Virus record (IMG/VR): IMGVR_UViG_2872152978_000002
Direction: 5' to 3' (one strand)
Source of the DNA: a virus
Taxonomy: Duplodnaviria; Heunggongvirae; Uroviricota; Caudoviricetes
Length of the DNA stretch: 35,535 bases
Part shown: one piece after another, positions 1-35,535 of the stretch
How the letters are laid out: each line of letters opens with the position of its first letter
Position numbering within the stretch: the stretch's first letter is position 1
The notes under the pieces: generated by a model
What the model saw: only the letters and a program-made list of their open reading frames with translations
The model's database searches: none
What the model was told of the DNA's origin: nothing
Program-made: the position numbers and the translations under genes

Positions 1-34
1 TTAATTTCGATTATTTTTCCCGTATGGAAAATTC

Positions 35-84
35 TTAGAAACCGATCACATACAGCTGCATTTATTAAGGTTATCATCCGTTTC
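35..84 (+). promoter_or_regulatory. Putative cyaR promoter with CRP-like site
   Basis: TTAGA-N6-TCACA (35..50) resembles a CRP site (TGTGA-N6-TCACA); -10-like TATCAT at 72..77, about 7 bp upstream of the inferred cyaR 5' end. CyaR is known to be CRP-activated; exact positions are inference. Confidence 0.4.
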
Positions 85-171
85 GCTGAAAAACATAACC
101 CATAAAATGCTAGCTGTACCAGGAACCACCTCCTTAGCCTGTGTAATCTCCCTTACACGGGCTTATTTTTT
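85..171 (+). ncRNA. cyaR: CyaR (RyeE) small regulatory RNA
   Basis: Sequence GCTGAAAAACATAACCCATAAAATGCTAGC... matches my memory of E. coli CyaR. It ends in an intrinsic terminator (stem GCCTGTGTAA / TTACACGGGC, then a T-run) whose 3' half is the P2 att core. Confidence 0.8.
145..171. repeat. Prophage att core, ogr-proximal copy (27 bp)
   Basis: AATCTCCCTTACACGGGCTTATTTTTT is the reverse complement of the P2 attP core as I recall it; repeated at 34572..34599. Confidence 0.85.
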
Positions 172-235
172 ACGTACAACAAATTGAAATAAAAGGATTT
201 ATTTCTGGTCACGTCCACACATTGACCACATCGAC

Positions 236-262
236 AAAAAAAGCCCCTCGACTGAGGGGCTT
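236..262 (-). terminator. Intrinsic terminator downstream of ogr
   Basis: On the minus strand, GC-rich hairpin GCCCCTC-AGTC-GAGGGGC followed by TTTTTTT, immediately 3' of the ogr stop. Confidence 0.6.
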
Positions 263-273
263 CCTGTTTCTAA

Positions 274-492
274 TTACATCCACATAATTTGCTGCCCTGA
301 CGGCAACGGGTGCGGCCTTACTGCGTGGACTTCTCCCGGCTTCACGATGTATCTCTGTACCGACTCATAAGTGATGAACGTGGCGCTGCAATTCACGTTC
401 TGACACTGGTGATAACGCTCTTTTGTCGTGTCAGTGATATAGCGACTTGTACGCGCATGTGCGGCATGCTGGCATAAAGGACAATGAAACAT
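274..492 (-). CDS. ogr: Ogr late-gene transcription activator (C4 zinc finger), 72 aa
   Basis: Translation MFHCPLCQHAAHARTSRYITDTTKERYHQCQNVNC... matches P2 Ogr; start trimmed to the MFHC Met inside the 100-aa ORF in the track. Confidence 0.9.
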   Translation of the reverse strand: MFHCPLCQHAAHARTSRYITDTTKERYHQCQNVNCSATFITYESVQRYIVKPGEVHAVRPHPLPSGQQIMWM

Positions 493-572
493 CGCGAGCA
501 CCTCTTCCGGTTTTGTTGATGGTGCCATTTTAGTTAATTTACCCTTATAAAACAAACAGATAAAACAAAACA

Positions 573-1736
573 TCACTCATCATCTTCTGTTTCGTACTCC
601 ACATCAGAAAGCCTGACCTCAAGCTCTAAGGACGTCGTGAAGCCGCTATTATTCAGAAAATGTGTCACCTTAGTGATTGTCCAGTCCTGCTCGTCTATGA
701 CGCGCTTAAAGCCTGATACTTTGACCGGCGTTTCCGTGTAAATATCTGCCCGACCAGTAGCCAGACTGATGGAAAACTCCGCAACGCCCCGTTGCAGCTT
801 ATCCCACTTCGCCTGAGCGGCGCGCATGGCCTGCGCTTTCGTGGCATATACCGTGGTCAGGGCAAAAACGTTGTCAGCCTCACCTGCCATGTATTCACCT
901 TCGCGCGCTTCCGGTACTTTTGGCGTTTTCTTCTGCGTGACCGGTTTCGCTTTCGGGTGCTCCAGTGCGCGCAGGTGTTTCTCTTTCTTTTTGCGTTTCA
1001 GTTTTACCTTCTGCTTTTGTGGCTTCGGGTCTTTGGTGTGTAACCACTTTGCTGTTACGCCGGTATAGGCTCCACGGTCAGCAATCGCAAAATGATGGCG
1101 GTCGCCGTCGCTGCGGGTTATGGTGACCTGCGGGATTTTTTTACCACTGGCCGTCACCCCCTGCCCCGCTTTGAGAAACAACAGTTTTCCCATTTTTACC
1201 GAGACCTCACCGCCGTTGCGTTCTGCAAGACGGGTCAGGAATTTCGCATCAGACTCCTGCGACTGGTCGATGTGCGGGATTTTAATTCCGGCCAGTGACG
1301 GAGCGACACTGGCTTCCAGCCTGTTACGGGAGGCTATCGCCTCAACAATCGCACCGAGCGTGGTGTCATGCCAGGAGCCTTCACGGCGGGAATTGAGCGT
1401 CCCGCGGAAATCTGCACTCCGGGCGCGGATGGTGACCACATCCGGCGCGCCCCGGTGTTCAACCTCATCAACGGTGAATTTCCCTTTGCATACCAGGGCA
1501 AAACCTTTCCAGCCGATATACACCGTCAGGACAGCGCCACGAACCGGCAGCCCGACCTGCCCGTCGGCATCGTTCAGTTCAATATCAAGCTGGTCAGCCT
1601 CAAAGCCCCGGTTATCCGTCAGGGTCATGCTCATCAGACGGTCGCTGATATTGCCGGTAATATCCCTGCTGTCGAGCATCAGCATGTAATCCGGCGTCAG
1701 CGTACTACCTGCATCAAATGTCAGCGCGTCCAGCAT
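573..1736 (-). CDS. D: Tail protein D (late control/tail formation), 387 aa
   Basis: 387-aa ORF in the P2 gpD position (between U and ogr), same length as P2 D. Confidence 0.85.
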   Translation of the reverse strand: MLDALTFDAGSTLTPDYMLMLDSRDITGNISDRLMSMTLTDNRGFEADQLDIELNDADGQVGLPVRGAVLTVYIGWKGFALVCKGKFTVDEVEHRGAPDVVTIRARSADFRGTLNSRREGSWHDTTLGAIVEAIASRNRLEASVAPSLAGIKIPHIDQSQESDAKFLTRLAERNGGEVSVKMGKLLFLKAGQGVTASGKKIPQVTITRSDGDRHHFAIADRGAYTGVTAKWLHTKDPKPQKQKVKLKRKKKEKHLRALEHPKAKPVTQKKTPKVPEAREGEYMAGEADNVFALTTVYATKAQAMRAAQAKWDKLQRGVAEFSISLATGRADIYTETPVKVSGFKRVIDEQDWTITKVTHFLNNSGFTTSLELEVRLSDVEYETEDDE

Positions 1737-2215
1737 TATCCCGCCCCCGTCATACCCGTGAATTTAGTCGCCATACTGCCAGCCTTACCGATGAGCGATT
1801 CCGCCTGTTTACCGATATCGCCATAAAGCGCGGCCAGTGATTCATCCACGCGGGTGAGCGACAACGTAAAATCAATTTTCCGGGGTGTGCCGTCTGCAAA
1901 GAAAATACTCCCTGTTTCACTCACCCTGCTGATGACATACATGCCGTAAATCATGCCGGTGCCATCCAGCAACGGCCACGCCCGGCCTTCCTCTGCCATC
2001 AGCCTGAGCGTGGTCATCGTCAGCTTCCCGCCGGTCAGTTCGGGATAAAGCACGCCGGCAAGCGTCATGTTTTCCTCACCCACACCGAGAAACTGAAAGG
2101 CATCCCGTTTACCGATACGGGGATTTGACGGCCAGCGATAATCTGATTCGCGCTGCATGGTCTGGTGTGGCAGCGTCTGGCGCATAAAAACAAACATACC
2201 TAACGCGAGCATCAT
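1736..2215 (-). CDS. U: Tail protein U, 159 aa
   Basis: 159-aa ORF directly downstream of T, overlapping the D start; length and position as P2 gpU. Confidence 0.85.
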   Translation of the reverse strand: MMLALGMFVFMRQTLPHQTMQRESDYRWPSNPRIGKRDAFQFLGVGEENMTLAGVLYPELTGGKLTMTTLRLMAEEGRAWPLLDGTGMIYGMYVISRVSETGSIFFADGTPRKIDFTLSLTRVDESLAALYGDIGKQAESLIGKAGSMATKFTGMTGAG

Positions 2216-2229
2216 TTTTCGTCACCTCC

Positions 2230-4677
2230 TTAACCGTCATGCATCATGCTGGCACGGGCGCGCGCACGTTTATCCCGCTCGTATTTTTCGAGCGCATCCT
2301 GTAACTGGCGGTCAGGCTGTGTCCCCGGCGCAGTACCACCCGTCAGGCTGATGTGATATTCGTTTTTACTCTGGTCCACATAAGAGCGGCCAGCCGGTGC
2401 CGTAACCGGCTGATAAGCCTGATAGCCTGCATAAGAGCTGGTCGCCGGAATATAACCACCGGTGCCATACGTGGCGGCATTAGTCCTTGCGGCGGTCTGG
2501 TCAAGTGTGTCTGACTCTTTGTTAATAACACCGAGTTTTTCCAGTACCCAGTCAATACCACTGCGCAGTTTGTTGAACGCATTAAGCGGCAGCATCAACG
2601 CGTCAGCCAGTGCCTGCCCGAACATGACGCCCGTGTCACGGCAACGGTTCAGGGTGTCCTGTGTGGCTTTAACCGGGGCAATCAGGTTTTTAAACCACTG
2701 CCACGCGGCCTGTAACTTTTCGCCCAGCCAGTCAAACACCGGCTTAAGTGGCGTGAACAGTTCCCCCACCGGCGCAAATGCCGCTTTCAGCCCTTCCACC
2801 ACACCGCCAAAGAATGCGCTGACAGGCTCCCAGTATTTACGGATAAGCAACGCCCCGGCGACAATGGCGGCCACCACGGCCACAACCGGCCAGCTAATCG
2901 CTCCAATGGCGGTCATAACAGCACTGCCAACCGTCGTGAAGATTGCCCCCATTGCGCCTGCTGCCGCGATGATGGCATTGATGCCGGTGATAACCGGCCA
3001 GGCTACGAGGCCAATGGCACCGATGACACCAATCATTGCCAGTGCACCACCGACAATGATGCCGATGGTTGACGCCAGTGATTTGTTTTTCTGGATCCAG
3101 CCGTCGAGTTTTAACACATACTTTGTGGCCGTCTGCGTGAGCTTACGCAGTGCGCCTTCCTGCTGGTCAAACAGGTCAGTCCCCACCGCCTCATAAGCGG
3201 ACTGAAACTCCTTAAAGTCACCGCCGAGGTTGTCCTGCATGATATTTACCAGCTCTGCGGTCTTTCCGTCTGAGGCTTTAAACGCAGCGGTCAGTTTGTC
3301 CAGCTTTCCGGTTGAGGCGGCAGTCATCAGCACGGCGGCGGCTGAACTGGCCTCCTCCCCGAAAATGGTTTTCATGTATTCAGCCTGCTGGGCAGTACCG
3401 AGCCGGTTTTTCTCAAAACTGGCCTGCATTTCTTTCAGAATGGTAAATACTGGTCGGGTGTTTCCCTTACTGTCTGAGGTTTTCACACCAAGCTCTTTGA
3501 GTGCATCCCATGCTTTTCCCGTCGGTGCCTGCAGGCGGCTTAACACGGCACGGCTTCCCGTTCCCGCCATTGAGCCTGTGATTTTTGCATCATGCAGCGC
3601 CCCGACCATTGCGGCGGTTTCTTCAATGCTGACACCGGCATTTTTTGCCACAGGTGCGGCATAGGTCAGCGCATCGCTCATGCCGTCAAAATCGGCGGCG
3701 GTTTTGTTCATCGTCATGGAGAGAACATCCCCGATATGAGCGACCTTATCGTTTGAAAGCTGAAAGGCGGATTTCATCCCCATCAGCAGGGCGGCGTTTT
3801 CTTCCATCGTGCGACGGTTCGCCAGCGCCATATTCAGCGTGACCGGCGTTGCCGCCTGAATGGCATCAACATCCCCACCGGCTTTCGCAATAATAATCTG
3901 CGCACCAGCTGCATCATCTGCCGAGGCTGCGGTATTGTCGCCGAGCTGACGCGCCTGCTTGCGTAGTGCAGCCATTTCGGCGGAGTCTTTTACCACTCCG
4001 AGCACGGCCTGCAATTCTGAGTTTTTCTGCGCAAACTCATAACCGGGCATCAGCAGCTTAACTCCGGCCATCGTTCCCGCCGCCGCAATCCCCACACCGG
4101 CAGCGCCCACCGAGGCCATATTTCCGGCCAGTTCCTTTCCGGCCTGATAACGCTGTTTTACTGCGTTAAGTTTTGCCTGTTGTGCACTGACACGCGCCAG
4201 CGCGTCGCGCTGACGGTTAAGCTGTGCGGTGGTTTCACTGATACGGTTTTTCAGTCCCTGCTCATCATGTGCAAGATTGCGGGTATTAATTCCCACAGCG
4301 GCCAGTTCCCGCTGCTGGCGTTTAACGGAATCTGTCAGGCGGTTATATTTCGCCTGTAAGTCCTCCGCCGCACGCTTTGCGGATTCCAGCACTTTCGCCT
4401 GAGCACGGGTCGGACGTTCGGTGTTTTTAAACTGTGTGGCAAGGGCTTCGGCCTCCTGCCGTGCCTTTTCAAGTGCATGACCAGTCACGGCGAGCTGTGC
4501 ACTGGTCTTGCGGAATCCCTCAATACGGGATGCCTGACCGTTCAGCTCGCGCAGTGATTTTTGTGTTTCCCGGATATCCCCCGACAGCGATTTGCTCGCT
4601 GTGCGGATGGATTTAAACGGGCGGGATGCCTGGTCAACAGCCCTGAGCAATACCTGTAATTTTACATTGTTACTCAT
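2230..4677 (-). CDS. T: Tail tape measure protein T, 815 aa
   Basis: 815-aa Ala/Gly-rich coiled-coil protein with a hydrophobic central segment, directly downstream of E/E'; same length as P2 gpT. Confidence 0.9.
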   Translation of the reverse strand: MSNNVKLQVLLRAVDQASRPFKSIRTASKSLSGDIRETQKSLRELNGQASRIEGFRKTSAQLAVTGHALEKARQEAEALATQFKNTERPTRAQAKVLESAKRAAEDLQAKYNRLTDSVKRQQRELAAVGINTRNLAHDEQGLKNRISETTAQLNRQRDALARVSAQQAKLNAVKQRYQAGKELAGNMASVGAAGVGIAAAGTMAGVKLLMPGYEFAQKNSELQAVLGVVKDSAEMAALRKQARQLGDNTAASADDAAGAQIIIAKAGGDVDAIQAATPVTLNMALANRRTMEENAALLMGMKSAFQLSNDKVAHIGDVLSMTMNKTAADFDGMSDALTYAAPVAKNAGVSIEETAAMVGALHDAKITGSMAGTGSRAVLSRLQAPTGKAWDALKELGVKTSDSKGNTRPVFTILKEMQASFEKNRLGTAQQAEYMKTIFGEEASSAAAVLMTAASTGKLDKLTAAFKASDGKTAELVNIMQDNLGGDFKEFQSAYEAVGTDLFDQQEGALRKLTQTATKYVLKLDGWIQKNKSLASTIGIIVGGALAMIGVIGAIGLVAWPVITGINAIIAAAGAMGAIFTTVGSAVMTAIGAISWPVVAVVAAIVAGALLIRKYWEPVSAFFGGVVEGLKAAFAPVGELFTPLKPVFDWLGEKLQAAWQWFKNLIAPVKATQDTLNRCRDTGVMFGQALADALMLPLNAFNKLRSGIDWVLEKLGVINKESDTLDQTAARTNAATYGTGGYIPATSSYAGYQAYQPVTAPAGRSYVDQSKNEYHISLTGGTAPGTQPDRQLQDALEKYERDKRARARASMMHDG

Positions 4678-5097
4678 TCGTGTTTCCGCTTCGCCGGAGC
4701 GCCTTTTCGCGCCATGTGATGAGTTCGGTCAGGCTCATGGGATACAGTTCTGATGGCGGCCAGTGAAATATCACTGCCACATCCGCCATCAGGTCATCGA
4801 CCGAGAGATTTTTCGGAAACGTCACTGCACCGAGTTCGGCGACAAAAAACCGACCACCTTACCGGCCAGCGCCACAAGGTCAGGCAGTTCCAGCGCGGCG
4901 ACTTCCTGCTCGGTCAGCATCGGTGCCGTCATGCGCGGCAGCACCTTAATCAGTGCATCGACTTCAGAGTTCGCGACCGCAGCCAGACTGACACCGCGCA
5001 GCGTCCCGGCACTGGGTTTCATCAGCGTGACCTGTTCGATGACCTGCTCACCACGCTTGACCGGATTGTCCAGGGTAATCACATTTTCTTTGTTCAT
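4670..5097 (-). CDS. E': Tail assembly chaperone E+E' (programmed -1 frameshift product)
   Basis: Slippery heptamer G-TTT-TTT-G on the minus strand (plus 4843..4849). The -1 frame continues ...GFFVAELGAVTFPKNLSVDDLMADVAVIFHWPPSELYPMSLTELITWREK..., matching P2 E+E', and stops at 4670, overlapping the T start. Confidence 0.65.
4822..5097 (-). CDS. E: Tail assembly chaperone E, 91 aa
   Basis: MNKENVITLDNPVKRGEQVIEQV... matches P2 gpE; ends ...VVGFLSPNSVQ. Confidence 0.88.
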   Translation of the reverse strand: MNKENVITLDNPVKRGEQVIEQVTLMKPSAGTLRGVSLAAVANSEVDALIKVLPRMTAPMLTEQEVAALELPDLVALAGKVVGFLSPNSVQ

Positions 5098-5154
5098 GGT
5101 TTTCTCACTTCTGAATCGGGGGTTAACCGGTCAGCCTGGCTGACCGGATGAAAA

Positions 5155-5673
5155 TCACAGGCCGATATTGCGGCGGTGTTGCTCCAGCCGGTCGACGCCG
5201 TTCACCTTCTCAATCATGTTGATGGTGTCGATTTCGACCAGCTCCTTACCGTCCATCGTCAGCCGGAAATAGGTGCAGACCACGGAGATTTTCGACTCGG
5301 TGTCTTCTCCCTGTTTACCCTCGCCGGTGTCGATTTCTTTCTGACGTCCACGCATGACCACCTCGACGGCCACCGTTTCGCCGGTATCGTCGCGCTGGTA
5401 AGAGCCTGCAAAACGAATCGGCACGGCATCCACACCGGTTGCGGCGTAAAGCTCCCAGATAACCGAATCCGGGAAGCCCCCGAGCGACCACTCCATTGAC
5501 AGCGCATCGTCATCAAGGCCGAGGTCTACCGGTGCGCTGCCGTTCATCCCCGCACCTCGATAGTTTTCGAGCTTACGGGTCAGTTTTGGCAGCGTGACGG
5601 ACTTTGCAACGCCCTGATAGCTGTAGCCGTTCAGAAAGACGTTCATTAACTTGAGTTTGCGCGGCATTGCCAT
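5155..5673 (-). CDS. FII: Tail tube protein FII, 172 aa
   Basis: 172-aa ORF between FI and E; P2 gpFII length and position. Confidence 0.88.
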   Translation of the reverse strand: MAMPRKLKLMNVFLNGYSYQGVAKSVTLPKLTRKLENYRGAGMNGSAPVDLGLDDDALSMEWSLGGFPDSVIWELYAATGVDAVPIRFAGSYQRDDTGETVAVEVVMRGRQKEIDTGEGKQGEDTESKISVVCTYFRLTMDGKELVEIDTINMIEKVNGVDRLEQHRRNIGL

Positions 5674-5685
5674 CGGTCAGGCTCC

Positions 5686-6876
5686 TTAATTGCTGTTAAC
5701 CGAGGTGACCAGATTTGCCAGGTATTTATCGGTGATACGCTGGCGCAGGGTCAGGTTTTCAAGAGGAGGCACCGGGGTATAGTCGTAGTCGATATACAGT
5801 TTTCCGGCCTTGAGGGTTTCCGCATCGTTGGATTCTTCGCTAAACCAGCAGGTCGCATCCACGATATAGCCGTTTGTTTTCAGCTCACGGAATTTGGCAT
5901 TGATGCCGTCAACGATGTCACGAATCAGCGTTGCGGTGATGGGCTTGTCCACCGCCCACATGTGCGCCTCAGCCATCGTGTCGGCCAGTACCTGTGCGGT
6001 GCGGGTGTAGTTTTCAAAGAGGAACAGCGGGTCATCAGAGCAGGTACGGTTACCCCAGAAGCGGAAACCGTCACGGCGAATCAGTGTTGTGACGCCTGAC
6101 TCGTTAAGCAGGTCAGCATCGGTGCCGGACTCCTGCAAATCCCAGAATACAGATGCGCTGATGCCGGTAACACCGTTCACCCCGACGTTGGACAGCGTTT
6201 TATGCCAGCCCTGCTCCTGGTCGATTTTGGCACGCAGACCCAGCGCACGGGCGGTAGCATACGCGGTGGCGGTGGTACTGGTGACCGTATCCCATGCGAG
6301 GAAATCCGGCCAGATGACCATCAGCTCACGCTGGCTGAAATTCTGGCGGTAAGCTTTCACCTCGGAAATGGTTTTACAGCCCCATGCGCTGATATACCCG
6401 AAAGCGCGCAACTTCTGACAGACTGATGCCAGTGCAACAGCCACCTCTTTGGTATCCAGTCCCGGTACGCCGAGAATACGCGGTTTAACACCGGTTACCG
6501 ACTCCGCCGCCAGCAGGGCTTTCAGTCCGGTGTACTGACCGTTTTCGTCGGTGGTGCCGATGATATTGGAAACGGTCTGCGCGAGTTTCGTTTCTTCGTC
6601 GTCGCCGGTGCCGTCTTCCACGCGCACAACAACGGTGACCGGTTTTGACTGGTCAGCGATGGCCTGCAACGATGCCGCCAGCGTGCCTTTTTTACCGGCC
6701 TTTGCAATTGCGCTCTGCACATTGGTAATCAGCACCGGTTTATTGAGGGGGAAGGTTTCCGCATCCGCATCGCTGGCCGTGCAGACCATGCCGACAATGG
6801 CGGTGGATACGGTTGAAATGACGCGGGTGCCGTCGTTAATCTCCAGCACCTGCACGCCGTGATGATAGTCACTCAT
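5686..6876 (-). CDS. FI: Contractile tail sheath protein FI, 396 aa
   Basis: 396-aa ORF, P2 gpFI length and position, first gene of the FI-FII-E-T-U-D block. Confidence 0.9.
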   Translation of the reverse strand: MSDYHHGVQVLEINDGTRVISTVSTAIVGMVCTASDADAETFPLNKPVLITNVQSAIAKAGKKGTLAASLQAIADQSKPVTVVVRVEDGTGDDEETKLAQTVSNIIGTTDENGQYTGLKALLAAESVTGVKPRILGVPGLDTKEVAVALASVCQKLRAFGYISAWGCKTISEVKAYRQNFSQRELMVIWPDFLAWDTVTSTTATAYATARALGLRAKIDQEQGWHKTLSNVGVNGVTGISASVFWDLQESGTDADLLNESGVTTLIRRDGFRFWGNRTCSDDPLFLFENYTRTAQVLADTMAEAHMWAVDKPITATLIRDIVDGINAKFRELKTNGYIVDATCWFSEESNDAETLKAGKLYIDYDYTPVPPLENLTLRQRITDKYLANLVTSVNSN

Positions 6877-6971
6877 CCGTTTAACTCCGTGGTTAATGGG
6901 TGCAACTATTTTCTGTTGTACAGAGCATGAGACGCTATTTGATCTGTCTGGTCAGTGGATGAAACAACAGA

Positions 6972-6999
6972 TACAGAAAAGGCGGGCAATTCGCCCGCC
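6972..6999 (-). terminator. Hairpin with T-run (minus strand) upstream of FI, left edge of the cargo island
   Basis: GGCGGGC-AATTC-GCCCGCC stem-loop at 6981..6999, followed on the minus strand by TTTTCTGT. Probably the backbone terminator that separates the tail-fibre operon region from the FI late promoter. Confidence 0.4.
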
Positions 7000-7063
7000 T
7001 GTCCTAGTTTGTACTCACTCATTTTCCGACTGACAATTTACATAGCCAAAACGCTATCAAATC

Positions 7064-7096
7064 TGACAGTCTGCTTTGAGCGAAAAGCAGACTGTC
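7064..7096. repeat. Perfect 14-bp-stem inverted repeat upstream of the HNH gene
   Basis: TGACAGTCTGCTTT-GAGCG-AAAGCAGACTGTCA; no clear T-run on either side, so it could be an operator or RNA structure rather than a terminator. A degenerate copy lies at 8077..8115. Confidence 0.7.
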
Positions 7097-7212
7097 ACGC
7101 GTTGAAGTTAATTGTATTACTTAGATAAACACTATCATTTTCCTGACGTTAAGTTGTATCTTTGATAGGATTAAAAAACGTATAGATAGCTTATGCTACT
7201 GAGGGAATAAAA

Positions 7213-8022
7213 ATGACGAAAATTAGTGAACGATGGAAGCACAATGGCATTACTGAAGGTTATTGCAATATTTGTGGGAAATATGGCTTGCTCACAAAAG
7301 ATCATGTTCCTCCAAAGTGCGCCATAACCTTAGGCCCTGTTTTGCAGAAAACAGTTAGCGAATTTTTTGGTATTCAGGAACCAGTTAAACCATTAAATGC
7401 TAAAAATGGCTCTTATTTCAGAACCATTTGCAGCCACTGTAACAATAAGGTATTAGGTGGGCTCGATGTTGCAATTGAAAATGTAACAAAGTCCTTTAAA
7501 GAACAGTTAAGTCGATATATGAATGGTATGAATGTATATCCATTCATTAGAATACCTTTTGATAGCATATCTTTCACTAAGGCTATGATTGGGCACGTGC
7601 TATCAGCAACTTCAGTTGAAGATTGTAAAAAAGAACCCGTAGATAGCCCCTTCTATACACCTTTAAAGGATTATGTTTTGGGTAAAAATTCAAGTTTTGA
7701 GGAAACTCATGATATTTACTACTGGTTTTACCCACACAGAATGCACATATCCGCTCAAAGTGTAGCATTTATGAACGAAGGACATGTGGCATTTATTTGT
7801 GCTTTACATTTTTTTCCTATCGGTTTTATTATCACAATGAAAAATGAAGGAACATACCCTGCCCACTCTACAAAATTAGAACTTGAAGATAAATTCCTTA
7901 CATTTAATATGACCTCTATAAATTATGAGTATACGACATTTCCATTTGTAAATCTTAAGGGAAACCAAATGTATGCGATAAGCAACGGTCATACTTGTGT
8001 GAGTTATCCAATAATTAAGTGA
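7213..8022 (+). CDS. HNH-motif nuclease-like protein with an unknown C-terminal domain, 269 aa
   Basis: N-terminus carries C-x2-C (CNIC), DHVPPK, a conserved Asn and C-x2-C-N-x-K (CSHCNNK), the spacing typical of zinc-bound HNH endonucleases. GAGGGA Shine-Dalgarno before the ATG. About 35% GC, unlike the P2 backbone. C-terminal ~190 aa has no motif I recognise. Confidence 0.75.
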   Translation: MTKISERWKHNGITEGYCNICGKYGLLTKDHVPPKCAITLGPVLQKTVSEFFGIQEPVKPLNAKNGSYFRTICSHCNNKVLGGLDVAIENVTKSFKEQLSRYMNGMNVYPFIRIPFDSISFTKAMIGHVLSATSVEDCKKEPVDSPFYTPLKDYVLGKNSSFEETHDIYYWFYPHRMHISAQSVAFMNEGHVAFICALHFFPIGFIITMKNEGTYPAHSTKLELEDKFLTFNMTSINYEYTTFPFVNLKGNQMYAISNGHTCVSYPIIK

Positions 8023-8162
8023 CGGCTAAATCATACAATCTACGCATGTTCACTTTCTACATATACCATCTATAATGTCCGCTGTTGGCACAAAGCAGAC
8101 GCCCACTCTCACGCGAATGCTTTGCCCTTGACTTGCCAACAACCGTATCGCTTGCTCCGCAA

Positions 8163-9440
8163 CTATGGTTTTTTATTAGAATCTTCGCCACTAAATAAAT
8201 TATAATAAATTGATTTTATTAGATATCTGTCAGAATCTATATGGTCAGCACGAGTAGCATGCTCTAATGTTTCAAATGCTAGGGTTTGTGCGGCTTCAGC
8301 AAAAATTCCAGGCCAACCCTTACTCAGCATCGACAGTCCTTTAAGGACCCTTATCTGAATTTCCCTCATACTGGCACCATCGCGCGCAACAGGTGAGAAA
8401 AAGTCTTCAAGTAGATCGTTATTCTGAAGTGGTGCAACATGTACAGAAGGATATTTCACTTCTATTTCATCAGATTTATTCTGCGCGTAAGCGGAAAGTA
8501 TACGTACACCTCTGCCAATGACATCAATGGCGGTTCCAGGATCGTTCACTGCGGGGGAAAGGGCTCGGCAGGCTATTTCGGCCATGACGCTAAGACAAAA
8601 TCGGGGGTCCTGAGCAAATGAACGTACATCCGAGACAATAATCGTCTCAAGTAAATCGGTGCTGATTGATGACTCCTGGCCCTGACTCAGGTACAAAACT
8701 GGCGTGGACGGATGTATGAAACTGCCCGGCTGCGCCACGAGGTATACATGACGGGGATCATTGGTCAGCAGCTTGCTGAGTTTCACCATATCAACATATT
8801 CAACATAGCCAATCTTTTTCGGATAAACTGCAACCGTTCCTTTCGGCTGTTCATTGTTCTCAAGCCATGGATATCCGCCGAGACAGGGATTTCTTGCTCT
8901 CGCAATAAATGTTTCGATGGCCGCCTGTTCTACTTTTGCCGTTGTCTCACCAACCCTCCCCAGAGAGGTCAAATGCTGTATCCAGCGAAGCAATGTGATG
9001 AGGATTAAGGCAATGACAACCAGTGTTACAATGAATAAAATGACTCTCCCCCTTTCTCCATAAGCTCCCATATTGAGGGCAATAATCCCTACCAGACTGA
9101 AGAGAAAAGAACCGATGAAGGTGGCCAGTACATTTTGTGTGGTGACGTCTTCAACAACTAAACGAGTAGCTCTGGGAGTCACATTAGTAGTGGCTGAACC
9201 GTAGGCTGTGACCATGATGCTCAGCGAAAATGTGGTCACTGCCAGCATACTCGATGCCAGTATGTTCAGAATGTTATCGACTGCTTCCGCACCAACCTTC
9301 ACGGAAACCGACTCAGGTATCATTGATTTAAAAAGAATTGATAAAAGGGCCGTTATTATTGCGACAATTGCGAATAACGTTGCCCTGAACCATAGTTTTT
9401 TAAATGTCTGCTTCAGCATCCATTTCCAGCGTGAAATCAT
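8163..9440 (-). CDS. Membrane protein with four N-terminal TM helices and a ~250-aa soluble domain (DUF2254-like, from memory)
   Basis: Four hydrophobic segments in the first ~160 aa. Start placed at the Met preceded by GAGGGA (the track ORF starts 15 nt upstream, inside the terminator T-run). Family assignment is from recollection only. Confidence 0.55.
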   Translation of the reverse strand: MISRWKWMLKQTFKKLWFRATLFAIVAIITALLSILFKSMIPESVSVKVGAEAVDNILNILASSMLAVTTFSLSIMVTAYGSATTNVTPRATRLVVEDVTTQNVLATFIGSFLFSLVGIIALNMGAYGERGRVILFIVTLVVIALILITLLRWIQHLTSLGRVGETTAKVEQAAIETFIARARNPCLGGYPWLENNEQPKGTVAVYPKKIGYVEYVDMVKLSKLLTNDPRHVYLVAQPGSFIHPSTPVLYLSQGQESSISTDLLETIIVSDVRSFAQDPRFCLSVMAEIACRALSPAVNDPGTAIDVIGRGVRILSAYAQNKSDEIEVKYPSVHVAPLQNNDLLEDFFSPVARDGASMREIQIRVLKGLSMLSKGWPGIFAEAAQTLAFETLEHATRADHIDSDRYLIKSIYYNLFSGEDSNKKP

Positions 9441-9461
9441 TCTGCATTCCCTCATATTGCA

Positions 9462-9492
9462 GCCGGGATAAATAAATGCCGCCTCTGTGGCG
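9462..9492 (-). terminator. Intrinsic terminator between the BCCT transporter gene and the downstream membrane protein gene
   Basis: ATGCCGCC-TCTGT-GGCGGCAT hairpin followed on the minus strand by TTTATTTATC, 12 nt after the transporter stop codon. Confidence 0.55.
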
Positions 9493-9503
9493 GCATGTTG
9501 CTG

Positions 9504-11507
9504 TTAACGAACCAGATGCAGGAAGTGCAGGTGTTTTTCGTACTGGTCCAGTATGTCATTAATCAGCTGTTCCTGATTCCAGCCCATTACATCATAATTT
9601 TGGCCGCCCTCTTTGAGATAGACTTCAGCGCGATAATATCGATGTTGTTCACTCTGCTGCTCATCATTATCCAGCGCAGCGAGCGCGAAGGTCGGTGAGT
9701 TATACCCGCGAAGCCTCACTTCATATATATAATTCAGCTCGTTGCCCAAATCGACTTCAAGGCGAATACGATCCTCGGCGGCGTCACTGATGTGGCTTAT
9801 CGTTCCCTGCTTGTTAAGTTCCTCCTGAACCAGCGTCATGGCGGGTTGGATAATGTCGTCCATAAAACGTTTCACAAGAGAGCGCTTCGGCAAATACGCG
9901 ATATTGCGTAACCTTCTCTGCCAGGGAATTGGGTTACGTGCAGCCGTAGGAGCAATAGTCGCCATGCTAAGGCTTTCACGCTTGGTCAAATCCCGACGCA
10001 GGGCTTTTAACAGTCCGTATATGGATATTAATAAGATAACTGAGAAGGGCAATGCACTCGCTATCGTTACGGTTTGCAACGCACTCAGCCCCCCTGCGAT
10101 CAGCAGGGCAATAGCAACAACGCCCATGAGCAATGCCCAGAAAATTCGCTGCCAGACGGGCGTGTTTGCCACCCCACCTGATGCCAGAGTATCCACAACC
10201 ATTGCCCCCGAATCAGCAGACGTTACAAAGAAGACGATGACCATCGCCATTGCAATGAATGACAGCACGGAAGAGAACGGGAAATGCTCCAGGAAATTAA
10301 ACAGGGCAAGCGCAACATCCTGCTGAACGGTATTGGCGAGGTCAGTGGCGCCCTGGTTCATGATGAGATAGATGGCGCTGTTTCCAAACACCGTCATCCA
10401 CATGAGCGTAAAGCCGGCGGGAACAAACAACACGCCAGTCACGAACTCACGAATTGTCCTGCCGCGGGAAACGCGTGCAATGAACATACCTACAAACGGC
10501 GACCATGAAAGCCACCATCCCCAGTATAATAATGTCCAGCCCCCCAGCCAGTTGCTCGACTTGGGTTCATACGCGTAAAGGTTGAACGTTTTACTCACCA
10601 GTTCCGACAGATAACCACCCGTATTTTCCACAAATGACTTCAGCAGAAGCACAGTGGGACCCAGGCACAAGACCAGCGCCAGGAGCAACACCGCCAGGCC
10701 CAGATTAAGCTCAGACAGGATGCGTATTCCCTTGTCCAGGCCGGACACCACCGAAATCGTCGCTAACCCCGTGATGACCACGATCAAAATGACCTGTACC
10801 GTTTCATTGATGGGCACGCCGAAAAGATGGTTCAAACCGGCATTCACCTGCAATACACCGTAACCCAGCGATGTTGCAACGCCAAAGACAGTGCCTATCA
10901 CGGCGAAGATATCAACCGCGTGGCCTATAGGCCCGTAAATGCGATCGCCGATAATGGGATAGAGCGCAGAACGCAGCGTTAAAGGCAGACCGTGACGGTA
11001 ACTGAAAAAGGCCAGAATCAGCGCCACGATGGCATAAATTGCCCATGCGTGCAGACCCCAGTGGAAGAACGTCAGGCGCATGGCTTCCTTCGCTGCCGCA
11101 ACGGTCTCTGGAGTGCCGACAGGTGGCGAAAGATAATGCATCACAGGTTCGGCAACGCCAAAGAACATCAGGCCGATCCCCATCCCTGCCGAAAAAAGCA
11201 TCGCGAACCAGGAGTGGTAGCTGAAATCAGGCTGCGCATGGTCTGGGCCCAGCTTTATATCACCGTAACGTGAGAGTCCAAGGAACGTGACGCTCAGTAA
11301 AATCAGGGCCACAGCAAGTATGTAGAACCAGCTGGCATTCGTGAAGATTTGTTGCTGAAGTAGTTTAAAATTTTTGTCGGCGACATCCGGGAATACGGCG
11401 GCAAAGGCGACAAGAAGGAAAATTAGCAAAGCAGATGTAAAGAATACCGCTTTGTTAACCTGGCTTGTAGACTTCTTTGGGGTTGTATCATTTTCACTCA
11501 TAATCAT
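9504..11507 (-). CDS. BCCT-family transporter, BetT-like (choline/betaine type), 667 aa
   Basis: BCCT signature GWTLLYWGWWLSWSPFVGMFIARVSRGRTIREF; overall collinear with E. coli BetT as I recall it, including the C-terminal ...DILDQYEKHLHFLHL tail. Confidence 0.85.
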   Translation of the reverse strand: MIMSENDTTPKKSTSQVNKAVFFTSALLIFLLVAFAAVFPDVADKNFKLLQQQIFTNASWFYILAVALILLSVTFLGLSRYGDIKLGPDHAQPDFSYHSWFAMLFSAGMGIGLMFFGVAEPVMHYLSPPVGTPETVAAAKEAMRLTFFHWGLHAWAIYAIVALILAFFSYRHGLPLTLRSALYPIIGDRIYGPIGHAVDIFAVIGTVFGVATSLGYGVLQVNAGLNHLFGVPINETVQVILIVVITGLATISVVSGLDKGIRILSELNLGLAVLLLALVLCLGPTVLLLKSFVENTGGYLSELVSKTFNLYAYEPKSSNWLGGWTLLYWGWWLSWSPFVGMFIARVSRGRTIREFVTGVLFVPAGFTLMWMTVFGNSAIYLIMNQGATDLANTVQQDVALALFNFLEHFPFSSVLSFIAMAMVIVFFVTSADSGAMVVDTLASGGVANTPVWQRIFWALLMGVVAIALLIAGGLSALQTVTIASALPFSVILLISIYGLLKALRRDLTKRESLSMATIAPTAARNPIPWQRRLRNIAYLPKRSLVKRFMDDIIQPAMTLVQEELNKQGTISHISDAAEDRIRLEVDLGNELNYIYEVRLRGYNSPTFALAALDNDEQQSEQHRYYRAEVYLKEGGQNYDVMGWNQEQLINDILDQYEKHLHFLHLVR

Positions 11508-11822
11508 TTATTCCATTAATTAAATCCGCACTGGATAGAAGGTACTACCTCTCACAGAGTAGCAAAGTTCAACTGGCTATGCGGGATTAATCGGAATGCA
11601 TGGTGGAATGAGTGCCGATACAAATCATCCTATATTCTAAGGAGTTTTAAGTTACTCAGCCTGCCAATTACTGGGGCATTTAATTTGTATGATCTGTATC
11701 AAAGCTGGGATATAAGTTAAGTGAAGTATATTAGGCACGAATTACCAGCGTCTGCTCTTGGCACAGAGCGGACTGTCAGATTAGACTTTACTCTGTGCTA
11801 TAGGTATGTCAGCTCATACAAC

Positions 11823-12350
11823 TTATTGCGGCATTTCCGGCCATTCAGGATTTGCAGGATCCACACGACTGACCAGAACGCTGTAGCGTTCCCATGCTTC
11901 CAGTCGGCTGCGCTCCTCATCTGTTGCCATATTCAGCCTGACAGCGCGCTCCAGCGGCAAAATCACGGATTCAGCTTCGGAAAGTAAAGTTGCCTTTTGT
12001 GATTCTGCCAGTTGCTGCTGTTCGTCTGCCGTATAAATCCGCTTAATCACGGCACCATCCTTAAACATCCATTTACCTGAGTCATCAGCACGTCGGTTGG
12101 CGGTAATATCAGGAACCTCGACAACGCTAAAACCTTCAGGGTTAAGCGTTGAAGCATCTCTGGTGATGCCGACAATTATATTATTCTCGTCGTAAACAAT
12201 CTTTATCGTGTCTTCCTGAAAATTACTTACTTCCTCATACCAGTTTTTTCCGTCTTCAGACCATAACCAGATAACATCAAAATTTTTTGTCAGTTGATAT
12301 TGGGCAACAGTTTTGGGATTACCCGCAGTAATATTTTTTAAATGCTGCAT
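11823..12350 (-). CDS. G: Tail fibre assembly protein G, 175 aa
   Basis: 175-aa ORF directly downstream of H; P2 gpG length and position. Confidence 0.88.
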
Positions 12351-12353
12351 AAA

Positions 12354-14444
12354 TTACACCTGTGCGACGTTATACCATGTGCCATTAATGTATTTTTGTA
12401 TTGGTCTGAATACTGCCGGATCATCGCCATCAACTTCGCCGACAATGCCAAGCCCTGTAATTACATGGCCTGATTTCTCATACATCACGCCTTTTTGCAT
12501 GGTCTGAACAACACGCGTACCCAGGCGAACATCTTTCACATAGCGGGAATCAAAATTTCCGTAATCTGATGGGTTAACACGTCCAGTAACACTCAGGCCA
12601 TGCCCCATTGACACTCCGCCATTGGCGTTATTGATAGTCAGCGGTCTTAAACCGTTCCATGTTCCAAATTTATCGCCAGAGGCCGTCAGCATTAAATATG
12701 TGCTGCCGCCATCATTCCTGATAAAGAATCCATAATTGCCATAAGCAATGCGCAGACCATTAGCACTGAGCGATGTAATTTCACCTCTTGAACGAAGACC
12801 ATAAGCAGAGCTGAGTGATAATTCTTCCTGAGCATCAGTATTACCTGTCGCCCAGCGAATTACCCCGCCCTGTACTGTTTCATGCCAGATAGTGTCTCCT
12901 TCTCCACCACGAAACTTTCTGAGATATTTTTTGCCGCCTCTGGTGCCGGAACATAAGGCCGTAGACATATAGGCATTCTGGCTTCCACTATCCTGATTAA
13001 TAGTTCCAGACATAGAATCGCCGTAACGGTTCCAGTCACGCCGCCAGCCAGGAGCATAGTTGTCCCCGTGGTTAATATAAGTAAATTGCGCGCTTGTAGC
13101 GCCCCCACCGCTTGATGTTGTTGGTGTGGTAATACGAATAGTCATTGCAGACTTTATGCCCATTACCTCAATAACAGCGCCAGCAAGATGAATATTGCCA
13201 CAGCCAGTATCCGTAATGATTTTGTTATTTGCATATGACCAGGAGCCTTTGCACATCCAGTACGGATGATTAAATGCACCACGGGAATCCAGCCATTCAA
13301 TAAACTGAGCGGTTGTCCAGTTTCCGGCTTCAGTGCTCAAAGCGCCGCTATAAGCACGACAGGCACCGATATTTTTCGTGAAGGTATCCTTTCCCGGAAT
13401 ATCCGCACCGTTCTGATCTTTCTGAAGACGTTTTTCAGCATTGTCATAGGCAGACTTCACCGCCTTTGGCGTTGCAGCCTGCGTTTCAGAATCACTGTTG
13501 GTGGCGCTACTGAGCTGGACAAGACCTTTTCGCGCCGTGGTGGCATCCTGTGCAGTGTATTTCCCGTTAGCAAGGTCATATGCTGTCTTAACCGCCTTTG
13601 GCGTTGCCGCAAGCGTTTCAGAATCGCTGTTGGTGGCGCTACTGAGCTGAACAAGGCCTTTTCGCGCTGTTGTGGCATCCTGTGCAGTGTATTTCCCGTT
13701 AGCAAGGTCATATGCTGCCTTTACCGCTTTCGGCGTTGCGGCGAGCGTTTCAGACGTGCTGTTAGTCGCACTACTGAGCTGAACAAGGCCTTTTCGCGCG
13801 GTGGTAGCGTCCTGTGCGGTATATTTCCCGTTAGCAAGGTCATATGCGGCCTTAACCGCTTTCGGAGTTGCAGCCAGTGTTTCAGACGTGCTGTTGGTCG
13901 CACTGCTTAACTGAGTAAAACCTTTTGCGGTCAGCGAGGCGTCAGGGTGACGTCGTGACTGTTCATGTTCTGCAATTTTGTCATCAACGTAATCCTGCGT
14001 TGCCATCACCGTTGTGGTGTCAATGGTCAGCTCCACTGAGGCCACACTGCTGACGATGATGACCATGCGGCAGGTCTGCGAACGCCCTGAGCCTTCGGCA
14101 AGGGCTGGCTTATAACTTTCGGCCATGTTCGCCACGGCAATTAGCGTTCCCGCATCATCGTACAGGCCAAGTTCACGCATCCAGAAACCGCCCACCTCCG
14201 GCGGAATAACCAGCTCTGCGATAATATAATTACTGTTTCGTTTGTCCTGGCTGATTTTGTTCAGCGCATGTCGCCAGACTTCATGGATAAGCCCGGTCTG
14301 TCCGGCATCCGGGACAGGCAATTTACCACCGCCATCCCCGACGGCCATCGTGGTAATGTTGACCTTCCGCCCTCCCGGTGCGGTTGCCGCTGCCAGCTTT
14401 GCTGCACCGGCAGTGGTGATAACGGTTTTGAATTTTGTGCTCAT
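12354..14444 (-). CDS. H: Tail fibre protein H, 696 aa
   Basis: P2 gpH position between I and G; contains four tandem ~40-aa repeats (DATTARKGLVQLSSATNS.SET.AATPKAVK.AYDLANGKYTAQ) and a divergent C-terminal domain. Confidence 0.88.
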   Translation of the reverse strand: MSTKFKTVITTAGAAKLAAATAPGGRKVNITTMAVGDGGGKLPVPDAGQTGLIHEVWRHALNKISQDKRNSNYIIAELVIPPEVGGFWMRELGLYDDAGTLIAVANMAESYKPALAEGSGRSQTCRMVIIVSSVASVELTIDTTTVMATQDYVDDKIAEHEQSRRHPDASLTAKGFTQLSSATNSTSETLAATPKAVKAAYDLANGKYTAQDATTARKGLVQLSSATNSTSETLAATPKAVKAAYDLANGKYTAQDATTARKGLVQLSSATNSDSETLAATPKAVKTAYDLANGKYTAQDATTARKGLVQLSSATNSDSETQAATPKAVKSAYDNAEKRLQKDQNGADIPGKDTFTKNIGACRAYSGALSTEAGNWTTAQFIEWLDSRGAFNHPYWMCKGSWSYANNKIITDTGCGNIHLAGAVIEVMGIKSAMTIRITTPTTSSGGGATSAQFTYINHGDNYAPGWRRDWNRYGDSMSGTINQDSGSQNAYMSTALCSGTRGGKKYLRKFRGGEGDTIWHETVQGGVIRWATGNTDAQEELSLSSAYGLRSRGEITSLSANGLRIAYGNYGFFIRNDGGSTYLMLTASGDKFGTWNGLRPLTINNANGGVSMGHGLSVTGRVNPSDYGNFDSRYVKDVRLGTRVVQTMQKGVMYEKSGHVITGLGIVGEVDGDDPAVFRPIQKYINGTWYNVAQV
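13440..13920. repeat. Four tandem ~120-bp in-frame repeats inside tail fibre gene H
   Basis: Near-identical ~120-bp units visible in the nucleotide sequence; they also generate the spurious antisense ORFs at 13266..13910, 13457..13711 and 13721..13903. Confidence 0.75.
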
Positions 14445-14454
14445 TATTCCTCAC

Positions 14455-14985
14455 TTATCCGGGGTAAACCGTAATTACATCGCCGTCGTAAGCCACACCA
14501 CCGGCGAACAGGTAGCCGGGAATATCCCGGGTAATGTTCAGGCCAATAAGATGACGGCTTGCAGGTTTGGCATCAGCAATAAGCCGTTCCATTTCCTGAT
14601 ACATTGCCTCTGTGATGCCGCTTTCCAGTACGCCAATATCAAGCCGGAAGGTGCCTGGCGGGTCACTGGTTTCCCACCACTCCGTCACGTTGATGAGATA
14701 GCCCAGCGGCTCCACCACACGCCGGATTGCACCTATAGTGCCTTTATGACAGTGGATGAAATAGGCATCGCGAATAACGGCGCGTTTGGTCGCTTCCGGC
14801 CACTTTTCATCCCACCTGTCGACCGAAAACGCCCACGCCAGCCACGGCAGCAGATTTGCCGGACAGGTATCCGGGTTCCACAGATCACGAATACTGACCG
14901 GCGTTTTTTCAATTTCCGCACAGGCTTTTGCGGCGGCGACTTCAAGCGGTGATGAGCCGGTCGGCAGCAGGCGCGAATCACTCAT
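14455..14985 (-). CDS. I: Baseplate protein I, 176 aa
   Basis: 176-aa ORF between J and H; P2 gpI length and position. Confidence 0.88.
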   Translation of the reverse strand: MSDSRLLPTGSSPLEVAAAKACAEIEKTPVSIRDLWNPDTCPANLLPWLAWAFSVDRWDEKWPEATKRAVIRDAYFIHCHKGTIGAIRRVVEPLGYLINVTEWWETSDPPGTFRLDIGVLESGITEAMYQEMERLIADAKPASRHLIGLNITRDIPGYLFAGGVAYDGDVITVYPG

Positions 14986-15886
14986 CCGAGCCTCCGGTCA
15001 CGACGCGGTATTCGGTACAGAAAGACGCCTGCGTACTGTTGAGCACAATGTCGGCCAGTGGTGCAGCCAGTTCGACACGCTGCACGCCTTCCACATGCAA
15101 AGCGGCATAAATGGCAGACAGACGGATGTCGCGCCCCAGCCGGTGCTGTGCCGTGATGTACGCTTCCAGTTTTTTCACGGCGGCAGCGCGGATGGGTTCG
15201 CTTTCGGGACCAGGGTAAAGGTAAAGCGTGGCGTTTATCTGGTATTCAACGATGGCGGCAGACTGCACGGTCACGCGGTCGGCTACCGGCCTGACGTCCT
15301 CGCCATTAAGGGCGTTACGCACCACCGCCAGCAGGTCTTCGGATGCGACACCGTTATTTTCACGTGACAGCACAGAGATGGTGACGCAGGCCGGAGAAGG
15401 ACTGGTGACAGAGATATCTGCGACACGCCCGTCGGCACTTCGACCATGATACTGATAGGCCCCCACCGACCCGGCGACGCTTAAACCTTCAAACGCCTGC
15501 TGAATACGCAGACGATAATCGGTGTCAGATTCCATCTCGGCCGGTGTCGGCGGGAGGGTCGAATCATCTGCCGGGGTGATAATCAGGCGCGCGGTGTTGT
15601 AATTGGCACCAATCACATCAAGGTCATTACCGGCAGCACAGGCCAGCATCACCGCCCGTGCGGCCTCATTCACACGCTGACGCCAGATAAGCTCACGATA
15701 AGCATTTTCCTCCAGCAGTTTGACGAGAGGCTCAGATTCAAGCGTCAGGGTACGGGCGACCGCCTCCTGCTGGTCTTCCGGGTAAAGGGAAATCAGTGTC
15801 GCCTTGCGTTCGGCAAGAATGGTTTCAAAGTCCAGCTCCTCGACCACATCCGGTGCGGGTAGCTGGTTCAGGTCGATAATCGGCAT
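14978..15886 (-). CDS. J: Baseplate wedge protein J, 302 aa
   Basis: 302-aa ORF between W and I; P2 gpJ length and position. Confidence 0.88.
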   Translation of the reverse strand: MPIIDLNQLPAPDVVEELDFETILAERKATLISLYPEDQQEAVARTLTLESEPLVKLLEENAYRELIWRQRVNEAARAVMLACAAGNDLDVIGANYNTARLIITPADDSTLPPTPAEMESDTDYRLRIQQAFEGLSVAGSVGAYQYHGRSADGRVADISVTSPSPACVTISVLSRENNGVASEDLLAVVRNALNGEDVRPVADRVTVQSAAIVEYQINATLYLYPGPESEPIRAAAVKKLEAYITAQHRLGRDIRLSAIYAALHVEGVQRVELAAPLADIVLNSTQASFCTEYRVVTGGSDE

Positions 15887-15890
15887 GGTT

Positions 15891-16238
15891 TCAACTCACA
15901 GGGATGGTTAACGAAAGTGGCTGGCCGGTGTCGTTGTGCTGACCGGTTAACGTGACCGTCATTCGCCCGTCAAAACTGCGCGCCGTGGTGACGGATGACA
16001 GGGTGACGCGGGGTTCCCATTTCAGCACTGCCATGTAACAGGCGACCTTAATCTGCAACTCAAGCGCCGGGGTCTGCGGCTGGTCAATCATTGATGCCAG
16101 CAACGAGCCGTAATCACGACGCATCACCCGTGAGCCGACCGGTGTGCGCAGGATATCGCCGATACTCTGGCTGATATGCTCAAGGTCAGTGACCGTCAGG
16201 CCATCACTGCGATTCATTCCGAGATAACGCGCTGTCAT
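15891..16238 (-). CDS. W: Baseplate protein W, 115 aa
   Basis: 115-aa ORF downstream of V; P2 gpW length and position. Confidence 0.88.
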   Translation of the reverse strand: MTARYLGMNRSDGLTVTDLEHISQSIGDILRTPVGSRVMRRDYGSLLASMIDQPQTPALELQIKVACYMAVLKWEPRVTLSSVTTARSFDGRMTVTLTGQHNDTGQPLSLTIPVS

Positions 16239-16863
16239 AGAGGACTCCCGGTTGTGCCGCCGCTGTCGCCGGGGTGTTTATGGGTATGCAGTACCTTCCC
16301 GTTTGATGAAAGTTCACCGCCGGTGTGTTCAATGTTGCCGCGCATCGTCCCGCCCTTCTGCACTTCCAGCGTGCCGGTAATCAGCTTGTTGGTGCAGACC
16401 ACCTCCGGTGTGTCCAGGGTGACGCGGGTTGATGCTTTCACCATGACCACCGGCACCGTGGCAGTAACAGAATCAGAAGCCGTCACGCTGGCCGTTTTAA
16501 TTCCGCTTACCGTGAGTGCACTGGTTTCAGGTTCATACTCAATCACCGCCCCGTCAGGGAAACGGATATGCAGGGCATCCGCCGACGCCGACGGCGCGGG
16601 TTATCGCCGGAATAAATCCCCGGCAGAACGAACGCCGTGTCGAGTTCACCGCCCACGGCCAGAATCAGCACCTGTTCCCCCACGGAAGGTGCCCACCATG
16701 TGCGCGAACGACCGGCGCGATGGGTCAGCCACTGAAGCCAGTCGGTGCACATGCCGCCGGTCTGCACACGGCAGCGACCGGCATTAAGGTCGGTTTCGAC
16801 GATAATGCCAGTGCGAATCATATTGCGTATAAAGCGAAGAATTTCATTGTATTGTGCATTCAT
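16235..16863 (-). pseudogene. V: Baseplate spike gene V, split by a frameshift (or sequencing error)
   Basis: N-terminal part (MNAQYNEILRFIRNMIRTGIIVETDLNAGRCRVQTGG...SGDN) and C-terminal part (...ADALHIRFPDGAVIEYEPETSALTVSG...GSPL) lie in different frames. They join if 2 nt are removed or 1 added near 16596..16600 in a GCGCCG-rich run; the joined length is about that of P2 gpV (211 aa). Confidence 0.7.
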
Positions 16864-16949
16864 TCGATAATAATGATTCTGTACAATCTCGAAGTAAATC
16901 ACACCACGATTTCTGGTGCACAGAACAACAAGGGACAACAAAATCCATT

Positions 16950-18023
16950 ATGAGTACTTACTTTTTCTCGTCAGAAACAATGAAAGAATTGTTCAAAGAT
17001 TATCTGGTCTTTTTGAACACGCTGACTCCCGGCACAAACTTTGAATCAAGCAGAAACAAAATAATTGCTCAAGCAATAAACTTCATTTCCGAAAACCCTG
17101 AAGATTGGGACAAAAAATCCCAGTACAACATTGCTATGATTGGCGACACCTTTAAAAGTTTCTTAAGAGAAAAGGGAGAAGATAACAACAGCATCAACCT
17201 TATATTCACTTGCTTTTTTAGATTTATCATTGAACCAAGCATTCTCTCTCCGGAAATAGAGTCTCACTTTTCACCACTAAGAACCATCAAGGATTTTGCT
17301 CTGTATAACTATAATGAATTCGATGAGCGGAGCAGAGCACAGATAGACTTTTCTCTTAGAGAACTGCCATTAGCAATGGTTAAAGAAGTTTTAAGCTCCA
17401 GCAATGTTGACACATATAAAAAATACATTGATAGTTTAAACGAAGGGCGTCAATTTTTCGAAAAGTGCGACTCCTTCTTAAAGGAGCAACATGCCAAAAT
17501 AGAGTCAATCAAAGAGTCATTAAAAGGGTATGAGGTCGCATTTAATTTTGTTGGATTGTTTGAAGGCTTTAATTCACTTGGCAAAAAGAAAGAAAGTGAA
17601 ATCATGCTATCAAGAATAATTCTTATCATCTTGGCTATAATCATTCCCTCCCCGCTGATATACTATGGAATGCATAAATTACCAGCTCTCGAAACGACAA
17701 ATGCTGCCACATATTTTATGTCAGCACTACCTTTTGCATCAGTTACATTGATTTTCATGTATTACTTTAGAGTTGTACTGCTAAATCATATATCGTTACG
17801 AACTCAGATTATGCAAATAGAACTCAGAAAGAGCCTTTGTCAGTTCATTCAGAGTTATAGCGACTATTCCTCAGAGATAAGGAAAAACAATCCGGAAGCG
17901 CTTTCAAAATTCGAAGACGTAGTATTTTCAAACATCATGCTATCCGATGATAAGATACCATCTACATTTGATGGCATTGAGCAAATAGCATCGTTAATCA
18001 ATTCATTAAAAAATGGAAAGTAA
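16950..18023 (+). CDS. Hypothetical 2-TM membrane protein (~357 aa) at the P2 orf30 moron position
   Basis: AT-rich ORF divergent from V. Mostly helical N-terminal ~240 aa, then two hydrophobic helices (IILIILAIIIPSPLIYYG and YFMSALPFASVTLIFMYYFRVVLL) and a ~90-aa tail. Followed by an intrinsic terminator. Start codon uncertain (weak Shine-Dalgarno). Confidence 0.6.
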   Translation: MSTYFFSSETMKELFKDYLVFLNTLTPGTNFESSRNKIIAQAINFISENPEDWDKKSQYNIAMIGDTFKSFLREKGEDNNSINLIFTCFFRFIIEPSILSPEIESHFSPLRTIKDFALYNYNEFDERSRAQIDFSLRELPLAMVKEVLSSSNVDTYKKYIDSLNEGRQFFEKCDSFLKEQHAKIESIKESLKGYEVAFNFVGLFEGFNSLGKKKESEIMLSRIILIILAIIIPSPLIYYGMHKLPALETTNAATYFMSALPFASVTLIFMYYFRVVLLNHISLRTQIMQIELRKSLCQFIQSYSDYSSEIRKNNPEALSKFEDVVFSNIMLSDDKIPSTFDGIEQIASLINSLKNGK

Positions 18024-18027
18024 TGAT

Positions 18028-18058
18028 AAAAGGCCAATAACTGGCCTTTTATTTATTA
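18028..18058 (+). terminator. Intrinsic terminator after the orf30-position cargo gene
   Basis: AAAAGGCCA-ATAAC-TGGCCTTTT hairpin followed by ATTTATT, 5 nt after the stop codon. Confidence 0.65.
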
Positions 18059-18125
18059 ACATGAAAATTCAAAATAAATTATGCTAATCAATTGATTTCT
18101 ATCTTATATTCTCAGATGATTAAAG

Positions 18126-18578
18126 CTAACGATTCAGGTGAGCCAGGATAATCTCTTCAATCATCTGCACATCCTCACCGGTAAAGCCGAGCAGAGGACG
18201 CGCCGGATATTCAATTTTCTTACCGTCTTTCCGGGTTTCTTCCGACAGACCGAACTGATGCACACTGGCTATTTTCGGTGACTTCCCGCCGTAAAACTCC
18301 ATTGATGCCTGTTCAGAGCTGGCGCGGATATGCAAAAAACGACTGGTGATAAGTTTCGCAAACATTTTTCGCTTAACGCGACCGGTCTTTTTTCTGGCGC
18401 TCTGCTGCTGGCGTGGTGCGTAGGGTGTGCCGTCCGGGGCTTTCTGTGCCATCACCCGACGCTGCTGACTCTGACGCAGACGTTTCGCCAGTTCGGCGCT
18501 CAGTCGCCGACGCCCTGACGGTGACAGCGACTCAATCAGTCCGGTCAGCCTGTCTTCAAAACGCTTAAACTCATTCAT
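18126..18578 (-). CDS. S: Tail completion protein S, 150 aa
   Basis: 150-aa ORF downstream of R; P2 gpS length and position. Confidence 0.88.
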   Translation of the reverse strand: MNEFKRFEDRLTGLIESLSPSGRRRLSAELAKRLRQSQQRRVMAQKAPDGTPYAPRQQQSARKKTGRVKRKMFAKLITSRFLHIRASSEQASMEFYGGKSPKIASVHQFGLSEETRKDGKKIEYPARPLLGFTGEDVQMIEEIILAHLNR

Positions 18579-19038
18579 CCCACTTACTCACCAGTTCGCC
18601 ATTGATATAAAGCTCCATCGGGCGGGTGACCGGCTCCGGCGGCGGAGGTTCCGGGATATTCTTCACATGCAGCGCGCCGTCCACCTCACTGACCAGCGTG
18701 CGCTCGGTCAGCATCAGGCTGATGCTGATATCAAAGCTGCTGTCATTGTTGATGTCTGCATAAAACGTGAAGCCCTTTTTCTGGCCTTCGTCGGTGGTCA
18801 TGATGTCGGGCTGATTTTCCCGCAGCCACGCCAGCACCGGCACGATGAGCAGGTCAAAATCACCGGTAAAGTCGGTCACAATGACATTGAGCGTGTAACG
18901 CTTTTCGAACGACAGCGACGTCGCCAGTGTGGAGGCAATACTCCCGTTATCCACGAATATCCGCAGCATATCGGGGTTAGTTTTCAGCACCGTGACGGCA
19001 TCAGTCAGCGCCCTGCGCAGGCTGTCGGGTTTGAGCAT
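18571..19038 (-). CDS. R: Tail completion protein R, 155 aa
   Basis: 155-aa ORF between the lysis genes and S; P2 gpR length and position. Confidence 0.88.
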   Translation of the reverse strand: MLKPDSLRRALTDAVTVLKTNPDMLRIFVDNGSIASTLATSLSFEKRYTLNVIVTDFTGDFDLLIVPVLAWLRENQPDIMTTDEGQKKGFTFYADINNDSSFDISISLMLTERTLVSEVDGALHVKNIPEPPPPEPVTRPMELYINGELVSKWDE

Positions 19039-19291
19039 CGTTTTCGTCCTGACAGTGTTTAATCATTTTTACCTGGCTGGCACAGCGTGCCAGCGCGTTC
19101 TCAAGCTGCCGGATATCGGCACTTAAATCGCCGTTCTTCTGCGGGTCACTGCCCGGCATCGGGCAAAGGCTCACTTTCGGGCAGGCGTTGGCGACAATCA
19201 CTGGCGTCAGTGCAGGCCGGACGCTGGTGCAACCGGCGCACAGCATCAGGCAGGTCAGCGCCATACCAGCGGCGGAAATCCTCGTTTTCAT
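19001..19291 (-). CDS. lysC: LysC, Rz1-like outer-membrane lipoprotein spanin, 96 aa
   Basis: Out-of-frame ORF embedded in the 3' part of lysB; begins MKTRISAAGMALTCLMLCAGC (lipoprotein signal with lipobox Cys), Pro-rich. Confidence 0.6.
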   Translation of the reverse strand: MKTRISAAGMALTCLMLCAGCTSVRPALTPVIVANACPKVSLCPMPGSDPQKNGDLSADIRQLENALARCASQVKMIKHCQDENDAQTRQPAQGAD

Positions 19292-19571
19292 TAAGTAACC
19301 TCGTGATGGTTTTCTCGCGCAGTGCTTCACGCTTCGCGGCGTTCTCCAGTTCCTGACGCAGTGCCACCTGCGCCAGCTCGTTTTTGTCTGCCCTGGTGAG
19401 TGCAACATGAAGCTGATTTTTCAGCATGGTGATGGTCGTCTGCTGCCCGCTGGCGACGCTGTTCGCCCTGTCCAGTGAGGTGCGCAGGCTGGCATTTTCA
19501 TGCTTCACCAGAAACAGCCCCGGCACCGCCAGTGATAACAACACAACCAGCACAATCATCAGCTTTGACAT
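19146..19571 (-). CDS. lysB: LysB, Rz-like inner-membrane spanin, 141 aa
   Basis: N-terminal TM helix MSKLMIVLVVLLSLAVPGLFLV followed by a coiled-coil periplasmic domain; P2 LysB length and position. Confidence 0.8.
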   Translation of the reverse strand: MSKLMIVLVVLLSLAVPGLFLVKHENASLRTSLDRANSVASGQQTTITMLKNQLHVALTRADKNELAQVALRQELENAAKREALREKTITRLLNENEDFRRWYGADLPDAVRRLHQRPACTDASDCRQRLPESEPLPDAGQ

Positions 19572-19984
19572 GGTTCCCGCCCCTCAAAACGCTGACGGCA
19601 GGCCGTACGTATCAGCCGGAAGAACACCGACGCCACAAGATAAATCAGCGCGGTAAAAATCCACCCGGCAGCGACCAGCGCGATAAACGTCGCCACCATC
19701 ACCACCAGAGCCGCCGCCCGTCTGCGCCACGGCACCGGCTGCAAAAACAGCGACGTGACAATCTTCACGGCCAGCGATTCCGGCGGCAGCTCCCGCCCGT
19801 AGCGTTCCAGCACATACTCAGTGGCATACACCCCGACACCACCGGTAACCACACAGATAACCGTCGCCAGAATCGCCCAGGCGGCGACAAAATTGACGGC
19901 CACGCTCTGCGGGTAAATCAGGGACAGTGCCAGCATCAGCGCCAGCGACACGTTCAGCATCTGTGAAAGGGATAATTTCTTCAT
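19559..19984 (-). CDS. lysA: LysA lysis-timing membrane protein, 141 aa
   Basis: Multi-TM 141-aa protein immediately after endolysin K; P2 LysA length and position. Confidence 0.8.
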   Translation of the reverse strand: MKKLSLSQMLNVSLALMLALSLIYPQSVAVNFVAAWAILATVICVVTGGVGVYATEYVLERYGRELPPESLAVKIVTSLFLQPVPWRRRAAALVVMVATFIALVAAGWIFTALIYLVASVFFRLIRTACRQRFEGREPCQS

Positions 19985-19998
19985 GGTGTTTACTCCGT

Positions 19999-20496
19999 TT
20001 AAGCCGGTACGCCGCCAGCGGTACGCCAGACGGTGACCAGTTTTTCCAGTGAATGCTCACGCTGACCGTAACCGGCACCCGGCAGGGACGCCCAGATATT
20101 GCGACAGCGTGAAATGGCGCGCTCAATACGTCCCGCCCGGATGTCATCCAGCGCACCGCGTTCGCGGATCAACTGAATGGCGAGTCTGTCCTGTGACAAC
20201 GGACTGAAATCCGGCAGGGCAAGCTGTTTGCGGTAATGCGGCCAGAACAGGTAAAGCTGCTGATAGCGACCGGAGGCCGTGGATTTTTCACCGCGACGGT
20301 TAAACACCTTCGCCGGTCGGCCATGTGCGAACGGGTGGTCACTGTAGTCGGTGAAAATTTCCGGCTTTCCGTCCAGTCCGGTGACTATCACGTCATAGCC
20401 CCGGTTTTTCGTCAGCGGATGGTTCGCCGTCCCTTCGGACACGGCCAGCATGTCGAGAAAGGCGGCGATATTCTGATGCGTGTTAATAACCGGCAT
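19999..20496 (-). CDS. K: Endolysin K (lysozyme), 165 aa
   Basis: MPVINTHQNIAAFLDMLAVSEGTANHPLTKNRGYDVIV... matches P2 gpK. Confidence 0.9.
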   Translation of the reverse strand: MPVINTHQNIAAFLDMLAVSEGTANHPLTKNRGYDVIVTGLDGKPEIFTDYSDHPFAHGRPAKVFNRRGEKSTASGRYQQLYLFWPHYRKQLALPDFSPLSQDRLAIQLIRERGALDDIRAGRIERAISRCRNIWASLPGAGYGQREHSLEKLVTVWRTAGGVPA

Positions 20497-20777
20497 TACG
20501 GTTTCCCCCTGCCCTTAAAGCGGCGCTGAATGGCAATCTCAATCACCTGATAACCGGCGATACCCAGCATGGAGCCGATGCCGCACACCGCAGGCAATGA
20601 CAGGTCAGGAAACTGCACCAGAACAACACCGGCAACCATCGAGACAAAACCACCGAGCAACATGCGCCCGATAAACAGACGCGGGGTGATGGGTTCACCA
20701 CCGGCAAGCACCTTGCCGACAACAATCAGCACCCCAATCATGAAAAGCGACAGGACGCTTTTTTCTTCTGCTGTCAT
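20496..20777 (-). CDS. Y: Holin Y, 93 aa
   Basis: Small protein with TM helices directly upstream of K; P2 gpY length and position. Confidence 0.85.
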   Translation of the reverse strand: MTAEEKSVLSLFMIGVLIVVGKVLAGGEPITPRLFIGRMLLGGFVSMVAGVVLVQFPDLSLPAVCGIGSMLGIAGYQVIEIAIQRRFKGRGKP

Positions 20778-20780
20778 GCG

Positions 20781-20984
20781 TTACTCCCACAGATTGACAG
20801 TTTCAGCCACGGGCGCGGTCTGAACGTCGGGCAGTTCGACGGCGGTGCCGTGCGGCAGCACCGCGCCCAGTTCAGCCAGTCCCGGATTTGCGGCGAGCAC
20901 GGTCTCAACCACGCCCTCAGTGCGCCCGTAATACCGGACACAAATGGCGTCGAGCGTGTCGCCCTGTAGCGCAAAGGTCTTCAT
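20781..20984 (-). CDS. X: Tail protein X, 67 aa
   Basis: MKTFALQGDTLDAICVRYYGRTEGVVETVLAANPGL... matches P2 gpX; start trimmed to MKTF; overlaps the L stop by 1 nt. Confidence 0.85.
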   Translation of the reverse strand: MKTFALQGDTLDAICVRYYGRTEGVVETVLAANPGLAELGAVLPHGTAVELPDVQTAPVAETVNLWE

Positions 20985-21493
20985 CAGATTTGACTCACGA
21001 TGCAGCGCGGCTTGTCCTGGATGCGCGCCACCGCCCAGCGCATATCCCGCCACAGCTCATCAATGGTGCTGTCAATGCTGTCAGCCTTCTTGTCGCCTTT
21101 CGCACTGGCATCCACGCCGCGATAACGCTCATACAGCGACGCGGTCGCCATCGCACACACGGCGCGCTCGTAGTAAAAAACCCTGATGCTTTCACCGTCG
21201 ATGTCGTCCGCCGGGACGTCCGCCAGACGCGTAAAACCGGCGGCAATTTTCTGTTCGCGGTACTCGTACAGCTCCGCATTTGTTTCCGCCATGCCTGACT
21301 TGATGGCCTCACGCAGACGGGCGGGGGCGACAGTCTGCTCAAGGCGCATACGTTCCCGGACGCGCTTCGGGTCGATATCGGGAAAAAAGAACGTGTTTTT
21401 AATCACCGGCTCGTCGCCTGCCGGTTGCGGGATGACCACCGTACCCTCACCGGACACGGGAGCCTCCTTTCGCGGAATAATCAGCGTCATCAT
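20984..21493 (-). CDS. L: Head completion protein L, 169 aa
   Basis: Start trimmed to MMTLIIPRKEAP...; P2 gpL length and position. Confidence 0.85.
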   Translation of the reverse strand: MMTLIIPRKEAPVSGEGTVVIPQPAGDEPVIKNTFFFPDIDPKRVRERMRLEQTVAPARLREAIKSGMAETNAELYEYREQKIAAGFTRLADVPADDIDGESIRVFYYERAVCAMATASLYERYRGVDASAKGDKKADSIDSTIDELWRDMRWAVARIQDKPRCIVSQI

Positions 21494-21592
21494 GACTACC
21501 TCTGAAAAGTCGGGCGGTGGACGCCGGTGCAGTGTCAGATGATTCACCCTCACTGACCGGCGTGCCGCCCTGGCGCGGGGCGCATTCGGTTG

Positions 21593-22342
21593 TTAACTGG
21601 CTTTCTTTTTCGGGCGTCCACGTTTTGCCGGTGTCACGCTCCGGGTCTTACGCGGGGTACGGGTGGCCGCTTTTGGCTGCGGCTGCGGCTCCGGCTTCGG
21701 TTTCAGCTCCCGCTCCAGTCGTTCAATCTCTTTTTTGACGCCTGCCTGACAGTCGAGCTGTGTCGCACGTTGCAGGTGCGCCAGCGCACCGGCGGCATCA
21801 CCACCGTCACGCAGAAACAGACCGGTGATTTTGTGCAGCTTTGCGCGCACTTCATCAGGCATGTCAGCAGCGGCAGTCAGTTCAAGGGTCTCCGTCAGCA
21901 GGCGGGTATCCACAGACTCACCGGCAGCGTGGGCACGCATGGCCGCAAGCGCGACCTCCTCGGTGAACATGTACGGCGGGGTGCGGCGGTGTTTACCCGG
22001 CATGGTCAGACCGTACTTCAGGGCATAACGGGCAATCTCCAGCGCACCGGCAATATCGCCGGTATCCAGACGCCACAGCATGACCGTCATCAGAATGTCA
22101 TCCTGTGCACCTTTGCCCTGCTCCAGCACGCCGTTCACCCACGGCAACCAGAACGGCAGCAGTTCGCGTTTTTTCGCGGCCTTCAGCTCTTTTGAATAAA
22201 TCGCTTTCAGTGTGCGCTGGTCTGCGGCGAGCTTAACCAGCATCTGCTCATAGACAGTTGCATGTCGCAGCGGGGCGGCTTCCCGCTGCGCGGTCATCGC
22301 TGCCGAGACCCGCATCATGTGGCGCTGTGCGGGACTCGTCAT
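21593..22342 (-). CDS. M: Terminase endonuclease (small) subunit M, 249 aa
   Basis: P2 gpM position downstream of N; basic C-terminal tail. Confidence 0.85.
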   Translation of the reverse strand: MTSPAQRHMMRVSAAMTAQREAAPLRHATVYEQMLVKLAADQRTLKAIYSKELKAAKKRELLPFWLPWVNGVLEQGKGAQDDILMTVMLWRLDTGDIAGALEIARYALKYGLTMPGKHRRTPPYMFTEEVALAAMRAHAAGESVDTRLLTETLELTAAADMPDEVRAKLHKITGLFLRDGGDAAGALAHLQRATQLDCQAGVKKEIERLERELKPKPEPQPQPKAATRTPRKTRSVTPAKRGRPKKKAS

Positions 22343-22345
22343 CGG

Positions 22346-23419
22346 TTACGCTCCCGGCTCTGCGGTCGCTTTAGCCGGTGTGGAGAAGTCACCGACCTTG
22401 ATTTTTTCCACCAGACAACCGGCGGCGTAGTCTTCCACCACGTAATCAATGTTCATTGACTCGTAGTTCTCCACGCGGTCGAGTTTCGGGTTTTCCACAA
22501 TCACGCGGCGATGGCTGTCATCCATGTAGTAGATGGACAGGTTTTCCAGCTTCGTGATGAGCATCGCATCCGCCGGGAAGTACGGGACGCGCACTGCCGG
22601 CAGGTTACCGATGCGTTTCTGGCTGATGATGACGTCAGCGGCCAGCATCTCGCTGTTGTCCTGCTCCTTGTTGACGATGGGGAAATACTTGTCCGCCAGT
22701 AGCTGACGCCCCACAATCACCACAAGGTCAGGGTCTTCCTGATACCACGGCTCAATCAGGTTGTTGGTCGCATCCATCACCAGTGCATCGAGGCTGGCAT
22801 AATCACCGCCCTTACCCACGCGGATGACCTCAGAGGTCGTGTGACCTTCCTCGTCAGTAACCTTGCTCATCACGCGCGCCGGGGCTTCATTGCGGTATTT
22901 CTGCAGCCAGCCGACCGCCACATCCTGCAGCATCTGGTTACTGCTGCGGTCAGAGGTTTCGGCACGCCTCACGCCGTTAAAACCGGCCATGATTAAATCA
23001 AGGGACTGGCGTTTGATAATGGCGTTACGGACACGGAGCTGGAAATCCTGATAACGCGCCCACAGGTCCAGCGTTTTGTAGCGGATATAAAAATCGAAGT
23101 TAATCTGGTCGCATTCGTACTTGTTTGACGCCAGCTTCGAGAAGTCCTTCGGCTGACGCTCGGTGCCACCGGCGGTGTCGGTGGTGCTGGCGATGGAGCC
23201 GGTGACACCAATACCAATTTTTTCCCCTTTCATTTCGCTGACCGGCACAATGTTGATGCGGGTCAGAAAGTCAGAGGACTCCTGCATGGTGTTCATCAGG
23301 GTCTGGGTGACCGACGGTTCAACGGTGAATTTTTTCGACACATCACCGGCGTCGATGCCGTTCAGTTCGGCAACACGGGACAGGTAGGCATTAAATTTAA
23401 AGCGGGTTTCCTGGCGCAT
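22346..23419 (-). CDS. N: Major capsid protein N, 357 aa
   Basis: 357-aa ORF between O and M; P2 gpN length and position. Confidence 0.9.
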   Translation of the reverse strand: MRQETRFKFNAYLSRVAELNGIDAGDVSKKFTVEPSVTQTLMNTMQESSDFLTRINIVPVSEMKGEKIGIGVTGSIASTTDTAGGTERQPKDFSKLASNKYECDQINFDFYIRYKTLDLWARYQDFQLRVRNAIIKRQSLDLIMAGFNGVRRAETSDRSSNQMLQDVAVGWLQKYRNEAPARVMSKVTDEEGHTTSEVIRVGKGGDYASLDALVMDATNNLIEPWYQEDPDLVVIVGRQLLADKYFPIVNKEQDNSEMLAADVIISQKRIGNLPAVRVPYFPADAMLITKLENLSIYYMDDSHRRVIVENPKLDRVENYESMNIDYVVEDYAAGCLVEKIKVGDFSTPAKATAEPGA

Positions 23420-23477
23420 AGTTTTTCCTGAAATTAAGGGTTAATCGTGAAGGTTTTCCCGGACTGACTGACGCCGG

Positions 23478-24332
23478 TCAGCAGTTCGTCATCAGGGCGT
23501 CACCGCCACCACCGGTGGCCTTGCTGCGGCGCTGCTGGGTCAGACTTTCGGTGTTGTCGAGACTGTTTTTCAGGCGGCTGAATGCCTGACTGGTTTCATC
23601 CGCCCTGTCAGTCACCTCCTGCTTAAGTGCGGAAAAGGCGGTTTCCACCTCAGCGAGGCGCTGCTCAGTGGCGCTCAGTTTTTCCTGCACATGTTCAGCA
23701 ACAGCGGTCACCGCTTCATGCACGTCATTCAGACGGGCGTCATCGCTGGCCTGTTTGCGGCCAAAAATGGATTTCACCTTTTCGGTCAGGGCGGTGAACA
23801 CGGTTTCAGGCAGGTCTTCAAATTCCAGCTCAACGGGCGTTGCCACTGAAATCAGGTTTTCAGGGCTTAATTTGAAGCGGTTCAGGGGGTTGTGTTTTGC
23901 CGTGCGGCAGAATTCCAGGTATTCCGTGCCGAGGCTTGCCGGGTCATCGGTGACGGCCAGCCCCACCAGATAACATTTGCCGGTGTTGGCAAAGTTCGGC
24001 TGAATTTCCATTGAGGTGTAGACCTTCTGCGCGGCCTTGTTCATCGCGATAAGGTCATCGGTCGGGGTGATTTTCGCAAACAGCGCCCATTTGCCTTTCA
24101 GCGCCGAATCGTCATCAATCTTTTCGGCCTTCAGTTCGACCACATCGCCATAACGTTTAAAAATACCGTCAGGCAGGATGCCGCGCAGATGTTCCAGGTT
24201 AATGCGGCAACCGTAGACACGCGGGTCAAAGGTTTCGGCCATTTCCTGAATATCCTGCGCACTGATGACACGCCCGTCACAGGTGTCACCCTCAACGCCG
24301 ATACGAAAGAATTTTGAGACTTTTTTTGCCAT
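23478..24332 (-). CDS. O: Capsid scaffolding protein O, 284 aa
   Basis: Start trimmed to MAKKVSKFFRIGVEGDTCDGRVIS...; P2 gpO length and position, divergent from P. Confidence 0.88.
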   Translation of the reverse strand: MAKKVSKFFRIGVEGDTCDGRVISAQDIQEMAETFDPRVYGCRINLEHLRGILPDGIFKRYGDVVELKAEKIDDDSALKGKWALFAKITPTDDLIAMNKAAQKVYTSMEIQPNFANTGKCYLVGLAVTDDPASLGTEYLEFCRTAKHNPLNRFKLSPENLISVATPVELEFEDLPETVFTALTEKVKSIFGRKQASDDARLNDVHEAVTAVAEHVQEKLSATEQRLAEVETAFSALKQEVTDRADETSQAFSRLKNSLDNTESLTQQRRSKATGGGGDALMTNC

Positions 24333-24505
24333 TGTCAGGAGTCCTGAATAGTGATTAGAGGAGTCACATGTCGGCATCAGTTTCCCGACGATGCGCATCC
24401 TCCGCCATCAGTCCCGGATGGCTTATCACTGACACAACAGCACCTTAGCGAATCGCGGGGCGCGACTCAGTAGCCTTGCCGTGTATTCATCACGGCGAGG
24501 TATTC

Positions 24506-26278
24506 ATGACCATCACCACAGACACCACTCTTTTACACGACCCGCGTCGTCAGGCGGCGCTGCTGTACTGGCAGGGATTTTCCGTGCCGCAGATTGCCGC
24601 CATGTTGCAGATGAAACGCCCGACGGTGCAGAGCTGGAAGCAGCGCGACGGCTGGGACAGCGTTGCCCCCATCAGCCGTGTCGAAATGAGTCTGGAAGCG
24701 CGGCTGACCCAGCTCATCATCAAACCGCAGAAAACCGGCGGTGACTTCAAGGAAATTGACCTGCTCGGACGCCAGATTGAACGACTGGCACGGGTCAACC
24801 GTTACAGTCAGACCGGCAACGAGGCAGACCTTAATCCGAACGTCGCTAACCGCAACAAAGGCGGGCGTCGCAAACCGAAAAAGAATTTTTTCAGTGACGA
24901 GGCCATCGAAAAGCTGGAGCAGATTTTCTTTGAGCAGTCTTTCGACTATCAGTTGCACTGGTATCGCGCCGGGCTTGAGCACCGCATCCGCGATATCCTG
25001 AAATCCCGCCAGATTGGCGCGACGTTTTATTTTTCCCGCGAGGCGCTGCTGCGCGCCCTGAAAACCGGCCATAACCAGATTTTTCTGTCGGCCAGTAAAA
25101 CGCAGGCGTATGTGTTCCGTGAATACATCATCGCCTTTGCCCGTCTGGTTGACGTTGACCTTACCGGTGACCCGATTGTCCTGGGCAATAACGGCGCAAA
25201 ACTGATTTTTCTCGGCACCAACTCCAACACCGCACAGAGCCATAACGGCGACCTGTACGTCGATGAGATTTTCTGGATCCCGAATTTTCAGGTACTGCGT
25301 AAGGTGGCATCAGGTATGGCCTCACAGAGCCACCTGCGCTCGACCTATTTCTCCACCCCGTCCACGCTGGCGCACGACGCCTACCCGTTCTGGTCGGGTG
25401 AACTGTTCAACCGGGGACGCGCCAGCGCCGCCGAACGCGTGGAAATCGACGTCAGTCATAACGCCCTTGCCGGAGGTCTTCTCTGTGCGGACGGCCAGTG
25501 GCGGCAGATTGTCACCATTGAGGACGCCCTGAAAGGCGGCTGCACGCTGTTCGACATTGAGCAGCTCAAACGCGAAAACAGCGCCGACGATTTTAAAAAC
25601 CTGTTCATGTGTGAATTTGTTGACGACAAGGCATCGGTGTTCCCGTTCGAGGAGCTGCAACGCTGCATGGTCGACACGCTGGAAGAATGGGAAGACTATG
25701 CACCCTTTGCCGCCAATCCGTTCGGCTCCCGCCCGGTATGGATTGGTTACGACCCGTCACACCGTGGCGACAGTGCCGGATGCGTGGTGCTGGCACCGCC
25801 GGTGGTGGCCGGTGGCAAATTCAGAATACTTGAGCGTCACCAGTGGAAAGGCATGGACTTTGCCACCCAGGCTGAATCCATCCGCAAACTCACCGAAAAA
25901 TATAACGTCGAATACATCGGTATTGATGCCACCGGCCTCGGTGTCGGCGTGTTCCAGCTCGTGCGCTCGTTCTATCCTGCCGCGCGCGATATCCGCTACA
26001 CACCGGAAATGAAAACCGCAATGGTGCTCAAGGCAAAAGACGTTATCCGCCGTGGCTGTCTGGAATATGACGTCAGCGCCACCGACATCACCAGCTCGTT
26101 TATGGCTATCCGCAAGACCATGACCAGCAGCGGACGCATCGCCACCTATGAGGCCAGCCGCAGCGAGGAAGCCAGCCACGCCGACCTCGCCTGGGCGACC
26201 ATGCACGCCCTGTTAAATGAGCCACTCACCGCCGGTATCAGCACCCCGCTGACATCCACCATTCTGGAGTTTTACTGA
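24506..26278 (+). CDS. P: Terminase ATPase (large) subunit P, 590 aa
   Basis: Start trimmed to MTITTDTTLLHDPRRQAALLYWQGFSVPQIAAM...; P2 gpP length and position. Confidence 0.9.
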   Translation: MTITTDTTLLHDPRRQAALLYWQGFSVPQIAAMLQMKRPTVQSWKQRDGWDSVAPISRVEMSLEARLTQLIIKPQKTGGDFKEIDLLGRQIERLARVNRYSQTGNEADLNPNVANRNKGGRRKPKKNFFSDEAIEKLEQIFFEQSFDYQLHWYRAGLEHRIRDILKSRQIGATFYFSREALLRALKTGHNQIFLSASKTQAYVFREYIIAFARLVDVDLTGDPIVLGNNGAKLIFLGTNSNTAQSHNGDLYVDEIFWIPNFQVLRKVASGMASQSHLRSTYFSTPSTLAHDAYPFWSGELFNRGRASAAERVEIDVSHNALAGGLLCADGQWRQIVTIEDALKGGCTLFDIEQLKRENSADDFKNLFMCEFVDDKASVFPFEELQRCMVDTLEEWEDYAPFAANPFGSRPVWIGYDPSHRGDSAGCVVLAPPVVAGGKFRILERHQWKGMDFATQAESIRKLTEKYNVEYIGIDATGLGVGVFQLVRSFYPAARDIRYTPEMKTAMVLKAKDVIRRGCLEYDVSATDITSSFMAIRKTMTSSGRIATYEASRSEEASHADLAWATMHALLNEPLTAGISTPLTSTILEFY

Positions 26279-27312
26279 TGAGCAAGAAAAAAGGGAAAAC
26301 ACCGCAACCTGCGGCAAAAAAAATGACCGCCAGCGCCCCGAAAATGGAGGCATTCACCTTTGGTGAGCCGGTGCCGGTACTCGACCGCCGTGACATTCTG
26401 GATTACGTCGAGTGCATCAGTAACGGCAGATGGTATGAGCCACCGGTCAGCTTTACCGGTCTGGCAAAAAGTCTGCGTGCTGCCGTGCATCACAGCTCAC
26501 CGATTTACGTTAAACGCAATATTCTGGCCTCGACATTTATCCCGCATCCGTGGCTTTCCCAGCAGGATTTCAGCCGCTTTGTGCTGGATTTTCTGGTGTT
26601 CGGTAATGCGTTTCTGGAAAAGCGATACAGCACCACCGGTAAGGTCATCAGACTGGAAACCTCACCGGCAAAATATACCCGCCGTGGTGTGGAGGAGGAT
26701 GTTTACTGGTGGGTACCGTCCTTCAACGAGCCGACACCTTTCACGCCCGGCTCCGTATTTCACCTGCTGGAGCCCGATATTAATCAGGAGCTGTACGGCC
26801 TGCCGGAATATCTCAGCGCCCTTAACTCTGCCTGGCTGAATGAATCGGCCACGCTGTTCCGCCGCAAGTATTACGAAAACGGCGCACATGCCGGATACAT
26901 CATGTACGTCACCGATGCCGTGCAGGATCGCAACGATATCGAAATGCTCCGCGAAAACATGGTGAAGTCGAAAGGCCGCAACAACTTTAAAAACCTGTTT
27001 CTCTATGCCCCACAGGGGAAAGCCGACGGCATTAAAATTATCCCGCTCAGTGAAGTGGCAACGAAGGACGATTTTTTTAATATCAAAAAAGCCAGCGCCG
27101 CTGACCTGCTGGACGCGCACCGCATCCCCTTTCAGTTGATGGGCGGCAAGCCGGAGAACGTCGGGTCGCTGGGCGATATTGAGAAAGTGGCAAAGGTCTT
27201 TGTCCGCAATGAGCTTATCCCGCTACAGGACAGGATCCGCGAGATAAACGGCTGGCTCGGCCAGGAAGTCATCCGCTTTAAAAACTACTCACTGGACACT
27301 GACAACAGCTGA
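26278..27312 (+). CDS. Q: Portal protein Q, 344 aa
   Basis: 344-aa ORF immediately after P (ATGA overlap), adjacent to cos; P2 gpQ length and position. Confidence 0.9.
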   Translation: MSKKKGKTPQPAAKKMTASAPKMEAFTFGEPVPVLDRRDILDYVECISNGRWYEPPVSFTGLAKSLRAAVHHSSPIYVKRNILASTFIPHPWLSQQDFSRFVLDFLVFGNAFLEKRYSTTGKVIRLETSPAKYTRRGVEEDVYWWVPSFNEPTPFTPGSVFHLLEPDINQELYGLPEYLSALNSAWLNESATLFRRKYYENGAHAGYIMYVTDAVQDRNDIEMLRENMVKSKGRNNFKNLFLYAPQGKADGIKIIPLSEVATKDDFFNIKKASAADLLDAHRIPFQLMGGKPENVGSLGDIEKVAKVFVRNELIPLQDRIREINGWLGQEVIRFKNYSLDTDNS

Positions 27313-27482
27313 ACATCGCCGCCTGCGGGCGGCTTTTTTACACCCCGTCATCACGCCCTCATACGCTCACCACCGCACAAAACACCCCGCAGACACACCA
27401 ACGGCCCCGGCGAACAATCTAAACGCCATCACGACGCGCTCAGACGCTGAAAAAATAAAATCAGCACCACCGCCAGCGCGCA

Positions 27483-27501
27483 GTGCTTTCCCCGCCTCGC
27501 C
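27483..27501. other. cos cohesive-end site (19 nt)
   Basis: GTGCTTTCCCCGCCTCGCC is the reverse complement of the P2 cohesive end GGCGAGGCGGGGAAAGCAC (from memory), located between Q and the old/tin position as in P2. Confidence 0.75.
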
Positions 27502-27931
27502 CGCCCGCTTTATGGGTCGGTTTTAATGCAGGTGCACGAATACACCGGAGGCGCGCCGGCACTGGTGGCGCTCAGACGCAACAGGGGAGGAAAACGCATG
27601 CAATTGAATGCATTTCTAGGCACACCTAAAAATGAAAAAATGTTATGACAATTAATCATTTTAAACACACTGATTAAGGGTAGAATTCTCCTAGTAAAAT
27701 CATAGAAAAACCGCTATCAAACCAGGCTTTTGCCTTGCTTCATTTTTTTAGATGAGTCTAAAAATTTGAAATTATCATTAGATGAAAATATTCTTTCTGC
27801 GGTATGCCGAATGACTGAAGTATTGAAGACCGCAGCCTGCTCCTCATTACAACTGAATACACCCTCATGACCATCAAACTCGCCCGCCAAAAGAAGGTTT
27901 TTTGATACTGGGAACAAAACTAAAGTGTCTT

Positions 27932-28645
27932 TTACACCAAACCCGGGGAATAAGGGCCTCGTGCTAATTCAGGATTAGTCCACATTAAGCAAACTGGGTT
28001 ATCTGAAGTTATAAATGACCCTTGCCCATCAGATATGGTCATAAGTGACCAGTTGCGTTGATGCAACAACTTGGTGATAACAGGTACACATTTCATTTCC
28101 ATATCTATCATGAACTCTCTGATTACATTGATTTCGAAATTATCCCCATCCACAAAATTTTTAATTTTTTCGTAAGCGAGATCATATGGCAAAGACTCAC
28201 CCATTTCTTTCTCATAAGCTAATTTGCAATCGTCCCAACGCTCAGCCGAACTAACTGAGGATTTCATGATAAACTTTGCTATTTGTTTCAATGGAGATGA
28301 TAAATGTTCTCGCTGAGCAGGCGTACGTATTGCCAATAAGGAAATAAACTCCAGAATAACATCTTTGGTTTCGCCTGAAAACTCGCCCCCCTCCTCAAGT
28401 TTTCTTAAATGAGTAGCGACACTGCCTTCAAACTCTGCAAGAGAACTCTCGAGATAGTTTGGGTCAACTCCATCCAATTCTAATCGGTTGAAATCTCTAA
28501 CCCCCCCGACATTGCGAGTATTACTCTCAAAGGTTTTGCGCTCCTTTAAATCTATTACAGTTAATTTTGATTTTTTCCCCCCATTACTTGTAAACCCTTT
28601 CAAATAACATTGGGATAAAAAATGATGATGCCTTGCAACACTCAT
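27932..28645 (-). CDS. DUF4238-like protein at the P2 old/tin moron position, probably truncated by a frameshift
   Basis: Starts MSVARHHHFLSQCYLKGF and contains SDNPV, which I recall as DUF4238 hallmarks. GGAG Shine-Dalgarno 6 nt before the chosen ATG. AT-rich. The reading frame of the downstream 66-aa ORF (27717..27917) is open from 27967, so one indel in the CCCCGGG run would give a ~305-aa product. Confidence 0.65.
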   Translation of the reverse strand: MSVARHHHFLSQCYLKGFTSNGGKKSKLTVIDLKERKTFESNTRNVGGVRDFNRLELDGVDPNYLESSLAEFEGSVATHLRKLEEGGEFSGETKDVILEFISLLAIRTPAQREHLSSPLKQIAKFIMKSSVSSAERWDDCKLAYEKEMGESLPYDLAYEKIKNFVDGDNFEINVIREFMIDMEMKCVPVITKLLHQRNWSLMTISDGQGSFITSDNPVCLMWTNPELARGPYSPGLV

Positions 28646-28748
28646 ACTCAGCTCCGTTATGGCTATAATCGCATAAATAATAAGCACTTATATTGCAATC
28701 ATCTAGTTAAATACACAATATTTATGACTCCGAAATTTCATTAAATCA

Positions 28749-30962
28749 CTATTGATAGGTTTTACCAATTAGTGCCAGCTCGAAATGGATGCGTGGAATC
28801 TGCGAACGTTCAGCCTTTGTCATCCGCCCTGATGGCGCTATCTGGTACGGTTTTAATGGTTCGCAGTTTCTTTGTTGCCAATTCGGTCTCGGTGCACCAT
28901 GTTTTAATGCACTCCTGAGCACCGTCACAACTTCCGGGTCATCCCATCCGATAACACCACTATCAACCAGATTTAACACCGCTGCGGCATGCTCAGACGG
29001 TGTAGGGTGCATAACCGGAACGTCACCGCCGGTGAACTTTCCACAGTTATTGACAGGACTCCGAGGCGCGGCGATGCCGCTTTTTAAAGTCAAAGGCTCA
29101 ACGACCGGCACTTTCGGCACAATGCGCCAGTCCGTCGTTCTGGTGATATGAATATGACGCGCGCCGAGATGCGGCGCGTAAATGCCGACCACTCTCTCGA
29201 CTTCTTCCTCGTACTCGTTAACTTCATCCGACGGGCTACGGGCGACCCTGACAGTCTGACAATCGCGCGGGACATTTGCCCCACCCTGCGCGCTGATATA
29301 CAACGCAAAATCACCACTGTCTGCGGCGGCGCGAGCAGCCTCGACGCGCTCGTCAAACTCATCAGCAATGCTGACGCCGCGCGGCAATTTGCGTAGTTCA
29401 CGGTAAGCCCCCATTGTCGGCAGACCAACCGTTTTAAATTGTGGGATGCGCCACGTTGACGCCCATGCGGTAACAGCCGCGGCAGTATCTTTAAGCGGCT
29501 TACCGGTATCGTTATCGAGCTGACCATCCAGTGCATAGCCGTCGATATTTTTTGAGATGTATTTCGCGATATACCCCGCAGCACCGCCCCGGTTAAGGTG
29601 TTTCGCCTGAAAACGGTTTCGCGCAGCTCCTCTTTCGTCGCCATCCTCTTTGAGCGCATAGCGACGCATGATTTCGATAATCTGGTTACGCTGGCGCGGA
29701 TTACAAAAAAGCATCATATGCCAGTGCGGCGTTCCGTCGTGGTGTGGCTCGACGACACGCAAACCGTAGACCTGTAAATCATTATCCTTGAATGCCGTGC
29801 GCATCAGGCTCCAGATACGGCAGAGATAACGCTGCGCATCCTTTGGATTAAATGCCTCATCGTTCCAGCCGTGATTTAGCTGGACGGTTTTACTTTCGCC
29901 TTTTCTGACCTGACGTGTCGGGTGATACTTTGACGGCGCGGTCAGCGTGATAAACATCCCCACATCACCCTCTGCTGCGGCGTAACGCTCAATACCGGCA
30001 ATGGTGTTCATCAGCTCCATCCGGCGAATTTCAGGATTAGAAATACTGCCCATCACCTTACTGATAAGGTCGATGCGCTCGCCGGTTTCCCTGTTTTCAA
30101 GGTCACATGATTTAAGAAATTCCAGATTTGCCTGGCGGCGCGCACGCACATCACGAATGGCATGTTTACTGGCATAAGGAGAACGGTCTTTATTGACCTC
30201 CCCGACAGCTATCAGTAACGCCTCATGCCAGCGCATACGCTGGCCTTTAAGCTGATGAGTCCACCACTCATCGTTAAACAGGCGGGCAATGGCAGAATAT
30301 GCCTGCCTCGTGGTCATCTGTCCTTTACGGTATTTTTTCCAGTAGAGCGGGGAAATATTGAAAGCACGTGCAGCGCCAGCAACATGACCATAAAGGTGAG
30401 CCTGCGCCTCATCCGTAAACAGCGATTCTTTTTCGCCATGTGCATCAACCCAGGCATCGCAGAGTTCCTCATACATCATGAAAAGCTGCGATGAGATACG
30501 GGCAGCAAACTTTTTCAGCTCCTTGTCATTCATTCCCGGCAGGCGCGCATAGTGGTCACGCTCTGCCAGAAACAGCAACGACGCGTCGGTGTTCATTTCA
30601 TGGCGCTGATTCACACGCTCAATGCGCGGCCATAAACGACGCTGAAAAGTGGATGTGAGGAAATAAAACCCGTGCACCGGGCTTTTATTGCGCCGGATGT
30701 AGTCATAACGTGAAGTAAACAGCGAGCGCAAAAAGTAAGGCAGGCGGTTAATCGTGGATAAAACACCTTGCACCTGACGCATCTCGTCACGTGTAAGGGG
30801 TCTTTCGCGCCCGACAGCCTCGCGTGGCGCGTTCCATGCATAAGCACCGGTAAACGTCTTACCGGTGCCTGCGGCAAATGCTGACGGAGGGACAAAACGC
30901 CCGGAGGCTTTAACGGCCATATGAGCCAAAAGCCTCTGAACAACGCCTGCTGAGTTGCTCAA
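28749..30962 (-). CDS. A: Replication initiation protein A (rolling-circle nickase), 737 aa
   Basis: Large ORF at the end of the early operon in the P2 gpA position; start codon choice uncertain (P2 A is about 761 aa by memory). Confidence 0.88.
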   Translation of the reverse strand: MSNSAGVVQRLLAHMAVKASGRFVPPSAFAAGTGKTFTGAYAWNAPREAVGRERPLTRDEMRQVQGVLSTINRLPYFLRSLFTSRYDYIRRNKSPVHGFYFLTSTFQRRLWPRIERVNQRHEMNTDASLLFLAERDHYARLPGMNDKELKKFAARISSQLFMMYEELCDAWVDAHGEKESLFTDEAQAHLYGHVAGAARAFNISPLYWKKYRKGQMTTRQAYSAIARLFNDEWWTHQLKGQRMRWHEALLIAVGEVNKDRSPYASKHAIRDVRARRQANLEFLKSCDLENRETGERIDLISKVMGSISNPEIRRMELMNTIAGIERYAAAEGDVGMFITLTAPSKYHPTRQVRKGESKTVQLNHGWNDEAFNPKDAQRYLCRIWSLMRTAFKDNDLQVYGLRVVEPHHDGTPHWHMMLFCNPRQRNQIIEIMRRYALKEDGDERGAARNRFQAKHLNRGGAAGYIAKYISKNIDGYALDGQLDNDTGKPLKDTAAAVTAWASTWRIPQFKTVGLPTMGAYRELRKLPRGVSIADEFDERVEAARAAADSGDFALYISAQGGANVPRDCQTVRVARSPSDEVNEYEEEVERVVGIYAPHLGARHIHITRTTDWRIVPKVPVVEPLTLKSGIAAPRSPVNNCGKFTGGDVPVMHPTPSEHAAAVLNLVDSGVIGWDDPEVVTVLRSALKHGAPRPNWQQRNCEPLKPYQIAPSGRMTKAERSQIPRIHFELALIGKTYQ

Positions 30963-31185
30963 CCTGCGCGTTTAAATCAGCAAAAGACTTTGCGCTTCCG
31001 GTCAGAATATCGTGATGCATCAGGCCGGAAACGAGCTGGCTTAATTTCGGGTAATAACCAACCACCGCCAGCCATTCCTGACCGGCGTTTTTACCGCTTT
31101 CCGCTCTCTTTTTCTCGTGGAGAATAAACTGAAAGCTGTCACTGGTAACGACATAACGTTCGCCAATTTCAATACGAATGCTCAT
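30910..31185 (-). CDS. Early-operon small protein (P2 orf83 position), 91 aa
   Basis: ORF between the zinc-finger protein gene and A, overlapping the A start; assignment by position only. Confidence 0.55.
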   Translation of the reverse strand: MSIRIEIGERYVVTSDSFQFILHEKKRAESGKNAGQEWLAVVGYYPKLSQLVSGLMHHDILTGSAKSFADLNAQVEQLSRRCSEAFGSYGR

Positions 31186-31406
31186 GCCATTCTCCGGTAA
31201 TGTTTGTTTTTTGCTTCAAAGACTGACTGACAGGAAACACAACGCGTGGCTGACGGATAAGCCGCACGACGGGCAGCAGGTATTGGCGCGTCACACTCTT
31301 CGCAAACCAGCGAAGAAACACCGCAATGTTTTACCCTTGCCGCGTTAATCTGGCGCTCCAGTAATTCAGTCTGTTGTTCCTGAATAAAATCTACGTTGTC
31401 CGGCAT
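31182..31406 (-). CDS. DksA/TraR-type C4 zinc-finger protein (P2 orf82 position), 74 aa
   Basis: C-x2-C ... C-x2-C (CEECDAPIP...CVSCQ), typical of the TraR/DksA zinc-finger family. Confidence 0.7.
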   Translation of the reverse strand: MPDNVDFIQEQQTELLERQINAARVKHCGVSSLVCEECDAPIPAARRAAYPSATRCVSCQSVFEAKNKHYRRMA

Positions 31407-31711
31407 TACCAGTTCCTTTTGTCGTTCAGTTTTTTAAATTCATCAGCGCAATAGCTGGCAAGTTCTGTCGTTAATTTTGTCAGTTCATCCACTGAGGAAA
31501 TTTGCTTGTGGAATACAGCGCGTTTAACAAGTAAATTGACCACATCAGACAGGAGGTTTAATTCGTTCTGATAAATCGCGATAACAGACTCAGTTATTTC
31601 GCGTTTTTCTTTATCAAGACCAAGTTGAATAAGAGACAAATCGCCATTTTTCATAACGGCGATTTTTAAGGCGTTATTCAGTAATACAACTGAACGAGAA
31701 CAGGACATCAA
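31406..31711 (-). CDS. Early-operon small protein (P2 orf81 position), 101 aa
   Basis: Translationally coupled ORF (overlapping stop/start) in the early operon; position only. Confidence 0.55.
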
Positions 31712-31932
31712 AGCACCTCCCCGCGAGACAATCCGATATTGTGAAATTTTTCCGACTCCTGACTGAGCAGCTCGACTATCTCCACGCGGGATAACTCCGC
31801 CTTTGTGATGTGGCGAATCATGGCATCAAGATGAGAAGAAAAGCGCGTCGCAGCGTCGGCCTGTGCTTCGGTTCTGGCCTGTTGCAGCAGTAATGCGTAT
31901 TTACCGCACTGATTTTCAGAAACTGTATGCAT
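31708..31932 (-). CDS. Early-operon small protein (P2 orf80 position), 74 aa
   Basis: ORF immediately downstream of B in the early operon; position only. Confidence 0.55.
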
Positions 31933-31995
31933 AACTTTCTCCAGGCAAAAAGAAGCCCCGCACGATTAAGTGCGTTAAAAACTCTGGTTAATTAC

Positions 31996-32496
31996 TTAAT
32001 GCAGATATTGCTCTGGTTTTACCGACGTCAGAATTGTCGGTGCATACTCAAACAGGCTGAATAATTCACGTAATGCACGGAATAAAGCATCACGCCAGTA
32101 ACATGACTCTTCATTAATTCGCCAGTATGGCTGGTTGAATTCTTTTTCAGTCAATCCGGCATGCATAAATAAAGTACGACGCTGACTGACTGTTAAAAAA
32201 CTAATATATGCATACTCACTTGCGCCAACCTGACGGCGTTTTGAGAATGCCCCACGCAATTCATCAATTGCACATACCAGTCGTTCACGTTCGACATCAT
32301 TCATTTCTTCAAAACGCATCGTTGCGTGACGCTGTTTTAACTGCGCATGGAAGCAAACCGTTAGCCGTTCACGTTCCATCATCTGATTATAATAATCGCA
32401 TGTCTCCTGCCAGCGAGGGACGGCCAGATGCTTACCAATTATCCGGCGCATAGCTGCTGGCTGTTTTTCAACAAGATTGAGCGTCATCACTGTCAT
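31996..32496 (-). CDS. B: Replication protein B (helicase-loader-like), 166 aa
   Basis: 166-aa ORF in the P2 gpB position; same length as P2 B. Confidence 0.85.
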   Translation of the reverse strand: MTVMTLNLVEKQPAAMRRIIGKHLAVPRWQETCDYYNQMMERERLTVCFHAQLKQRHATMRFEEMNDVERERLVCAIDELRGAFSKRRQVGASEYAYISFLTVSQRRTLFMHAGLTEKEFNQPYWRINEESCYWRDALFRALRELFSLFEYAPTILTSVKPEQYLH

Positions 32497-32687
32497 TTCC
32501 AGACCCTCCGACTTTTCAGAAAGGTCAGAGCCTTCTTTAACGGACTCTGTTTTTTGGTGCGGATAATGATTCCCTTGCGTCCCTTACCGTGGGTAATGGT
32601 GAAGTCAATCGCCCTGGGGCTTTCGTTACGCAGTAACTGAGCAATACAACGAGGCTCATTCATACGGTTCTCCTTAACGTGGTTCAC
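32493..32687 (-). CDS. Early-operon small protein (P2 orf78 position), 64 aa
   Basis: Short ORF between cox and B, overlapping both; position only. Confidence 0.5.
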   Translation of the reverse strand: MNHVKENRMNEPRCIAQLLRNESPRAIDFTITHGKGRKGIIIRTKKQSPLKKALTFLKSRRVWK

Positions 32688-32949
32688 CGAGACCTAACCA
32701 CATCAACCAGCCGTCACGAATCTCTTTAGGGCGGCTTTCATAAGCCAGTTTTAGTCCGTTATTCCATGCCGGAAGGTATACCCAATATTCACCTGCACGA
32801 CCTGAAGCTGATTGTGGATCGGTCATATCAATTACAGGCAGCTTTCCTTTATCGATCATCCGACGAACCGCTCCTGTCGATTTTCCTATTAGTTTTGCGA
32901 ACTCCTGATAAGGAATCGCATCAGTCATGAGTGTTACTTGCTTGCTCAT
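32674..32949 (-). CDS. cox: Cox (excisionase / Pc repressor), 91 aa
   Basis: First gene of the early operon, divergent from C; MSKQVTLMTDAIPYQEFAKLIGKSTGAVRRMIDKGKLPV... contains an HTH-like segment; P2 Cox length. Confidence 0.85.
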   Translation of the reverse strand: MSKQVTLMTDAIPYQEFAKLIGKSTGAVRRMIDKGKLPVIDMTDPQSASGRAGEYWVYLPAWNNGLKLAYESRPKEIRDGWLMWLGLGEPR

Positions 32950-33063
32950 GTCGTCCTCCAGCCCTCATGAATTGCGTTTAATGCCTTATAATGCCTTTTA
33001 GTGCCCACATCCAAGCACTAAACAATCTACATCTAAACTAAATACTATTGAGATCTAAACACT
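32950..33063. promoter_or_regulatory. Immunity switch region (face-to-face Pe/Pc promoters and C operator)
   Basis: 114-bp AT-rich region between divergent cox and C. ATCTAAAC direct repeats at 33031..33038 and 33053..33060 (22 bp apart), with a third CTAAAC at 33018; consistent with direct-repeat C operators as I recall for P2. Confidence 0.5.
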
Positions 33064-33363
33064 ATGTCAAACACGATAAGCGAGAAGATAGTCTTAATGC
33101 GAAAATCTGAGTATTTGAGCAGACAACAACTTGCTGATTTAACAGGGGTTCCGTATGGCACGCTGAGTTACTATGAAAGTGGTCGTTCAACACCTCCAAC
33201 AGATGTCATGATGAACATCCTGCAGACCCCACAATTCACCAAATACACTTTATGGTTCATGACAAATCAGATCGCTCCTGAGTCCGGGCAAATTGCGCCC
33301 GCTCTCGCACACTTTGGGCAAAACGAAACAACGTCGCCCCACTCCGGTCAAAAGACTGGTTAA
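33064..33363 (+). CDS. C: Immunity repressor C, 99 aa
   Basis: MSNTISEKIVLMRKSEYLSRQQLADLTGVPYGTLSYYESG... contains an HTH and matches P2 C in sequence and length. Confidence 0.9.
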   Translation: MSNTISEKIVLMRKSEYLSRQQLADLTGVPYGTLSYYESGRSTPPTDVMMNILQTPQFTKYTLWFMTNQIAPESGQIAPALAHFGQNETTSPHSGQKTG

Positions 33364-33478
33364 CAATTTATCGTGAATATATTCATCACAAGTGCCTACT
33401 ATTGGTGGCTAAATTTCAGCCACCACGAAAAAAGCGATTAGTAGTAGCAAAAAAAAGTACCACTCGGAGGGTTTTCTG

Positions 33479-34492
33479 ATGGCAATCAAAAAACTCGATG
33501 ATGGTCGATATGAAGTGGACATCCGCCCTACTGGACGTAACGGAAAACGCATCCGTAGGAAGTTTGATAAGAAAAGCGAAGCTGTCGCTTTCGAAAAATA
33601 CACGTTGTACAACCACCACAATAAAGAATGGCTATCAAAACCAACAGACAAACGACGTCTGTCGGAACTGACACAGATCTGGTGGGATTTAAAGGGTAAA
33701 CACGAAGAGCATGGGAAATCTAATCTTGGAAAAATTGAAATCTTCACAAAAATAACGAATGACCCATGCGCATTTCAAATCACGAAATCCCTTATCAGCC
33801 AGTACTGCGCCACCCGAAGAAGTCAGGGTATTAAACCTTCGAGTATCAATCGTGATTTAACATGTATTAGCGGCATGTTTACAGCCCTGATTGAAGCGGA
33901 GTTATTCTTTGGTGAGCACCCTATCAGAGGGACAAAGAGGCTTAAGGAGGAAAAACCAGAAACAGGCTATCTCACACAGGAAGAAATTGCCTTACTGCTT
34001 GCAGCACTTGACGGCGACAATAAAAAGATTGCGATTCTTTGCCTGAGTACAGGAGCACGTTGGGGAGAAGCAGCTCGTTTGAAAGCAGAAAATATCATCC
34101 ATAACCGCGTCACGTTTGTTAAAACGAAAACAAACAAACCACGCACCGTCCCGATCTCAGAGGCTGTTGCCAAAATGATCGCGGATAACAAACGAGGTTT
34201 TTTATTCCCTGATGCTGATTACCCTCGCTTCAGACGAACAATGAAAGCAATAAAACCGGATTTGCCAACGGGGCAAGCCACACATGCACTAAGGCACAGC
34301 TTTGCCACTCATTTCATGATTAATGGAGGAAGTATTATCACGCTACAACGGATACTAGGTCACACGCGGATTGAGCAAACTATGGTTTACGCTCATTTTG
34401 CGCCAGAGTACCTTCAGGACGCCATTTCTCTTAATCCGCTAAGAGGTGGTACTGAGGCCGAGAGTGTCCACACAGTGTCCACAGTAGAGTAA
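33479..34492 (+). CDS. int: Tyrosine integrase, 337 aa
   Basis: C-terminal catalytic region contains the R...HxLRH...Y residues of tyrosine recombinases (ATHALRHSFATHF...VYAHF); adjacent to the att core; P2 Int length. Confidence 0.9.
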   Translation: MAIKKLDDGRYEVDIRPTGRNGKRIRRKFDKKSEAVAFEKYTLYNHHNKEWLSKPTDKRRLSELTQIWWDLKGKHEEHGKSNLGKIEIFTKITNDPCAFQITKSLISQYCATRRSQGIKPSSINRDLTCISGMFTALIEAELFFGEHPIRGTKRLKEEKPETGYLTQEEIALLLAALDGDNKKIAILCLSTGARWGEAARLKAENIIHNRVTFVKTKTNKPRTVPISEAVAKMIADNKRGFLFPDADYPRFRRTMKAIKPDLPTGQATHALRHSFATHFMINGGSIITLQRILGHTRIEQTMVYAHFAPEYLQDAISLNPLRGGTEAESVHTVSTVE

Positions 34493-34571
34493 CGTTTAAG
34501 GGCTTTCAGTGGTAATTTATGCCGCTCAAACCCGCATTGTACCGTTGAAAGCCCCTACTGGTGACACCCTA

Positions 34572-34599
34572 AATCTCCCTTACACGGGCTTATTTTTTT
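34572..34599. repeat. Prophage att core, int-proximal copy (28 bp, one extra T)
   Basis: AATCTCCCTTACACGGGCTTATTTTTTT; identical to 145..171 except for a T-run of 7 rather than 6. Confidence 0.85.
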
Positions 34600-34662
34600 A
34601 TGCATAAGCCCTATCTCTGGTAACCGTCTTCCATTGACCACATCGATAGAATCCTCCTTCAT

Positions 34663-34695
34663 AGCACGATGCCTTTCACTTATCGGCATCGTGCT
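34663..34695. repeat. Perfect 11-bp-stem inverted repeat in the host flank between attR and yegR
   Basis: AGCACGATGCC-(11 nt)-GGCATCGTGCT; no adjacent T-run on either strand; function unknown. Confidence 0.6.
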
Positions 34696-34757
34696 CCCAC
34701 AGGTTCCGGCTACGCACAGCCAGAACGCGCATATTTGACGCTTACCAAAAAATATTC

Positions 34758-35075
34758 TCACTCTCCACATTTGAATGTCAGACGAGCGACACCATGTAAT
34801 CCTACACCTTCTGTCTTCAGCTCAACTATTTGCATTTTTTTGCCCTGAGTAACACAGAAATGAGTTGCATCATTTTTTACTATATTTTCTGCACCAGATA
34901 TTCTACCCCTGGCTAAAGAAGCTTCGGCTTCGGTGTAGTATTGGTTATCGAGTTTACGCTGAATATTACTTTTATATGCAAGACCAAATTTACCGATACT
35001 TGTCTCATCATTATGCACAGCACAACCAGACATAATAAAAATACTAATTAATGATATAGCAGCTATCTTTTTCAT
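34758..35075 (-). CDS. yegR: YegR-like small secreted/lipoprotein, 105 aa
   Basis: Begins MKKIAAISLISIFIMSGCAVHNDE (signal peptide with lipobox-like SGC). In E. coli K-12 the neighbourhood is cyaR-ogrK-yegZ-yegR (from memory), which fits this position. Confidence 0.7.
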   Translation of the reverse strand: MKKIAAISLISIFIMSGCAVHNDETSIGKFGLAYKSNIQRKLDNQYYTEAEASLARGRISGAENIVKNDATHFCVTQGKKMQIVELKTEGVGLHGVARLTFKCGE

Positions 35076-35204
35076 CTCACCTTCCCCCATTAAATACCAA
35101 CGACACTCTCTAGTGTTTAAATATAATAATGGCATGATTATTATAATTGAATAGGATTATAATAAATGTTCTGTACAACATTTCCTACATAAGTAGGAAT
35201 TACG

Positions 35205-35535
35205 GGTGATGCTGCCAACTTACTGATTTAGTGTATGATGGTGTTTTTGAGGTGCTCCAGTGGCTTCTGTTTCTATCAGCTGTCCCTCCTGTTCAGCTAC
35301 TGACGGGGTGGTGCGTAACGGCAAAAGCACTGCCGGACATCAGCGCTATCTCTGCTCTCACTGCCGTAAAACATGGCAACTGCAGTTCACTTACACCGCT
35401 TCTCAACCCGGTACGCACCAGAAAATTATTGATATGGCCATGAATGGCGTTGGATGCCGGGCAACTGCACGCATTATGGGCGTTAGCCTCAACACGATTT
35501 TACGTCACTTAAAAAACTCAGGCCGCAGTCGGTAA
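35205..35535 (+). mobile_element. IS1 insertion sequence, partial (runs off the window)
   Basis: Starts with the IS1 terminal inverted repeat GGTGATGCTGCCAACTTACTGATTTAGTGTATGATGGTG, followed by insA. Confidence 0.88.
35260..35535 (+). CDS. insA: IS1 InsA transposition regulator, 91 aa
   Basis: [43 protein letters not shown]... matches IS1 InsA; stop codon at the window end. Confidence 0.88.

Follow-up and report, generated by a model that had tools for sequence, protein, structure and literature searches.

The island between the tail genes FI and G of this P2-like prophage consists of two independently mobile cassettes, rather than a single three-gene system. The window, which is the whole stretch of 35,535 nt that was analysed, has three non-P2 genes in the G-FI interval (positions 6877-11822): gene A is the sole gene of the AT-rich cassette 1, and genes D and B, encoding a DUF2254 membrane protein and a BetU-type transporter, make up cassette 2 on the opposite strand. 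The island cargo is a new instance of the known exchange at the P2 Z locus, and the interesting part is the anatomy of the cassettes and their recombinase. It is probable that the gap between G and FI forms a slot bounded by tyrosine recombinase-type sites, into which gene A, as an independent moron, and a betU osmoprotectant cassette would have been placed by a 200 aa recombinase acting in trans; this model builds upon the observed sites, modular boundaries, reshuffled cassette orders and protein identities.

Extent of the island and its core sites

The features of the interval, and the genes that bound it, are as follows.

5686-6876, minus strand: FI, tail sheath (Pfam Phage_sheath_1)
6980-7000, minus strand: P2-backbone terminator-like hairpin, GGCGGGCgaattGCCCGCC then TTTTCT, between the cassette slot and FI (terminator scan)
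7069-7092, plus strand: core site 'g', GTCTGCTTT-GAGCGA-AAAGCAGAC
7093-8076, plus strand: interior of cassette 1, of the g-to-t type, around 1.0 kb long with a GC content of around 0.35
7213-8022, plus strand: gene A, 269 aa, with the motif GYCNICG...DHVPP...CSHCNN
8077-8100, plus strand: core site 't' at the junction of cassettes 1 and 2, GTCCGCTGT-TGGCAC-AAAGCAGAC
8163-9455, minus strand: gene D, DUF2254 membrane protein of 430 aa (425 aa from the RefSeq start; Pfam DUF2254, E = 1.6e-92)
9476-9496: GC-rich hairpin, terminator-like on both strands, in the 48 nt gap between betU and the DUF2254 gene
9504-11507, minus strand: gene B, BetU-type BCCT transporter of 667 aa (Pfam BCCT, E = 3e-199)
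11750-11773, plus strand: core site 't', GTCTGCTCT-TGGCAC-AGAGCGGAC
11823-12350, minus strand: G, tail-fibre assembly (Pfam Caudo_TAP)

The initial annotation had placed non-P2 cargo at the Z/fun position, and its location between FI and G is confirmed; the descriptions of the gene products, as a protein with an HNH-type motif, a BetT-like BCCT transporter and a four-helix membrane protein, also hold. The 4.9 kb or so that had been considered foreign does include these genes, but 6877-7083 is P2 backbone, with 92-95% identity to P2, Wphi and others, and the foreign DNA proper extends from approximately 7084 to 11758. GC content at 7001-8000 is 0.34-0.37, compared to 0.55-0.57 in the backbone. 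The hairpin previously taken as the FI-side limit of the island is present at 6980-7000, but the actual boundary is the core site at 7069-7092. Four complete E. coli chromosome records, as well as one IMG/VR P2-like contig (L073), contain the island, at 100% identity in the chromosome records, hence it is not an assembly artefact. A promoter scan found sites no more numerous than in shuffled sequence.

Three 24 bp recombinase-type core sites, each composed of a 9 nt arm, a 6 nt spacer and a second 9 nt arm, split the insert into the two cassettes. These are the only matches in the window to the pattern GTCYGCTNT-N6-ANAGCRGAC, with none expected from 100 shuffles, and they form the top direct repeat family of the island. 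In the g site, the left arm and its outer flank (aaatctgaca) are P2 backbone, this half being found in P2, Wphi, 12474III and P2-EC58 as well, and the right arm belongs to the cassette of gene A, this half also being present in an IncFII plasmid (L001) and a Rac-like prophage (L002). At the 11750-11773 t site, it is the left arm that belongs to a cassette, the second, and the right arm and its outer flank (tgtcagatta) that are P2 backbone, identical in P2, Wphi, pro147, P2-EC58 and 80 IMG/VR loci. The left half of the t site at the cassette junction is joined directly to the right half from the P2 backbone in phage pro147. Both backbone half-sites, along with their flanks, are common to P2, Wphi, 12474III, P2-EC58 and pro147, and in the first four of these, unrelated cargo sits between them.

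The Z/fun region of P2 is said to have been described as an exchangeable moron locus by Nilsson, Karlsson & Haggard-Ljungquist in 2004 (Mol Biol Evol 21:1). The island shares with this region its position between G and FI, the conserved half-sites and inverted repeats of the backbone, and a foreign cargo of low GC content that occurs in plasmids and chromosomes of enterobacteria as well; it differs in carrying an array of two cassettes, A and betU/DUF2254, in place of fun. In GenBank entry AJ512683, the g and t cores fall within annotated inverted repeats, one left and one right, and, in the summary given by PMC8987985, exchange at the Z region was attributed to site-specific recombination in a proposal from 2004. 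The supposition that this locus is a hotspot for swapping is borne out by the 32 types of cargo found across 58 P2-type Z loci in IMG/VR, nine of which are multi-site arrays.

Cassette order in phages, prophages and plasmids

A BLAST comparison of the IncFII plasmid with the Rac-like prophage revealed four blocks with 99.4-99.9% identity, each of them terminating within a core site; the plasmid has the blocks arranged as H-I-A-DB and the prophage as A-I-H-DB, with orientation remaining constant. The cassette 1 segment of the window is 99.8-100% identical in both, and again ends inside core sites. Two pairs of sequences correspond to states before and after insertion: pro147 has A, t and P2 backbone where the window has A, t, DB, t and P2 backbone, and the prophage L005 has A, t and its flank where L002 has A, t, I, g, H, t, DB, t and the identical flank.

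The G-FI gap, or Z region, would then be a slot having a g site, with spacer GAGCGA, on the FI side and a t site, with spacer TGGCAC, on the G side, the content here being g, A, t, DUF2254-betU and t in series. On the evidence of the hybrid half-sites, and of the states seen before and after insertion, it appears that cassette 2 entered as a circle of the t type, inserted precisely at the t site of a phage similar to pro147 that already had A. Exchange through circles would also account for the difference in order between L001 and L002, with an A-I circle being excised between two g sites and reinserted at a t site. A point against the model is that cassettes A and H are each flanked by unlike spacers (g and t), hence simple one-site excision cannot move either of them alone.

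It is quite unlikely that the island was instead acquired through ordinary homologous or illegitimate recombination, or through IS-mediated capture, with the palindromic 'sites' being terminators or backbone hairpins. Such an origin would be in keeping with the IS1 elements flanking betU in Tn6062, with the ability of the core sites to form hairpins, and with the homology flanking the slot, which could permit exchange among co-resident P2-like phages; furthermore, we infer the action of a recombinase on the sites, rather than observing it. However, the same half-sites bound identical cassettes, to the base, in P2, a Rac-like lambdoid prophage and an IncFII plasmid, the backbones of which have no common flanking homology; the half-sites re-assort exactly at the 6 nt spacer; the cassette order is permuted with no inversion; no IS element is present in the island; and in Enterobacterales the g/t sites are enriched beside a conserved tyrosine recombinase, with 142 observed against 41 in shuffled loci.

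The three genes had also been proposed to constitute one cassette and a candidate defence module; in such a system a membrane sensor or transporter, for instance, might trigger an HNH nuclease. The three genes are adjacent within a known anti-phage hotspot, 34 E. coli genomes, plasmids included, have the three-gene stretch at 99.9-100% identity, and an HNH-like motif beside membrane proteins superficially resembles an effector-sensor pair. However, the core site at 8077-8100 parts A from D and B, which lie on the other strand, and in L002 two other cassettes come between them. Gene A is found without D and B in pro147, L005, lambdoid prophages and about 100 further E. coli genomes; its cassette is present in 141 of 5426 E. 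coli genomes and in 52 plasmid records, compared to the 1,531 plasmid records that contain D and B. The near-identical pair of Tn6062 gives an osmotolerance phenotype by itself (PMC3139670), and an HMM search with PADLOC-DB v2 matched no family to A, D or B, nor to the 200 aa recombinase or a 476 aa cassette protein. Given the distribution data, the three-gene reading is largely refuted, and it is highly improbable that the proteins act together.

A candidate recombinase and related systems

In IncFII plasmids and the Rac-like prophage, a cassette encoding a 200 aa tyrosine recombinase is found beside the A and DUF2254-betU cassettes. Residues 35-184 of the 200 match Pfam Phage_integrase (PF00589; E = 1.1e-17, 64.8 bits against a cut-off of 27.1), and the protein also matches the phrog_216 integrase family (E = 1e-31); on the XerA/integron-integrase model it scores 53.6 bits, far below the cut-off of 220. 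This recombinase, consisting of a catalytic domain only, is the most likely mover of the cassettes, and travels as its own t-to-g cassette in IncFII plasmids, the Rac-like prophage and chromosomal islands. The window has no recombinase gene, so that the enzyme would need to be supplied in trans, and it is likewise missing from the 58 P2 slots of IMG/VR. About 16% of complete E. coli genomes contain it, and relatives are present in at least 549 species genomes; those in Enterobacterales lie within arrays where g/t sites number up to 10-11 per 20 kb, and in an Erwinia array a 92% homologue of gene A lies between a t and a g site.

It is conceivable, if somewhat doubtful, that the g/t sites and the 200 aa recombinase represent a widespread, essentially uncharacterised integron-like exchange system, with A being a single-gene anti-phage cargo of the HNH type with a new fold. 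Cargo cassettes (g to t) would alternate with connector cassettes (t to g), the connector being either a 42 bp doublet, in which 18 bp separate t from g, or the recombinase gene; fitness and defence genes would thereby shuttle among P2-like phages, lambdoid prophages, conjugative plasmids and chromosomal islands of Gamma- and Betaproteobacteria, with the P2 Z region serving as one of the landing pads. The resemblance to integrons (IntI/attC) lies in the arrays of discrete, same-orientation cassettes bounded by imperfectly palindromic sites, the precise insertions, the reshuffled order and the candidate mover being a tyrosine recombinase. However, this recombinase has only 200 aa, scores far below the integron-integrase/Xer cut-off and is itself a cassette; instead of attC hairpins, there are short 9-6-9 cores falling into two spacer classes; and the cassettes bring their own upstream regions, with genes in either orientation (A on the plus strand, D and B on the minus strand). 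No attI/Pc platform was seen. The window itself was rejected as an integron on the basis of this low score, the 24 bp core sites and the lack of an integrase within it.

The pdif modules of Acinetobacter plasmids, which are dependent on XerC/XerD and bounded by short core sites of alternating type, are shared among unrelated replicons in the absence of flanking homology, as are the g/t cassettes. However, the g/t sequence is not dif-like, the hosts of the cassettes include phages, and it is a dedicated small recombinase, rather than the chromosomal XerCD, that is the candidate and travels with the modules. What was a vague 'site-specific exchange at the P2 Z locus' is now a concrete and testable model, with 24 bp cores, two spacer classes, a candidate recombinase and naturally occurring states before and after insertion. 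Should the recombinase function as proposed, it would account for the movement of defence and fitness genes among phages, plasmids and chromosomes that lack flanking homology, and would provide a compact natural tool for cassette exchange.

Cargo of the two cassettes

The Zn-ribbon or HNH-EndoVII-like motif of gene A consists of C18, C21, D30-H31, C73, C76 and N77, giving the complete catalytic/zinc arrangement of CxxC, DH, and CxxC followed by N/H. In an alignment of 55 homologues, with identities down to 22%, C18 is at least 90% conserved and the other residues are invariant. The AF2 model (pLDDT 86, pTM 0.88) predicts a strand (24-32), a second strand (67-73) and a helix (74-103), in addition to a beta-rich C-terminal domain with a fold that appears to have no known counterpart. 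A Pfam search, with HNH, HNH_5 and Endonuclease_7 included, gave no family at E <= 0.01; a permissive search matched HNH_5 at E = 0.29, below the gathering score. Matches to HNH_5 were found for 42 of the 55 family members (best E = 0.0023), and to EndoVII for five, all of them sub-threshold. No solved structural relative was found for gene A, nor any recognisable relative of its C-terminal 190 aa, and the family that it matches, phrog_21495, has no assigned function.

Gene A may be likened to the HNH/T4 endonuclease VII group (beta-beta-alpha-Me; McrA, Hpy99I) in its CxxC...DH...CxxC(N) motif, its predicted strand-strand-helix order and the weak HNH_5/Endonuclease_7 matches of most members; it differs in having a 34-residue insert between the two strands and in reaching the threshold of no Pfam HNH model. 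It would comprise a zinc-bound HNH/EndoVII-like nuclease module and a novel beta-rich domain. Homologues occur in an inovirus prophage of Vibrio, in a Pseudomonas island that has serine recombinases on its flanks, in a region of Plesiomonas encoding AbiU2, PLD/NgoFVII and Shedu domains, and at the end of a P2-like remnant in Serratia, in keeping with gene A being an accessory or defence-type gene of mobile elements. Cassette 1 is an independent single-gene moron. Within the island, only gene A remains a plausible candidate for defence or exclusion, the most likely role being that of a nuclease-based phage-exclusion or abortive-infection protein.

There is a small chance that gene A instead encodes an HNH endonuclease of the selfish or homing type, or that it assists in cassette recombination, for example as a directionality or nicking factor. 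Its HNH/EndoVII-type motif would suit either role; it directly adjoins the recombinase cassette in both L001 and L002, and the integrase-associated array in Erwinia holds its homologue. However, gene A is bounded by core sites like any other cargo; the recombinase is absent beside it in the window, pro147, L005, the Vibrio inovirus and the Pseudomonas island, as it is from the P2 slots; the recombinase locus of Nissle has no A homologue; and the extra domain of around 190 aa is untypical of homing HNH genes. As a well-folded, unannotated family found on many types of mobile element, gene A merits attention as a candidate for phage defence.

Gene B encodes a full-length BCCT domain (PF02028, E = 3.3e-199; residues 21-506 against profile positions 1-485 of 485), scoring 543.6 bits on TIGR00842 (cut-off 407.55) and 751.8 bits on the NCBIfam BetT subfamily (cut-off 695), hence automatic names read 'BetT'. 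However, it has 98% identity over 664 aa to the BetU of Tn6062, compared to 42% with E. coli K-12 BetT, and by sequence is an orthologue of BetU rather than of BetT. Gene D exceeds the gathering score for PF10011, is predicted to have four long N-terminal helices followed by a well-predicted cytoplasmic domain, and shares 98% identity with its DUF2254 counterpart in Tn6062 (presumably SPAP0105). The gene combination, previously regarded as undescribed, therefore includes the betU pair of Tn6062: the two genes are of identical type and in the same order, with 98% protein and about 94.5% DNA identity, and the published primer IS1056-03 matches the window at about 8172-8193. The Tn6062 pair is flanked by IS1 on an IncHI1 plasmid, whereas that of the window is flanked by t core sites in a P2 prophage.

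BetU was reportedly described by Ly et al. in 2004. It is a betaine-specific transporter (PMC4411257), and the two-gene fragment of Tn6062, cloned on pACYC184, allowed S. Typhi to grow in 0.8 M NaCl (Holt et al. 2011, PMC3139670), this osmotolerance being that of a 98%-identical allele on a multicopy plasmid in S. Typhi. By analogy, a BCCT transporter of glycine-betaine and proline-betaine would give a lysogen betaine uptake and improved growth at high osmolarity, the island genes presumably being expressed in the lysogen. Cassette 2 would then represent lysogenic conversion for fitness, not defence, with the DUF2254 membrane protein travelling alongside betU. A temperate P2-like phage can thus carry and transduce betU, a proven determinant of osmotolerance that the literature links to urinary-tract E. 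coli and to a successful multidrug-resistant typhoid plasmid lineage. The linkage between the BCCT and DUF2254 genes is shallow: they are syntenic in Leclercia, and DUF2254 is found alone in Serratia, Alcanivorax and Paraburkholderia.

The island between FI and G and its core sites

The late genes of this P2-like prophage lie on the minus strand across the window, where ORF calls and Pfam annotation give the following gene order:

2230-4677, tape measure
5155-5673, FII
5686-6876, FI, sheath
7213-8022, plus strand, gene A, 269 aa
8163-9455, minus strand, gene D, 430 aa, Pfam DUF2254 (E 1.6e-92)
9504-11507, minus strand, gene B, 667 aa, Pfam BCCT (E 3e-199)
11823-12350, G
12354-14444, minus strand, H, tail fibre

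The presence of three non-P2 genes between FI and G, as noted in the initial annotation, is borne out by the ORFs, by Pfam, by a dip in GC content (down to 0.34-0.37 in the gene A stretch) and by the recurrence of the island elsewhere. Four complete E. coli chromosome records hold all of it at 100% identity, one P2-like IMG/VR contig (L073) also contains it in full, and approximately 30 more E. coli records match window positions ~7069-11773 at 99.9% identity by megablast. A hairpin at 6980-7000, identified by a terminator scan as terminator-like on the minus strand, lies within P2 backbone DNA. No RNA element was found by an Rfam scan of 6800-11900, and predicted promoters were no commoner than in shuffled sequence.

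Three copies of a 24-bp imperfect palindrome make up the strongest repeat family of the island; they are here named 'g' where the spacer is GAGCGA and 't' where it is TGGCAC:

7069-7092, g site, GTCTGCTTT-GAGCGA-AAAGCAGAC, boundary of backbone and A
8077-8100, t site, GTCCGCTGT-TGGCAC-AAAGCAGAC, boundary of A and D-B
11750-11773, t site, GTCTGCTCT-TGGCAC-AGAGCGGAC, boundary of D-B and backbone

The pattern occurs nowhere else in the window, and none is expected in shuffled sequence. Their 9-nt inverted arms and asymmetric 6-nt spacer have, on sequence grounds, the layout of a putative tyrosine-recombinase core site. The island is an array of two cassettes, one with A and the other with the D-B pair, housed in the known exchange slot of the P2 Z region, rather than the single undescribed three-gene candidate defence module originally proposed; one of the two cassettes is a known osmoprotectant-uptake module.

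The slot itself accepts diverse DNA, as P2, Wphi, vB_EcoM-12474III and P2-EC58 have unrelated cargo between the same backbone half-sites, the regions of which are annotated as left and right inverted repeats in GenBank AJ512683:

FI side, aaatctgaca-GTCTGCTTT-GAGCGA
G side, TGGCAC-AGAGCGGAC-tgtcagatta

Scanning IMG/VR with the t backbone half-site identified 80 loci, 58 of which had both slot ends; these two-ended slots contained 32 cargo types of 0.8-5.9 kb, and nine were multi-site arrays. A review that covers the work of Nilsson et al. (2004) puts exchange at this locus down to site-specific recombination (PMC8987985).

Cassette rearrangement in related loci

Two contexts among the further E. 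coli records were compared, an IncFII plasmid locus (L001) and a Rac-like lambdoid prophage (L002). Both add two genes to those of the island, one encoding a 200-aa 'site-specific integrase' (I) and the other a 476-aa hypothetical protein (the H block, distinct from the tail fibre gene). The order of the blocks differs between them:

IncFII plasmid: g H t I g A t DB t
Rac-like prophage: g A t I g H t DB t

Pairwise BLAST of these loci returned four blocks (H, 2079 bp; I, 711 bp; A, 1025 bp; DB, 3701 bp) with 99.4-99.9% identity, every end of which falls inside a core site, and the orientation of all four is unchanged. At every junction the left block keeps the left arm and the right block keeps the right arm; therefore exchange takes place at the spacer. 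The two arrangements could be interconverted if a circle comprising A-t-I were cut out between the two g sites, and then re-entered via its own t site at the junction of H and DB. Two pairs of loci have a before-and-after relationship: phage pro147 has A|t|P2 to the window's A|t|DB|t|P2, and a lambdoid prophage (L005) has A|t|flank to the A, I, H, DB and then identical flank of the Rac-like prophage. Shufflon sites of the Rci type were considered and rejected, as no inversions were seen.

The H cassette, which runs from g to t, encodes its 476-aa protein on the minus strand of both loci (9352-10782 in the plasmid and 13795-15225 in the Rac-like prophage). This protein has no match in Pfam, NCBIfam or PADLOC, its sole match being phrog_27609, of unknown function. 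Plasmids and the Rac-like prophage alike have the H and recombinase cassettes together.

The genes carried by the two cassettes

Cassette 1 is an uncharacterised HNH-like moron. Gene A matched nothing at threshold in Pfam, NCBIfam or PADLOC, nor any PDB sequence, whether searched as a single sequence or as a family profile. It has 93 detectable homologues across the Gammaproteobacteria, named 'chaperonin' or 'metal-binding protein' by annotation pipelines. Residues C21, D30, H31, V32, P33, P34, C73, C76, N77, D85, H128, W171, F200 and P202 are invariant in the family and C18 is nearly so, which makes up a CxxC...DH...CxxCN signature. AF2 gives a confident model (pLDDT 86, pTM 0.88), with a strand at 24-32, a strand at 67-73 and a helix at 74-103, followed by a beta-rich C-terminal domain. 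At a permissive threshold, Pfam HNH_5 is matched by 42 of 55 family members and Endonuclease_7 by five, all under the cut-off, so that membership of the HNH superfamily is suggested by motif and predicted topology, rather than established.

Gene A is present in 141 of 5426 E. coli genomes, only 34 of which have the A and D-B block (at least 80% of the island query covered), and in 52 plasmid records. Homologues are found in a Vibrio inovirus prophage, a Pseudomonas island with serine recombinases on either side, a region of Plesiomonas that also encodes AbiU2, PLD/NgoFVII and Shedu-type domains, a P2-like remnant in Serratia and an Erwinia g/t array. Such a distribution is typical of mobile-element accessory genes, and would fit a candidate role in phage exclusion.

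Among plasmids, 1,531 records match the DNA of cassette 2, most of them (1,266) being of Klebsiella; identity is typically 93%, and the genes are annotated as BetT/BetU and DUF2254. The Tn6062 arrangement, in which IS1 copies flank the two genes, is that found on the IncHI1 plasmid of S. Typhi; the BetU encoded there shares 98% identity with B, and the adjacent DUF2254 protein 98% with D, whereas B and K-12 BetT share just 42% identity. Holt et al. cloned the same two-gene fragment and found that it enables growth of S. Typhi at 0.8 M NaCl (PMC3139670); the forward primer used in that work aligns to ~8172-8193 of the window. BetU is described as betaine-specific, and BetT as choline-specific (PMC4411257). 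Cassette 2 is the known betU module, and by homology is predicted to confer osmotolerance and osmoprotectant uptake. In the Rac-like prophage, the K+ transporter gene trkG (4805-6262) is located ~6 kb from the A-I-H-betU array; therefore two osmoregulatory transporters are found in one prophage.

Conservation of the pair on plasmids might reflect functional coupling of BetU and DUF2254; however, synteny is confined to close Enterobacteriaceae, being kept on a Leclercia chromosome, whilst in Serratia, Alcanivorax and Paraburkholderia DUF2254 occurs without a BCCT partner. In addition, betU and the DUF2254 gene are 48 nt apart, and this gap contains a GC-rich hairpin (9476-9496) that scores as a terminator-like structure on either strand, a hint that the genes are not a tight operon. 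In the AF2 model of D (pLDDT 79) the N-terminal part forms four helices and the cytoplasmic domain is predicted with confidence; a structural search with this model gave no informative neighbour. D also matches phrog_27913 (386 aa, unknown function; E 5.9e-275), so the PHROGs set includes at least one phage genome with a near-identical DUF2254 gene; when the island was compared with INPHARED phages by megablast, no record contained the D/B part.

The recombinase family and other features of the prophage

Recombinase I (WP_001752951) consists of little beyond the Phage_integrase catalytic domain (Pfam), and scores far under the cut-offs of the Xer, integron-integrase and FimB/E-type invertase models. 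An identity of the repeats as XerCD/dif-like sites was rejected on this basis with regard to Xer, and because the core sequence differs from dif. Of 5426 E. coli genomes, 877 have a variant of I with 93% identity, which is chromosomal in most cases. In Nissle 1917 it lies in a chromosomal island with several g/t sites (L018, 6894-11185), one t site having the P2-type outer flank tgtcagatta; a 269-aa ORF adjoining this recombinase was considered as a homologue of A, and found by BLASTP to be unrelated.

Relatives of I with 61-94% identity were found in genomes of at least 549 species of Gamma- and Betaproteobacteria. In the Enterobacterales, up to 10-11 g/t sites occur in the 20 kb around the recombinase. 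These arrays include recurring t-18bp-g doublets, ~42 bp from start to start (Nissle L018; L111-L124), which have the appearance of empty connector cassettes. More distant taxa, namely Pseudomonas, Burkholderiales and marine Gammaproteobacteria, retain the arms but have CGGCCA and GGGTCG as spacers. Across 80 recombinase loci 142 sites were observed, compared with 41 in shuffled controls.

The recombinase was found in none of the 58 two-ended IMG/VR slots, and its gene is absent from the window, so the cassettes would either need a copy acting in trans or be stranded. Keyword searches of the literature found no description of a system comprising these cassettes and this recombinase. Four elements of this analysis go beyond the secondary sources consulted on the Z region: the core sites as resolved here, their division into two spacer classes, a 200-aa recombinase borne on a cassette, and the breadth of its family.

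Elsewhere in the prophage, the translated tail fibre gene H has a ~44-aa unit (…ATNSTSETLAATPKAVKAAYDLANGKYTAQDATTARKGLVQLSS…) repeated in tandem about four times at about 13270-13900. A 389-aa ORF (16854-18023, plus strand) lies in a patch of GC 0.35-0.37 amid baseplate and tail genes, roughly at the P2 orf30 variable position and on the strand opposite to the late genes; it has no match in Pfam or PADLOC. In the old/tin 'TO' region, the other hotspot of P2, a low-GC 251-aa ORF (27932-28687, minus strand) adjoins P2 gene A/GPA (28749-30962). The 251-aa product is recognised by the DUF4238-Pers model of PADLOC (E 8.5e-168) and by Pfam DUF4238; hence the prophage does carry a listed defence candidate, at a locus other than the island.

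Follow-up and report, generated by a model that had tools for sequence, protein, structure and literature searches.

In integrons, promoter-poor cassettes stand in co-oriented arrays with palindromic sites between them and a divergently placed tyrosine recombinase gene alongside, and the cassettes are shuffled and passed among replicons. Each cassette has one attC site, a structure-conserved imperfect palindrome with R''/L''/L'/R' boxes (R' = GTTRRRY) that is recognised as folded single-stranded DNA; the recombinase, IntI, is ~320 aa long. The pdif modules of Acinetobacter plasmids are discrete modules placed in many plasmid contexts between paired short sites of the form arm-spacer(6)-arm; these XerC/XerD sites have the form 11-6-11 and are acted on by the host's Xer system, and the dif consensus reads GGTGCGCATAA-TGTATA-TTATGTTAAAT. 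In engineered recombinase-mediated cassette exchange, Cre or Flp acts on lox or FRT sites with two incompatible spacers, and a double crossover swaps the cassette while vector sequence is left out. FimB and FimE (~200 aa, catalytic domain only) invert one segment between 9-bp inverted repeats, and TnpI, the cointegrate resolvase of Bacillus transposons, has the binding motif ATGTCCRCTAAY (IRS of Tn4430 and Tn5401).

Anti-phage defence genes have a major reservoir in P2-like prophages. In the G-FI slot (Z/fun) of these prophages, non-essential cargo is flanked by the tail-fibre assembly gene G and the tail sheath gene FI, and inverted repeats of the Z region are recorded in GenBank AJ512676-AJ512685 (Nilsson, Karlsson & Haggard-Ljungquist 2004, Mol Biol Evol 21:1). 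According to a survey of September 2026, it is still unknown by what mechanism cargo travels between P2 hotspots and plasmids; transposons were not found, homologous recombination was left without flanking homology, and illegitimate recombination was the remaining suggestion (PMC13586616). Here we describe short two-armed sites that bound the cargo of such a slot, together with a candidate recombinase for them.

Results

The slot and its repeats

The window, i.e. the whole stretch of 35,535 nt that was analysed, is a P2-like prophage, on which an identical prophage annotated in RefSeq and the window's own ORF order agree. The features of its slot are listed below; loci compared with the window carry L numbers.

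6980..7000, minus strand: intrinsic terminator upstream of the FI promoter region (9-bp stem, then TTTTCT; -21.3 kcal/mol, z = -4)
7002..7077, plus strand: FI-side pad (phage backbone), ending with the outer arm of the L site, GTCTGCTTT
7069..7092, plus strand: L-type site A, GTCTGCTTT-GAGCGA-AAAGCAGAC (9-6-9), in an extended perfect palindrome at 7064-7097
7078..8091, plus strand: putative cassette 1, from L spacer to R spacer, carrying the HNH-like ORF
7213..8022, plus strand: HNH-like ORF (269 aa; WP_000161640), cargo
8077..8100, plus strand: R-type site B, GTCCGCTGT-TGGCAC-AAAGCAGAC, a match to the strict model
8086..11764, plus strand: putative cassette 2, bounded by two R-type spacers (sites B and C), with the DUF2254 and BCCT transporter genes
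8163..9455, minus strand: DUF2254 membrane protein gene, cargo (Pfam PF10011, E = 1.6e-92; RefSeq annotation)
9504..11507, minus strand: BCCT-family (BetT-like) transporter gene, cargo (RefSeq annotation in L001 and L085)
11750..11773, plus strand: R-type site C, GTCTGCTCT-TGGCAC-AGAGCGGAC, with the left arm of cassette 2 and the right arm of the phage backbone
11765..11822, plus strand: G-side pad (phage backbone), outer arm AGAGCGGAC followed by TGTCAGATTAG and reaching the stop codon of gene G

In 40+ related prophages, the FI-side pad is conserved at a constant distance from the FI ATG; it is missing from empty-slot phages, in which the G stop codon directly abuts the terminator at 6980..7000. 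This terminator marks the edge of the pad and is separate from the putative recombination sites. The G-side pad is an inverted repeat of the FI-side pad and is kept beside G in 45+ loci. Together with 7078-7092 (L spacer and inner arm), the FI-side pad is the 'right inverted repeat' of the Z-region records (Nilsson et al. 2004), and the window at 6900-7092 matches AJ512683 with 92.2% identity over that feature; the counterpart of the G-side pad is labelled 'left inverted repeat' in the same record. In the repeat_region annotations of AJ512683 and AJ512676, the two repeats, of 113 and 91 bp, end exactly at the R and L inner arms. By these matches, the repeats that bracket the cargo of the window are the same element as the P2 Z-region inverted repeats. 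They are thus already known, having been annotated in 2004, and the window is one more slot occupant, with two cassettes. The records differ in that long repeats are annotated, not 9-6-9 core sites with two spacer types, and the window has an extra internal third site, which would make it a two-cassette array.

Sites A, B and C

In the first-pass annotation, the sequence upstream of the HNH-like gene was described as a perfect 14-bp hairpin. Its arms, TGACAGTCTGCTTT (7064-7077) and AAAGCAGACTGTCA (7084-7097), are indeed 100% complementary and are followed by CGCG up to 7101, but the loop has 6 nt (GAGCGA, 7078-7083) and not 5. The analytic expectation for a perfect 14-bp inverted repeat with a loop of 3-10 nt is ~1e-3 in the window. 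As RNA, A gives a very stable hairpin on either strand (-25.5 kcal/mol, z = -5.5). The downstream sequence GTCCGCTGTTGGCACAAAGCAGACGCCCACTCTCACGCG (8077-8115) had been taken for a decayed copy of A. B and A are, however, different site types; over 24 nt they share 75% direct and 83% inverted identity, a likeness comparable to that of other chance repeat families within the same 1.4 kb. The two were therefore dropped as a simple repeat pair, and family-level evidence was used instead. B gives no hairpin fold as RNA (z = -0.97), has 13 of 14 arm-core positions with the exact R-type spacer, and is recognisable only against the site family. The TCACGCG block common to the flanks of A and B is without family-level support, and its sharing may be due to chance or be a remnant of a common ancestry of the left ends of both cassettes.

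A strict site model, defined after the data were seen, required an unaltered spacer with 12 or more of the 14 arm-core positions matching. Applied to the 35.5-kb window, it returned three sites only (7069, 8077, and 11750), all on the plus strand and all within the slot, against 1.2e-4 expected. A and B are thus genuine sites, as the description of an HNH gene bracketed by two repeats had implied, but the third site, C, had been missed. C is the true partner of B, and the two direct R sites have TTGGCACA in common.

The site family in P2-like prophages

Among 80 IMG/VR P2-like loci surveyed, both the L and the R pad halves were present in 44, around 31 distinct and unrelated cargo clusters, and seven empty slots had neither an L nor an R site. 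The distance between the L site and the FI ATG is constant (192-194), and the R site adjoins G. The L consensus (45 distinct contexts) is GTCTGCTTT GAGCGA GAAGCGGAC att, and the R consensus (48 contexts) is GTCCGCTCC TGGCAC AGAGCGGAC tgtcagattagg. The 9-6-9 anatomy was found in 93 distinct sites with either GAGCGA (L) or TGGCAC (R) as the spacer, and the cargo-side (inner) arms are conserved as well as the outer arms. What is conserved in the arms is the sequence and not the pairing: arm-arm covariation was absent over the 93 distinct sites, with Watson-Crick counts as expected under independence (MI <= 0.08), and the commonest L sites contain T-G or C-A mismatches. One site is missing in some slots (L002 and L066 have no L site), and some cassettes, such as cassette 2 of the window, are bounded as R...R instead of L...R. 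In phage P2, R and L sites surround fun(Z).

Cassette boundaries and hybrid junctions

The earlier proposal that the HNH-like gene forms a module of its own was borne out. Cassette 1 is solitary in L011 and L002, where the gene stands alone between the same sites (98.9% identical in the P2-like prophage L011, a 94.7% variant in L002/L066), and it corresponds to the movable module S3 of plasmids L003 and L085, which has its breakpoints in the spacers. On plasmid pERB9a1, two other modules separate the gene from the DUF2254/BCCT module. The label 'HNH' comes only from a CxxC...DH...CxxCN motif; the Pfam HNH/HNH_5 matches of the protein are sub-threshold (E = 0.02-0.29), including HNH_5 with E = 0.02 (15.3 bits, cut-off 27.5) and HNH with E = 0.13, both confined to the N-terminal 102 aa. 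Searches of NCBIfam, PADLOC, and PDB gave no match, and the function of its PHROG family is listed as unknown.

Plasmids L003 and L085 (~99.7% identical) have modules S1 and S3 swapped. All four junctions are exact hybrids, two within GAGCGA (L x L) and two within TGGCAC (R x R), with only ~7 bp in common at each. In an independent case, the cassette at 6651-8607 of L087, which lies beside the recombinase gene in a lambdoid prophage of E. coli 042, is 98.9% identical to that of the P2 slot L057, and the match ends at the L and R spacers. Site B of the window is likewise a hybrid, with its left arm from cassette 1 and its right arm from cassette 2: in L011, the complete R site has the identical left arm and flank, and the right arm of B is that of the DUF2254/BCCT module. 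C joins the new left arm to the phage right arm, and this composition of B and C is exactly the product expected from integration through the TGGCAC spacer. In all hybrid junctions (four in L003/L085, two in L087/L057, and, compared with L011, those at B and C), L is joined to L or R to R in the spacer, which suggests that crossover occurs within the spacer and between identical spacers only. As the swap junctions fall in the spacers, L with L and R with R, the HNH-like gene is, by these comparisons, one cassette and DUF2254-BCCT a second, forming a two-cassette array in the slot. Cassette 2 is found on IncF plasmids at 99.96%, and the two cassettes may have arrived together, since the window at 7077-11776 is one 99.96%-identical block on those plasmids.

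The 11-bp direct repeats AAACRCTATCA (7049-7059 and 7127-7137) were considered as the target duplication of a 67-bp mini-element bearing A, and this reading was rejected. Since A is a standard L site elsewhere, a simpler account is that the L002/L066 lineage lost the stretch between the two repeats by deletion.

A candidate tyrosine recombinase

The candidate enzyme is a tyrosine recombinase of 200 aa that consists of the catalytic domain only (Pfam Phage_integrase domain), and its HxxR, H, and Y align with the catalytic residues of XerD. It reaches 53.6 bits against the NCBIfam XerA/integron-integrase model (cut-off 220) and weak matches to NCBIfam tyrosine-type DNA invertase subfamilies (E = 8e-6 and 1.6e-3). 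Its gene occurs in 864 of 5426 complete E. coli genomes (16%), with relatives across Gamma- and Betaproteobacteria, and no recombinase gene of this kind was found in the coding content of the window.

On E. coli and Pantoea plasmids, the gene is flanked by an R site and an L-type site, as it is in two of the three E. coli chromosomal contexts; the third context (L088) has the R site alone, and beside a copy inside a P2 slot a degenerate L-like site is all that is left. In 14 recombinase loci (13 Enterobacterales and 1 Pseudidiomarina), 43 strict sites were counted against 0.004 expected, 41 of them co-oriented. There were 26 distinct R-linker-L junctions, as composites of 66 bp. The half-site right after the recombinase stop codon is kept in Idiomarina, Providencia, and marine contigs, and relatives in Pseudomonas and Burkholderiales have it as a variant (TGGCCG). 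In distant hosts, the gene has a degenerate L site upstream. A loose motif scan for variant sites in the high-GC relatives was too noisy for quantification.

Discussion

Taken together, the palindromes are probably the core sites of a tyrosine recombinase that bound swappable cassettes, with the 200-aa protein as the most likely enzyme. The sites would act as double-stranded DNA, with inverted arms of ~9-12 bp (AAY-GTCCGCTYY / RRAGCGGAC-RTT) around a 6-bp crossover spacer, and the L (GAGCGA) and R (TGGCAC) spacers would not be interchangeable. The docking pad of a P2-like phage would consist of two half-sites, L towards FI and R towards G, and each cargo would supply the complementary inner arms. 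L x L and R x R recombination between a prophage and another replicon with the same sites would then swap or add whole cassettes; in the window, these would be cassette 1 (HNH-like gene) from A to B and cassette 2 (DUF2254 and BCCT) from B to C. The recombinase that lies between R and L sites in plasmid and island arrays would most likely bind and cut the sites, with strand exchange in the spacer, and would act in trans, since it is not encoded in the window. Its pairing with the sites is suggested by guilt by association. Where only P2 phages exchange cargo, the 90-110-bp pads could equally well serve for homologous recombination.

In an alternative reading, the pads are conserved phage backbone, cargo is swapped by RecA- or phage-mediated homologous or illegitimate recombination with no dedicated recombinase, and the palindromes have another role or none. 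The pads are ~90-110 bp long and ~90-95% conserved, which suffices for homologous exchange among P2-like phages, and both kinds of recombination are named as candidate mechanisms in the 2026 survey (PMC13586616). We nevertheless consider this unlikely, as the plasmid and lambdoid prophage exchanges have only the 24-bp sites in common, with junctions in ~7 bp of identity, the cargo-side arms are conserved across 31 unrelated cargos, and non-phage contexts show a massive excess of sites, in a common orientation, around one recombinase gene. Homing by the HNH-like protein, with A and B left by duplication or repair of its own insertion target, would fit the motif of the protein and the related palindromes on either side of its gene. 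This reading has a practically negligible chance and is essentially refuted by the comparative data, the sites being cargo-independent: they surround 31 cargos without the HNH-like gene, L002/L066-type prophages have the gene but not A, and the HNH assignment is itself sub-threshold. The same comparison speaks against the duplicated insertion target proposed in the first-pass annotation. A target-site duplication needs one target, single in empty sites, but A and B differ in spacer type, and the empty-slot relatives, for which a single hairpin at the junction had been predicted, carry no copy at all.

Two further readings start from the palindromes as folded structures. Recognition of single-strand hairpins, as for integron attC or IS200/IS605, or template switching triggered by them in replication, would suit the very stable fold of A on either strand and the position of palindromic sites between cassettes, as in attC. 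It seems quite implausible to us, given that covariation is absent, the commonest L sites are mismatched, B does not fold, and conservation is of the sequence and not of the structure, in contrast to attC. The sites could instead be terminators, insulators, or RNA-stability elements framing each moron, as the shared regulatory element of the first-pass annotation implied; they do lie at gene boundaries, and polymerase might stall at A, or A might shield a 3' end. This is hardly credible, however, because the flanks of A, B, and C read CGCGTT, GCCCAC, and TGTCAG with no T/U tract, a terminator scan called 6980-7000 and 9476-9496 and none of the three sites, an Rfam search with the sites returned no family, pairing is not conserved, and the sites form the R-linker-L composites and adjoin the recombinase gene in arrays.

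The proposed recombination by a tyrosine recombinase at core sites resembles integrons in its promoter-poor, co-oriented cassettes, in the palindromic sites between them, in the adjacent divergently placed recombinase gene, and in the shuffling and passage of cassettes among replicons. It differs in that each cassette has two heterospecific sites (L and R) and the recombinase lacks an N-terminal domain; the sites were rejected as attC since they show neither covariation nor the GTTRRRY core, and the recombinase scores far below the XerA/integron-integrase cut-off. The modular arrangement is also that of pdif, but here a dedicated recombinase gene stands in the array, and the arm consensus GTCCGCTYY / RRAGCGGAC is unlike that of dif, so Xer/dif and pdif sites were rejected as well. 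The two incompatible spacers recall engineered cassette exchange, of which a natural equivalent with its own enzyme would be the counterpart. FimB and FimE are similar in size and domain content, but sequence similarity is marginal, the sites here share one orientation and yield translocations and exchanges.

We put forward more tentatively, and with some doubt, that this is a natural heterospecific dual-site cassette exchange with an integron-like outcome and a mechanism akin to engineered recombinase-mediated cassette exchange, served by a tyrosine recombinase of ~200 aa that has only the catalytic domain and is highly conserved in Gamma- and Betaproteobacteria, in which the P2 Z/fun region is a docking pad without a recombinase. 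If true, it would explain how cargo, including anti-phage defences, moves among P2-like phages, lambdoid prophages, plasmids, ICE-like elements, and islands. The sites give base-pair-precise cassette boundaries for the G-FI hotspot together with a named candidate enzyme, and L, R, and R-linker-L provide a simple signature by which cassettes of unknown function can be spotted, be it in phages, on plasmids, or in islands. Should the recombinase act as proposed, it would be a compact natural tool for cassette exchange.

Literature searches with the site sequences, the TnpI motif, protein accessions, and a description of the cassette system returned nothing matching, and no searchable paper described the two-spacer anatomy or the candidate recombinase (the text of Nilsson et al. 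2004 lies outside that search). As a lead only, the TnpI motif resembles AATGTCCGCTAA at several of the sites described here (e.g. L003 s1).

Two types of site in the FI-G cargo slot

The window, a P2-like prophage of E. coli, matches strain S10 identically over the region and has the gene order ogr-D-U-T-E-FII-FI, cargo, G-H-I-J. The cargo slot between FI and G, a known phage hotspot, occupies the position of P2 fun(Z), and its left end is AT-rich (34-37% G+C versus ~55-57% in the tail genes). The HNH-like gene in this slot is one of two cassettes in an array delimited by three recombination sites (A, B and C), each with 9-nt inverted arms and a 6-nt spacer (9-6-9), which is GAGCGA in the L type and TGGCAC in the R type.

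Genes and sites of the slot
5686-6876, - strand, tail sheath gene FI
7069-7092, site A, L type, GTCTGCTTT-GAGCGA-AAAGCAGAC
7213-8022, + strand, HNH-like ORF (cargo)
8077-8100, site B, R type, GTCCGCTGT-TGGCAC-AAAGCAGAC
8163-9455, - strand, DUF2254 gene (cargo)
9504-11507, - strand, BCCT transporter gene (cargo)
11750-11773, site C, R type, GTCTGCTCT-TGGCAC-AGAGCGGAC
11823-12350, - strand, tail-fibre assembly gene G

The first-pass annotation had described the HNH gene as bracketed by a perfect 14-bp hairpin and a degenerate copy of it. The arms of hairpin A are indeed perfect (7064-7077 and 7084-7097; ~1e-3 such palindromes expected per window), but the spacer is the 6-nt GAGCGA, not GAGCG. 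The downstream element is likewise present, but it is of the R type, does not fold as a hairpin and, as a copy of A, is no more similar than other chance repeats nearby. The third element, between the transporter gene and G, was found by a mismatch search with the arm of A and has the loop TTGGCACA in common with the element at 8077. A strict site model, in which the spacer has to match exactly and the arm core (GTCCGCT/AGCGGAC) in 12 or more of its 14 positions, and for which 1.2e-4 matches are expected per window, detected exactly A, B and C, all on the + strand; a looser model gave 0.3 matches per shuffle.

The left ends of the two cassettes (7084-7101 and 8092-8115) both read AAAGCAGAC...TCACGCG with lengths differing by 6 nt, and this likeness may reflect shared ancestry or chance. 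The inner arm of A carries a TGTCA extension that was elsewhere seen only on phage-side arms.

Conservation of the sites across P2-like slots

The slots of 80 IMG/VR loci with genes for close relatives of FI were read in the orientation of the window and classified by their pads, the phage-backbone stretches at the two slot ends that each hold half a site.

Slot classes among the 80 loci
Both pad halves present, 44 loci
Serine invertase abutting FI, 16 loci
Empty slot, 7 loci
Other, 13 loci (nine with more distant FI proteins)

Where both halves were present (44 loci), AATCTGACA-GTCTGCTTT-GAGCGA was located at an offset of 183-194 from the FI ATG and TGGCAC-AGAGCGGAC-TGTCAGATTAGG adjoined G. 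Site A differs in type from B, and the same L and R sites flank 31 unrelated cargo clusters in these loci, which makes a duplicated insertion target of the HNH gene very unlikely. In P2 itself, fun(Z) is flanked by R and L sites. The sites belong to the slot rather than to the HNH gene, and the slot occupancy of this window is ordinary for P2-like phages. In all seven empty slots the G stop codon lies directly against a GGCGGGC...GCCCGCC terminator; pad and cargo (~7002-11822) are thus an insertion relative to these relatives. The check proposed at first pass was for a single hairpin copy at the junction in relatives lacking the HNH gene, and its outcome is split: those with other cargo carry both sites, whereas the seven empty slots have no hairpin at all.

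The cargo-side arms were conserved as much as the phage-side arms and extended to ~12 nt, as AAY-GTCCGCTYY at the right end and RRAGCGGAC-RTT at the left end. Several slots hold two cassettes (L043, L048, L054, L056 and L071), and between these lie an R site and an L site joined by a 15-18-nt linker. The same four-arm composite, 63-66 bp long and with a weak CTGA..GCTGAAG pattern in its linker, recurred in 26 loci (e.g., L087 8584-8649, L086 269-334 and L048 slot 1048-1113), and it loosely resembles a double-stranded attC.

A shared regulatory element had been offered as the other explanation. However, across 93 distinct sites the Watson-Crick combinations at mirrored arm positions equalled the expectation from independent columns (47 observed versus 49.7 expected at position 4), the mutual information between arms was at most 0.08 bit, and the commonest L sites place GTCTGCTTT opposite GGAGCGGAC, with mismatches. 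No T-run follows A, B or C, none of the three was called in a terminator scan, and no Rfam match was obtained in the slot. The inner arm of A, AAAGCAGAC-TGTCA, is carried unchanged onto plasmids opposite a different partner arm. These patterns argue for predicted recombinase binding sites rather than regulatory hairpins, the perfect palindrome of A being a property of this cassette's inner arm.

The terminator scan instead called a strong intrinsic terminator at 6980-7000 (- strand; GGCGGGCGAATTGCCCGCC then TTTTCT), upstream of the FI promoter region, and a palindromic terminator-like hairpin at 9476-9496 (ATGCCGCC...GGCGGCAT) between the BCCT and DUF2254 genes, the latter on both strands.

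Hybrid junctions within the spacers

Plasmids NZ_CP020517 (L003) and pERB9a1 (L085) contain common segments of ~99.7% identity, all on one strand, in the order S0-S1-S2-S3-S4 in L003 versus S0-S3-S2-S1-S4 in L085.

Sites of plasmid L003
s1, GTCCGCTAA-GAGCGA-ATTGCAGAC
s2, GCCCGCTTT-TGGCAC-AGGGCTGCT
s3, GTCCCTTAT-GAGCGA-AAAGCAGAC
s4, GTCCGCTGT-TGGCAC-AAAGCAGAC

All four L085 junctions were exact hybrids of these sites (s1-left/s3-right, s4-left/s2-right, s3-left/s1-right and s2-left/s4-right), formed only as L x L and R x R; the junction partners are identical over only ~7 bases (GAGCGAA or TGGCACA). In an independent case, a cassette in a lambdoid prophage of E. coli 042, beside the candidate recombinase gene described below (L087 6651-8607), was 98.9% identical to the cargo of a P2 slot (L057), with homology starting at GAGCGA and ending just past the R spacer, within TGGCACA. 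The junctions of both pairs point to crossovers inside the spacers.

A candidate recombinase

Between s2 (R) and s3 (L), the plasmids encode a protein of 200 aa that contains a Pfam Phage_integrase domain and whose ATG is ~40 nt from the L site. Its HxxR, H and Y residues align to the catalytic residues of XerD, and it comprises little beyond the catalytic domain. No curated NCBIfam family was reached; the best match was XerA (53.6 bits against a cut-off of 220 bits), with weak matches to Fim-type invertases. Matches were found in 864 of 5426 complete E. coli genomes, mostly with genes at least 90% identical and mostly on chromosomes. The gene lies between R and L sites, with cassette arrays on both sides, on E. 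coli plasmids, on a Pantoea plasmid and in two of three sampled chromosomal contexts, namely a lambdoid prophage and an island carrying dynamin-family genes. In the third, an island near ptsG/ypjA (L088), an R site is located past the stop codon and the scan detected no L site before the ATG. A P2-like slot (IMGVR_UViG_3300028958_000056, L041 731-1315) also carries the gene (91% identical over 189 aa); there the ATG is preceded by a degenerate L-like site, and no R site follows the stop codon.

Among 80 loci from one-genome-per-species contigs, 14 (13 Enterobacterales and one Pseudidiomarina) contained strict sites, 43 in total versus 0.004 expected, and 41 of the 43 were co-oriented relative to the recombinase gene. 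The family comprises at least 8000 clusters at E <= 1e-10, all generically named, with identities of 76-92% across Enterobacterales, Idiomarina and Pseudoalteromonas and 61-68% in Pseudomonas and Burkholderiales. A half-site, GTCCGCTYY-TGGCAC, just past the 3' end of the gene and immediately beside its terminator hairpin, is kept in Idiomarina, Providencia and marine ICE-like contigs; more distant relatives keep it with the spacer TGGCCG. Palindromic sites with this spacer occur by 61-65%-identical relatives in Lysobacteraceae, Vreelandella, Pseudomonas and others (L123 12562, L125 16677, L126 8630, L138 15789 and L151 9928). One such site has both arms changed (GACTGCTCT-TGGCCG-ATAGCAGTC), suggestive of co-evolution between site and enzyme.

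Proposed mechanism

With inverted arms around a 6-bp asymmetric spacer, the sites have the anatomy of a tyrosine-recombinase core site. Cre, Flp, Xer and lambda Int exchange strands at the spacer edges and require spacer identity between partners. Two incompatible spacers would divide replicons into L...R segments (cassettes) and R...L segments, the latter being an 18-nt linker, a recombinase module or the whole P2 genome. An L x L crossover would fuse two replicons, and R x R would then resolve them with swapped cassettes. Where a circular intermediate takes part, one R x R or L x L event would add a cassette, as between B and C. Beside the observed site anatomy, boundaries, hybrid junctions and gene-site association, the binding, catalysis, position of strand exchange and need for the candidate enzyme are predictions from sequence. 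No such recombinase is encoded in the window, and the enzyme would therefore act in trans.

History of this slot

The HNH-like cassette occurs alone in a related slot (L011; 98.9% identical over 1224 nt), with A on one side and the full R site GTCCGCTGT-TGGCAC-AGAGCGGAC-TGTCAGAT on the other. Window site B consists of the left arm and spacer of this R site followed by the DUF2254/BCCT module, and in C the module's left arm is joined through the spacer to the phage right arm. Entry of the second cassette, or exchange of the block, by crossover within TGGCAC would be expected to leave this pattern. The segment 7077-11776, from the spacer of A to C, is 99.96% identical to a block carried by IncF plasmids that spans both cassettes, and thus both may have arrived together. 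The HNH gene is a separate module, as had been proposed, and it may have arrived apart from the transporter genes or together with them; the earlier observation was genuine but read too narrowly. Two loci (L002 and L066) with a 94.7% variant of the HNH-like gene lack A, the gap being exactly the 67 bp that hold the hairpin between 11-bp direct repeats AAACRCTATCA (AAACGCTATCA, 7049-7059, and AAACACTATCA, 7127-7137), which looks like a deletion between these repeats.

Both the bracketing repeats and the notion of site-specific exchange date back about twenty years: the 'proviral Z-region' entries that Nilsson et al. 2004 deposited in GenBank (AJ512683 and AJ512676) list a 'left inverted repeat' of 113 bp and a 'right inverted repeat' of 91 bp, whose termini fall precisely on the inner arms of the R and L sites. 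In the recent hotspot literature, that paper is cited only for the existence of variable loci, and the exchange mechanism is treated as open (PMC13586616). Site sequences, recombinase accessions and a description of such a cassette system were absent from the searchable literature, outside which the text of Nilsson et al. 2004 lies. The two-spacer anatomy, the junction evidence and the widespread small recombinase seem to be absent from the literature that is accessible, and together they make the movement of hotspot cargo directly testable.

Other cargo in the window and in related elements

At the P2 old/tin hotspot position, with the portal-side genes on one side and gene A on the other, is a DUF4238 protein gene (27932-28687, - strand; Pfam E = 7e-33); no L/R sites occur there. 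A 389-aa ORF with no Pfam family (16854-18023, + strand, opposite to the baseplate/tail genes) at the position of P2 orf30 is probably cargo of the third P2 hotspot; a terminator-like hairpin, AAAAGGCCAATAACTGGCCTTTTATTT, follows it near 18024-18052, and no L/R sites were found in this region (16854-18052).

On the Idiomarina sp. X4 chromosome, a ~6.9-kb L...R interval beside the recombinase gene (L090 8631-15534) encodes a PhoQ-like kinase, a response regulator, an EptA-like phosphoethanolamine transferase, PAP2 and a DAG kinase, judged from these genes to be an mcr-like module in a putative cassette. In three ICE-like marine metagenome/genome contigs (L095-L097), in which CobT/VWA, RadC and Toprim primase genes are present as well, the recombinase gene is located between arsenic-resistance and copper-resistance blocks, and on integrative elements it could be a marker of the borders between cargo modules.

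Follow-up and report, generated by a model that had tools for sequence, protein, structure and literature searches.

The gene at the fun(Z) position of an Escherichia coli P2-like prophage encodes a protein whose assignment to the His-Me finger (HNH) superfamily is well supported and very probably correct, given a set of invariant residues and the likeness of its modelled fold. From the position, orientation and mobility of the gene, its neighbourhoods and the absence of partners, we infer a further step to which, on sequence evidence, we give about an even chance: that the lysogenic-conversion cassette encodes a stand-alone HNH nuclease whose role is single-gene defence against phages or other mobile DNA. 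The window—the whole stretch of 35,535 nucleotides that was analysed—is an E. coli P2-like prophage, identical to E. coli S10 over 16 kb; the features discussed are collected in Table 1.

Table 1. Coordinates of the HNH gene, its conserved residues, the cassette that carries it and the surrounding hotspot in the window
Feature	Position	Strand	Remark
P2 tail sheath gene FI	5686..6876	-	Left border of hotspot
Intrinsic-terminator-like hairpin	6980..7000	-	Between cargo and FI promoter region
Mobile cassette carrying HNH gene, 1,033 bp	7068..8100		Same end points elsewhere
Left 24-bp boundary palindrome GTCTGCTTTGAGCGAAAAGCAGAC	7069..7092		Inside perfect hairpin 7064-7097
Shine-Dalgarno GAGGG	7201..7205	+	8 nt 5′ of HNH gene ATG
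HNH-type CDS	7213..8022	+	ATG start, 269 aa + stop; identical to WP_000161640.1
Split HNH (His-Me finger) core	7255..7458	+	Residues 15-82
Predicted zinc ligands C18/C21	7264-7275	+	HNH core
D30-H31, end of beta-strand	7300-7305	+	HNH core; then ~35-residue insertion, second strand
C73/C76-N77, helix start	7429-7443	+	HNH core
Residues 83-269, alpha/beta region without recognised fold	7459..8019	+	Packed against HNH core in the model
Invariant D85	7465-7467	+	Non-HNH region
Invariant G127-H128	7591-7596	+	Non-HNH region
Invariant W171	7723-7725	+	Non-HNH region
Invariant P202	7816-7818	+	Non-HNH region
Right 24-bp boundary palindrome GTCCGCTGTTGGCACAAAGCAGAC	8077..8100
DUF2254 membrane protein	8163..9455	-	Hotspot cargo, separable from HNH gene
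BCCT/BetT-type choline transporter, full-length	9504..11507	-	Co-resident cargo
Third palindrome copy	11750..11773		Closes DUF2254+BetT block; P2-backbone feature just downstream of G
P2 tail fibre assembly gene G	11823..12350	-	Right border of hotspot

The open reading frame and its motif (C18-N-I-C21, D30-H31-V-P-P-K35 and C73-S-H-C76-N77-N-K) were recovered exactly as the initial annotation had them, as were the Shine-Dalgarno sequence and the GC content, which had been put at about 35% and measures 34.9% (GC3 29.7%), against 56% in the adjoining tail sheath gene. The promoter that had likewise been ascribed to the gene was not confirmed, a consensus scan of the plus strand having found no sigma-70 promoter upstream. 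A leader of 120 nt separates the left palindrome from the ATG, and the 5′ flank down to position 7068 (145 bp) always travels with the gene, shortened to about 86 bp (from 7127) in a 94%-identical variant; no Rfam family matches anywhere between 6800 and 8300. Comparison with five orthologues yielded dN/dS values of 0.02-0.18 over the whole gene length, so the gene is real and under purifying selection. Records of WP_000161640.1 name the protein "hypothetical protein", "chaperonin" or "metal-binding protein". The last two names are treated as spurious—no chaperonin similarity was found, the GroEL-fragment "chaperonin" ORF of plasmid L012 included—and, judged from sequence, their use for the family appears to be a propagated mis-annotation.

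The HNH core and the remainder of the protein

Across 62 homologues, which reach down to about 22% identity, C18, C21, H31, C73, C76, N77, D85, G127, H128, W171 and P202 are invariant, and D30 (97%), P33, P34, G66, G82 and P244 are nearly so. Since the core residues persist over such distances, the HNH motif is not a chance pattern. Conservation in the family falls into blocks at residues 16-35, 61-90, 121-135, 166-180 and 196-210, with the last ~60 residues the most variable. Two invariant CxxC pairs, C18/C21 and C73/C76, flank the putative catalytic hairpin, which is the Cys4 arrangement of the EndoVII/HNH_5 type. In the model, strand 24-31 ends in D30-H31, the invariant histidine being preceded by the aspartate as in a His-Me finger, and strand 68-73 runs into helix 74-81, which begins with C73xxC76-N77 and thus has the invariant asparagine at its start, directly after C76; in this prediction the elements of the core follow one another in the expected beta-beta-alpha-metal order.

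Database profiles recognise this core in fragments. The window protein scores 11.6 bits against Pfam HNH_5 (PF14279; E 0.29, residues 18-35 on profile positions 1-21 only), below the curated gathering threshold of 27.5 bits. HNH_5 is matched by 25 of the 35 close members of the family and by 34 of the 62 distant ones (best E 1.9e-6), at 13.5-18.5 bits in all eight that match among ten sampled relatives, and five family members match Endonuclease_7. The first half of the HNH_5 profile aligns to CxxC…DHVPP in some members and the second half to …FRTICxxCNN in others, the two falling on the motif halves in the correct order, and one Endonuclease_7 match covers both motif halves. The HNH_5 match is split because some 35 residues are inserted between the strands of the hairpin. 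Together with the invariant core residues, these matches within the family support the original reading of the pattern as a nuclease-type fold. Elsewhere, the window protein has no match among NCBIfam models nor in PADLOC-DB v2.0.0 (including the PD-T4/T7/lambda, Rst and PDC candidates), even with E up to 10; its sole PHROGs match is phrog_21495, of function not known, and sequence searches of the PDB (phmmer and two profile searches) returned chance matches only, to dethiobiotin synthetase and Rv3472.

An AlphaFold2 model of the full-length protein, built from an alignment of 35 sequences, is confident (pLDDT 91.7, pTM 0.91) and forms one compact unit, which suggests that residues ~83-269 are packed on the HNH core rather than strung behind it as a separate bead. 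The initial annotation had described an independent appendage of about 190 residues behind a complete motif; the model gives a single compact unit instead, and the motif itself is interrupted by the ~35-residue insertion. It had also called the C-terminal two-thirds unrecognisable, and structural comparison agrees, finding no relative of this part in the PDB despite the confident model. Among the structural likenesses of the model are NbaCas9, another Cas9, the HNH of retron Ec83 and IscB; each score is weak, and the enrichment is clear. D85 and H128 are located in the helices next after that of the HNH core. Searches of the remaining part of the protein detected neither an SRA/PUA-type domain nor any other known reader fold, so that no fusion of HNH to an SRA, PUA/EVE, McrA N-terminal or similar reader, as marks type IV enzymes, was recognised.

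The fun(Z) hotspot and the palindrome-bounded cassette

In reference P2, the interval from G to FI holds fun(Z) on the strand opposite FI, and a note in the P2 record credits this lysogenic-conversion gene with blocking T5. The HNH gene takes this fun(Z) position. According to Vassallo et al. (PMC9519451), the fun(Z) locus is a second defence-enriched hotspot of P2, with three of the systems that they validated, and to that extent the defence hotspot proposed from the sequence alone has found confirmation. The gene has the attributes of a moron or lysogenic-conversion gene: it is non-core, has 35% versus 56% GC, runs opposite the late genes and sits in a slot whose cargo varies among phages. 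It is carried by about 110 of 5,426 complete E. coli genomes, flank-only matches occurring in about 2,200. The strong terminator-like hairpin on the FI side, with a 9-bp stem of which seven pairs are GC and a T-run, probably insulates the late F operon from read-through.

Two further genes, encoding the DUF2254 protein and BetT, share the slot in the window. They are not partners of the HNH gene, since the latter is the sole cargo at the fun(Z) site in the 94%-identical variant, found in another P2-like prophage (L002); on plasmid L012, an insertion parts the HNH gene from both. In their own right, they constitute cargo without recognised links to defence inside a tail-gene hotspot, which is unusual for P2-like phages.

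Other variable positions of the same prophage also hold cargo. In the interval from replication gene A to the portal side, the tin/old hotspot, lies a known defence gene for a DUF4238 protein (27932-28687, minus strand) that matches the PADLOC profile "DUF4238-Pers" with E 8.5e-168; the match covers positions 1-236 of the 309-position profile, and the 251-aa protein may, from its sequence, be a short variant or a truncated form. Low GC also marks a third cargo gene (16854-18023, plus strand, 389 aa), which is found in a region of ~36-40% GC opposite the baseplate/tail-completion genes. Its product has no Pfam, PADLOC or NCBIfam match, the L002 prophage has a protein with an adenylate/guanylate-cyclase domain at the equivalent position, and this site, too, may be a variable hotspot, its gene an orphan candidate.

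The HNH gene travels on a cassette of 1,033 bp that is bounded by imperfect palindromes of the pattern GTCYGCTNT-N6-ARAGCRGAC, for which three sites were found against 0.07 expected; in reference P2, a related palindrome stands behind gene G. The cassette recurs, with unchanged end points and at 99.4-99.8% identity, in lambdoid prophages and on a dozen IMG/VR contigs. Conjugative IncF multidrug-resistance plasmids from Shigella sonnei, Klebsiella pneumoniae, E. coli and Enterobacter have in common with the window a double unit of 4.7 kb (7069-11773) at 99.9% identity; there it adjoins IS26, mph(A)/mrx/mphR, erm(B) and relB (plasmid copy at L011 8857-13561; also on L012), and the sequences point to a recent exchange of this unit between the prophage hotspot and the resistance plasmids. 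At least 1,000 contigs have the exact HNH protein on record, because this E. coli allele is carried by P2-like and lambdoid prophages as well as by IncF resistance plasmids.

In E. coli lambdoid prophages, the HNH gene resides in the nin region between hokD and the replication genes, on the opposite strand. Other strains have a 195-aa hypothetical protein or gene-less filler between the same palindromes; an exact empty lambdoid site was not found, the slot always being filled by other cargo. At the lambdoid site of E. coli MS20654 and about 20 other genomes, that cargo is QueH (epoxyqueuosine reductase), and no palindrome was detected by the pattern at the QueH-bearing site of MS20654. Palindromes also occur at loci L145 (7858/8866), L146, L147, L011 and L149 (~1836-1860). 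As a feature of the whole family they are ruled out, 76 loci of distant homologues having no matched flanking palindromes. Since HNH-less cassettes share the palindromes and distant homologues lack them, they belong to the enterobacterial hotspot and cassette system and not to the family. Their sequence suggests short-homology crossover points at which cargo is exchanged.

Distribution, neighbourhoods and competing functions

A word-indexed search returned 93 full-length relatives, and an exhaustive profile search 1,789 cluster representatives at E ≤ 0.001 and 356 at E ≤ 1e-30, clusters being defined at 50% identity. Nearly all representatives are 260-300 aa long and match end to end. They are spread over Gamma- and Betaproteobacteria, Cyanobacteria, Nitrospirota, Planctomycetota, Bacillota, Bacteroidota and others. 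Informative domain fusions are ruled out: the longer members carry nothing but low-complexity N-terminal extensions, which look like mis-called starts in GC-rich genomes. Partners were sought by calling ORFs at 80 loci, taken from different species, and clustering every gene up to five positions away; there is no conserved partner gene, and no neighbour family exceeds six of the 80 loci. With neither a shared neighbour family nor informative fusions, the protein would work alone or with host factors.

Family members are present on 51 IMG/VR viral contigs and 60 plasmids, in settings of many kinds. In Serratia, a P4-like satellite has a homologue of 39% identity between its int and psu genes, an interval that we take to be the P4 defence hotspot described by Rousset et al. 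2022. A Vibrio homologue is found at the end of a filamentous prophage, adjoining DUF2726, and a Pseudomonas homologue in a recombinase-flanked island without phage genes. In Enterobacter, the gene stands beside the lambdoid-type terminase of a prophage, on the opposite strand, and several IMG/VR relatives are arranged likewise. When 289 neighbours within two genes of homologues were compared with PADLOC, strong matches included Dsr1, a CBASS cyclase plus effector, AbiD, AbiTii, DrmC and PD-T4-2_B, along with TIR-Argonaute, a dGTPase, a DRT reverse transcriptase, a type IIG restriction-modification enzyme and several PDC candidates; the commonest Pfam families among the first 148 neighbours were integrases, resolvases, IS66 transposases and Mrr. 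A rough count, which has no matched control and is indicative only, places a recognisable defence gene within two genes at about one in four to five loci. According to the DefensePredictor paper, 2% of all E. coli genes have a known defence gene no more than ten genes away (PMC13092281).

The defence function would work as follows. The gene is carried on the 1-kb AT-rich cassette as a moron in the lysogenic-conversion hotspot and, given this place on the strand opposite the late genes, is probably transcribed from the prophage. Its product, a predicted stand-alone HNH nuclease of the Cys4-zinc, EndoVII/HNH_5-like type, would recognise its target or have its activity gated through the C-terminal region, and the HNH site would cut incoming or replicating foreign DNA. 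Several considerations count against the defence reading. The protein matches no PADLOC or NCBIfam model, and the consensus scan detected no promoter. A constitutive free nuclease that has no immunity partner needs a mechanism to tell self from non-self; candidate ways to spare the DNA of its own cell are a type IV-like dependence on modification, structure-specific cutting as by EndoVII, or activation triggered by infection. Furthermore, the same hotspots harbor cargo that is not recognised as defensive, namely BetT and DUF2254 here and QueH at the lambdoid site.

Foremost among the alternatives, though unlikely, is a selfish endonuclease of the homing type, which would cut a specific site—perhaps the 24-bp palindrome or a cruciform formed by it—and copy its own cassette with no benefit to the host. 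A classic type of homing endonuclease is encoded by free-standing HNH genes (group 1, PMC5714182), some members of the family match Endonuclease_7, the family of the T4 junction resolvase, and a discrete, nearly identical, palindrome-ended cassette in backbones as unrelated as those of P2-like prophages, lambdoid prophages and IncF plasmids would fit such an element. However, the same palindromes bound cassettes without an HNH gene (DUF2254 plus BetT, the 195-aa hypothetical protein, the gene-less filler), one palindrome copy belongs to the P2 backbone, and distant homologues have no matched palindromes at their flanks. The gene is not found in an intron or intein and interrupts no conserved gene, and no flanking gene is common to the loci of 80 species, unlike insertion at a conserved target; a recurrent conserved target with homologous flanks was likewise not found. 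The homing endonuclease that the initial annotation had offered as an alternative is thus disfavoured by the very diverse insertion contexts, which comprise P2, P4, lambdoid and filamentous elements, plasmids and islands.

It is improbable as well that the protein is a housekeeping or accessory nuclease of phages and plasmids, with a role in recombination, repair or DNA processing through structure-specific cutting like that of T4 endonuclease VII or RusA, to the advantage of its carrier element. Its kinship to the EndoVII/HNH_5 branch would fit such a role, and so would its proximity to RusA and a DUF968 gene within the nin region of lambdoid prophages, DUF968 being classed as a His-Me finger family (PMC5714182). 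Yet, as the genome counts given above indicate, the gene is missing from most related prophages, its slot is taken by unrelated cargo in sister phages, it always runs counter to the phage operons around it and has a foreign GC content, and it is also found in chromosomal islands without any phage genes.

A toxin of the addiction or toxin-antitoxin kind, which would stabilise the element that carries it and for which the cassette would also encode an antitoxin in the form of a small RNA or peptide that escaped recognition, is less probable again. Carriage by many conjugative resistance plasmids and prophages is in keeping with this, as is a stand-alone predicted nuclease behind a 120-nt leader that runs from the left palindrome to the ATG, with relB as a neighbour on plasmids and hokD in lambdoid prophages. 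But relB and hokD both lie outside the cassette, no small ORF or partner is conserved across the 80 loci, and the region that includes the leader is devoid of Rfam matches. The least probable reading, to be given very little credence, is a zinc-finger DNA-binding or regulatory protein on an HNH scaffold that does not cleave nucleic acid: the sub-threshold scores of every HNH-model database match and the unusual insertion in the beta-hairpin speak for it, whereas the residues needed for catalysis alone—H31 as predicted general base, D30 and N77 as predicted metal ligands—are invariant or nearly so in very divergent members, which is unexpected for a structural zinc finger.

Relation to known systems and significance

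T4 endonuclease VII and Hpy99I (Endonuclease_7), together with HNH_5, form the Cys4-zinc branch of the His-Me finger superfamily. The present family differs from them in that an insertion splits the hairpin, in that its scores stay below the Pfam gathering thresholds, and in that it possesses about 185 extra residues with invariant residues of their own and no recognised fold. Other systems close to it are the HNH nicking endonuclease of phage GVE2 (PDB 5h0o) and the HNH domains of ZRANB3 and Cas9. To single-protein nuclease defences and HNH-containing type IV restriction enzymes such as McrA and TagI there is no sequence relationship, and no known reader fold was detected here. Fun(Z), Old and Tin are the lysogenic-conversion exclusion genes of P2. 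The HNH gene resembles fun(Z) in occupying the same slot in the same orientation, opposite in strand to its neighbours between G and FI, as a single AT-rich, non-essential cargo gene. In contrast, the two proteins differ in length (269 versus 528 aa) and in predicted chemistry, and homology to Fun(Z) is ruled out by the lack of sequence similarity (BLASTP E 0.32).

WP_000161640, WP_000192157 and phrog_21495 are not mentioned in the full-text literature searched and are absent from the DefensePredictor supplements; a term search of the P2/P4 hotspot papers checked, and of a domain-centric screen, brought up no comparable system. As a kind, HNH effectors on mobile elements are already known. What is new is the combination of a split HNH core with a domain that has no structural relatives, the wide distribution, and the carriage on resistance plasmids. 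That the family constitutes a new and very widespread one-protein immune nuclease, which joins a split HNH to a sensor or recognition domain of novel fold and whose cassettes exchange at the palindromes, is a tentative proposal whose chances we place somewhat below even; more speculatively, the nuclease itself might act on the boundary palindromes and thereby drive cassette exchange.

If the defence function is true, the family would represent a compact single-gene system of 269 aa that is spread over many phyla and has been missed by PADLOC v2, Pfam thresholds and NCBIfam. It would bear on the prediction of phage-host range and on phage therapy where the target is a plasmid-bearing strain of Shigella, Klebsiella or E. 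coli; if phages are restricted, it could limit the infection of strains with epidemic IncF multidrug-resistance plasmids. Solving the structure would be likely to reveal a new domain, and would show how a free HNH nuclease spares its own genome. The palindrome-bounded cassettes, for their part, offer a testable handle on how cargo is swapped between the hotspots of unrelated mobile elements, a process that a 2026 NAR study of P2/P4 hotspots explicitly leaves open (PMC13586616).

Follow-up and report, generated by a model that had tools for sequence, protein, structure and literature searches.

The window analysed here comprises 35,535 nucleotides of a P2-like prophage, and between two of its tail genes lie two adjacent genes for membrane proteins. 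The first encodes a transporter of the BCCT family (9504..11507, minus strand); the second, 63 nt downstream of the transporter's stop codon at 9506-9504, encodes a 425-aa protein of the DUF2254 family (8163..9440, minus strand). Both are located between the P2-type tail-fibre assembly gene G (11823..12350, minus strand; Pfam Caudo_TAP 9.4e-35 and RefSeq) and the P2-type tail sheath gene FI (5686..6876, minus strand; Pfam Phage_sheath_1, Phage_sheath_1C and Gp18_domIII_N, and RefSeq), which is the Z/fun site of such prophages. Together they form a cassette of 3673 bp between two directly repeated 24-bp sites with a 9-6-9 layout. A 269-aa ORF with CxxC motifs (7213..8022, plus strand; PHROG 21495) constitutes a separate neighbouring cassette; it did not match any Pfam, NCBIfam or PADLOC model, and it is the sole cargo of the Z region in phage pro147. 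A preliminary description of the DUF2254 gene had missed both the Z/fun cargo position and the discrete, site-bounded nature of the cassette.

An in-frame ATG further upstream, at 9455, would extend the ORF to 8163..9455 (minus strand) and the product by five residues to 430 aa. The ATG at 9440 is the better candidate for the start. It is preceded at a distance of 7 nt by the Shine-Dalgarno sequence GAGGGA (9448..9453, minus strand), which is retained in close alleles and occurs as GAGGA, one G fewer, in the Klebsiella and Typhi plasmid alleles L088 and L089. The RefSeq CDS is likewise 1278 nt long, and an equivalent start, M-x-S/A-R/K-W, was present in 15/15 aligned homologues. The product matches PF10011 (DUF2254) with an E-value of 1.6e-92; the score of 310.6 bits lies above the cut-off of 28.8, and the match spans positions 3-366 of the 368 in the profile. 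The DUF2254-like assignment proposed earlier is therefore borne out. Hydropathy analysis (Kyte-Doolittle score of at least 1.6, window of 19) revealed four hydrophobic segments at residues 23-41, 60-78, 104-122 and 133-151 and none past residue 160, in agreement with the four N-terminal transmembrane helices and the protein length described before. As the N-terminus contains five K/R and no D/E residues, the positive-inside rule makes an N-in/C-in topology likely. The remaining part of about 265 aa, earlier put at about 250 aa, is predicted to be a soluble cytoplasmic domain of alpha/beta and helical structure, which was modelled by AF2 with a pLDDT of 91.3.

DUF2254 is a family of thousands of members, and the protein encoded in the window contains the invariant motif QDPRF...EIAxRALSPxxNDPGTAI. 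The dN/dS ratio of the gene is 0.10-0.15, indicating that it is kept under selection, and is three to four times that of the transporter gene, i.e. DUF2254 evolves faster. A profile search against PDB sequences gave no match at E <=1, and no structural or sequence relatives of known function were found for DUF2254. The literature on the family yielded a study on predicted knots and a guess from 2012, based on gene neighbourhood, of a 'guanosine phosphorylase', neither of which is functional evidence.

The upstream transporter has 667 aa when counted from the first ATG and 665 aa from the RefSeq start two codons further in. It matches PF02028 (BCCT) over the full profile (1-485 of 485; E 3.3e-199) and scores above the cut-off for the BetT-subfamily model NF007399 of NCBIfam (751.8 bits versus 695) as well as for TIGR00842. 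Compared to the BetU protein of a Salmonella Typhi plasmid with Tn6062 layout, 649 of 665 residues are identical (97.6%), and the DUF2254 protein shares 418 of 425 residues (98.4%) with its counterpart in the Typhi Tn6062 copy. By its sequence, the upstream transporter is thus a BetU allele. Papers citing Ly et al. 2004 describe BetU of uropathogenic E. coli as a BCCT transporter specific for betaine; those consulted make no mention of the DUF2254 gene located downstream. By analogy with such close alleles the transporter in the window may mediate betaine-specific, osmotically relevant uptake. The region 5' of betU inside the cassette (11508..11749, minus strand) is the presumed location of the betU promoter; a simple scan of this region detected no sigma-70-like site, and in every context examined it moves along with the cassette at 99.9-100% identity. 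BetU was reportedly first isolated via complementation in E. coli K-12, which we take to lack DUF2254, so that BetU probably works alone.

The same pair of genes has been described before as the cargo of Tn6062, which is carried by IncHI1 PST6 plasmids of Salmonella Typhi and was reported to contain 'two putative transporters', SPAP0105 and betU (SPAP0106) (Holt 2011, PMC3139670). In that study, a 3405-bp clone of both genes restored growth of S. Typhi in 0.8 M NaCl. As the S. Typhi match extends over query positions 67-3472, the clone reaches about 65 nt 5' of the betU start. The 3' part of primer IS1056-03 from that study is identical in 20/20 bases to positions 8173-8192 of the window. Primer IS1056-04 had no match in the window when 3 mismatches were allowed, which we take as allelic divergence; by eye, the core of the region is GTAGCAAAGTTCAA. 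Tn6062 and the window share the two genes, their order and the hairpin between them. However, the S. Typhi plasmid exhibits the layout IS1-DUF2254-BCCT-IS1 of a composite transposon, whereas no IS1 adjoins betU-DUF2254 in the window, where the pair is bounded by the 24-bp sites and is free of IS elements, so that the same cargo is found in a different vehicle. In the Typhi copy, the C-terminus of DUF2254 is moreover extended by IS1 (431 aa). The osmotolerance module formed by the two genes jointly is therefore already known, and salt tolerance has been tested for the pair. The preliminary description, which had called both the function of the membrane protein and its link to the transporter unknown, is only half up to date, as the two genes jointly are the tested osmotolerance cargo of Tn6062.

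A scan of the region between betU and DUF2254 identified a hairpin with a T-rich tail at 9468..9496 on the minus strand. The hairpin, ATGCCGCC-ACAGA-GGCGGCAT at 9496-9476, consists of 8 pairs, 6 of them G-C, with a loop of 5 nt, and is followed at 9475-9468 by the tail TTATTTAT, an interrupted T-run with 6 T in 8 positions. Judged by its stem and tail, the element is a moderate intrinsic-terminator-like site that stays below the textbook form. Folding of the 91-nt intergenic region as a whole was unremarkable (z = -1.5). The hairpin was found in 10 homologous loci, and among 8 distinct sequences both sides had changed in 3/9 stem pairs, with pairing retained in 91.7% of the cells compared to 36-61% when the partner was slid. 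Conservation of the stem across homologues thus exceeds chance. The T-tail varies among homologues: it is a canonical T8 in Leclercia and a T6 in one metagenome genome, and is broken in others. The hairpin reported earlier is upheld, with a conserved stem, and its T-run is interrupted in the window. The GAGGGA-ATG start was correctly recognized, but instead of lying about 20 nt away, the ATG is 27 nt from the end of the T-run and the Shine-Dalgarno sequence 14 nt.

Such an arrangement had left two options, attenuated read-through from betU or a promoter inside the transporter gene. A scan of the minus strand from 9456 to 9700, which covers the 3' end of betU and the hairpin, found no sigma-70-like site. 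In published RNA-seq data for the KPC-2 plasmid pBIC1a, which were obtained under one condition and for an allele of 93% identity with confirmed gene order, BetU reached 54 RPKM and the next gene 16 RPKM, a ratio that could reflect mRNA stability as well. With compensatory changes in the stem, a variable T-tail, no internal sigma-70-like site and the 54/16 RPKM ratio, read-through fits better than an internal promoter, and we read the hairpin as a leaky terminator, or attenuator, between betU and DUF2254. Alternatively, the hairpin may be a full terminator, with DUF2254 transcribed as a separate unit from its own promoter in the betU 3' end or over the hairpin. The canonical T-runs in Leclercia and the metagenome genome, and the good Shine-Dalgarno sequence of the DUF2254 gene itself, speak for this arrangement; yet the absence of a sigma-70-like site from 9456-9700, the mere 27 nt between T-run and ATG and a downstream gene at about 30% of the betU level in pBIC1a, as leaky termination predicts, argue against it, and we regard it as unlikely.

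The association of the two genes was followed across genomes. Among 5426 complete E. coli genomes, betU-DUF2254 had matches in 1966 (36%, or roughly one strain in three), and there were matches in 1531 plasmid records. At least 80% of the pair was present in 1470/1531 plasmid records (96%) and in 1373 of the 1966 matching E. coli genomes, leaving about 590 genomes that keep betU but contain less than 80% of the pair. In C41(DE3), DUF2254 is truncated by IS911 while betU is intact; together with these 590 genomes, this indicates that DUF2254 is dispensable for keeping betU. All 24 of the 25 close IMG/VR copies in which the upstream flank is present have a BCCT gene directly upstream. In 80 loci from different species, a BCCT gene was the direct upstream neighbour in 9 and the direct downstream neighbour in 4 (two from Pantoea, one each from Aureimonas and an Aurantimonadaceae genome), while about 60 of the 80 had no BCCT gene inside 8 kb. 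BCCT is nevertheless the top neighbour family of DUF2254 homologues, both by clustering and by Pfam. Among the 139 genes at positions +/-1, BCCT occurred 9 times, NhaA 5, ClC 4, Na_H_Exchanger 3 and MscS 3 times; at +/-4 in the same loci, all five were absent from the listed top families. The adjacency to BCCT recurs in Enterobacterales and Rhizobiales at identities of 48-52% for DUF2254 and 48-80% for BCCT. The pair has different flanks in Leclercia and Pluralibacter, and these flanks contain none of betI, betB and betA; we thus rejected the possibility that the pair belongs to a choline-to-betaine operon.

These data show that betU and DUF2254 remain linked in the majority of copies from plasmids and E. 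coli, and also in several further genera. As a DUF2254 family match was found and the pairing of BCCT and membrane protein, which had been proposed as a check, is conserved in plasmids, E. coli, IMG/VR copies and other species, the preliminary description stands in this respect. Most copies of the pair reside outside phages on IS-flanked plasmid or chromosomal segments, and the chromosomal E. coli betU copies examined have IS elements on their flanks. The pair is present in about 2% of sequenced enterobacterial plasmids, including many Klebsiella plasmids such as pBIC1a.

In the window, the cassette is delimited by the putative recombination sites GTCCGCTGT-TGGCAC-AAAGCAGAC on the DUF2254 side (8077..8100) and GTCTGCTCT-TGGCAC-AGAGCGGAC on the betU side (11750..11773), its direct repeat. 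A third site, GTCTGCTTT-GAGCGA-AAAGCAGAC (7069..7092), is inverted with respect to the other two, marks the FI-side boundary of the Z region and sits in a perfect palindrome at 7064-7097. In plasmid, Rac, Kluyvera and Citrobacter contexts, the cassette takes along the right half of site 8077 and its flank (AGCAGACgcccactctc). At the 11750 site, the left half and flank (aattaccagcGTCTGCT) are constant, and the right half and flank depend on whether the carrier is P2, an IncFII plasmid or Rac. In pro147, the only site combines the left half of site 8077 with the right half of site 11750, differing by a single base of the left arm (GTCCGCTCT versus GTCCGCTGT). Such hybrid sites fit a reciprocal crossover of cassette and target sites, with outer half-sites that vary with the carrier. 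The same cassette is also present in Rac-like prophages of many strains and in an IncFII plasmid, and IMG/VR contains two P2 contexts for it. A sister cassette bounded by the same sites has MFS, ChaC and LysR genes as its cargo. A 200-aa tyrosine recombinase (WP_001752951) adjoins the cassettes in two loci (L001 and L002) and is itself found among cassettes; the cargo region of the window does not contain a recombinase gene.

The two 36-nt arms of the Z region, 7057-7092 and 11750-11785, show 83% complementarity, and the third site falls within the 'right inverted repeat' annotated in AJ512683, the 'proviral Z-region' of P2-EC58. That Z region likewise lies between G and FI and shares the repeats, but its cargo is one 232-aa ORF, whereas the window holds an array of two cassettes, one of them for osmoprotection rather than phage exclusion. 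The accessible literature yielded citations of Nilsson et al. 2004 and no description of a mechanism for Z-region cassettes. Integron cassettes resemble the arrangement in being discrete units with imperfect palindromic sites, of which the same one occurs in different carriers, and in their serial insertion by a tyrosine recombinase at one particular location, which for the window is putative. They differ in that the window has simple 9-6-9 core sites rather than folded attC sites and a system lacking an IntI-type integrase and an attI/Pc platform, with an associated recombinase of only 200 aa. Integron-like exchange of the window cassette, including recombination, is best called putative.

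Taken together, the DUF2254 inner-membrane protein is probably the second gene product of a mobile two-gene osmoprotection module, betU-DUF2254. Transcription would begin upstream of betU, the conserved hairpin would stop part of it, and DUF2254 would be made via read-through at roughly one third of the betU mRNA. The cassette would have entered a pro147-like Z region by a tyrosine-recombinase crossover within the 6-bp spacer, and a lysogen would gain betaine uptake and salt tolerance by lysogenic conversion. What DUF2254 contributes is a more tentative matter: by analogy with its neighbours, it may affect ion or osmolyte balance in the membrane together with the transporter, in the role of an accessory regulator or channel-like valve and not as an enzyme or defence protein. 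This step is the weakest, with gene neighbourhood and purifying selection as its sole basis. Equally speculative is the broader notion that DUF2254 might represent a new osmoregulatory class, a channel-like valve or sensor-regulator working with BCCT and other ion transporters, and, separately, that the 24-bp sites and the 200-aa recombinase might form an integron-like network shuttling betU-DUF2254, MFS-ChaC-LysR and the 269-aa ORF among P2 Z/fun sites, Rac-like prophages and IncF plasmids.

It is conceivable, if somewhat doubtful, that DUF2254 is a passenger that was captured and moved alongside betU with no functional tie to betaine transport. The terminator-like hairpin between the genes, the truncated DUF2254 next to an intact betU in C41(DE3), the E. 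coli genomes with an incomplete pair, the lack of a BCCT neighbour at most homologues elsewhere and the higher dN/dS of DUF2254 relative to betU would all be in line with this. Against it, the adjacency recurs in both gene orders and at the considerable divergence of Enterobacterales and Rhizobiales proteins, BCCT is the most frequent neighbour yet is missing from the top families listed at a distance of four genes, the dN/dS of DUF2254 points to maintained selection, and 96% of the plasmid matches keep the pair intact. A role of the pair, or of DUF2254 alone, in anti-phage defence or superinfection exclusion would be expected of cargo at a P2 variable site, and the Z/fun position, the membrane location of DUF2254 and a DUF4238 gene at the prophage's other variable site, a class that protects against T7 (Rousset 2022), are compatible with it. 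However, neither DUF2254 nor BCCT nor the 269-aa ORF matched a PADLOC-DB 2.0 model at E <=0.1, and we rejected the identity of the cargo as a defence system, as none of its three proteins was recognized. In addition, most copies lie outside phages, osmotolerance is the phenotype for which the pair has been tested (PMC3139670), homologues have ion and osmolyte transporters and no defence genes beside them, and the sister cassette in the same sites encodes MFS, ChaC and LysR proteins, so that a defence function appears highly improbable.

A P2-like prophage as carrier of betU-DUF2254 would add a phage route for the spread of salt tolerance, a trait that may help survival in urine, the gut or food. 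The adjacency to BCCT, NhaA, ClC, Na+/H+ exchangers and MscS hints at a part of DUF2254 in osmotic or ionic balance and provides a testable lead for this uncharacterised family. Should the sites be active, the variable sites of P2 and Rac may swap ready-made modules with plasmids, beyond anti-phage genes. An osmoregulatory transporter as prophage cargo has a counterpart in trkG of Rac, which serves K+ uptake but is a single gene without a partner, in contrast to the betU-DUF2254 pair.

The 425-aa membrane protein preliminarily described as having four transmembrane helices is encoded on the minus strand by an ORF at 8163-9455, read from the start codon at 9440. This start is favoured by GAGGGA 7 nt 5' of the ATG, by the 1278-nt CDS of the RefSeq annotation and by an M-x-S/A-R/K-W motif at the equivalent start in 15/15 aligned homologues. 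Its proposed family was confirmed by a Pfam match to PF10011 (DUF2254; E 1.6e-92) spanning almost the entire model, and hydropathy analysis yielded the four segments at residues 23-41, 60-78, 104-122 and 133-151, with no later segment. By the positive-inside rule, the highly basic N-terminus makes a cytoplasmic position of both termini probable. No solved structure similar to DUF2254 was found by sequence or by fold, nor any functional study in the literature. One database protein (P0049) is a DUF2254-TrkH chimera, which probably originated by a deletion.

The preceding gene (9504-11507, minus strand; stop codon 9506-9504) encodes a BCCT transporter, full length by Pfam and assigned to the BetT subfamily by NCBIfam with a score above the cut-off. 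This module of BetU and its DUF2254 neighbour is already known and annotated, being the cargo of Tn6062, an IS1-bounded transposon on S. Typhi IncHI1 PST6 plasmids, which was reported to carry 'two putative transporters', SPAP0105 and betU (SPAP0106) (Holt 2011, PMC3139670). The gene-specific part of primer IS1056-03 from that study corresponds to window positions 8173-8192 (20/20 bases), within the end of the DUF2254 gene. An S. Typhi plasmid from PLSDB exhibits the order IS1-DUF2254-BCCT-IS1, and its proteins share 418/425 (DUF2254) and 649/665 (BetU) identical residues with those of the window. In the literature, BetU is described as a betaine-specific BCCT osmolyte transporter in some E. 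coli strains, and a 3405-bp clone carrying only SPAP0105 and betU enabled growth of S. Typhi in 0.8 M NaCl (PMC3139670). The earlier view that neither function nor link to the transporter was known applies to DUF2254 on its own, but not to the pair, for which this clone documents osmotolerance.

The pairing is conserved on plasmids, in E. coli and, in both gene orders, in distant species. Matches occurred in 1966/5426 complete E. coli genomes (1373 with at least 80% of the pair) and in 1531/72,556 plasmid records (1266 from Klebsiella; 1470 with at least 80%). The E. coli copies are mostly a chromosomal allele, roughly 94% identical, in an IS-rich island; in strain HUSEC2011 (L086), DUF2254 is followed directly by a TetR-family regulator gene (7161-7817) in the same orientation. 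Across 80 DUF2254 loci sampled from different species, BCCT directly precedes DUF2254 in the same orientation in nine (three Kluyvera, Serratia, Buttiauxella, a proteobacterial MAG, Leclercia, Pluralibacter and an Agrobacterium MAG) and directly follows it in four (two Pantoea, Aureimonas and an Aurantimonadaceae MAG), the latter with DUF2254 proteins only 48-52% identical to the query. The genes around the pair differ in Leclercia and Pluralibacter, neither of which has a bet operon there; what is conserved is the two-gene unit. BCCT was the commonest DUF2254 neighbour family by sequence clustering (14/74 loci) and also ranked top by Pfam. Compared with window 8163-11501, dS was 0.083 (L086) and 0.144 (plasmid allele L088) for DUF2254 and 0.329 and 0.368 for betU; this two- to four-fold difference suggests allele recombination inside the pair.

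That DUF2254 is a passenger gene is rather unlikely. Many homologues are not paired with BCCT, and DUF2254 truncations fit as well: about 590 E. coli genomes have less than 80% of the pair, and in the one examined, C41(DE3), betU is intact and IS911 truncates DUF2254 (L091 5003-5341) at around codon 113, which together count against an obligatory partnership. The IS911-cut gene belongs to the E. coli B lineage, and the identically truncated 'DUF2254 family protein' also appears in the annotation of many clinical isolates. However, the recurrence of the pair in both orders across distant lineages argues against a passenger. Purifying selection acts on DUF2254 (dN/dS 0.10-0.15) and more strictly on BetU (about 0.03), and the 139 genes at position +/-1 include BCCT (9), MFS (6), NhaA (5), ClC (4, with CBS), Na+/H+ exchanger (3) and MscS-type channel (3) genes. 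In the +/-4 control from the same loci (119 genes), the leading families are ABC transporters, short-chain dehydrogenases and MarR, and only MFS (2) of the +/-1 families is among those listed. Neighbours and selection thus support, as a hint, a role of DUF2254 linked to membrane ion and osmolyte balance. An anti-phage function, for which location at a P2 variable site is the only support, is highly improbable, as PADLOC gave no match and the phenotype tested for the pair was osmotolerance (Holt 2011).

Between the BCCT stop and the DUF2254 start, the hairpin ATGCCGCC-ACAGA-GGCGGCAT (9496-9476) is followed by the tail TTATTTAT; of the hairpin plus T-run initially claimed, the hairpin stands, with the caveat that the T-run is interrupted. 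Its location is equivalent in 10/10 versions, about 5 to 10 nt past the BCCT stop, and the T-tail varies between T8 in Leclercia and next to none in Pluralibacter. Across eight distinct sequences, 91.7% of cells were paired versus 36-61% with the partners slid, and 3/9 pairs showed changes on both sides. RNA-seq of plasmid pBIC1a in E. coli gave 54 RPKM for BetU and 16 RPKM for the next gene, DUF2254 according to the plasmid record. On this one data set and the conserved hairpin, partial termination is the preferred interpretation, with DUF2254 made in smaller amounts than BetU, in line with the attenuated read-through proposed before. A separate promoter for DUF2254 is unlikely, as no sigma-70-like site was found on the minus strand in the final 200 nt of betU; the tail lies only 27 nt from the ATG. 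The finding is real, and its first interpretation was sound.

The stretch from the tail-fibre assembly gene G to betU yielded no terminator-like site, which may allow late phage transcription to enter the cassette. A promoter-like site (CTGACA, 16-nt spacer, TAAAGT; 11785-11812, minus strand) immediately beyond the cassette boundary, within P2 backbone sequence, is directed into betU. At 6980-7000 (minus strand), a strong hairpin of 9 bp (7 G-C) followed up by a T-run separates the Z-region repeat from the tail sheath gene FI; it would block transcription out of the cargo region into the late tail operon.

Across its full length the window is a P2-like prophage, with genes for the tail sheath and tube at 5155-6876 and for tail fibres and their assembly at 11823-14444, together with gpA (replication) and an integrase. 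Its three cargo genes (a 269-aa ORF, DUF2254 and BCCT) occupy the P2 Z/fun position between G and FI, and the flank matches the P2-EC58 GenBank 'proviral Z-region' record as far as the annotated inverted repeat. Three copies of a 24-bp site (7069-7092, 8077-8100 and 11750-11773, within wider stretches 7057-7097, 8077-8102 and 11748-11785) divide the Z region into two cassettes; the site has a 9-6-9 layout (GTCYGCTYT, 6-bp spacer, ARAGCRGAC) and also occurs in loci L001, L002, L085, L087 and L090. The second and third window copies are direct repeats 3673 bp apart enclosing exactly DUF2254 and BCCT. G+C amounts to 34-37% for the cassette of the 269-aa ORF and 41-53% for that of betU, against about 55% for the neighbouring tail genes on the FI side. 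In phage pro147, the Z region contains just the 269-aa ORF and a single site, which combines the 8077 left half with the 11750 right half save one left-arm base, as expected if a one-site circular cassette recombined within the spacer. The betU cassette recurs at 99.9-100% identity in an IncFII plasmid and Rac-like prophages, with constant inner half-sites and varying outer half-sites and flanks. The hybrid half-sites in pro147, the plasmid and Rac are consistent with crossover within the spacer, and we infer recombination at the 24-bp sites. Of 25 close IMG/VR copies, 20 adjoin the Rac marker DUF977 and two lie in P2, one of these paired with an MFS-ChaC-LysR cassette also known from Rac. Contigs of Kluyvera and a plasmid from Citrobacter retain the cassette half-sites, and a decayed relic adjoins the E. 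coli chromosomal allele. Beyond the descriptions found, the points added here are the position at Z/fun, the exact limits of the cassette with its hybrid sites, and the neighbourhood evidence tying DUF2254 to ion and osmolyte transporters.

A 200-aa tyrosine recombinase (L002 10052-10654; L001 8355-8957), which matches Pfam Phage_integrase and, weakly, models of Xer and DNA invertases, lies among the cassettes in the IncFII plasmid and Rac together with a 476-aa protein without assigned family (L002 10795-12225; L001 6352-7782); the order of the two differs between plasmid and Rac. Both genes are absent from the window; the recombinase is a candidate mover of the cassettes. The 269-aa ORF (7213-8022, plus strand) has two CxxC motifs, no match in Pfam, NCBIfam or PADLOC, and belongs to PHROG 21495 (function unknown); in pro147, as sole Z-region cargo, it is annotated 'putative metal-binding'. 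Beside gpA, at the other P2 variable site (old/tin position), a 251-aa DUF4238 protein is encoded (27932-28687, minus strand; Pfam 7.3e-33); Rousset et al. 2022 demonstrated T7 protection by a DUF4238 protein of this hotspot. The second cassette, comprising an MFS transporter, a ChaC-like gamma-glutamylcyclotransferase and a LysR regulator (L087 4151-6932; also L113 and other IMG/VR loci), adjoins the betU cassette in Rac-like prophages and one P2-like contig, and therefore metabolic cargo, not defence genes alone, is carried at these sites.

Follow-up and report, generated by a model that had tools for sequence, protein, structure and literature searches.

The transporter gene in the tail-gene region of this temperate phage is an allele of betU, which, together with its downstream neighbour encoding a DUF2254 membrane protein, forms a mobile cassette that was probably brought to the Z/fun locus of a P2-like prophage by site-specific recombination and would give rise to osmoprotective lysogenic conversion. 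The window, i.e. the whole stretch of 35,535 nucleotides that was analysed (IMG/VR record IMGVR_UViG_2872152978_000002), holds a complete P2-like prophage of about 34.4 kb, roughly 102.5% as long as P2, with an exact 27-bp direct repeat at 145-171 and 34572-34598. The features on which the following discussion relies are:

145..171, no strand: P2-type att core on the attR side, 27 bp, AATCTCCCTTACACGGGCTTATTTTTT; its twin lies at 34572-34598
5686..6876, minus strand: tail sheath gene FI, bordering the Z/fun locus on the left (Pfam Phage_sheath_1, Phage_sheath_1C and Gp18_domIII_N; RefSeq 'phage tail sheath protein')
7069..7092, no strand: putative recombination site A, GTCTGCTTT-GAGCGA-AAAGCAGAC, layout 9-6-9, at the junction of P2 backbone and cassette 1
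7213..8022, plus strand: cassette 1, encoding a 269-aa protein with CxxC...DHxPPK...CxxC motifs
8077..8100, no strand: putative recombination site B, GTCCGCTGT-TGGCAC-AAAGCAGAC, at the junction of cassette 1 and the betU cassette
8163..9455, minus strand: DUF2254 membrane protein (Pfam PF10011, E 1.6e-92; RefSeq start 9440, 425 aa)
9476..9496, minus strand: terminator-like hairpin with T-rich tail, after the betU stop and before the DUF2254 start
9504..11507, minus strand: betU, BCCT-family osmoregulated betaine transporter, 667 aa from 11507 or 665 aa from the ATG at 11501
11750..11773, no strand: putative recombination site C, GTCTGCTCT-TGGCAC-AGAGCGGAC, where the betU cassette meets the P2 backbone towards G
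11823..12350, minus strand: tail-fibre assembly gene G, bordering the Z/fun locus on the right (Pfam Caudo_TAP, E 9.4e-35)

The position of betU between G and FI is the classical P2 Z/fun cargo locus, which bears out the placement in a tail-gene region given in an earlier note made from the sequence alone. A mis-assembled or chimeric contig, named there as a possible refutation, is excluded, as the block from FI through the cargo to G recurs with 100% identity in three strains with complete chromosomes, namely S10, Res13-Lact-ER01-35 and d1-58 (two assemblies of d1-58 are counted as one); the block is also found in another NCBI assembly and in an IMG/VR contig. Sites A and C, together with 'aatctgaca' and 'tgtcagatt' on their flanks, correspond to the sites of P2, P2-EC58 and pro147, all of which have the GAGCGA site on the FI side and the TGGCAC site on the G side, as observed here. 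In P2 itself, the same two sites surround fun/Z and are annotated in GenBank as left and right inverted repeats, to which a review ascribes site-specific exchange at Z/fun. Whereas classical Z/fun cargo consists of a single small lysogenic-conversion or exclusion gene, the present locus holds two cassettes that span 4.7 kb and include a metabolic transporter.

The open reading frame of betU comprises 667 uninterrupted codons and the gene is intact; the RefSeq start lies two codons inside this longest frame. Its product matches the Pfam BCCT profile PF02028 over positions 1-485 of 485 (protein residues 21-506; E 3.3e-199, 662.8 bits, cut-off 27) and belongs to the BCCT family by TIGR00842 as well (543.6 bits, cut-off 407.55), and the Trp-rich TM8 signature GWTLLYWGWWLSWSPFVGMFIARVSRGRTIREF is found in the translation, all of which agrees with the BCCT transporter recognized in the earlier note. 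The BetT-like regulatory tail described there is likewise present: about 150 C-terminal residues (~515-667) align over their whole length with the C-terminal domains of the E. coli and P. syringae BetT proteins, with 39% identity to the latter. The intrinsic terminator that had been placed at 9462..9492 is roughly the same element as the hairpin at 9476-9496, which has a stem of 8 pairs (6 G-C) followed by TTATTTAT and an RNA fold of -20.4 kcal/mol (z = -2.1). A simple promoter scan gave no convincing sigma-70 match within the 242 bp that precede betU; its nearest hit, at 11812-11785, falls in the P2 flank. The gene would presumably be expressed from the prophage.

The identity of the gene emerges directly from comparison with known alleles: 649 of 665 residues (98%) are identical to the product of betU on Tn6062, which is flanked by IS1 on an IncHI1 plasmid (PST6) of S. 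Typhi, and the allele of the ST131 genomic island also reaches 98% amino-acid identity, with a nucleotide divergence from both of about 5.5%. The protein falls into one 90%-identity cluster with the Tn6062 product (11,294 members). DUF2254, the constant downstream partner of betU, is found immediately downstream in Tn6062 and in the ST131 island as well, and the protein encoded here is identical to its Tn6062 counterpart in 418 of 425 positions (98%). While the Tn6062 pair is flanked by IS1 and the pair of the genomic island is truncated by IS600, the pair in this P2-like prophage lies between intact 24-bp sites. Judged by sequence, the transporter gene is thus an allele of betU and not a choline betT. 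Ly et al. reportedly described the original BetU of E. coli, from strain HU734, in 2004; the assignment made here rests on the naming of the Tn6062 gene by Holt et al. together with the 98% identity to it. These authors presented betU (SPAP0106 in Tn6062) as a glycine betaine and proline betaine uptake system, and the same two coding sequences, betU and DUF2254, conferred growth in LB with 0.8 M NaCl when cloned (Holt et al. 2011, PMC3139670). Both genes were present together in this experiment, so that the phenotype belongs to the pair. Betaine as substrate and the osmotolerance phenotype are therefore taken from the literature on a 98%-identical pair, and the transporter sequence, with its BetP-type TM3 motif, is compatible with them.

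RefSeq and NCBIfam label the product 'choline BCCT transporter BetT', and if this name were correct, the prophage would carry a second BetT, i.e. a proton-coupled choline importer feeding the host BetA and BetB, and would mediate choline-dependent osmoprotection. This scenario, which we consider unlikely, gains some credit from the RefSeq naming and from the family models, as the NCBIfam 'BetT' subfamily model scores above its cut-off (751.8 versus 695 bits) and the 'betaine_BCCT' equivalog below (595.6 versus 650). In addition, the similarity to the choline:H+ symporters BetT of E. coli and P. syringae (PDB 8ybq) extends over the full length (42% and 45% identity, respectively), with the BCCT domain, the TM8 tryptophan prism and the C-terminal regulatory domain common to all. 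Yet the transmembrane domain scores 515 bits against a trimethylamine transporter, which also has GMGIG, and 470 bits against the transmembrane domain of E. coli BetT, and hence the family score cannot fix the substrate.

The substrate-site and coupling residues speak against a choline symporter. D108 in TM3 of E. coli BetT and D210 in TM5 of P. syringae BetT, the acids associated with proton coupling, correspond to G112 and S213 (667-aa numbering), and TM3 reads FSAGMGIGLMFF, the AGMGIG of BetP type, the last G of which is D in E. coli BetT and T in P. syringae BetT. As judged by this motif comparison, ion coupling would not be expected to follow the BetT mode. In TM8, the quaternary-ammonium box WTLLYWGWWLSWSPFVG aligns W331, W332 and W335 with W327, W328 and W331 of P. 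syringae BetT and also with the Trp box of BetP. BetP, the Na+/betaine symporter of C. glutamicum, transports betaine like BetU and has the identical AGMGIG in TM3, the Trp box and FFxTSADS in TM10; its overall match is weaker, however (331 bits), and its C-terminal tail is short and helical instead of forming a BetT-type globular domain. Furthermore, tblastn with K-12 BetA, BetB and BetI gave no match in the window or any of the other loci retrieved, and unlike betT of E. coli K-12, betU does not adjoin betIBA in the loci examined. Choline specificity has been attributed to BetT and betaine specificity to BetU (Wood 2015). With a betaine-specific BetU, AGMGIG in TM3 and the proton-coupling acids missing, the choline uptake considered in the earlier note loses its footing, and the widespread database name probably mis-states the substrate. 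BetU would instead import glycine betaine and proline betaine in an osmoregulated manner. By analogy with its homologues, it should function as a trimer of the BetP/BetT kind, in which betaine would be bound by the tryptophan prism of TM8 and the glycine stretch of TM3, while the frataxin-like C-terminal domain would gate activity by osmolality.

The cargo is delimited by 24-bp imperfect palindromes with 9-bp arms (GTCYGCTNT and ANAGCRGAC) and a 6-bp spacer of one of two types, GAGCGA or TGGCAC. A pattern search of the window located three of them, where 0.02 were expected, exactly at the three cargo boundaries. Accordingly bounded, betU and DUF2254 make up one 3.65-kb cassette adjoining the single-gene cassette 1, which is the only cargo in the Z/fun locus of pro147 and whose 269-aa product stays below threshold in Pfam, NCBIfam and PADLOC, with weak HNH_5 and zinc-finger hints. 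The boundaries and the multiplicity of contexts are evident from near-identical copies of the betU cassette, which have at least 9 upstream and at least 10 downstream neighbour contexts in Rac-like prophages, IncF plasmids, genomic islands and P2-like phages, with identity breaking inside the 24-bp site every time. In other loci, the left arm of site A tracks the P2 flank, and its right arm tracks the cassette; at site B, the left arm varies with the neighbouring cassette, while the spacer, the right arm and 'gcccactctcac' travel with DUF2254. Throughout the junctions compared, spacer identity is kept and each arm stays with its own flank, in agreement with the core sites of tyrosine recombinases, in which two inverted arms enclose a short asymmetric overlap region of 6-8 bp. 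Since the break always falls within the palindrome, the comparison of junctions implies site-specific recombination. The cassettes most likely entered by recombination between sites with the same spacer.

Alternatively, homologous recombination in conserved flanking phage sequence, or illegitimate recombination at the hairpins, could have brought in the cargo, in which case the palindromes would be mere terminators or REP-like elements. The sites are indeed intergenic and hairpin-forming, exchange by homology has been suggested to operate at the other P2 hot spot, and recombination at the sites is deduced from the comparison of junctions. Nevertheless, such an origin appears quite improbable: there is no homology past the site in the at least 9 and 10 unrelated flanks, the break invariably separates one arm from the spacer plus the other arm, pairing is restricted to sites with the same 6-bp spacer, and an entire two-cassette array is common to Rac-like and P2-like prophages with unlike flanks. 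The sites moreover bound the gene of a tyrosine recombinase.

This 200-aa protein, with the accession WP_001752951, is the likely catalyst of site-specific exchange. It contains a Phage_integrase domain (E 1e-17), and the R-K-HxxR-H-Y set can be read from its sequence. Its gene is bounded by the same 24-bp sites, i.e. it is itself a cassette, and occurs in arrays at a P2 Z/fun locus, at a lambdoid hot spot and in defence islands; its association with the sites and its catalytic residues suggest that the two act together. No tyrosine recombinase of this type is encoded in the window, and the enzyme would be supplied in trans. As for other candidate elements, the palindromes are unlike the dif and attC consensus sequences, and the Xer and IntI models score the recombinase weakly; the palindromes also appear unlike the REP and ERIC consensus sequences.

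The arrangement resembles integron cassettes in several respects. Promoter-poor units of one or two genes each own one composite site and are arranged in head-to-tail arrays, the same cassettes recur across arrays, and a tyrosine recombinase would act as mover. In contrast to integrons, the sites are 24-bp palindromes of 9-6-9 layout in two spacer classes instead of attC hairpins with a GTTRRRY core, the 200-aa recombinase is a cassette and not a fixed platform gene, and an attI/Pc platform is not evident. The integron-integrase model gives the recombinase 12.5 bits, far from its cut-off of 435. Tentatively, one might place the betU cassette in an integron-like but mechanistically distinct exchange system of the Enterobacteriaceae, characterized by two-class 9-6-9 sites, a cassette-borne recombinase of 200 aa that consists of the catalytic domain only, and docking hot spots, which would shuffle osmoprotection, defence-like and other genes among phages, plasmids and chromosomes. 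The docking hot spots in this proposal would be the P2-like Z/fun locus, Rac/Qin-like lambdoid prophages (in the interval flanked by hokD and the DUF977 gene), IncF plasmids and genomic islands. Nilsson, Karlsson and Haggard-Ljungquist reportedly described inverted-repeat-flanked exchange at P2 Z/fun in 2004. Our literature searches on a recombinase or cassette system at the Z/fun locus, and on betU in prophages, returned nothing specific; the recombinase and the site grammar may be undescribed beyond the 2004 report.

The betU-DUF2254 pair is present in 1966 of 5426 complete E. coli genomes (36%), in 1,531 plasmids, with an abundance on Klebsiella plasmids, and in 33 IMG/VR contigs. The gene betU is missing from all 50,697 deposited phage records and therefore is unusual among isolated phages. 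The earlier view of the transporter as unusual phage cargo holds in this sense, but the cassette also resides in many non-phage contexts. The pairing, considered as a possible sign of functional coupling, is only partly conserved: Kluyvera, Leclercia, Pseudocitrobacter and LSJC7 retain both genes, the identity of DUF2254 falling to as little as 67%. DUF2254 is found without betU in Mangrovibacter and Pantoea, and a betU orthologue without DUF2254 in Klebsiella aerogenes, Xenorhabdus, Serratia liquefaciens and Pantoea; the orthologues at 80-89% identity are stand-alone chromosomal genes (Klebsiella aerogenes, Xenorhabdus, Serratia, Pantoea). The AF2 model of DUF2254 has a pLDDT of 80 and no informative PDB fold match. 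PADLOC gave no match for betU, DUF2254, the 269-aa protein, the 200-aa recombinase or a 476-aa protein.

It is very improbable that the transporter, alone or with DUF2254, was co-opted for inter-phage conflict such as superinfection exclusion or abortive infection, for even though betU occupies the P2 slot of the anti-T5 gene fun/Z, other arrays contain defence-like neighbours (an anti-phage dGTPase, type I R-M, DarTG, an Mrr-like nuclease with an ATPase) and DUF2254 is without known function or PDB fold relative, PADLOC is negative for both genes, all BCCT transport motifs are conserved, the close orthologues are ordinary stand-alone chromosomal genes, the pair is common on Klebsiella plasmids and also occurs in an IS1 transposon outside the hot spots, and the cloned pair produces an osmotolerance phenotype (Holt et al. 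2011, PMC3139670). The negative PADLOC result, the conserved transport motifs and the stand-alone orthologues likewise lend no support to the repurposed transporter scaffold that the earlier note had entertained.

Taken together, the most likely effect of the betU cassette is osmoprotective lysogenic conversion, which was among the roles proposed from the sequence and is now the best supported one: the cassette would give the lysogen an extra betaine uptake route and a higher tolerance of high osmolality. BetU, its osmoprotective effect, its mobility and the Z/fun cargo slot are already known, and because a known BetU is found here in a small swappable cassette at a known cargo slot, the finding is mostly an ordinary one. 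Still, it neatly illustrates how a temperate phage can carry a host-fitness gene, in this case for osmotolerance, within a cassette that moves among phages, resistance plasmids and pathogenicity islands. The mode of cargo exchange at the P2/P4 hot spots is a question that had been left open earlier; for this exchange, the comparison of junctions yields a precise and testable grammar consisting of a site sequence, two spacer classes and a candidate recombinase.

The window covers a complete P2-like (Peduovirus) prophage and, at both ends, short stretches of host DNA. Its genes follow the order ogr-D-U-T-E-FII-FI ... G-H-I-J-W-V ... S-R-lysis-X-L-M-N-O / P-Q ... A ... C-int, and the 27-bp P2 att core occurs twice (145-171 and 34572-34598), which delimits a genome of ~34.4 kb. 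In E. coli O152:H23 Res13-Lact-ER01-35, the same prophage adjoins yegQ (99.6% identity over 31.8 kb). The transporter gene betU is flanked by the tail-fibre assembly gene G and the sheath gene FI, in a 4.9-kb interval with three genes:

7213..8022, + strand, gene for a 269-aa protein, function unassigned
8163..9455, - strand, DUF2254 gene
9504..11507, - strand, betU

The betU frame is uninterrupted; translation from the first ATG gives 667 aa, and from the RefSeq ATG at 11501, 665 aa. The 667-aa product covers the entire Pfam BCCT profile (E 3e-199), exceeds the cut-off of the NCBIfam BetT subfamily model and carries the tryptophan-rich TM8 signature. Alignments of its C-terminal domain (~150 aa) with those of two BetT proteins extend to the terminus: overall identity is 42% for E. 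coli BetT, and for P. syringae BetT (PDB 8ybq) it is 45%, with 39% in this domain. Between the betU stop codon and the next gene, a hairpin with an 8-bp stem (9476-9496) is followed by TTATTTAT. The earlier note had thus correctly recognized a BCCT transporter with Trp-rich signature, BetT-like tail and its own terminator within a temperate-phage tail region. Chimerism or mis-assembly, which it had considered, is excluded, since the FI-cargo-G block recurs at 100% identity in three strains with complete chromosomes, one more NCBI assembly and one IMG/VR contig.

Most likely, betU reached the prophage via site-specific cassette exchange and would provide the lysogen with an additional osmoregulated betaine uptake system, acting as an osmoprotective moron. 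Its product shares 649 of 665 residues (98%) with that of the BCCT gene in Tn6062, an IS1-flanked transposon of S. Typhi IncHI1 plasmids, and the downstream DUF2254 gene is likewise 98% identical to its Tn6062 partner. Holt et al. (2011, PMC3139670) named the Tn6062 gene betU and found that the cloned betU-DUF2254 pair enabled growth of S. Typhi in LB with 0.8 M NaCl; exactly these two coding sequences were cloned, with one primer corresponding to window ~8170-8192. According to the same paper, BetU takes up glycine betaine and proline betaine and was originally discovered in E. coli from pyelonephritis, and a review (Wood 2015) distinguishes choline-specific BetT from betaine-specific BetU. 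Based on this published name and the 98% identity, the ORF is assigned as a putative allele of BetU.

Alternatively, the gene might encode a choline BetT, choline uptake being one option in the earlier note and implied by the RefSeq and NCBIfam name 'choline BCCT transporter BetT' (WP_005032116 and relatives). This appears rather unlikely, as it is contradicted both by the literature on BetU and by the coupling residues. The TM3 motif AGMGIG is the same as in the Na+/betaine symporter BetP; its last position is Asp in E. coli BetT and Thr in P. syringae BetT, whereas the window protein has Gly, and the equivalent of P. syringae D210 is Ser. Hence, both acids implicated in BetT proton coupling are absent, with the choline/betaine Trp prism being retained. 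Moreover, no bet genes were found near betU in any locus examined. Given the published betaine specificity, the TM3 motif, the lost acids and the lack of bet neighbours, the RefSeq choline name is probably a systematic substrate mis-assignment, present in over 10,000 database entries. The protein falls in a 90%-identity cluster of 11,294 sequences, and 10,077 indexed blocks of the assembly collection contain exactly this sequence.

Rather than being phage-specific cargo, betU and DUF2254 form a cassette. Exactly three copies of a 24-bp imperfect palindrome (GTCYGCTNT-N6-ANAGCRGAC) are present in the window, where 0.02 would be expected, and they mark the three cargo boundaries (7069, 8077 and 11750). 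Either the 4.7-kb block between the outer sites or betU and DUF2254 alone can be found at 99.9-100% identity in IncFII plasmids, in a Rac prophage, adjoining a Mu-like prophage and a P4-like satellite, and in genomic islands, including fim-adjacent ones. In every context compared, identity to the window ends within the palindrome, one arm being kept with the outer flank, the spacer and other arm with the cassette. This junction pattern contradicts arrival through homologous or illegitimate recombination, which we regard as quite improbable. Among the fetched loci, the near-identical cassette has 9 distinct upstream and 10 distinct downstream neighbours. In strain AST215 (L002 4805-6262, 15842-19180), a single Rac prophage contains both trkG and the betU cassette; the distributions of these two laterally acquired osmoregulatory genes were reportedly surveyed together by Ly and colleagues in 2004.

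The G-FI interval is the P2 Z/fun cargo locus, and P2 bears the same two sites around fun/Z, where the GenBank records of Nilsson et al. 2004 mark a 'left/right inverted repeat'. In phage pro147, the 269-aa cassette is the sole cargo of this locus, and one site is joined to the P2 G-side flank tgtcagattaga in the CFT073 aspV island. The latter fits the title of the 2004 Nilsson report, which connects P2-like phages with pathogenic enterobacteria. A defence function, or the repurposing of the transporter scaffold that the earlier note had raised, is highly improbable, as there is no PADLOC match, the transport motifs are intact rather than inactivated, and an osmotolerance phenotype is already known.

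The betU-DUF2254 pair occurs in 1966 of 5426 complete E. coli genomes, with ~409 records at 99% identity or more and ~1550 at ~94%, the latter class being typified by an IS-truncated copy with a decayed site in an ST131 island. It is also present in 1531 plasmids, chiefly of Klebsiella, and in none of 50,697 deposited phage genomes. Among 33 IMG/VR contigs with the pair, 18 have a Rac-type upstream flank and two or three are P2-like; the Rac-type downstream flank terminates 19 loci. One P2-like contig represents another P2 lineage (85% for H, 77% for G) and combines the pair with the companion cassette commonest in Rac-type arrays, so that a whole two-cassette array has moved between phage types. 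In Klebsiella aerogenes, Xenorhabdus, Serratia liquefaciens and Pantoea, betU orthologues with 80-89% identity stand alone on the chromosome and lack the sites. The adjacency is kept without sites in Leclercia, Pseudocitrobacter and LSJC7, and with degenerate sites on both flanks in Kluyvera; these pairs are plausible sources of the cassette.

Two spacer classes, GAGCGA and TGGCAC, are laid out consistently across the loci compared. The P2 backbone has GAGCGA toward FI and TGGCAC toward G.

Sites bounding each cassette
269-aa gene: GAGCGA ... TGGCAC
betU-DUF2254: TGGCAC ... TGGCAC
476-aa gene: GAGCGA ... TGGCAC
200-aa tyrosine recombinase gene: TGGCAC ... GAGCGA

The 9-6-9 layout and exchange solely between like spacers match core sites of tyrosine recombinases. 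The 200-aa protein (family of WP_001752951, in a cluster of 3385 members) combines a Phage_integrase catalytic domain with the R-K-HxxR-H-Y residues and may be the cognate recombinase. Homologues reside in such arrays in a P2 Z/fun locus, a lambdoid hokD-DUF977 hot spot and defence islands. No copy exists in the window, and further movement would therefore need the enzyme in trans. A phage can carry the presumed recombinase, as the Z/fun locus of a P2-like prophage in E. coli PCN033 (L085 6445-8875) holds a homologue of this small enzyme and a DUF5677 gene. Docking sites comprise P2 Z/fun, the lambdoid hokD-DUF977 interval, IncF plasmids and islands such as CFT073 aspV (window and comparison loci L002, L003, L029, L083-L085). 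The system resembles integrons, and its candidate recombinase gene is itself bounded by the sites; no literature description of this grammar and its candidate recombinase was found beyond the 2004 report.

DUF2254, a widespread proteobacterial membrane protein reported elsewhere to form a knotted or slipknotted family, is co-mobilised with betU in the cassettes, Tn6062 and Klebsiella plasmids. In its structural model, the N-terminal portion is helical and membrane-embedded and the C-terminal domain is predicted with high confidence; a PDB fold search returned no informative structural relative. The 269-aa protein, also present in CFT073, displays CxxC ... DHVPPK ... CxxC motifs with weak HNH_5 and zinc-finger matches and is labelled 'chaperonin' or 'metal-binding domain protein' in databases. 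At the other P2 hot spot (tin/old position, between portal gene Q and replication gene A) lies a DUF4238 gene (27717-28687, - strand) matching the PADLOC model 'DUF4238-Pers' (E 8.5e-168). Its frame is seemingly split (27717..27917, 27932..28687), the Res13 annotation having 309 aa. The prophage of strain S10, near-identical elsewhere, has an OLD-like ATP-dependent nuclease there instead. An ORF of low GC content (~36%; 16854-18023, + strand), oriented opposite to its neighbours, is inserted at the P2 orf30 position, between genes V (baseplate) and S (tail), where RefSeq has a 347-aa hypothetical protein; it has no Pfam, NCBIfam or PADLOC match.

Taken together, the betU finding is real yet largely ordinary, since both the widely mobile osmoprotectant transporter and the phage cargo slot that it occupies were already known. 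The more interesting by-product is the cassette-exchange grammar with its candidate recombinase.

Follow-up and report, generated by a model that had tools for sequence, protein, structure and literature searches.

A single-base gap in the central spike gene V of a P2-like prophage from Shigella dysenteriae is probably a homopolymer under-call

The closest described counterpart of the gene considered here is gene V of phage P2, which encodes gpV, a 211-aa central tail spike in which an OB-fold, a beta-helical spike, and a His-cage Apex are read from a single continuous frame. The full-length protein is represented by PDB structure 3qr8, and the C-terminal fragments that have been crystallized (PDB structures 3qr7 and 3aqj) begin at residues 84 to 95. 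P2 vir1 with an amber mutation in V fails to grow on a host that lacks a suppressor (bioRxiv 10.1101/2023.02.25.529910).

We analyzed a V homologue within a window of 35,535 nucleotides (IMG/VR record IMGVR_UViG_2872152978_000002). Loci cut from CP026840.1 (GCA_002950155.1) are 100% identical to this window, and exact-protein look-ups put both the C-terminal fragment of the split V and the truncated DUF4238 product (see below) on this chromosome. The assembly is given as 'Shigella dysenteriae strain ATCC...' (PMC12679885). The V gene is on the minus strand of a prophage whose two ends are marked by copies of a 27-bp direct repeat (att), AATCTCCCTTACACGGGCTTATTTTTT, found at 145-171 and 34572-34598 by repeat search. 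It spans 16863..16235, from an ATG at 16863 to the native stop at 16235-16237. The prophage and the parts of V are as follows:

145..34598: P2-like prophage holding V, 34.45 kb, between yegQ and yegR (repeat search, Res13 annotation)
16543..16863, minus strand: N-terminal V open reading frame, comprising residues 1-89, 17 out-of-frame residues, and TGA (translation, Pfam scan)
16598..16600 (about 257315-257317 of CP026840.1): 1-nt deletion in V, leaving a G3 run (C3 on the gene strand) where relatives have G4 (alignment, indel list, pattern scan of loci)
16235..16597, minus strand: remainder of V, codons 90-209 and stop, in the other frame (ORF list, Pfam, PDB match)

The original prediction placed a split in V within 16590-16605 and held that the halves would join if 1 nt were added or 2 nt removed. 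Both statements were borne out. In an alignment of the window with E. coli S10 and phage P2 (T22), a single gap is the sole indel in V, and it locates the missing base at 16598-16600, where the plus strand reads GGG in the window versus GGGG in every relative examined. On the gene strand the window reads GATAA-CCCGCGCC, compared to GATAACCCCGCGCC in S10 and P2 T22. Adding one nucleotide or removing two restores a frame of 209 codons. As deposited, the N-terminal frame continues past the break for 17 residues, RRRRRRMPCISVSLTGR, and then stops, while the longest open reading frame in the C-terminal frame starts with a GTG (Val107) at 16546. This GTG overlaps the stop of the N-terminal fragment as GTGA at 16543-16546.

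The two halves carry the parts expected of a gpV-type spike. The OB-fold domain PF04717 is found in the N-terminal fragment at residues 17-84 (E=5.7e-21, above the gathering score), and the triple beta-helix PF18715 is found in the other frame at residues 136-188 (E=5e-29). The Apex motif scored 18.2 bits, slightly below the cutoff of 20.8, and its HTHKHPGD is the same as in 3qr8. Once repaired, V matches 3qr8 across residues 4-209 (E=7e-131), and its C-terminal part also matches 3qr7 and 3aqj; the repaired protein and P2 gpV share the same architecture of OB-fold, spike trimer, and Apex. The break follows codon 89, within the linker that joins the OB-fold to the beta-helical spike. Unlike P2 gpV, the window V has a different sequence in its first ~10 residues, is 209 rather than 211 aa long, and, as deposited, loses its frame after residue 89. 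Thus, the deposited V has the OB-fold, the beta-helix, and the His-cage Apex and lacks a single continuous frame: it is a pseudogene of the P2 gpV-type central spike family.

Around V, this prophage and P2 have a common gene order, S-(cargo)-V-W-J-I-H-G. The window differs from P2 in the cargo placed between S and V:

16950-18023, plus strand: gene for a 357-aa protein between S and V, at the P2 orf30 position, with no Pfam or PADLOC match

This protein has hydrophobic segments toward its C terminus. Its exact sequence is widespread, occurring in 1,160 blocks of the protein collection, and the gene is a candidate for an uncharacterized moron or defense gene.

The closest complete genome, E. 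coli Res13-Lact-ER01-35, was 99.57% identical to the window over positions 1..35205, with 147 substitutions that cluster at 22.5-26.8 kb, 29.2-31.5 kb, and 34.6-34.9 kb. Exactly three indels separate the two sequences over this length: the deletion in V, a G5-to-G4 change in a DUF4238 gene at 27945-27948, and a T6-to-T7 change where the right att copy ends (34599). Because there are only these three, the remaining prophage genes are collinear with those of the Res13 prophage, which is annotated without pseudogenes, and the expectation that the prophage would be otherwise intact was upheld. From position 1 to ~18-18.3 kb, the window is identical to four E. coli genomes save for the gap in V, with one additional substitution, at position 23, in the comparison with Res13. 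The change in V is therefore unaccompanied by divergence in the 18.3 kb that flank it. The prophage is also nearly identical (0-2 substitutions per ~20 kb) in L009, L011, L015, and L016, though some of the gat/yegS flanks are ~1.7% divergent; this pattern suggests that an active phage has recently spread among different hosts, entering each at the same att site. An IS1 element occupies ~35206-35535, between yegR and yegS, just beyond the prophage.

We searched for the V deletion in other genomes at several levels. A 70-nt probe across the site, scored as a gap-free match, gave the deletion in 0 of 1,706 V copies from 1,508 complete E. coli genomes. By exact-protein look-up, the intact 209-aa V was found on 577 contigs, while the C-terminal product of the split gene is on record from CP026840.1 only, plus one metagenome scaffold with an N run. 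That scaffold (L005, ENA), which encodes an identical 103-aa C-terminal fragment, was rejected as an independent case, as the CCCC is kept and the N run marks a scaffold gap. Among 25 contigs read with an identical 357-aa neighbor gene, V is split in CP026840.1 alone and in none of the 24 others. A pattern scan gave the same picture, with G3 at the V site only in pieces of CP026840.1 and G4 in all other loci (L001, L003, L007, L009, L011, L012, L013, L017, L018, and L020).

Information on how CP026840.1 was sequenced comes from its accession number. In passages of citing papers, accessions CP026774-CP026878 are credited to Kim et al. 2018 and a PacBio series, and CP026832, within this range, is termed 'a PacBio sequence' (PMC10132075). 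We infer from the accession range that CP026840.1 is part of this PacBio-only series. The same prophage occupies the same site in two sister S. dysenteriae assemblies, CP026834.1 (L009) and CP026867.1 (L011), and in the drafts L007, L012, and L013. V is intact in all five, so the deletion is absent from both sisters. We counted private changes in the six assemblies over ~20 kb of near-identical shared prophage:

CP026840.1 (window), complete: 1 private indel event, 1 private substitution
CP026834.1 (L009), complete: 3 private indel events, 0 private substitutions
CP026867.1 (L011), complete: 3 private indel events, 0 private substitutions
L007, draft: 0 private indel events, 2 private substitutions
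L012, draft: 0 private indel events, 2 private substitutions
L013, draft: 1 private indel event, 0 private substitutions

The ratio of private indels to private substitutions is 7:1 in the three complete genomes versus 1:4 in the three drafts (Fisher p=0.032), the drafts being presumed short-read assemblies from their contig sizes and accession types. Six of the seven private indels in the complete genomes are single-base changes in homopolymer length, and five of those six are deletions. The exception is in L009, where a short tandem repeat has lost 4 nt (AAAG) at the window equivalent of 17585-17588. This deletion splits the 357-aa gene between S and V into products of 221 aa and 117 aa and, unlike the single-base changes, could be a real slippage event.

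A further comparison was available for CP026867.1. Read set SRR11596843 yielded a 38-kb contig, L015, that aligns with CP026867.1 along 18.3 kb, part of which is a chromosomal flank ~1.7% divergent from that of the window. Over this length, L015 and CP026867.1 differ only by one substitution and by exactly the three private homopolymer deletions of CP026867.1. The comparison ends ~1.1 kb before V, and by its coordinates the contig is expected to span the gene; neither V fragment is on record from the SRR11596843 source in an exact-protein look-up. The IS1 is missing between yegR and yegS in CP026834.1, CP026867.1, L007, and the SRR11596843 contig. Because the contig has no IS1 by yegS and a different chromosomal flank, it appears to come from a different strain than the window, one of the CP026867.1 lineage. 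If SRR11596843 represents accurate reads of the CP026867.1 strain, as we infer for both the read technology and the strain, then consensus errors would be a much simpler explanation of the three deletions than a near-identical isolate that lacks all three. On this evidence, the series of CP026867.1 probably carries changes of the same class as the V lesion, and the V indel itself would presumably be one of the homopolymer errors of the series.

The other frameshift of the window was evaluated in the same way:

27717..28645, minus strand: frameshifted DUF4238 gene, 309 aa when intact and 237 aa here (ORF list, PADLOC, Pfam PF14022)
27945..27948: second frameshift, a G4 run that is G5 in Res13, L007, L009, and L012 (indel list, sister comparison)

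The intact homologue is identified as DUF4238-Pers by PADLOC (E=1.5e-219) and as PF14022 by Pfam, and DUF4238 is described as a single-gene anti-T7 defense of the P2 old/tin hotspot (PMC9122126). The original prediction took this second frameshift in a C/G run as a sign of error-prone reads. The frameshift is present, as a G5-to-G4 change. However, the G4 allele is common to the window, CP026867.1, and the SRR11596843 contig, which was independently assembled from a different strain. Since the allele exists outside CP026840.1, it is weak evidence for a sequencing error. It is also incongruent with the chromosomal flanks, as CP026834.1 has the flank type of the window but carries G5. This pattern would fit either a circulating phage that lysogenized strains recently and independently or a change that recurred at the run.

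We consider it most probable (roughly 0.7) that the V frameshift is an artifact of PacBio homopolymer under-calling and that V is intact in the real strain. This reading is favored because the lesion is a singleton in an assembly described as PacBio, lies at a homopolymer, occurs alongside an excess of indels in sister assemblies, and has no accompanying divergence. The change is a single-base G4-to-G3 shortening found in CP026840.1 only, and the indel excess of the complete genomes (7:1 versus 1:4) is joined by the absence of the CP026867.1 deletions from the SRR11596843 contig. In these respects the lesion resembles the false pseudogenes of long-read-only assemblies, namely, in being a single-base deletion in a G/C run that is private to one PacBio assembly, with sisters that show the same class of private change and another read set that contradicts one of them. 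Unlike the usual long-read homopolymer errors, it affects a 4-base run, at the short end of the range; a run of this length speaks against a consensus error at normal PacBio coverage. Also against the artifact, CP026840.1 has a single private indel in 35 kb, which makes it look cleaner than its sisters, and the sole private substitution of this assembly in the ~20 kb compared lies 1.7 kb from the V break and is not a typical PacBio error:

18317, minus strand: private C-to-T change on the gene strand of the tail completion gene S (18126-18578), Pro to Ser (HIRASSEQ versus HIRASPEQ)

By protein look-up, the exact gpS variant is on record from CP026840.1 and from no other assembly. This substitution suggests that some of the private changes of the strain are real, and a pair of damaging private changes, both in tail genes, would be compatible with relaxed selection. 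An unlikely but substantial alternative is a genuine and very recent 1-nt deletion that is private to the strain or stock and makes V a null allele. The deposited sequence reads so, and the Pro-to-Ser change in the same assembly indicates a real private branch. Single-base homopolymer deletions are the commonest real spontaneous indels, and historical culture-collection Shigella strains accumulate pseudogenes. V is also essential, and separating its halves should abolish function: a break after residue 89 should be a null allele because the P2 V amber phage fails without a suppressor. However, the deletion was seen in no other genome, contig, or read-set assembly that we searched, and, given a private substitution rate of ~1 per 20 kb, well under one real private indel would be expected. 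Each sister PacBio assembly shows three private indel events, with those of one sister contradicted by an independent contig. Loss of the spike would also seem to give the host no obvious selective gain, as the lysis genes are intact. The original prediction went further along this line, proposing a domesticated prophage that had kept its cargo. That proposal did not hold, given that intact copies in other strains are only 0-2 substitutions per ~20 kb away, which argues against long residence as a remnant, and that the recognizable defense cargo, DUF4238, is itself frameshifted. Neither the same lesion in independent isolates nor any other decay was found, V being a singleton lesion in an otherwise collinear prophage at 0-2 SNPs per 20 kb. 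The choice that the prediction posed, a defective prophage or a sequencing error, was nevertheless framed correctly, and the singleton status, the homopolymer, and the sister indels favor its error branch.

A third explanation, which we regard as very improbable, is that the split is real and tolerated, either as two polypeptides coupled through the GTGA at 16543-16546 or through ribosomal or transcriptional slippage that yields a low level of full-length spike. The break does coincide with the linker that separates the two structural domains, the N-terminal stop overlaps the GTG at Val107, and a passage of PMC12407873 describes the spike and spike tip of phage T4 as separate proteins. The E/E' tail-chaperone genes of this same prophage likewise have two overlapping frames in a tail gene, as in P2, and their programmed -1 frameshift site, GGTTTTTTG, is present and intact at ~4842-4850 on the minus strand. 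Unlike the V site, E/E' has its slippery run conserved in all relatives, whereas V is split in one assembly. We found no slippery X XXY YYZ heptamer at the V site, where the gene strand is GATAACCCGCGCC (GAT AAC CCG CGC in codons of the frame). Programmed frameshifting and transcriptional slippage in V were accordingly rejected, with no slippery motif and no conservation (0/1,706, and G4 at the other loci). Coupled translation is likewise opposed by the lack of the split arrangement in all 1,706 V copies and by a purine stretch ahead of the GTG that is only weak (GGGGCG); a restart at Val107 would also drop residues 90-106 and leave the beta-helix without a covalent link to the OB-fold that anchors it. 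A two-piece spike, in which the OB-fold serves as an adaptor and the beta-helix/Apex needle is translated separately, the two being coupled by the GTGA, is improbable in the extreme; were it true, it would parallel T4 and type VI secretion systems, where spike and tip are separate proteins, and would show a fused spike caught in the act of splitting. Taken as a class, anything more exotic than an artifact or a recent null mutation has a very slight chance of being correct.

The leading readings differ in what they would mean for the phage. If the frameshift is the PacBio artifact that we favor, the PacBio-only consensus of S. dysenteriae CP026840.1 would give GGG for a true GGGG, and the living strain would carry V as an intact 209-aa central spike with an OB-fold, a triple beta-helix, and an iron-binding Apex, in a prophage that would be a complete P2-like phage. 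If the deletion is real, V would yield an OB-fold with a 17-residue junk tail, with the beta-helix and Apex unattached, and without a central spike there would be no functional baseplate or tail. Such a prophage would be expected to repress, excise, replicate, and lyse its host and to release no infectious particles. One culture-collection strain would then have lost an essential tail gene through an ordinary, very recent knockout, with no new biology. P2-type prophages are classically not SOS-inducible, and mitomycin C is therefore a poor test for the V lesion.

The finding is ordinary under either reading, and what it offers in practice is a caution about false pseudogenes in this series. 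Calls of pseudogenes or of prophage completeness that are made on CP026840.1 would label the phage defective, which would be wrong or at any rate unsafe. More broadly, homopolymer indels seem to be scattered through the 59 PacBio Shigella reference genomes of the series, and these can yield false pseudogenes, including in defense genes such as DUF4238.

Two other parts of the prophage were noted in passing. The tail-fiber gene H (12354-14444, minus strand) contains an internal direct repeat of ~356 bp at 13443-13929, with 87% identity and an offset of 132 bp, and the end of the SRR11596843 contig is calculated to lie near ~13687, by this repeat. The stretch at 7213-11507, between G (tail-fiber assembly) and FI (sheath), is the Z/fun hotspot of P2 and carries three cargo genes:

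7213-8022, plus strand: 269-aa protein with no family match
8163-9455, minus strand: DUF2254 membrane protein
9504-11507, minus strand: BCCT betaine/carnitine/choline transporter

PADLOC matched 0 of these three proteins, and the Z/fun cargo is of a transporter type rather than recognizable defense genes.

Follow-up and report, generated by a model that had tools for sequence, protein, structure and literature searches.

P2-like prophages are among the commonest in enterobacteria. Their third classical accessory locus is orf30, between genes S and V, and to our knowledge no function has been assigned to it from the annotation of the P2 genome onward. The P2 accessory loci are known reservoirs of defense genes (PMC9122126, PMC9519451, PMC13586616), and two of them, tin/old and Z/fun, proved rich in new immune systems.

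The 35,535-nucleotide stretch of viral DNA analyzed here (IMG/VR record IMGVR_UViG_2872152978_000002; the window) carries in this slot a gene for a protein with two predicted transmembrane (TM) segments. P2 orf30 (NP_046770, nonessential) fills this slot and is likewise antisense, and the P2 layout is alike, running S, terminator, cargo, Ogr activator site and V. Orf30-type cargo is likewise AT-rich (GC 0.34-0.36) and encodes a predicted membrane protein. The proteins differ, however: P2 Orf30 has 261 aa and three hydrophobic segments, whereas the present protein has 357 aa, a hairpin of two TM segments and extensive cytoplasmic domains, and kinship between them was rejected (best BLASTP E = 1.6 over 16 residues).

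Two-TM abortive-infection effectors include the SLATT proteins, the TM effectors of CBASS, Pycsar and type III CRISPR systems (Cap1, Csx23) and lactococcal AbiZ. These combine a cytoplasmic trigger or ligand domain with a TM pair, reside on mobile elements and are expected to permeabilize the membrane, all of which the present protein recalls. Unlike them, it has its TM hairpin in mid-protein, followed by a conserved 79-aa tail, and it matched neither a Pfam SLATT or Abi HMM nor a PADLOC model and has no cyclase or other signal-generating partner in its surroundings. P22 SieA is also prophage-encoded, stand-alone and located in the inner membrane, with its best-conserved motif in the cytoplasm (bioRxiv 10.1101/2023.08.15.553423), but it has 162-164 aa and three predicted TM segments, whereas the present protein has twice that length and lies largely in the cytoplasm, a comparison of architecture only. 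DUF4238 is a validated single-gene, anti-T7 defense of the P2 tin/old hotspot (Rousset et al. 2022, PMC9122126). It too is AT-rich single-gene P2 accessory cargo, and it is present at the tin/old locus of the same prophage (27932..28687) and in one defense island together with a relative of the two-TM gene. It is nevertheless an unrelated, soluble protein of another locus, and its anti-T7 activity is experimental, whereas the two-TM family is known here from sequence.

An accessory gene in the S-V slot

The open frame begins with a GTG and spans 16854..18023 on the + strand, within which the ATG at 16950 is the start with biological support: alignments of homologues begin at residues 1-6, and the same start is retained in the alleles of 91% and 76% identity (MNTYFF, MNICFF). 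From this ATG the coding sequence (16950..18023, +) comprises 1,074 bp with its stop (TAA at 18021-18023) and specifies 357 aa; RefSeq WP_000661081.1 is the same frame begun at 16980 (347 aa). The sole Shine-Dalgarno-like candidate, AAGGGA, is distant from the start, and the gene ends in three stop codons in a row (TAA-TGA-TAA). GC content across 16850-18200 is 0.33-0.37 (about 0.35) compared to 0.57-0.61 on either flank, the low values setting in at about 16830. The gene is real and under purifying selection, because its dN/dS is 0.14-0.23 and it has 346 homologues (350-360 aa) and 927 related clusters at 50% identity. The initial annotation, which described a low-GC frame of about 1.07 kb in the S-V interval that runs against the late genes, was thus borne out.

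The late genes lie on the - strand, and the two-TM gene is antisense to them, between the start of gpV at 16863 and the stop of gpS at 18126. Gene V (16235..16863, -), which encodes the baseplate spike, is frameshifted in the present window by a 1-bp deletion; gene S (18126..18578, -), which encodes the tail completion protein gpS, flanks the other side. If the deletion in V is genuine, the prophage would be unable to produce its spike, and the accessory gene would be maintained in a defective prophage. Only 86 bp on the V side and 102 bp on the S side separate the two-TM gene from these neighbors, so no partner gene fits in the prophage.

On the S side the gene is followed by a hairpin (18026-18052; -16.2 kcal/mol, z = -4.8) that agrees with the clean intrinsic terminator described previously. 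Its sequence, AAAAGGCCA-ataac-TGGCCTTTT and then the T-run TTTATTTATT, begins 3 nt past the stop codons, and none of 200 shuffles folded as stably. A terminator is annotated at the equivalent place in P2, between S and orf30. With an A-run at one edge and a T-run at the opposite one, the hairpin probably works both ways and is common to the two-TM gene and the S (late O-type) operon, which meet tail-to-tail.

On the V side, the 86-bp divergent intergenic region (16864..16949), which was aligned to the P2 activator site and V start and scanned for promoters, must house the late Ogr-dependent V promoter plus any promoter of the two-TM gene. The equivalent of the Ogr site, aligned to the annotated P2 activator site, lies at approximately 16914-16941, and the two-TM gene starts 9 bp away. 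The divergent orientation had been taken to imply a promoter of the gene's own, active in the lysogen. The orientation stands, but no convincing promoter was found: a strict consensus scan upstream on the + strand found no sigma-70 site, and a looser scan of that strand returned weak candidates only, with -10-like hexamers GATAAT (16866-16871) and TACAAT (16882-16887), which overlap the V promoter region.

The match to the empty-slot allele breaks off at the S stop codon and picks up again at 16815, delimiting an exchangeable cargo module (16815..18125) that extends from the first base past the S stop codon through approximately codon 16 of V. The V promoter region and the first 16 V codons are part of the module. 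Searches found no direct repeats or att-like sites flanking the two-TM gene and no Rfam family in or around it.

In a set of 79 phages that share gpS at 97% identity or more, the S-V slot was empty (81 bp) in 53, held Orf30-type cargo in 12, the two-TM gene in 10 and another gene in 2, and every cargo was AT-rich and antisense to the late genes. More broadly, in 69 of the 80 IMG/VR viral contigs with a relative (31-100% identity), that relative occupies the S-V slot and is oriented alike, and a family member with this position and orientation is also found in Yersinia phages and in Citrobacter, Cedecea and metagenome loci. The family is tightly linked to the S-V slot of P2-like phages. A divergent branch occurs in Klebsiella phage pJN2-26, where the gene is antiparallel to replication genes, and on 223 Klebsiella plasmids, each about 110 kb in size. 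A moron is an independent accessory transcription unit within a phage genome (Cumby et al. 2012, PMC3594210); the two-TM gene displays deviant GC, presence or absence at one position and its own terminator. As the initial annotation had proposed, it is a moron at the orf30 position.

Architecture and conservation of the two-TM protein

An AlphaFold2 (AF2) model of the protein was all-helical, with a confident N-terminal bundle. This predicted cytoplasmic bundle (aa 1-150; 16950..17399, +), a proposed sensor or interaction domain, is followed by a long stalk helix (aa 151-217; 17400..17600, +; AF2 helix 151-231) that leads into TM1. Hydropathy and the distribution of K/R residues place the TM hairpin at 17601..17786 (+), with TM1 at aa ~218-242, a loop at aa 243-258 and TM2 at aa 259-279; Kyte-Doolittle windows exceeded 1.6 at 214-242 and 259-278. 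The loop is about 15 residues long and without K/R, whereas both flanks of the hairpin are K/R-rich, and the topology is on this basis predicted to be N-in/C-in with the loop in the periplasm. Such a topology gives an N-terminal cytoplasmic part of ~217 aa and a tail of ~79 aa, with about 295 of the 357 residues cytoplasmic. The order of parts given by the initial annotation (a helical N-terminal part, two TM helices and a tail) was therefore retained, while its lengths of ~240 and ~90 aa were corrected.

The cytoplasmic C-terminal tail (aa 280-357; 17787..18020, +) carries amphipathic helices and the motifs QIELRKSLCQFIQSY, KFExVIFSNIM and KIPSTFDG, and its final ~28 residues have pLDDT below 50. 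Conservation is distributed unevenly along the chain. Mean pairwise identity is 0.64 in the tail, the highest in the protein, compared to 0.30 in the N-terminal domain, and the tail holds most of the invariant columns. Within the stalk, identity is 0.26 over residues 151-195 and 0.56 over 196-220, a region that includes the conserved motif AFNFVGLYxGFxxLGxxK (aa 196-216, nt 17535-17597). The periplasmic loop is the least conserved of all segments (0.13), while TM2 reaches 0.59; in the TM2 region P261, Y271 and F273 are invariant and R274 is near-invariant. Overall, the two-TM family diverges faster than gpS and gpV within the same phages. Certain homologues have a stalk 20-40 aa longer, and an N-terminal domain swap, considered for homologues in which two matched stretches were seen, was rejected as merely this longer helix.

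The sole family match was PHROG 9373 (E = 1.6e-133), whose function is unknown. Pfam and NCBIfam scans of the 357-aa protein gave nothing significant, none of the 5,027 models in PADLOC-DB 2.0.0 matched at E ≤ 1, and a Pfam scan of 38 diverse members produced no Abi or SLATT family at E ≤ 0.5 and no recurring family. A profile search against PDB sequences returned nothing below E = 0.2, Foldseek against viral structures found no match at E ≤ 0.001, and the fold searches overall gave generic helical matches only. Neither homology nor fold thus pointed to a characterized protein, consistent with the earlier statement that no family was recognizable. A literature search covering orf30, the RefSeq accession, P2 hotspots, single-gene two-TM defenses and P2 superinfection exclusion found nothing on the family, experiments and transcripts included.

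Relatives outside phages

Relatives occur in bacteria of many phyla outside any phage. A scan of 185,579 species genomes confirmed 84, which is a lower bound because the scan used two peptide patterns. Stand-alone chromosomal copies without any phage exist, typically as AT-rich single-gene islands. In a plain tally of about 70 chromosomal copies, the neighbors at ±1 and ±2 were mostly housekeeping genes, including those for ribosomal protein L13, RNR, MurJ, TsaD and PdxJ. Five Acinetobacter species share the same downstream fadA/fadB-like neighbors, and no other Acinetobacter species in the scan carries the gene; these constant surroundings look more like those of a resident cell gene than of a fast-turnover defense gene. 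Two other contexts are of a defense type. At locus L251 a copy comes immediately after a type I S subunit, and the surrounding island also encodes an AAA_15/21 ATPase, methylases, DUF3800 and DUF4238. At locus L245 a copy belongs to the cargo of an integrative element, with putAbiC two genes away.

All-against-all clustering of the neighbors at 80 genomic loci revealed no conserved neighbor, and no linked nucleotide cyclase, SMODS or other signal generator was conserved among them. The two-TM gene is stand-alone, without a partner gene. C39-type ABC exporters within ±5 genes at 10 loci were dismissed as partners because their offsets and orientations vary and the single locus inspected is an unrelated toxin-export operon.

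Candidate functions

We hypothesize, with a probability of roughly 0.35, that this horizontally acquired orf30-slot moron specifies an inner-membrane protein that works alone and whose most likely role is to shield the lysogen from other phages. We infer that, during repression of the prophage, small amounts of it would be made from the strand that opposes the late genes. Its helical hairpin would sit in the inner membrane with both large parts in the cytoplasm, the fast-evolving N-terminal bundle carried on the stalk and the strongly conserved tail adjoining TM2. In this proposal the N-terminal half would be the sensor, responding to a phage product or a phage-induced change, and the other half the effector: the conserved stalk base, TM2 and tail would then rearrange or oligomerize, and the membrane, turned leaky or depolarized, would abort the infection.

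The moron traits, the reality of the gene, its stand-alone nature, the linkage to temperate phages and the defense-type contexts at L251 and L245 were counted in favor of an anti-phage role, as were the defense genes known from P2 accessory loci, with DUF4238 in this very prophage, the disparity between N-terminal domain and tail, the fast divergence relative to gpS and gpV and the location of the conserved parts in the cytoplasm or membrane. Against it were counted the lack of a PADLOC, Pfam Abi or SLATT match, the housekeeping neighbors, the fixed surroundings in Acinetobacter, the lack of a convincing promoter, the distant Shine-Dalgarno-like sequence, the generic fold matches and the silence of the literature searched. 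The likeness to membrane-disrupting abortive-infection effectors suggested in the initial annotation is plausible: residence in an accessory slot, the L251 island, the putAbiC element and the variable N-terminus with conserved C-terminus speak for it, while the PADLOC result and the housekeeping neighbors speak against it.

A broader and more doubtful version would make the protein the founding member of a widespread single-protein membrane anti-phage family (about 900 clusters at 50% identity), a signature cargo of the orf30 slot that is also found on pJN2-26-related Klebsiella plasmids of ~110 kb, with a promoter interlocked with the Ogr-dependent V promoter. Interlocked promoters may allow the protein to be made in the lysogen and shut off during the late development of the prophage itself, and we propose that the prophage would therefore spare itself.

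The protein may instead be a lysogenic-conversion or general envelope protein, such as a membrane-anchored cytoplasmic scaffold or stress protein without a direct anti-phage role, kept by some bacteria as a chromosomal gene and carried by temperate phages because the host benefits. Strong conservation of the tail across phyla suggests a conserved cellular partner and is consistent with such a role, as are the mostly housekeeping surroundings of the chromosomal copies, the fixed neighbors in five Acinetobacter species and the lack of a defense-database match. However, the distribution is very patchy, with at least 84 relatives in the species genomes scanned and only those five species in Acinetobacter; AT-rich single-gene islands are typical, the bias to the P2-like accessory slot is strong, and the defense-island and putAbiC contexts also argue against it. 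We regard this role as unlikely.

Superinfection exclusion, in which the protein would stop DNA from crossing the inner membrane as P22 SieA or HK97 gp15 do and the cell would survive, is distinctly unlikely. A prophage accessory gene for an inner-membrane protein fits such a function, as do the stand-alone nature and conserved cytoplasmic motif of SieA and the three hydrophobic segments of the Orf30-type membrane protein in the same slot. The present protein, though, exposes to the periplasm only a loop of ~15 residues, its least conserved segment, and is otherwise largely cytoplasmic, and a phage-type-specific entry block is less obvious for members in many phyla outside phages.

Retention of the same slot over deep P2-like divergence (to 31% identity), inclusion of the V promoter region and first 16 V codons in the module, and an Ogr-site equivalent 9 bp from the gene start could all point to an accessory factor of the phage's own lytic cycle or lysogeny/lysis decision, affecting lysis timing or late transcription. 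We consider this improbable, as most close relatives have nothing in the slot, making the gene dispensable, the gene is antisense to both late operons and lies outside the lysis cassette, and chromosomal copies stand alone without a phage. Class II holins and pinholins are small (<150 aa) two-TM proteins of the lysis cassette that are expressed late, and this identity was rejected for a 357-aa protein whose gene is antisense to the Y-K-lysA/B/C cassette and does not belong to it.

The two-TM family is large, cross-phylum and unannotated, and sits in the orf30 locus in most of the viral contigs that carry it. Its member in this window is a promising candidate, as yet unproven, for a new single-gene anti-phage protein. 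If it is not anti-phage, the family is still well defined, of unknown role and deserving of a name. If it is, it would represent a new single-gene membrane effector with a built-in sensor, contained in a compact and easily tested 1.3-kb module that spans the promoter region, the coding sequence and the terminator, and such a function would also account for the S-V slot.

The S-V gene and its family

The window is a P2-like prophage whose late genes lie on the minus strand; its genes include those for the sheath, tube, baseplate V/W/J/I, tail fibre, S and R, as well as the lysis cassette, capsid, portal and replication gene A. Between gpV (16235..16863, minus strand) and gpS (18126..18578, minus strand) there is a single plus-strand ORF, with a mechanical extent of 16854..18023 from a GTG codon. 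We prefer the ATG at 16950 as the start (stop at 18023, 357 aa) because homologues of 350-360 aa align from residues 1-6 and because the 91% and 76% alleles keep this start (MNTYFF, MNICFF). RefSeq has the same frame as WP_000661081.1, 'hypothetical protein', with a start at 16980. GC content drops to 0.33-0.37 across 16850-18200, compared to 0.57-0.61 on both flanks. The gene ends in TAA-TGA-TAA stops followed 3 nt on by a hairpin, AAAAGGCCA-ataac-TGGCCTTTT (18026-18052), with a folding energy of -16.2 kcal/mol (z = -4.8 versus shuffles) and a T-run after it. The ORF, GC and folding data bear out the initial annotation, which had described an AT-rich gene between S and V, antisense to the late genes and closed by a terminator. 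Where the cargo module borders S, the S stop codon is spanned by a 13-nt inverted repeat (18113-18125 / 18155-18167; arms 92% complementary and separated by 29 nt).

The order in P2 is S, terminator, orf30 (complementary strand), Ogr activator site and V; the slot and orientation of the window gene are thus exactly those of orf30. P2 orf30 is the closest known gene by position, with the same slot, strand and layout and likewise a membrane protein product, but the sequences are unrelated; homology of the window protein to Orf30 was ruled out by BLASTP (E = 1.6).

The sequence data indicate that the ORF is a real gene. Its dN/dS is 0.14-0.23 against the 91% and 76% alleles, and the exact module is present in 60 of 5,426 complete E. 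coli genomes, or ~4% of the 1,556 having this V type. A word-indexed search returned 346 homologues, all unnamed and without Pfam domains, and an exhaustive profile search returned 927 clusters (50% identity) at E <= 0.001 and 666 at E <= 1e-30, nearly all of them, among the matches listed, 350-400 aa long with one matched stretch. As the initial annotation had recognised no family, so scans of the window protein against Pfam, NCBIfam and PADLOC gave no significant match, a profile search of PDB sequences was empty, and 38 diverse members scanned against Pfam showed no recurring family. The sole family match was PHROG 9373 (function unassigned).

Residence in phages, plasmids and chromosomes

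The residence pattern of the family was the most informative result of the analysis. Scanning IMG/VR with the family profile gave 80 viral contigs with relatives at 31-100% identity. In 69 of these the gene has V upstream of it and S downstream, each encoded on the other strand, which is the slot and orientation seen in the window. Six contigs show one flank (V or S), the other lying beyond the contig end in five; contig L128 extends 6 kb on both sides, yet has no S. The gene is co-oriented with the late genes in one contig, and neither flank is seen in four. The same S-V arrangement was found in Pfam-annotated contigs from Citrobacter, Cedecea and metagenomes and in two Yersinia P2-like phages. 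Within the same phages the family diverges more (31-45% identity) than gpS (52-64%) or gpV (59-81%). Two contigs carry a partial tandem duplication of the C-terminal half of the gene, from MLSRIILIIL... on, directly downstream of the full gene (L100 6654-6968, L102 6654-7070).

The slot itself is polymorphic. Among 79 phages with gpS at least 97% identical to that of the window, it is empty (81 bp) in 53, holds an Orf30-type gene in 12, the same gene as in the window in 10 and an unrelated 278-aa gene in two; of the other two phages, one has a near-empty slot of 69 bp and one a 253-bp segment in which no cargo gene is plausible. All cargo genes of the slot in these close relatives (L165-L244) have a low GC content (0.33-0.36) and run antisense to the late genes. 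The Orf30-type cargo has 261 aa and three hydrophobic segments; the 278-aa cargo (L181, L189) has no hydrophobic segments and no Pfam match. Homology to the empty allele ends at the S stop codon and restarts at 16815 (~codon 17 of V), so the exchangeable module includes the V promoter region and the first 16 V codons. The V N-terminus reads MNAQYNEILRFIRNMI... in the window versus MNTLANIQELARALRNMI... in P2-type V (window 16815-16863; L169, L223), with the recombination boundary within the conserved RTGIIVE-coding segment. Some P2-like phages carry a second cargo beside the family gene (L114 and L163 7192-7857; L144 8032-8868; L129, L141, L143, L158), examples being a 222-aa protein matching Pfam 8xMP (octameric membrane protein, E = 2.9e-37), a HigB/HigA-like pair and a protein resembling ORF6N/antirepressor by eye.

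More distant relatives, with 27-30% identity across the C-terminal two-thirds, form a divergent branch. Its gene in Klebsiella phage pJN2-26 (388 aa, L003 4572-5738) runs antiparallel to the replication genes and has a primase gene on one side and a hypothetical gene on the other, both encoded on the other strand. The same branch also occurs in 223 Klebsiella plasmids of ~110 kb (hits H31-H58; e.g. strain HS11286), nearly all typed non-mobilizable.

Outside phages, a one-genome-per-species scan confirmed 84 relatives, and 80 loci were retained. The taxa represented are Gamma- and Betaproteobacteria, Campylobacterota, Geobacter relatives, Nitrospirales and Bacteroidota. No conserved neighbour gene was found in these 80 loci, so the protein would act alone or with universal host factors. 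Neighbours at +-1/+-2 of ~70 chromosomal copies were mostly housekeeping genes; integrases, antitoxins and restriction subunits made up only a small number of them. A copy looked at more closely stands alone as a single-gene island, separated by ~500 bp from the genes to its left and right, and five Acinetobacter species have downstream neighbours in common. Defence-type contexts are exceptions among chromosomal copies, and two were seen. One copy is carried as cargo by an integrative element that has a D5-type primase and serine recombinases; a putative AbiC lies two genes away. The other directly follows a type I specificity subunit in an island with an AAA_15/21 ATPase, two methylases, DUF3800 and DUF4238. 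This compact island of a metagenome-assembled genome (L251 567-14767) runs AAA_15/21 ATPase, HSDR_N_2, N6 methylase, Bro-N, type I S subunit, family gene, 334-aa protein (weak NucS_C match), DUF3800, DUF2283, DUF4238 and N6/N4 methylase.

Other accessory loci of the prophage are also occupied. The tin/old hotspot, which separates replication gene A from the portal gene, is occupied by a DUF4238 gene (27932-28687, minus strand; PADLOC DUF4238-Pers, E = 8.5e-168; region GC 0.37-0.41); DUF4238 is a single-gene defence validated against T7 (Rousset et al. 2022, PMC9122126). The Z/fun position, flanked by the genes for the sheath (FI) and for tail-fibre assembly (G), is taken up by ~4.9 kb of cargo (~6900-11800), an unusually large amount, made up of a 269-aa ORF (7213..8022, plus strand; GC 0.36, no Pfam or PADLOC match), a DUF2254 membrane protein (8163..9455, minus strand) and a BCCT betaine/carnitine/choline transporter (9504..11507, minus strand); in the closest E. 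coli relative a DUF5677 gene takes this place. Compared to NZ_CP020835, baseplate spike gene V has a 1-bp deletion in a G-run near 16597 that breaks its reading frame into two ORFs (16543..16941 and 16235..16546). This version has no exact match in any of the 1,556 E. coli genomes with the V segment, so it is either a private mutation or an error in sequencing the homopolymer; a real deletion would make the prophage defective.

Predicted architecture and expression

Hydropathy places TM segments at ~218-242 and 259-278, and both termini are predicted to be cytoplasmic because the 15-residue loop is without K/R and both flanks are K/R-rich. The two-TM layout proposed initially therefore stands, with an N-terminal part of ~217 rather than 240 aa and a tail of ~79 rather than 90. 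AF2 predicts an all-helical protein (mean pLDDT 78.7). Residues 1-150 make up a compact bundle, which folds alone with confidence (pLDDT 93.5, pTM 0.89), a long helix (151-231) leads into TM1, and TM2 extends into a second long helix (252-313) to give a hairpin. Some of the generic helical fold matches are membrane-acting four-helix bundles, a lead and not evidence. Conservation, as mean pairwise identity over 38 diverse members, is very uneven: 0.30 in the N-domain, 0.26 in the stalk, 0.56 in the pre-TM motif AFNFVGLYxGFxxLGxxK, 0.32 in TM1, 0.13 in the loop, 0.59 in TM2 and 0.64 in the C-terminal tail. Invariant residues cluster in TM2 and the tail (P261, Y271, F273, QIELRKSLCQFIQSY, KFExVIFSNIM, KIPSTFDG); the stalk is 20-40 residues longer in some homologues, with N-domain landmarks unchanged.

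The divergent start codons of V and the window gene are 86 bp apart, and alignment to the annotated P2 site puts the Ogr activator site equivalent at ~16914-16941, 9 bp from the ATG. A promoter for the gene would thus have to lie inside V or share sequence with the late V promoter core. A strict consensus scan upstream of the gene found no promoter; a looser scan gave TTCATT-17-TACAAT (-10 at 16882-16887) and GATAAT (16866-16871), and many diverged loci share a (C/G)ATAAT hexamer at 66-77 nt before the ATG. The Shine-Dalgarno-like sequence closest to this start codon, AAGGGA, lies 14 nt away from it. We speculate that the two promoters are mutually exclusive, with the gene expressed in the lysogen and silenced when Ogr switches on the late genes.

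A possible anti-phage function

The gene belongs to an unannotated family; the locus where it lies and the action proposed for it are both of familiar kinds. We hypothesize that its product is a stand-alone inner-membrane anti-phage protein: made from the prophage, it would sit in the inner membrane, act without a partner and abort infection by disturbing the membrane. We give this reading a probability of roughly 0.35, and regard an anti-phage role of any kind as about an even bet. It is suggested by the moron features (three of four are seen, with weak candidate sites for the fourth, the promoter), by linkage to accessory slots in two kinds of temperate element, by papers that document P2 accessory loci as reservoirs of defence systems (PMC9122126, PMC9519451, PMC13586616), by the DUF4238 gene in the same prophage and by the two defence-type contexts. 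The variable N-terminus and conserved C-terminus, with all conserved parts cytoplasmic or in the membrane and the periplasmic loop short and variable, point the same way. The apparent lack of enrichment in defence islands weakens the anti-phage reading but does not exclude it, because systems common in prophages tend not to sit in such islands (Vassallo et al., PMC9519451). The likeness to membrane-disrupting abortive-infection effectors drawn in the initial annotation is plausible but unproven: two-TM effectors of these systems are the closest by architecture, but the window protein shows none of their features that were looked for (HMM match, partner cyclase).

An envelope protein that benefits the host and has nothing to do with phages is possible, if less probable. 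Superinfection exclusion at the membrane is unlikely, and a block of DNA entry from the periplasmic side fits poorly with the short, variable periplasmic loop and the cytoplasmic or membrane location of the conserved parts. A role in the phage's own cycle is the most doubtful. While the finding as such would not surprise a specialist, the window gene is a clean candidate that is cheap to test, and the anti-phage reading, if true, would explain what the third classical P2 accessory locus is for.

Follow-up and report, generated by a model that had tools for sequence, protein, structure and literature searches.

A DUF4238 defence gene carrying a one-base frameshift in the cos-proximal hotspot of a P2-like prophage from Shigella dysenteriae

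The DNA analyzed here (the window) is a stretch of 35,535 nucleotides that is 100% identical to Shigella dysenteriae CP026840.1 (GCA_002950155.1), where it corresponds to a prophage integrated between yegQ and yegR. A search of the literature for CP026840, GCA_002950155 and SRR11596843, the latter being a sequencing run considered below, retrieved no paper. Around cos the gene order is Q, cos, the DUF4238 gene (27717..28645) and A, and the features of this region, including the two homopolymers that are relevant for the discussion, are the following:

26278..27312, plus strand: portal gene Q, intact, one border of the hotspot
27483..27501: cos, 19 nt, gtgctttccccgcctcgcc in the window, which is the reverse complement of P2 GGCGAGGCGGGGAAAGCAC
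27717..27941, minus strand, -1 frame: 3' part of the DUF4238 gene, codons F236 to V309 plus the stop
27932..28645, minus strand: 5' part of the DUF4238 gene, native codons 1-235 followed by L, V and TAA, 237 aa
27942..27948, minus strand: frameshift site, CCCGGGG on the plus strand and CCCCGGG on the coding strand, where both frames overlap
28501..28507, minus strand (C7 on the plus strand): second homopolymer, G7 in the coding sense, codons V46-G47-G48-V49, intact in the window
28646..28751, minus strand: intergenic, from the end of gene A to the start of the DUF4238 gene, with the presumed promoter and ribosome-binding site of the latter
28752..30920, minus strand: replication endonuclease gene A, intact, the other border of the hotspot

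The 19 nt at 27483..27501 are what we take to be cos, on account of their correspondence to the P2 cos sequence. Promoter and ribosome-binding site of the DUF4238 gene are presumably contained within 28646..28751, although a consensus scan of this segment revealed no promoter-like site. GC content drops to 0.35-0.41 over 27600..28800 relative to 0.52-0.60 in the flanks, in agreement with the AT-rich character that the first-pass annotation had attributed to the gene. That annotation had also proposed that the gene replaces old and tin of P2, and the slot, between gpA and gpQ by cos, is indeed the published hotspot in which P2-like phages carry defence genes (Rousset et al. 2022, PMC9122126). 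When compared with old and tin of P2, the window gene shares their slot as well as their nature of low-GC accessory 'moron' providing prophage-borne defence against other phages, but it is one gene instead of two and its protein is unrelated to theirs. Consistently, Pfam and PADLOC scans of the window gene produced DUF4238 as the sole match and no similarity to Old (ATPase plus TOPRIM nuclease) or Tin.

As it stands, the gene is distributed over two frames of the minus strand, the 237-aa ORF and the overlapping downstream frame, both being present as first described. Translation of 27932..28645 yields a product that starts with MSVARHHHFLSQCYLKGF, contains TSDNPV and ends in GPYSPGLV immediately before the stop, and that has its own RefSeq entry (WP_284520992.1, Shigella dysenteriae). 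The -1 frame, in which the stretch PLFPGFGVKDTLVLFPVSK is read, contains in its 3' part the previously listed 66-aa ORF (27717..27917); this frame is open further upstream, as had been noticed, its actual limit being 27968 rather than 27967. When the intact protein was searched against the window by tblastn, it aligned in two segments, covering residues 1-236 and 231-309. Addition of one base to the run at 27942..27948 generates a protein of 309 aa. The earlier proposal that a single indel in the CCCCGGG run splits the gene is thus correct as regards the run and the one-base repair, while its coordinates (27943..27949) were off by one and the repaired size (~305 aa) was slightly underestimated.

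The assignment to DUF4238, also advanced in that first reading, is supported by the Pfam profile PF14022 (DUF4238), which matches the 237-aa ORF over profile positions 2-207 of 281 with an E value of 5.9e-33 and 114.9 bits, the gathering cut-off of the family being 27 bits. Profile positions 220-280 are matched by the downstream frame, which agrees with the suspicion that it encodes the missing C-terminus, and the repaired 309-aa protein covers positions 2-280 of 281 (E 4.2e-39, 135.1 bits). In the window allele the whole PF14022 domain is therefore not found on one polypeptide, as the match ends at profile position 207. The repaired protein is also recognized from end to end (1-309 of 309; E 1.5e-219, 725.5 bits) by the PADLOC model PDLC03000, named 'DUF4238-Pers', and likewise matches PHROG 29785. 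The intact frame of ~309 aa required of DUF4238-Pers is absent from the window, where the one-base deletion brings the frame to a stop after codon 237.

A single DUF4238 protein from the P2 hotspot was reported to confer strong resistance to T7, the tested construct, pFR101, carrying the allele of E. coli TA007 along with the upstream sequence native to it (Rousset et al. 2022, PMC9122126). Since T7 resistance was demonstrated there for a single protein, the DUF4238 system is to be considered as already validated, and the suggestion that the window holds a single-gene defence determinant is endorsed for the system by an allele 92% identical to the repaired protein (284/309 residues). Moreover, system #50 in Table S5B of the same work, with 80 occurrences, has exactly the sequence of the repaired protein. 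The gene resembles Rst_DUF4238/DUF4238-Pers in its Pfam domain, in its length of 309 aa once repaired, in its gpA-gpQ slot by cos and in being a single gene; it differs in that the window copy has a one-base deletion and ends at residue 237, whereas protection against T7 was shown on the TA007 allele. The likeness is even closer to WP_001515549.1 / YP_009211908.1 (gp11 of Escherichia phage pro483, NC_028943), with DNA identical over 1,111 nt except for one missing G, an identical repaired protein and the same neighbours A, cos and Q, but these genes contain C5G3 within an uninterrupted 930-nt coding sequence, unlike the window. Neither the defence gene nor its hotspot is new, and apart from being pseudogenised the window copy is ordinary.

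The lesion was then examined by comparison with 27 other copies, namely those from 14 complete E. coli genomes, 2 pro483 records, 1 GTDB genome, 2 metagenome contigs and 8 IMG/VR contigs. In the 14 complete E. coli genomes and phage pro483 the locus shows at least 99.6% identity to the window, each match comprising 1,112 bases relative to 1,111 in the window. The remaining copies come from scanning three collections (GTDB, metagenomes and IMG/VR) with one pattern that admits either allele; its matches, in one GTDB genome (Kluyvera intermedia), two metagenome contigs and eight IMG/VR contigs, all display G5 and a 309-aa ORF. Altogether, G5 is found on the plus strand (coding C5G3) in 27/27 other copies, while the window has G4 at 27945..27948, the wild-type coding strand at the site being TCC CCC GGG TTT GGT, that is, S P G F G. 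The missing G is the sole difference in 1,111 nt with both E. coli Res13-Lact-ER01-35 and phage pro483. An intact 309-aa ORF is present in the three annotated records retrieved among the 16 from E. coli and pro483 (3/3), as well as in all 11 other loci, the annotated intact copies having a 930-nt coding sequence (WP_001515549.1, YP_009211908.1). Alignment with intact copies hence places the frameshift in one base of the very run that had been named at the outset.

The size of the homologues agrees with this picture. Nearly all of 155 close homologues and of the best 150 among 7,797 family representatives have lengths of ~300-335 aa and cover the whole profile. A natural end of the protein at 237 aa was for this reason rejected, in accordance with the initial view of the truncation as unnatural. 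Among database contigs, the intact protein appears on at least 1,000 and the 237-aa form on 2, the G4 allele being confined to CP026840.1 and an independent assembly, SRR11596843.

The structure of the mutant site leaves room for the idea that some full-length protein is still produced, either through a -1 ribosomal or transcriptional slip in the run or through a programmed frameshift. In the 0 frame the site reads C CCG GGU, formally a slippery heptamer of the type X XXY YYZ, and a -1 slip on it would restore exactly the wild-type S-P-G-F-G. This heptamer, however, exists solely through the deletion, and it is not known as one of the efficient ones in E. coli. In addition, all 27 other copies are single-frame and homologues elsewhere are single ORFs of ~310 aa, so recoding is not a conserved trait, none of the 27 needing a frameshift. 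Neither does the RNA downstream favour it: the minimum free energy of the following 100 nt is -17.8 kcal/mol relative to a shuffle mean of -21.7 (z = +1.35), with 186 of 200 shuffles folding at least equally well. Considering that no downstream RNA structure beyond that of shuffles is observed and that the two-frame layout is absent elsewhere, a programmed frameshift was rejected, and recoding in any of these forms is regarded as highly unlikely.

A second reading would take the G/C homopolymers as a reversible ON/OFF switch for a costly or self-toxic defence, the window representing the OFF state. The intact gene contains four G/C runs of at least 5 bases (G6, G7, G6 and C5), above the mean of 0.53 in mononucleotide shuffles (P = 0.001), but shuffles of synonymous codons already give a mean of 2.4 runs (P = 0.15), which indicates that Gly-Gly and Pro codons account largely for the runs. 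The G7 run, too, seems to have given rise to a frameshift allele, of independent origin: WP_284521012.1 and WP_256549290.1 (from S. dysenteriae and E. coli records) are N-terminally truncated proteins of 265 and 271 aa starting with 'MSGGVRDF', and their sequences would fit an independent G7-to-G8 frameshift at 28501..28507. Against a switch, the G7 run is interrupted (GGGGGTG) in the TA007 allele, which is the one tested, and OFF alleles are very rare, 2 contigs versus at least 1,000, this rarity making phase variation a reading of low probability. Tracts of 5-7 bases are, besides, short for phase variation in a mismatch-repair-proficient enterobacterium. We consider such a reversible switch extremely unlikely. 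Very unlikely too is the combined possibility that the G/C runs serve as mutational OFF/ON switches (C5-to-C4 and the apparent G7-to-G8), with the C4 allele perhaps leaky by a -1 slip.

An erroneous base call is the alternative of more weight for the missing G. Relative to the closest E. coli prophage (NZ_CP062901) the window presents 99.57% identity over 35,205 nt and three indels, all of them in homopolymers:

16598..16600: G4 to G3, baseplate gene V split
27945..27948: G5 to G4, DUF4238 gene broken
about 34593..34599: T6 to T7, intergenic

The other 42 genes of the window are full length. Two of the three indels are gene-breaking one-base deletions in G runs, and, as judged from assemblies, single-base deletions in G/C homopolymers such as those of the DUF4238 gene and gene V are also what long-read consensus errors typically look like, which would be in line with a G under-called in the CP026840.1 assembly and a gene that is really intact. 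The CP184822.1 assembly of the same prophage is full of indels, so such errors do occur in public records of this prophage. On the contrary, a Logan contig assembled independently from SRR11596843 has the 237-aa product among its called proteins as well. This contig differs from the window by 6 SNPs and no gaps over 17,274 nt, is devoid of the IS1 beside yegR and diverges by 1.7% in its left flank, and SRR11596843 must consequently derive from a different strain. Furthermore, no record of the gene V fragment exists for SRR11596843, and the fact that the indels in gene V and in the DUF4238 gene behave differently in that run renders one systematic artefact less likely. An assembly or sequencing artefact is accordingly improbable, though it retains some weight, and the presence of the same allele in an independent assembly from a different strain makes it quite probable that the G4 allele of the DUF4238 gene is a real, inherited deletion rather than a read error. 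The first-pass annotation had offered the gene as possibly inactivated or mis-sequenced; the evidence favours the former, as a real mutation.

The consequences of such a deletion for the protein can be envisaged on an AlphaFold model of the 309-aa form (53 homologues; pLDDT 89.9, pTM 0.86), which consists of an N-terminal hairpin, a helical core (64-195) and a beta-sheet. Strands 198-204 and 219-222 precede the break, while strands 241-246, 251-256 and 262-266, helix 268-281 and three more strands are situated past it, the truncation thus costing half of the predicted beta-sheet. The conserved columns T241, P246, G255 and N275 are lost as well, N275 being invariant even in homologues at 27-42% identity. 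With these predicted strands, the helix and the conserved positions gone, the 237-aa product is most likely unstable and inactive, and the lysogen would probably be deprived of the T7-type protection given by the intact gene. Overall, we hold with good confidence that the locus contains an Rst_DUF4238 gene in a P2-like prophage, frameshifted by the loss of one base and most likely inactive.

Regarding the intact protein, H7/H8, Y14, E73, R112, W199 and N275 are invariant and R50/D51, E66, E183, R197 and D215 nearly so. The conservation pattern of the polar ones among the invariant residues (H7/H8, Y14, E73, R112 and N275) suggests an enzyme active site, and the intact protein might then be an enzyme-like sensor/effector organized around H7/H8, Y14, E73, R112, W199 and N275, our working guess being a single-chain sensor/effector acting on T7-type infection. 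No relative of the DUF4238 protein was found in the PDB by sequence or fold, and no mechanism for DUF4238 was found in the literature searched. A Foldseek search of BFVD gave a sole significant match, V9IQH5 of Stenotrophomonas phage Smp131 (E 7.5e-11), likewise a P2-like temperate phage; at 12% identity and a TM-score of 0.41, this protein is uncharacterised and hence uninformative on mechanism. Distant homologues (46-51% identity) occur in prophages and integrative elements as stand-alone genes with changing neighbours, which fits a self-contained defence protein. These neighbours include a Gabija-like pair of OLD-type ATPase and UvrD helicase, as well as GmrSD with a type I restriction subunit, a KAP NTPase or HicAB.

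Taken in sequence, the events that we propose start from an Rst_DUF4238 gene, encoding a single-protein defence, in the accessory hotspot close to cos of a P2-like prophage. From the coding-strand C5 run of this gene the present lineage would have lost one base, leaving a stop two codons later and the last 74 codons out of frame. The deletion might have arisen by replication slippage and would persist under relaxed selection. Genome decay is well known in Shigella, S. dysenteriae included. WP_284520992.1, listed by RefSeq as an ordinary DUF4238 protein, is better read as the product of a pseudogene, the anti-phage system to which it belongs being a validated one. A census of defence systems would over-count if it scored Rst_DUF4238 as present in the CP026840.1 genome. 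Beyond correct annotation the value of the case is small, that of a documented example of a rare state in a genome-decay species. A 2026 survey found that defence genes of P2 hotspots are usually swapped and that pseudogenes are rare among them (PMC13586616), and a pseudogenised DUF4238 gene is on that account an uncommon state. Both the defence system and the hotspot were already known, and the gene decay here is real but ordinary.

Baseplate/spike gene V (16235..16863, minus strand) deserves separate consideration. Its one-base deletion at 16598..16600, coding C4 to C3, splits it into an N-terminal piece and a 103-aa C-terminal piece, the GTG start of the latter overlapping the upstream stop (GTGA, 16543..16546). 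An ENA gut-metagenome scaffold with a 94.6%-identical V gene exhibits the same CCC allele and the same split, and this occurrence on two records suggests that the event, or else an assembly error, has recurred, or that recombination has taken place. Among database records, the 103-aa C-terminal fragment occurs in CP026840.1 and one ENA scaffold only, while the 106-aa N-terminal fragment (from its ATG) matched no database record. Since V fragments are not on record for SRR11596843, gene V is probably intact in that run, and the deletion in the window may be a later event or an error. Were the deletion real, the prophage would probably be defective.

CP184822.1 (GCA_048841865.1), from E. coli, shows 3 indels within 710 nt of gene V, with many genes uncalled, and its DUF4238 gene is annotated in fragments only (198-245 aa, XQK... 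accessions). The assembly has the appearance of a long-read one rich in errors, and for this reason its truncated proteins are not to be taken as biology.

Other features of the prophage were also noted. A second accessory slot extends over 7213..11507, between tail-fibre assembly gene G and sheath gene FI, in the position of Z/fun in P2. This slot and two further regions contain the following:

7213..8022, plus strand: orphan gene, 269 aa, second accessory slot
8163..9455, minus strand: DUF2254 membrane protein, second accessory slot
9504..11507, minus strand: BCCT betaine/carnitine/choline-type transporter, second accessory slot
16950..18023, plus strand: orphan gene, 357 aa, on the opposite strand between late genes S and V
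35206..35535: left end of IS1 with insA, just beyond yegR

None of the three genes of the second slot matched the PADLOC defence models, and the BCCT-type transporter is unusual cargo in a P2-like phage. The 357-aa orphan had no match in Pfam or PADLOC; near its C-terminal third it contains a stretch that is hydrophobic and transmembrane-like, and it is very widespread, being found in 1,160 blocks of the gene-position collection. At the yegR site, IS1 is absent from both E. coli NZ_CP062901 and the SRR11596843 contig, and its insertion fits a Shigella origin and IS expansion. Finally, the T7 run at 34593..34599, which is T6 in the E. coli reference prophage, is located just downstream of the integrase gene on the yegR side, within an intergenic stem-loop-like sequence (gggcttattttttt atgcataagccc), and this allele is common to the SRR11596843 contig.
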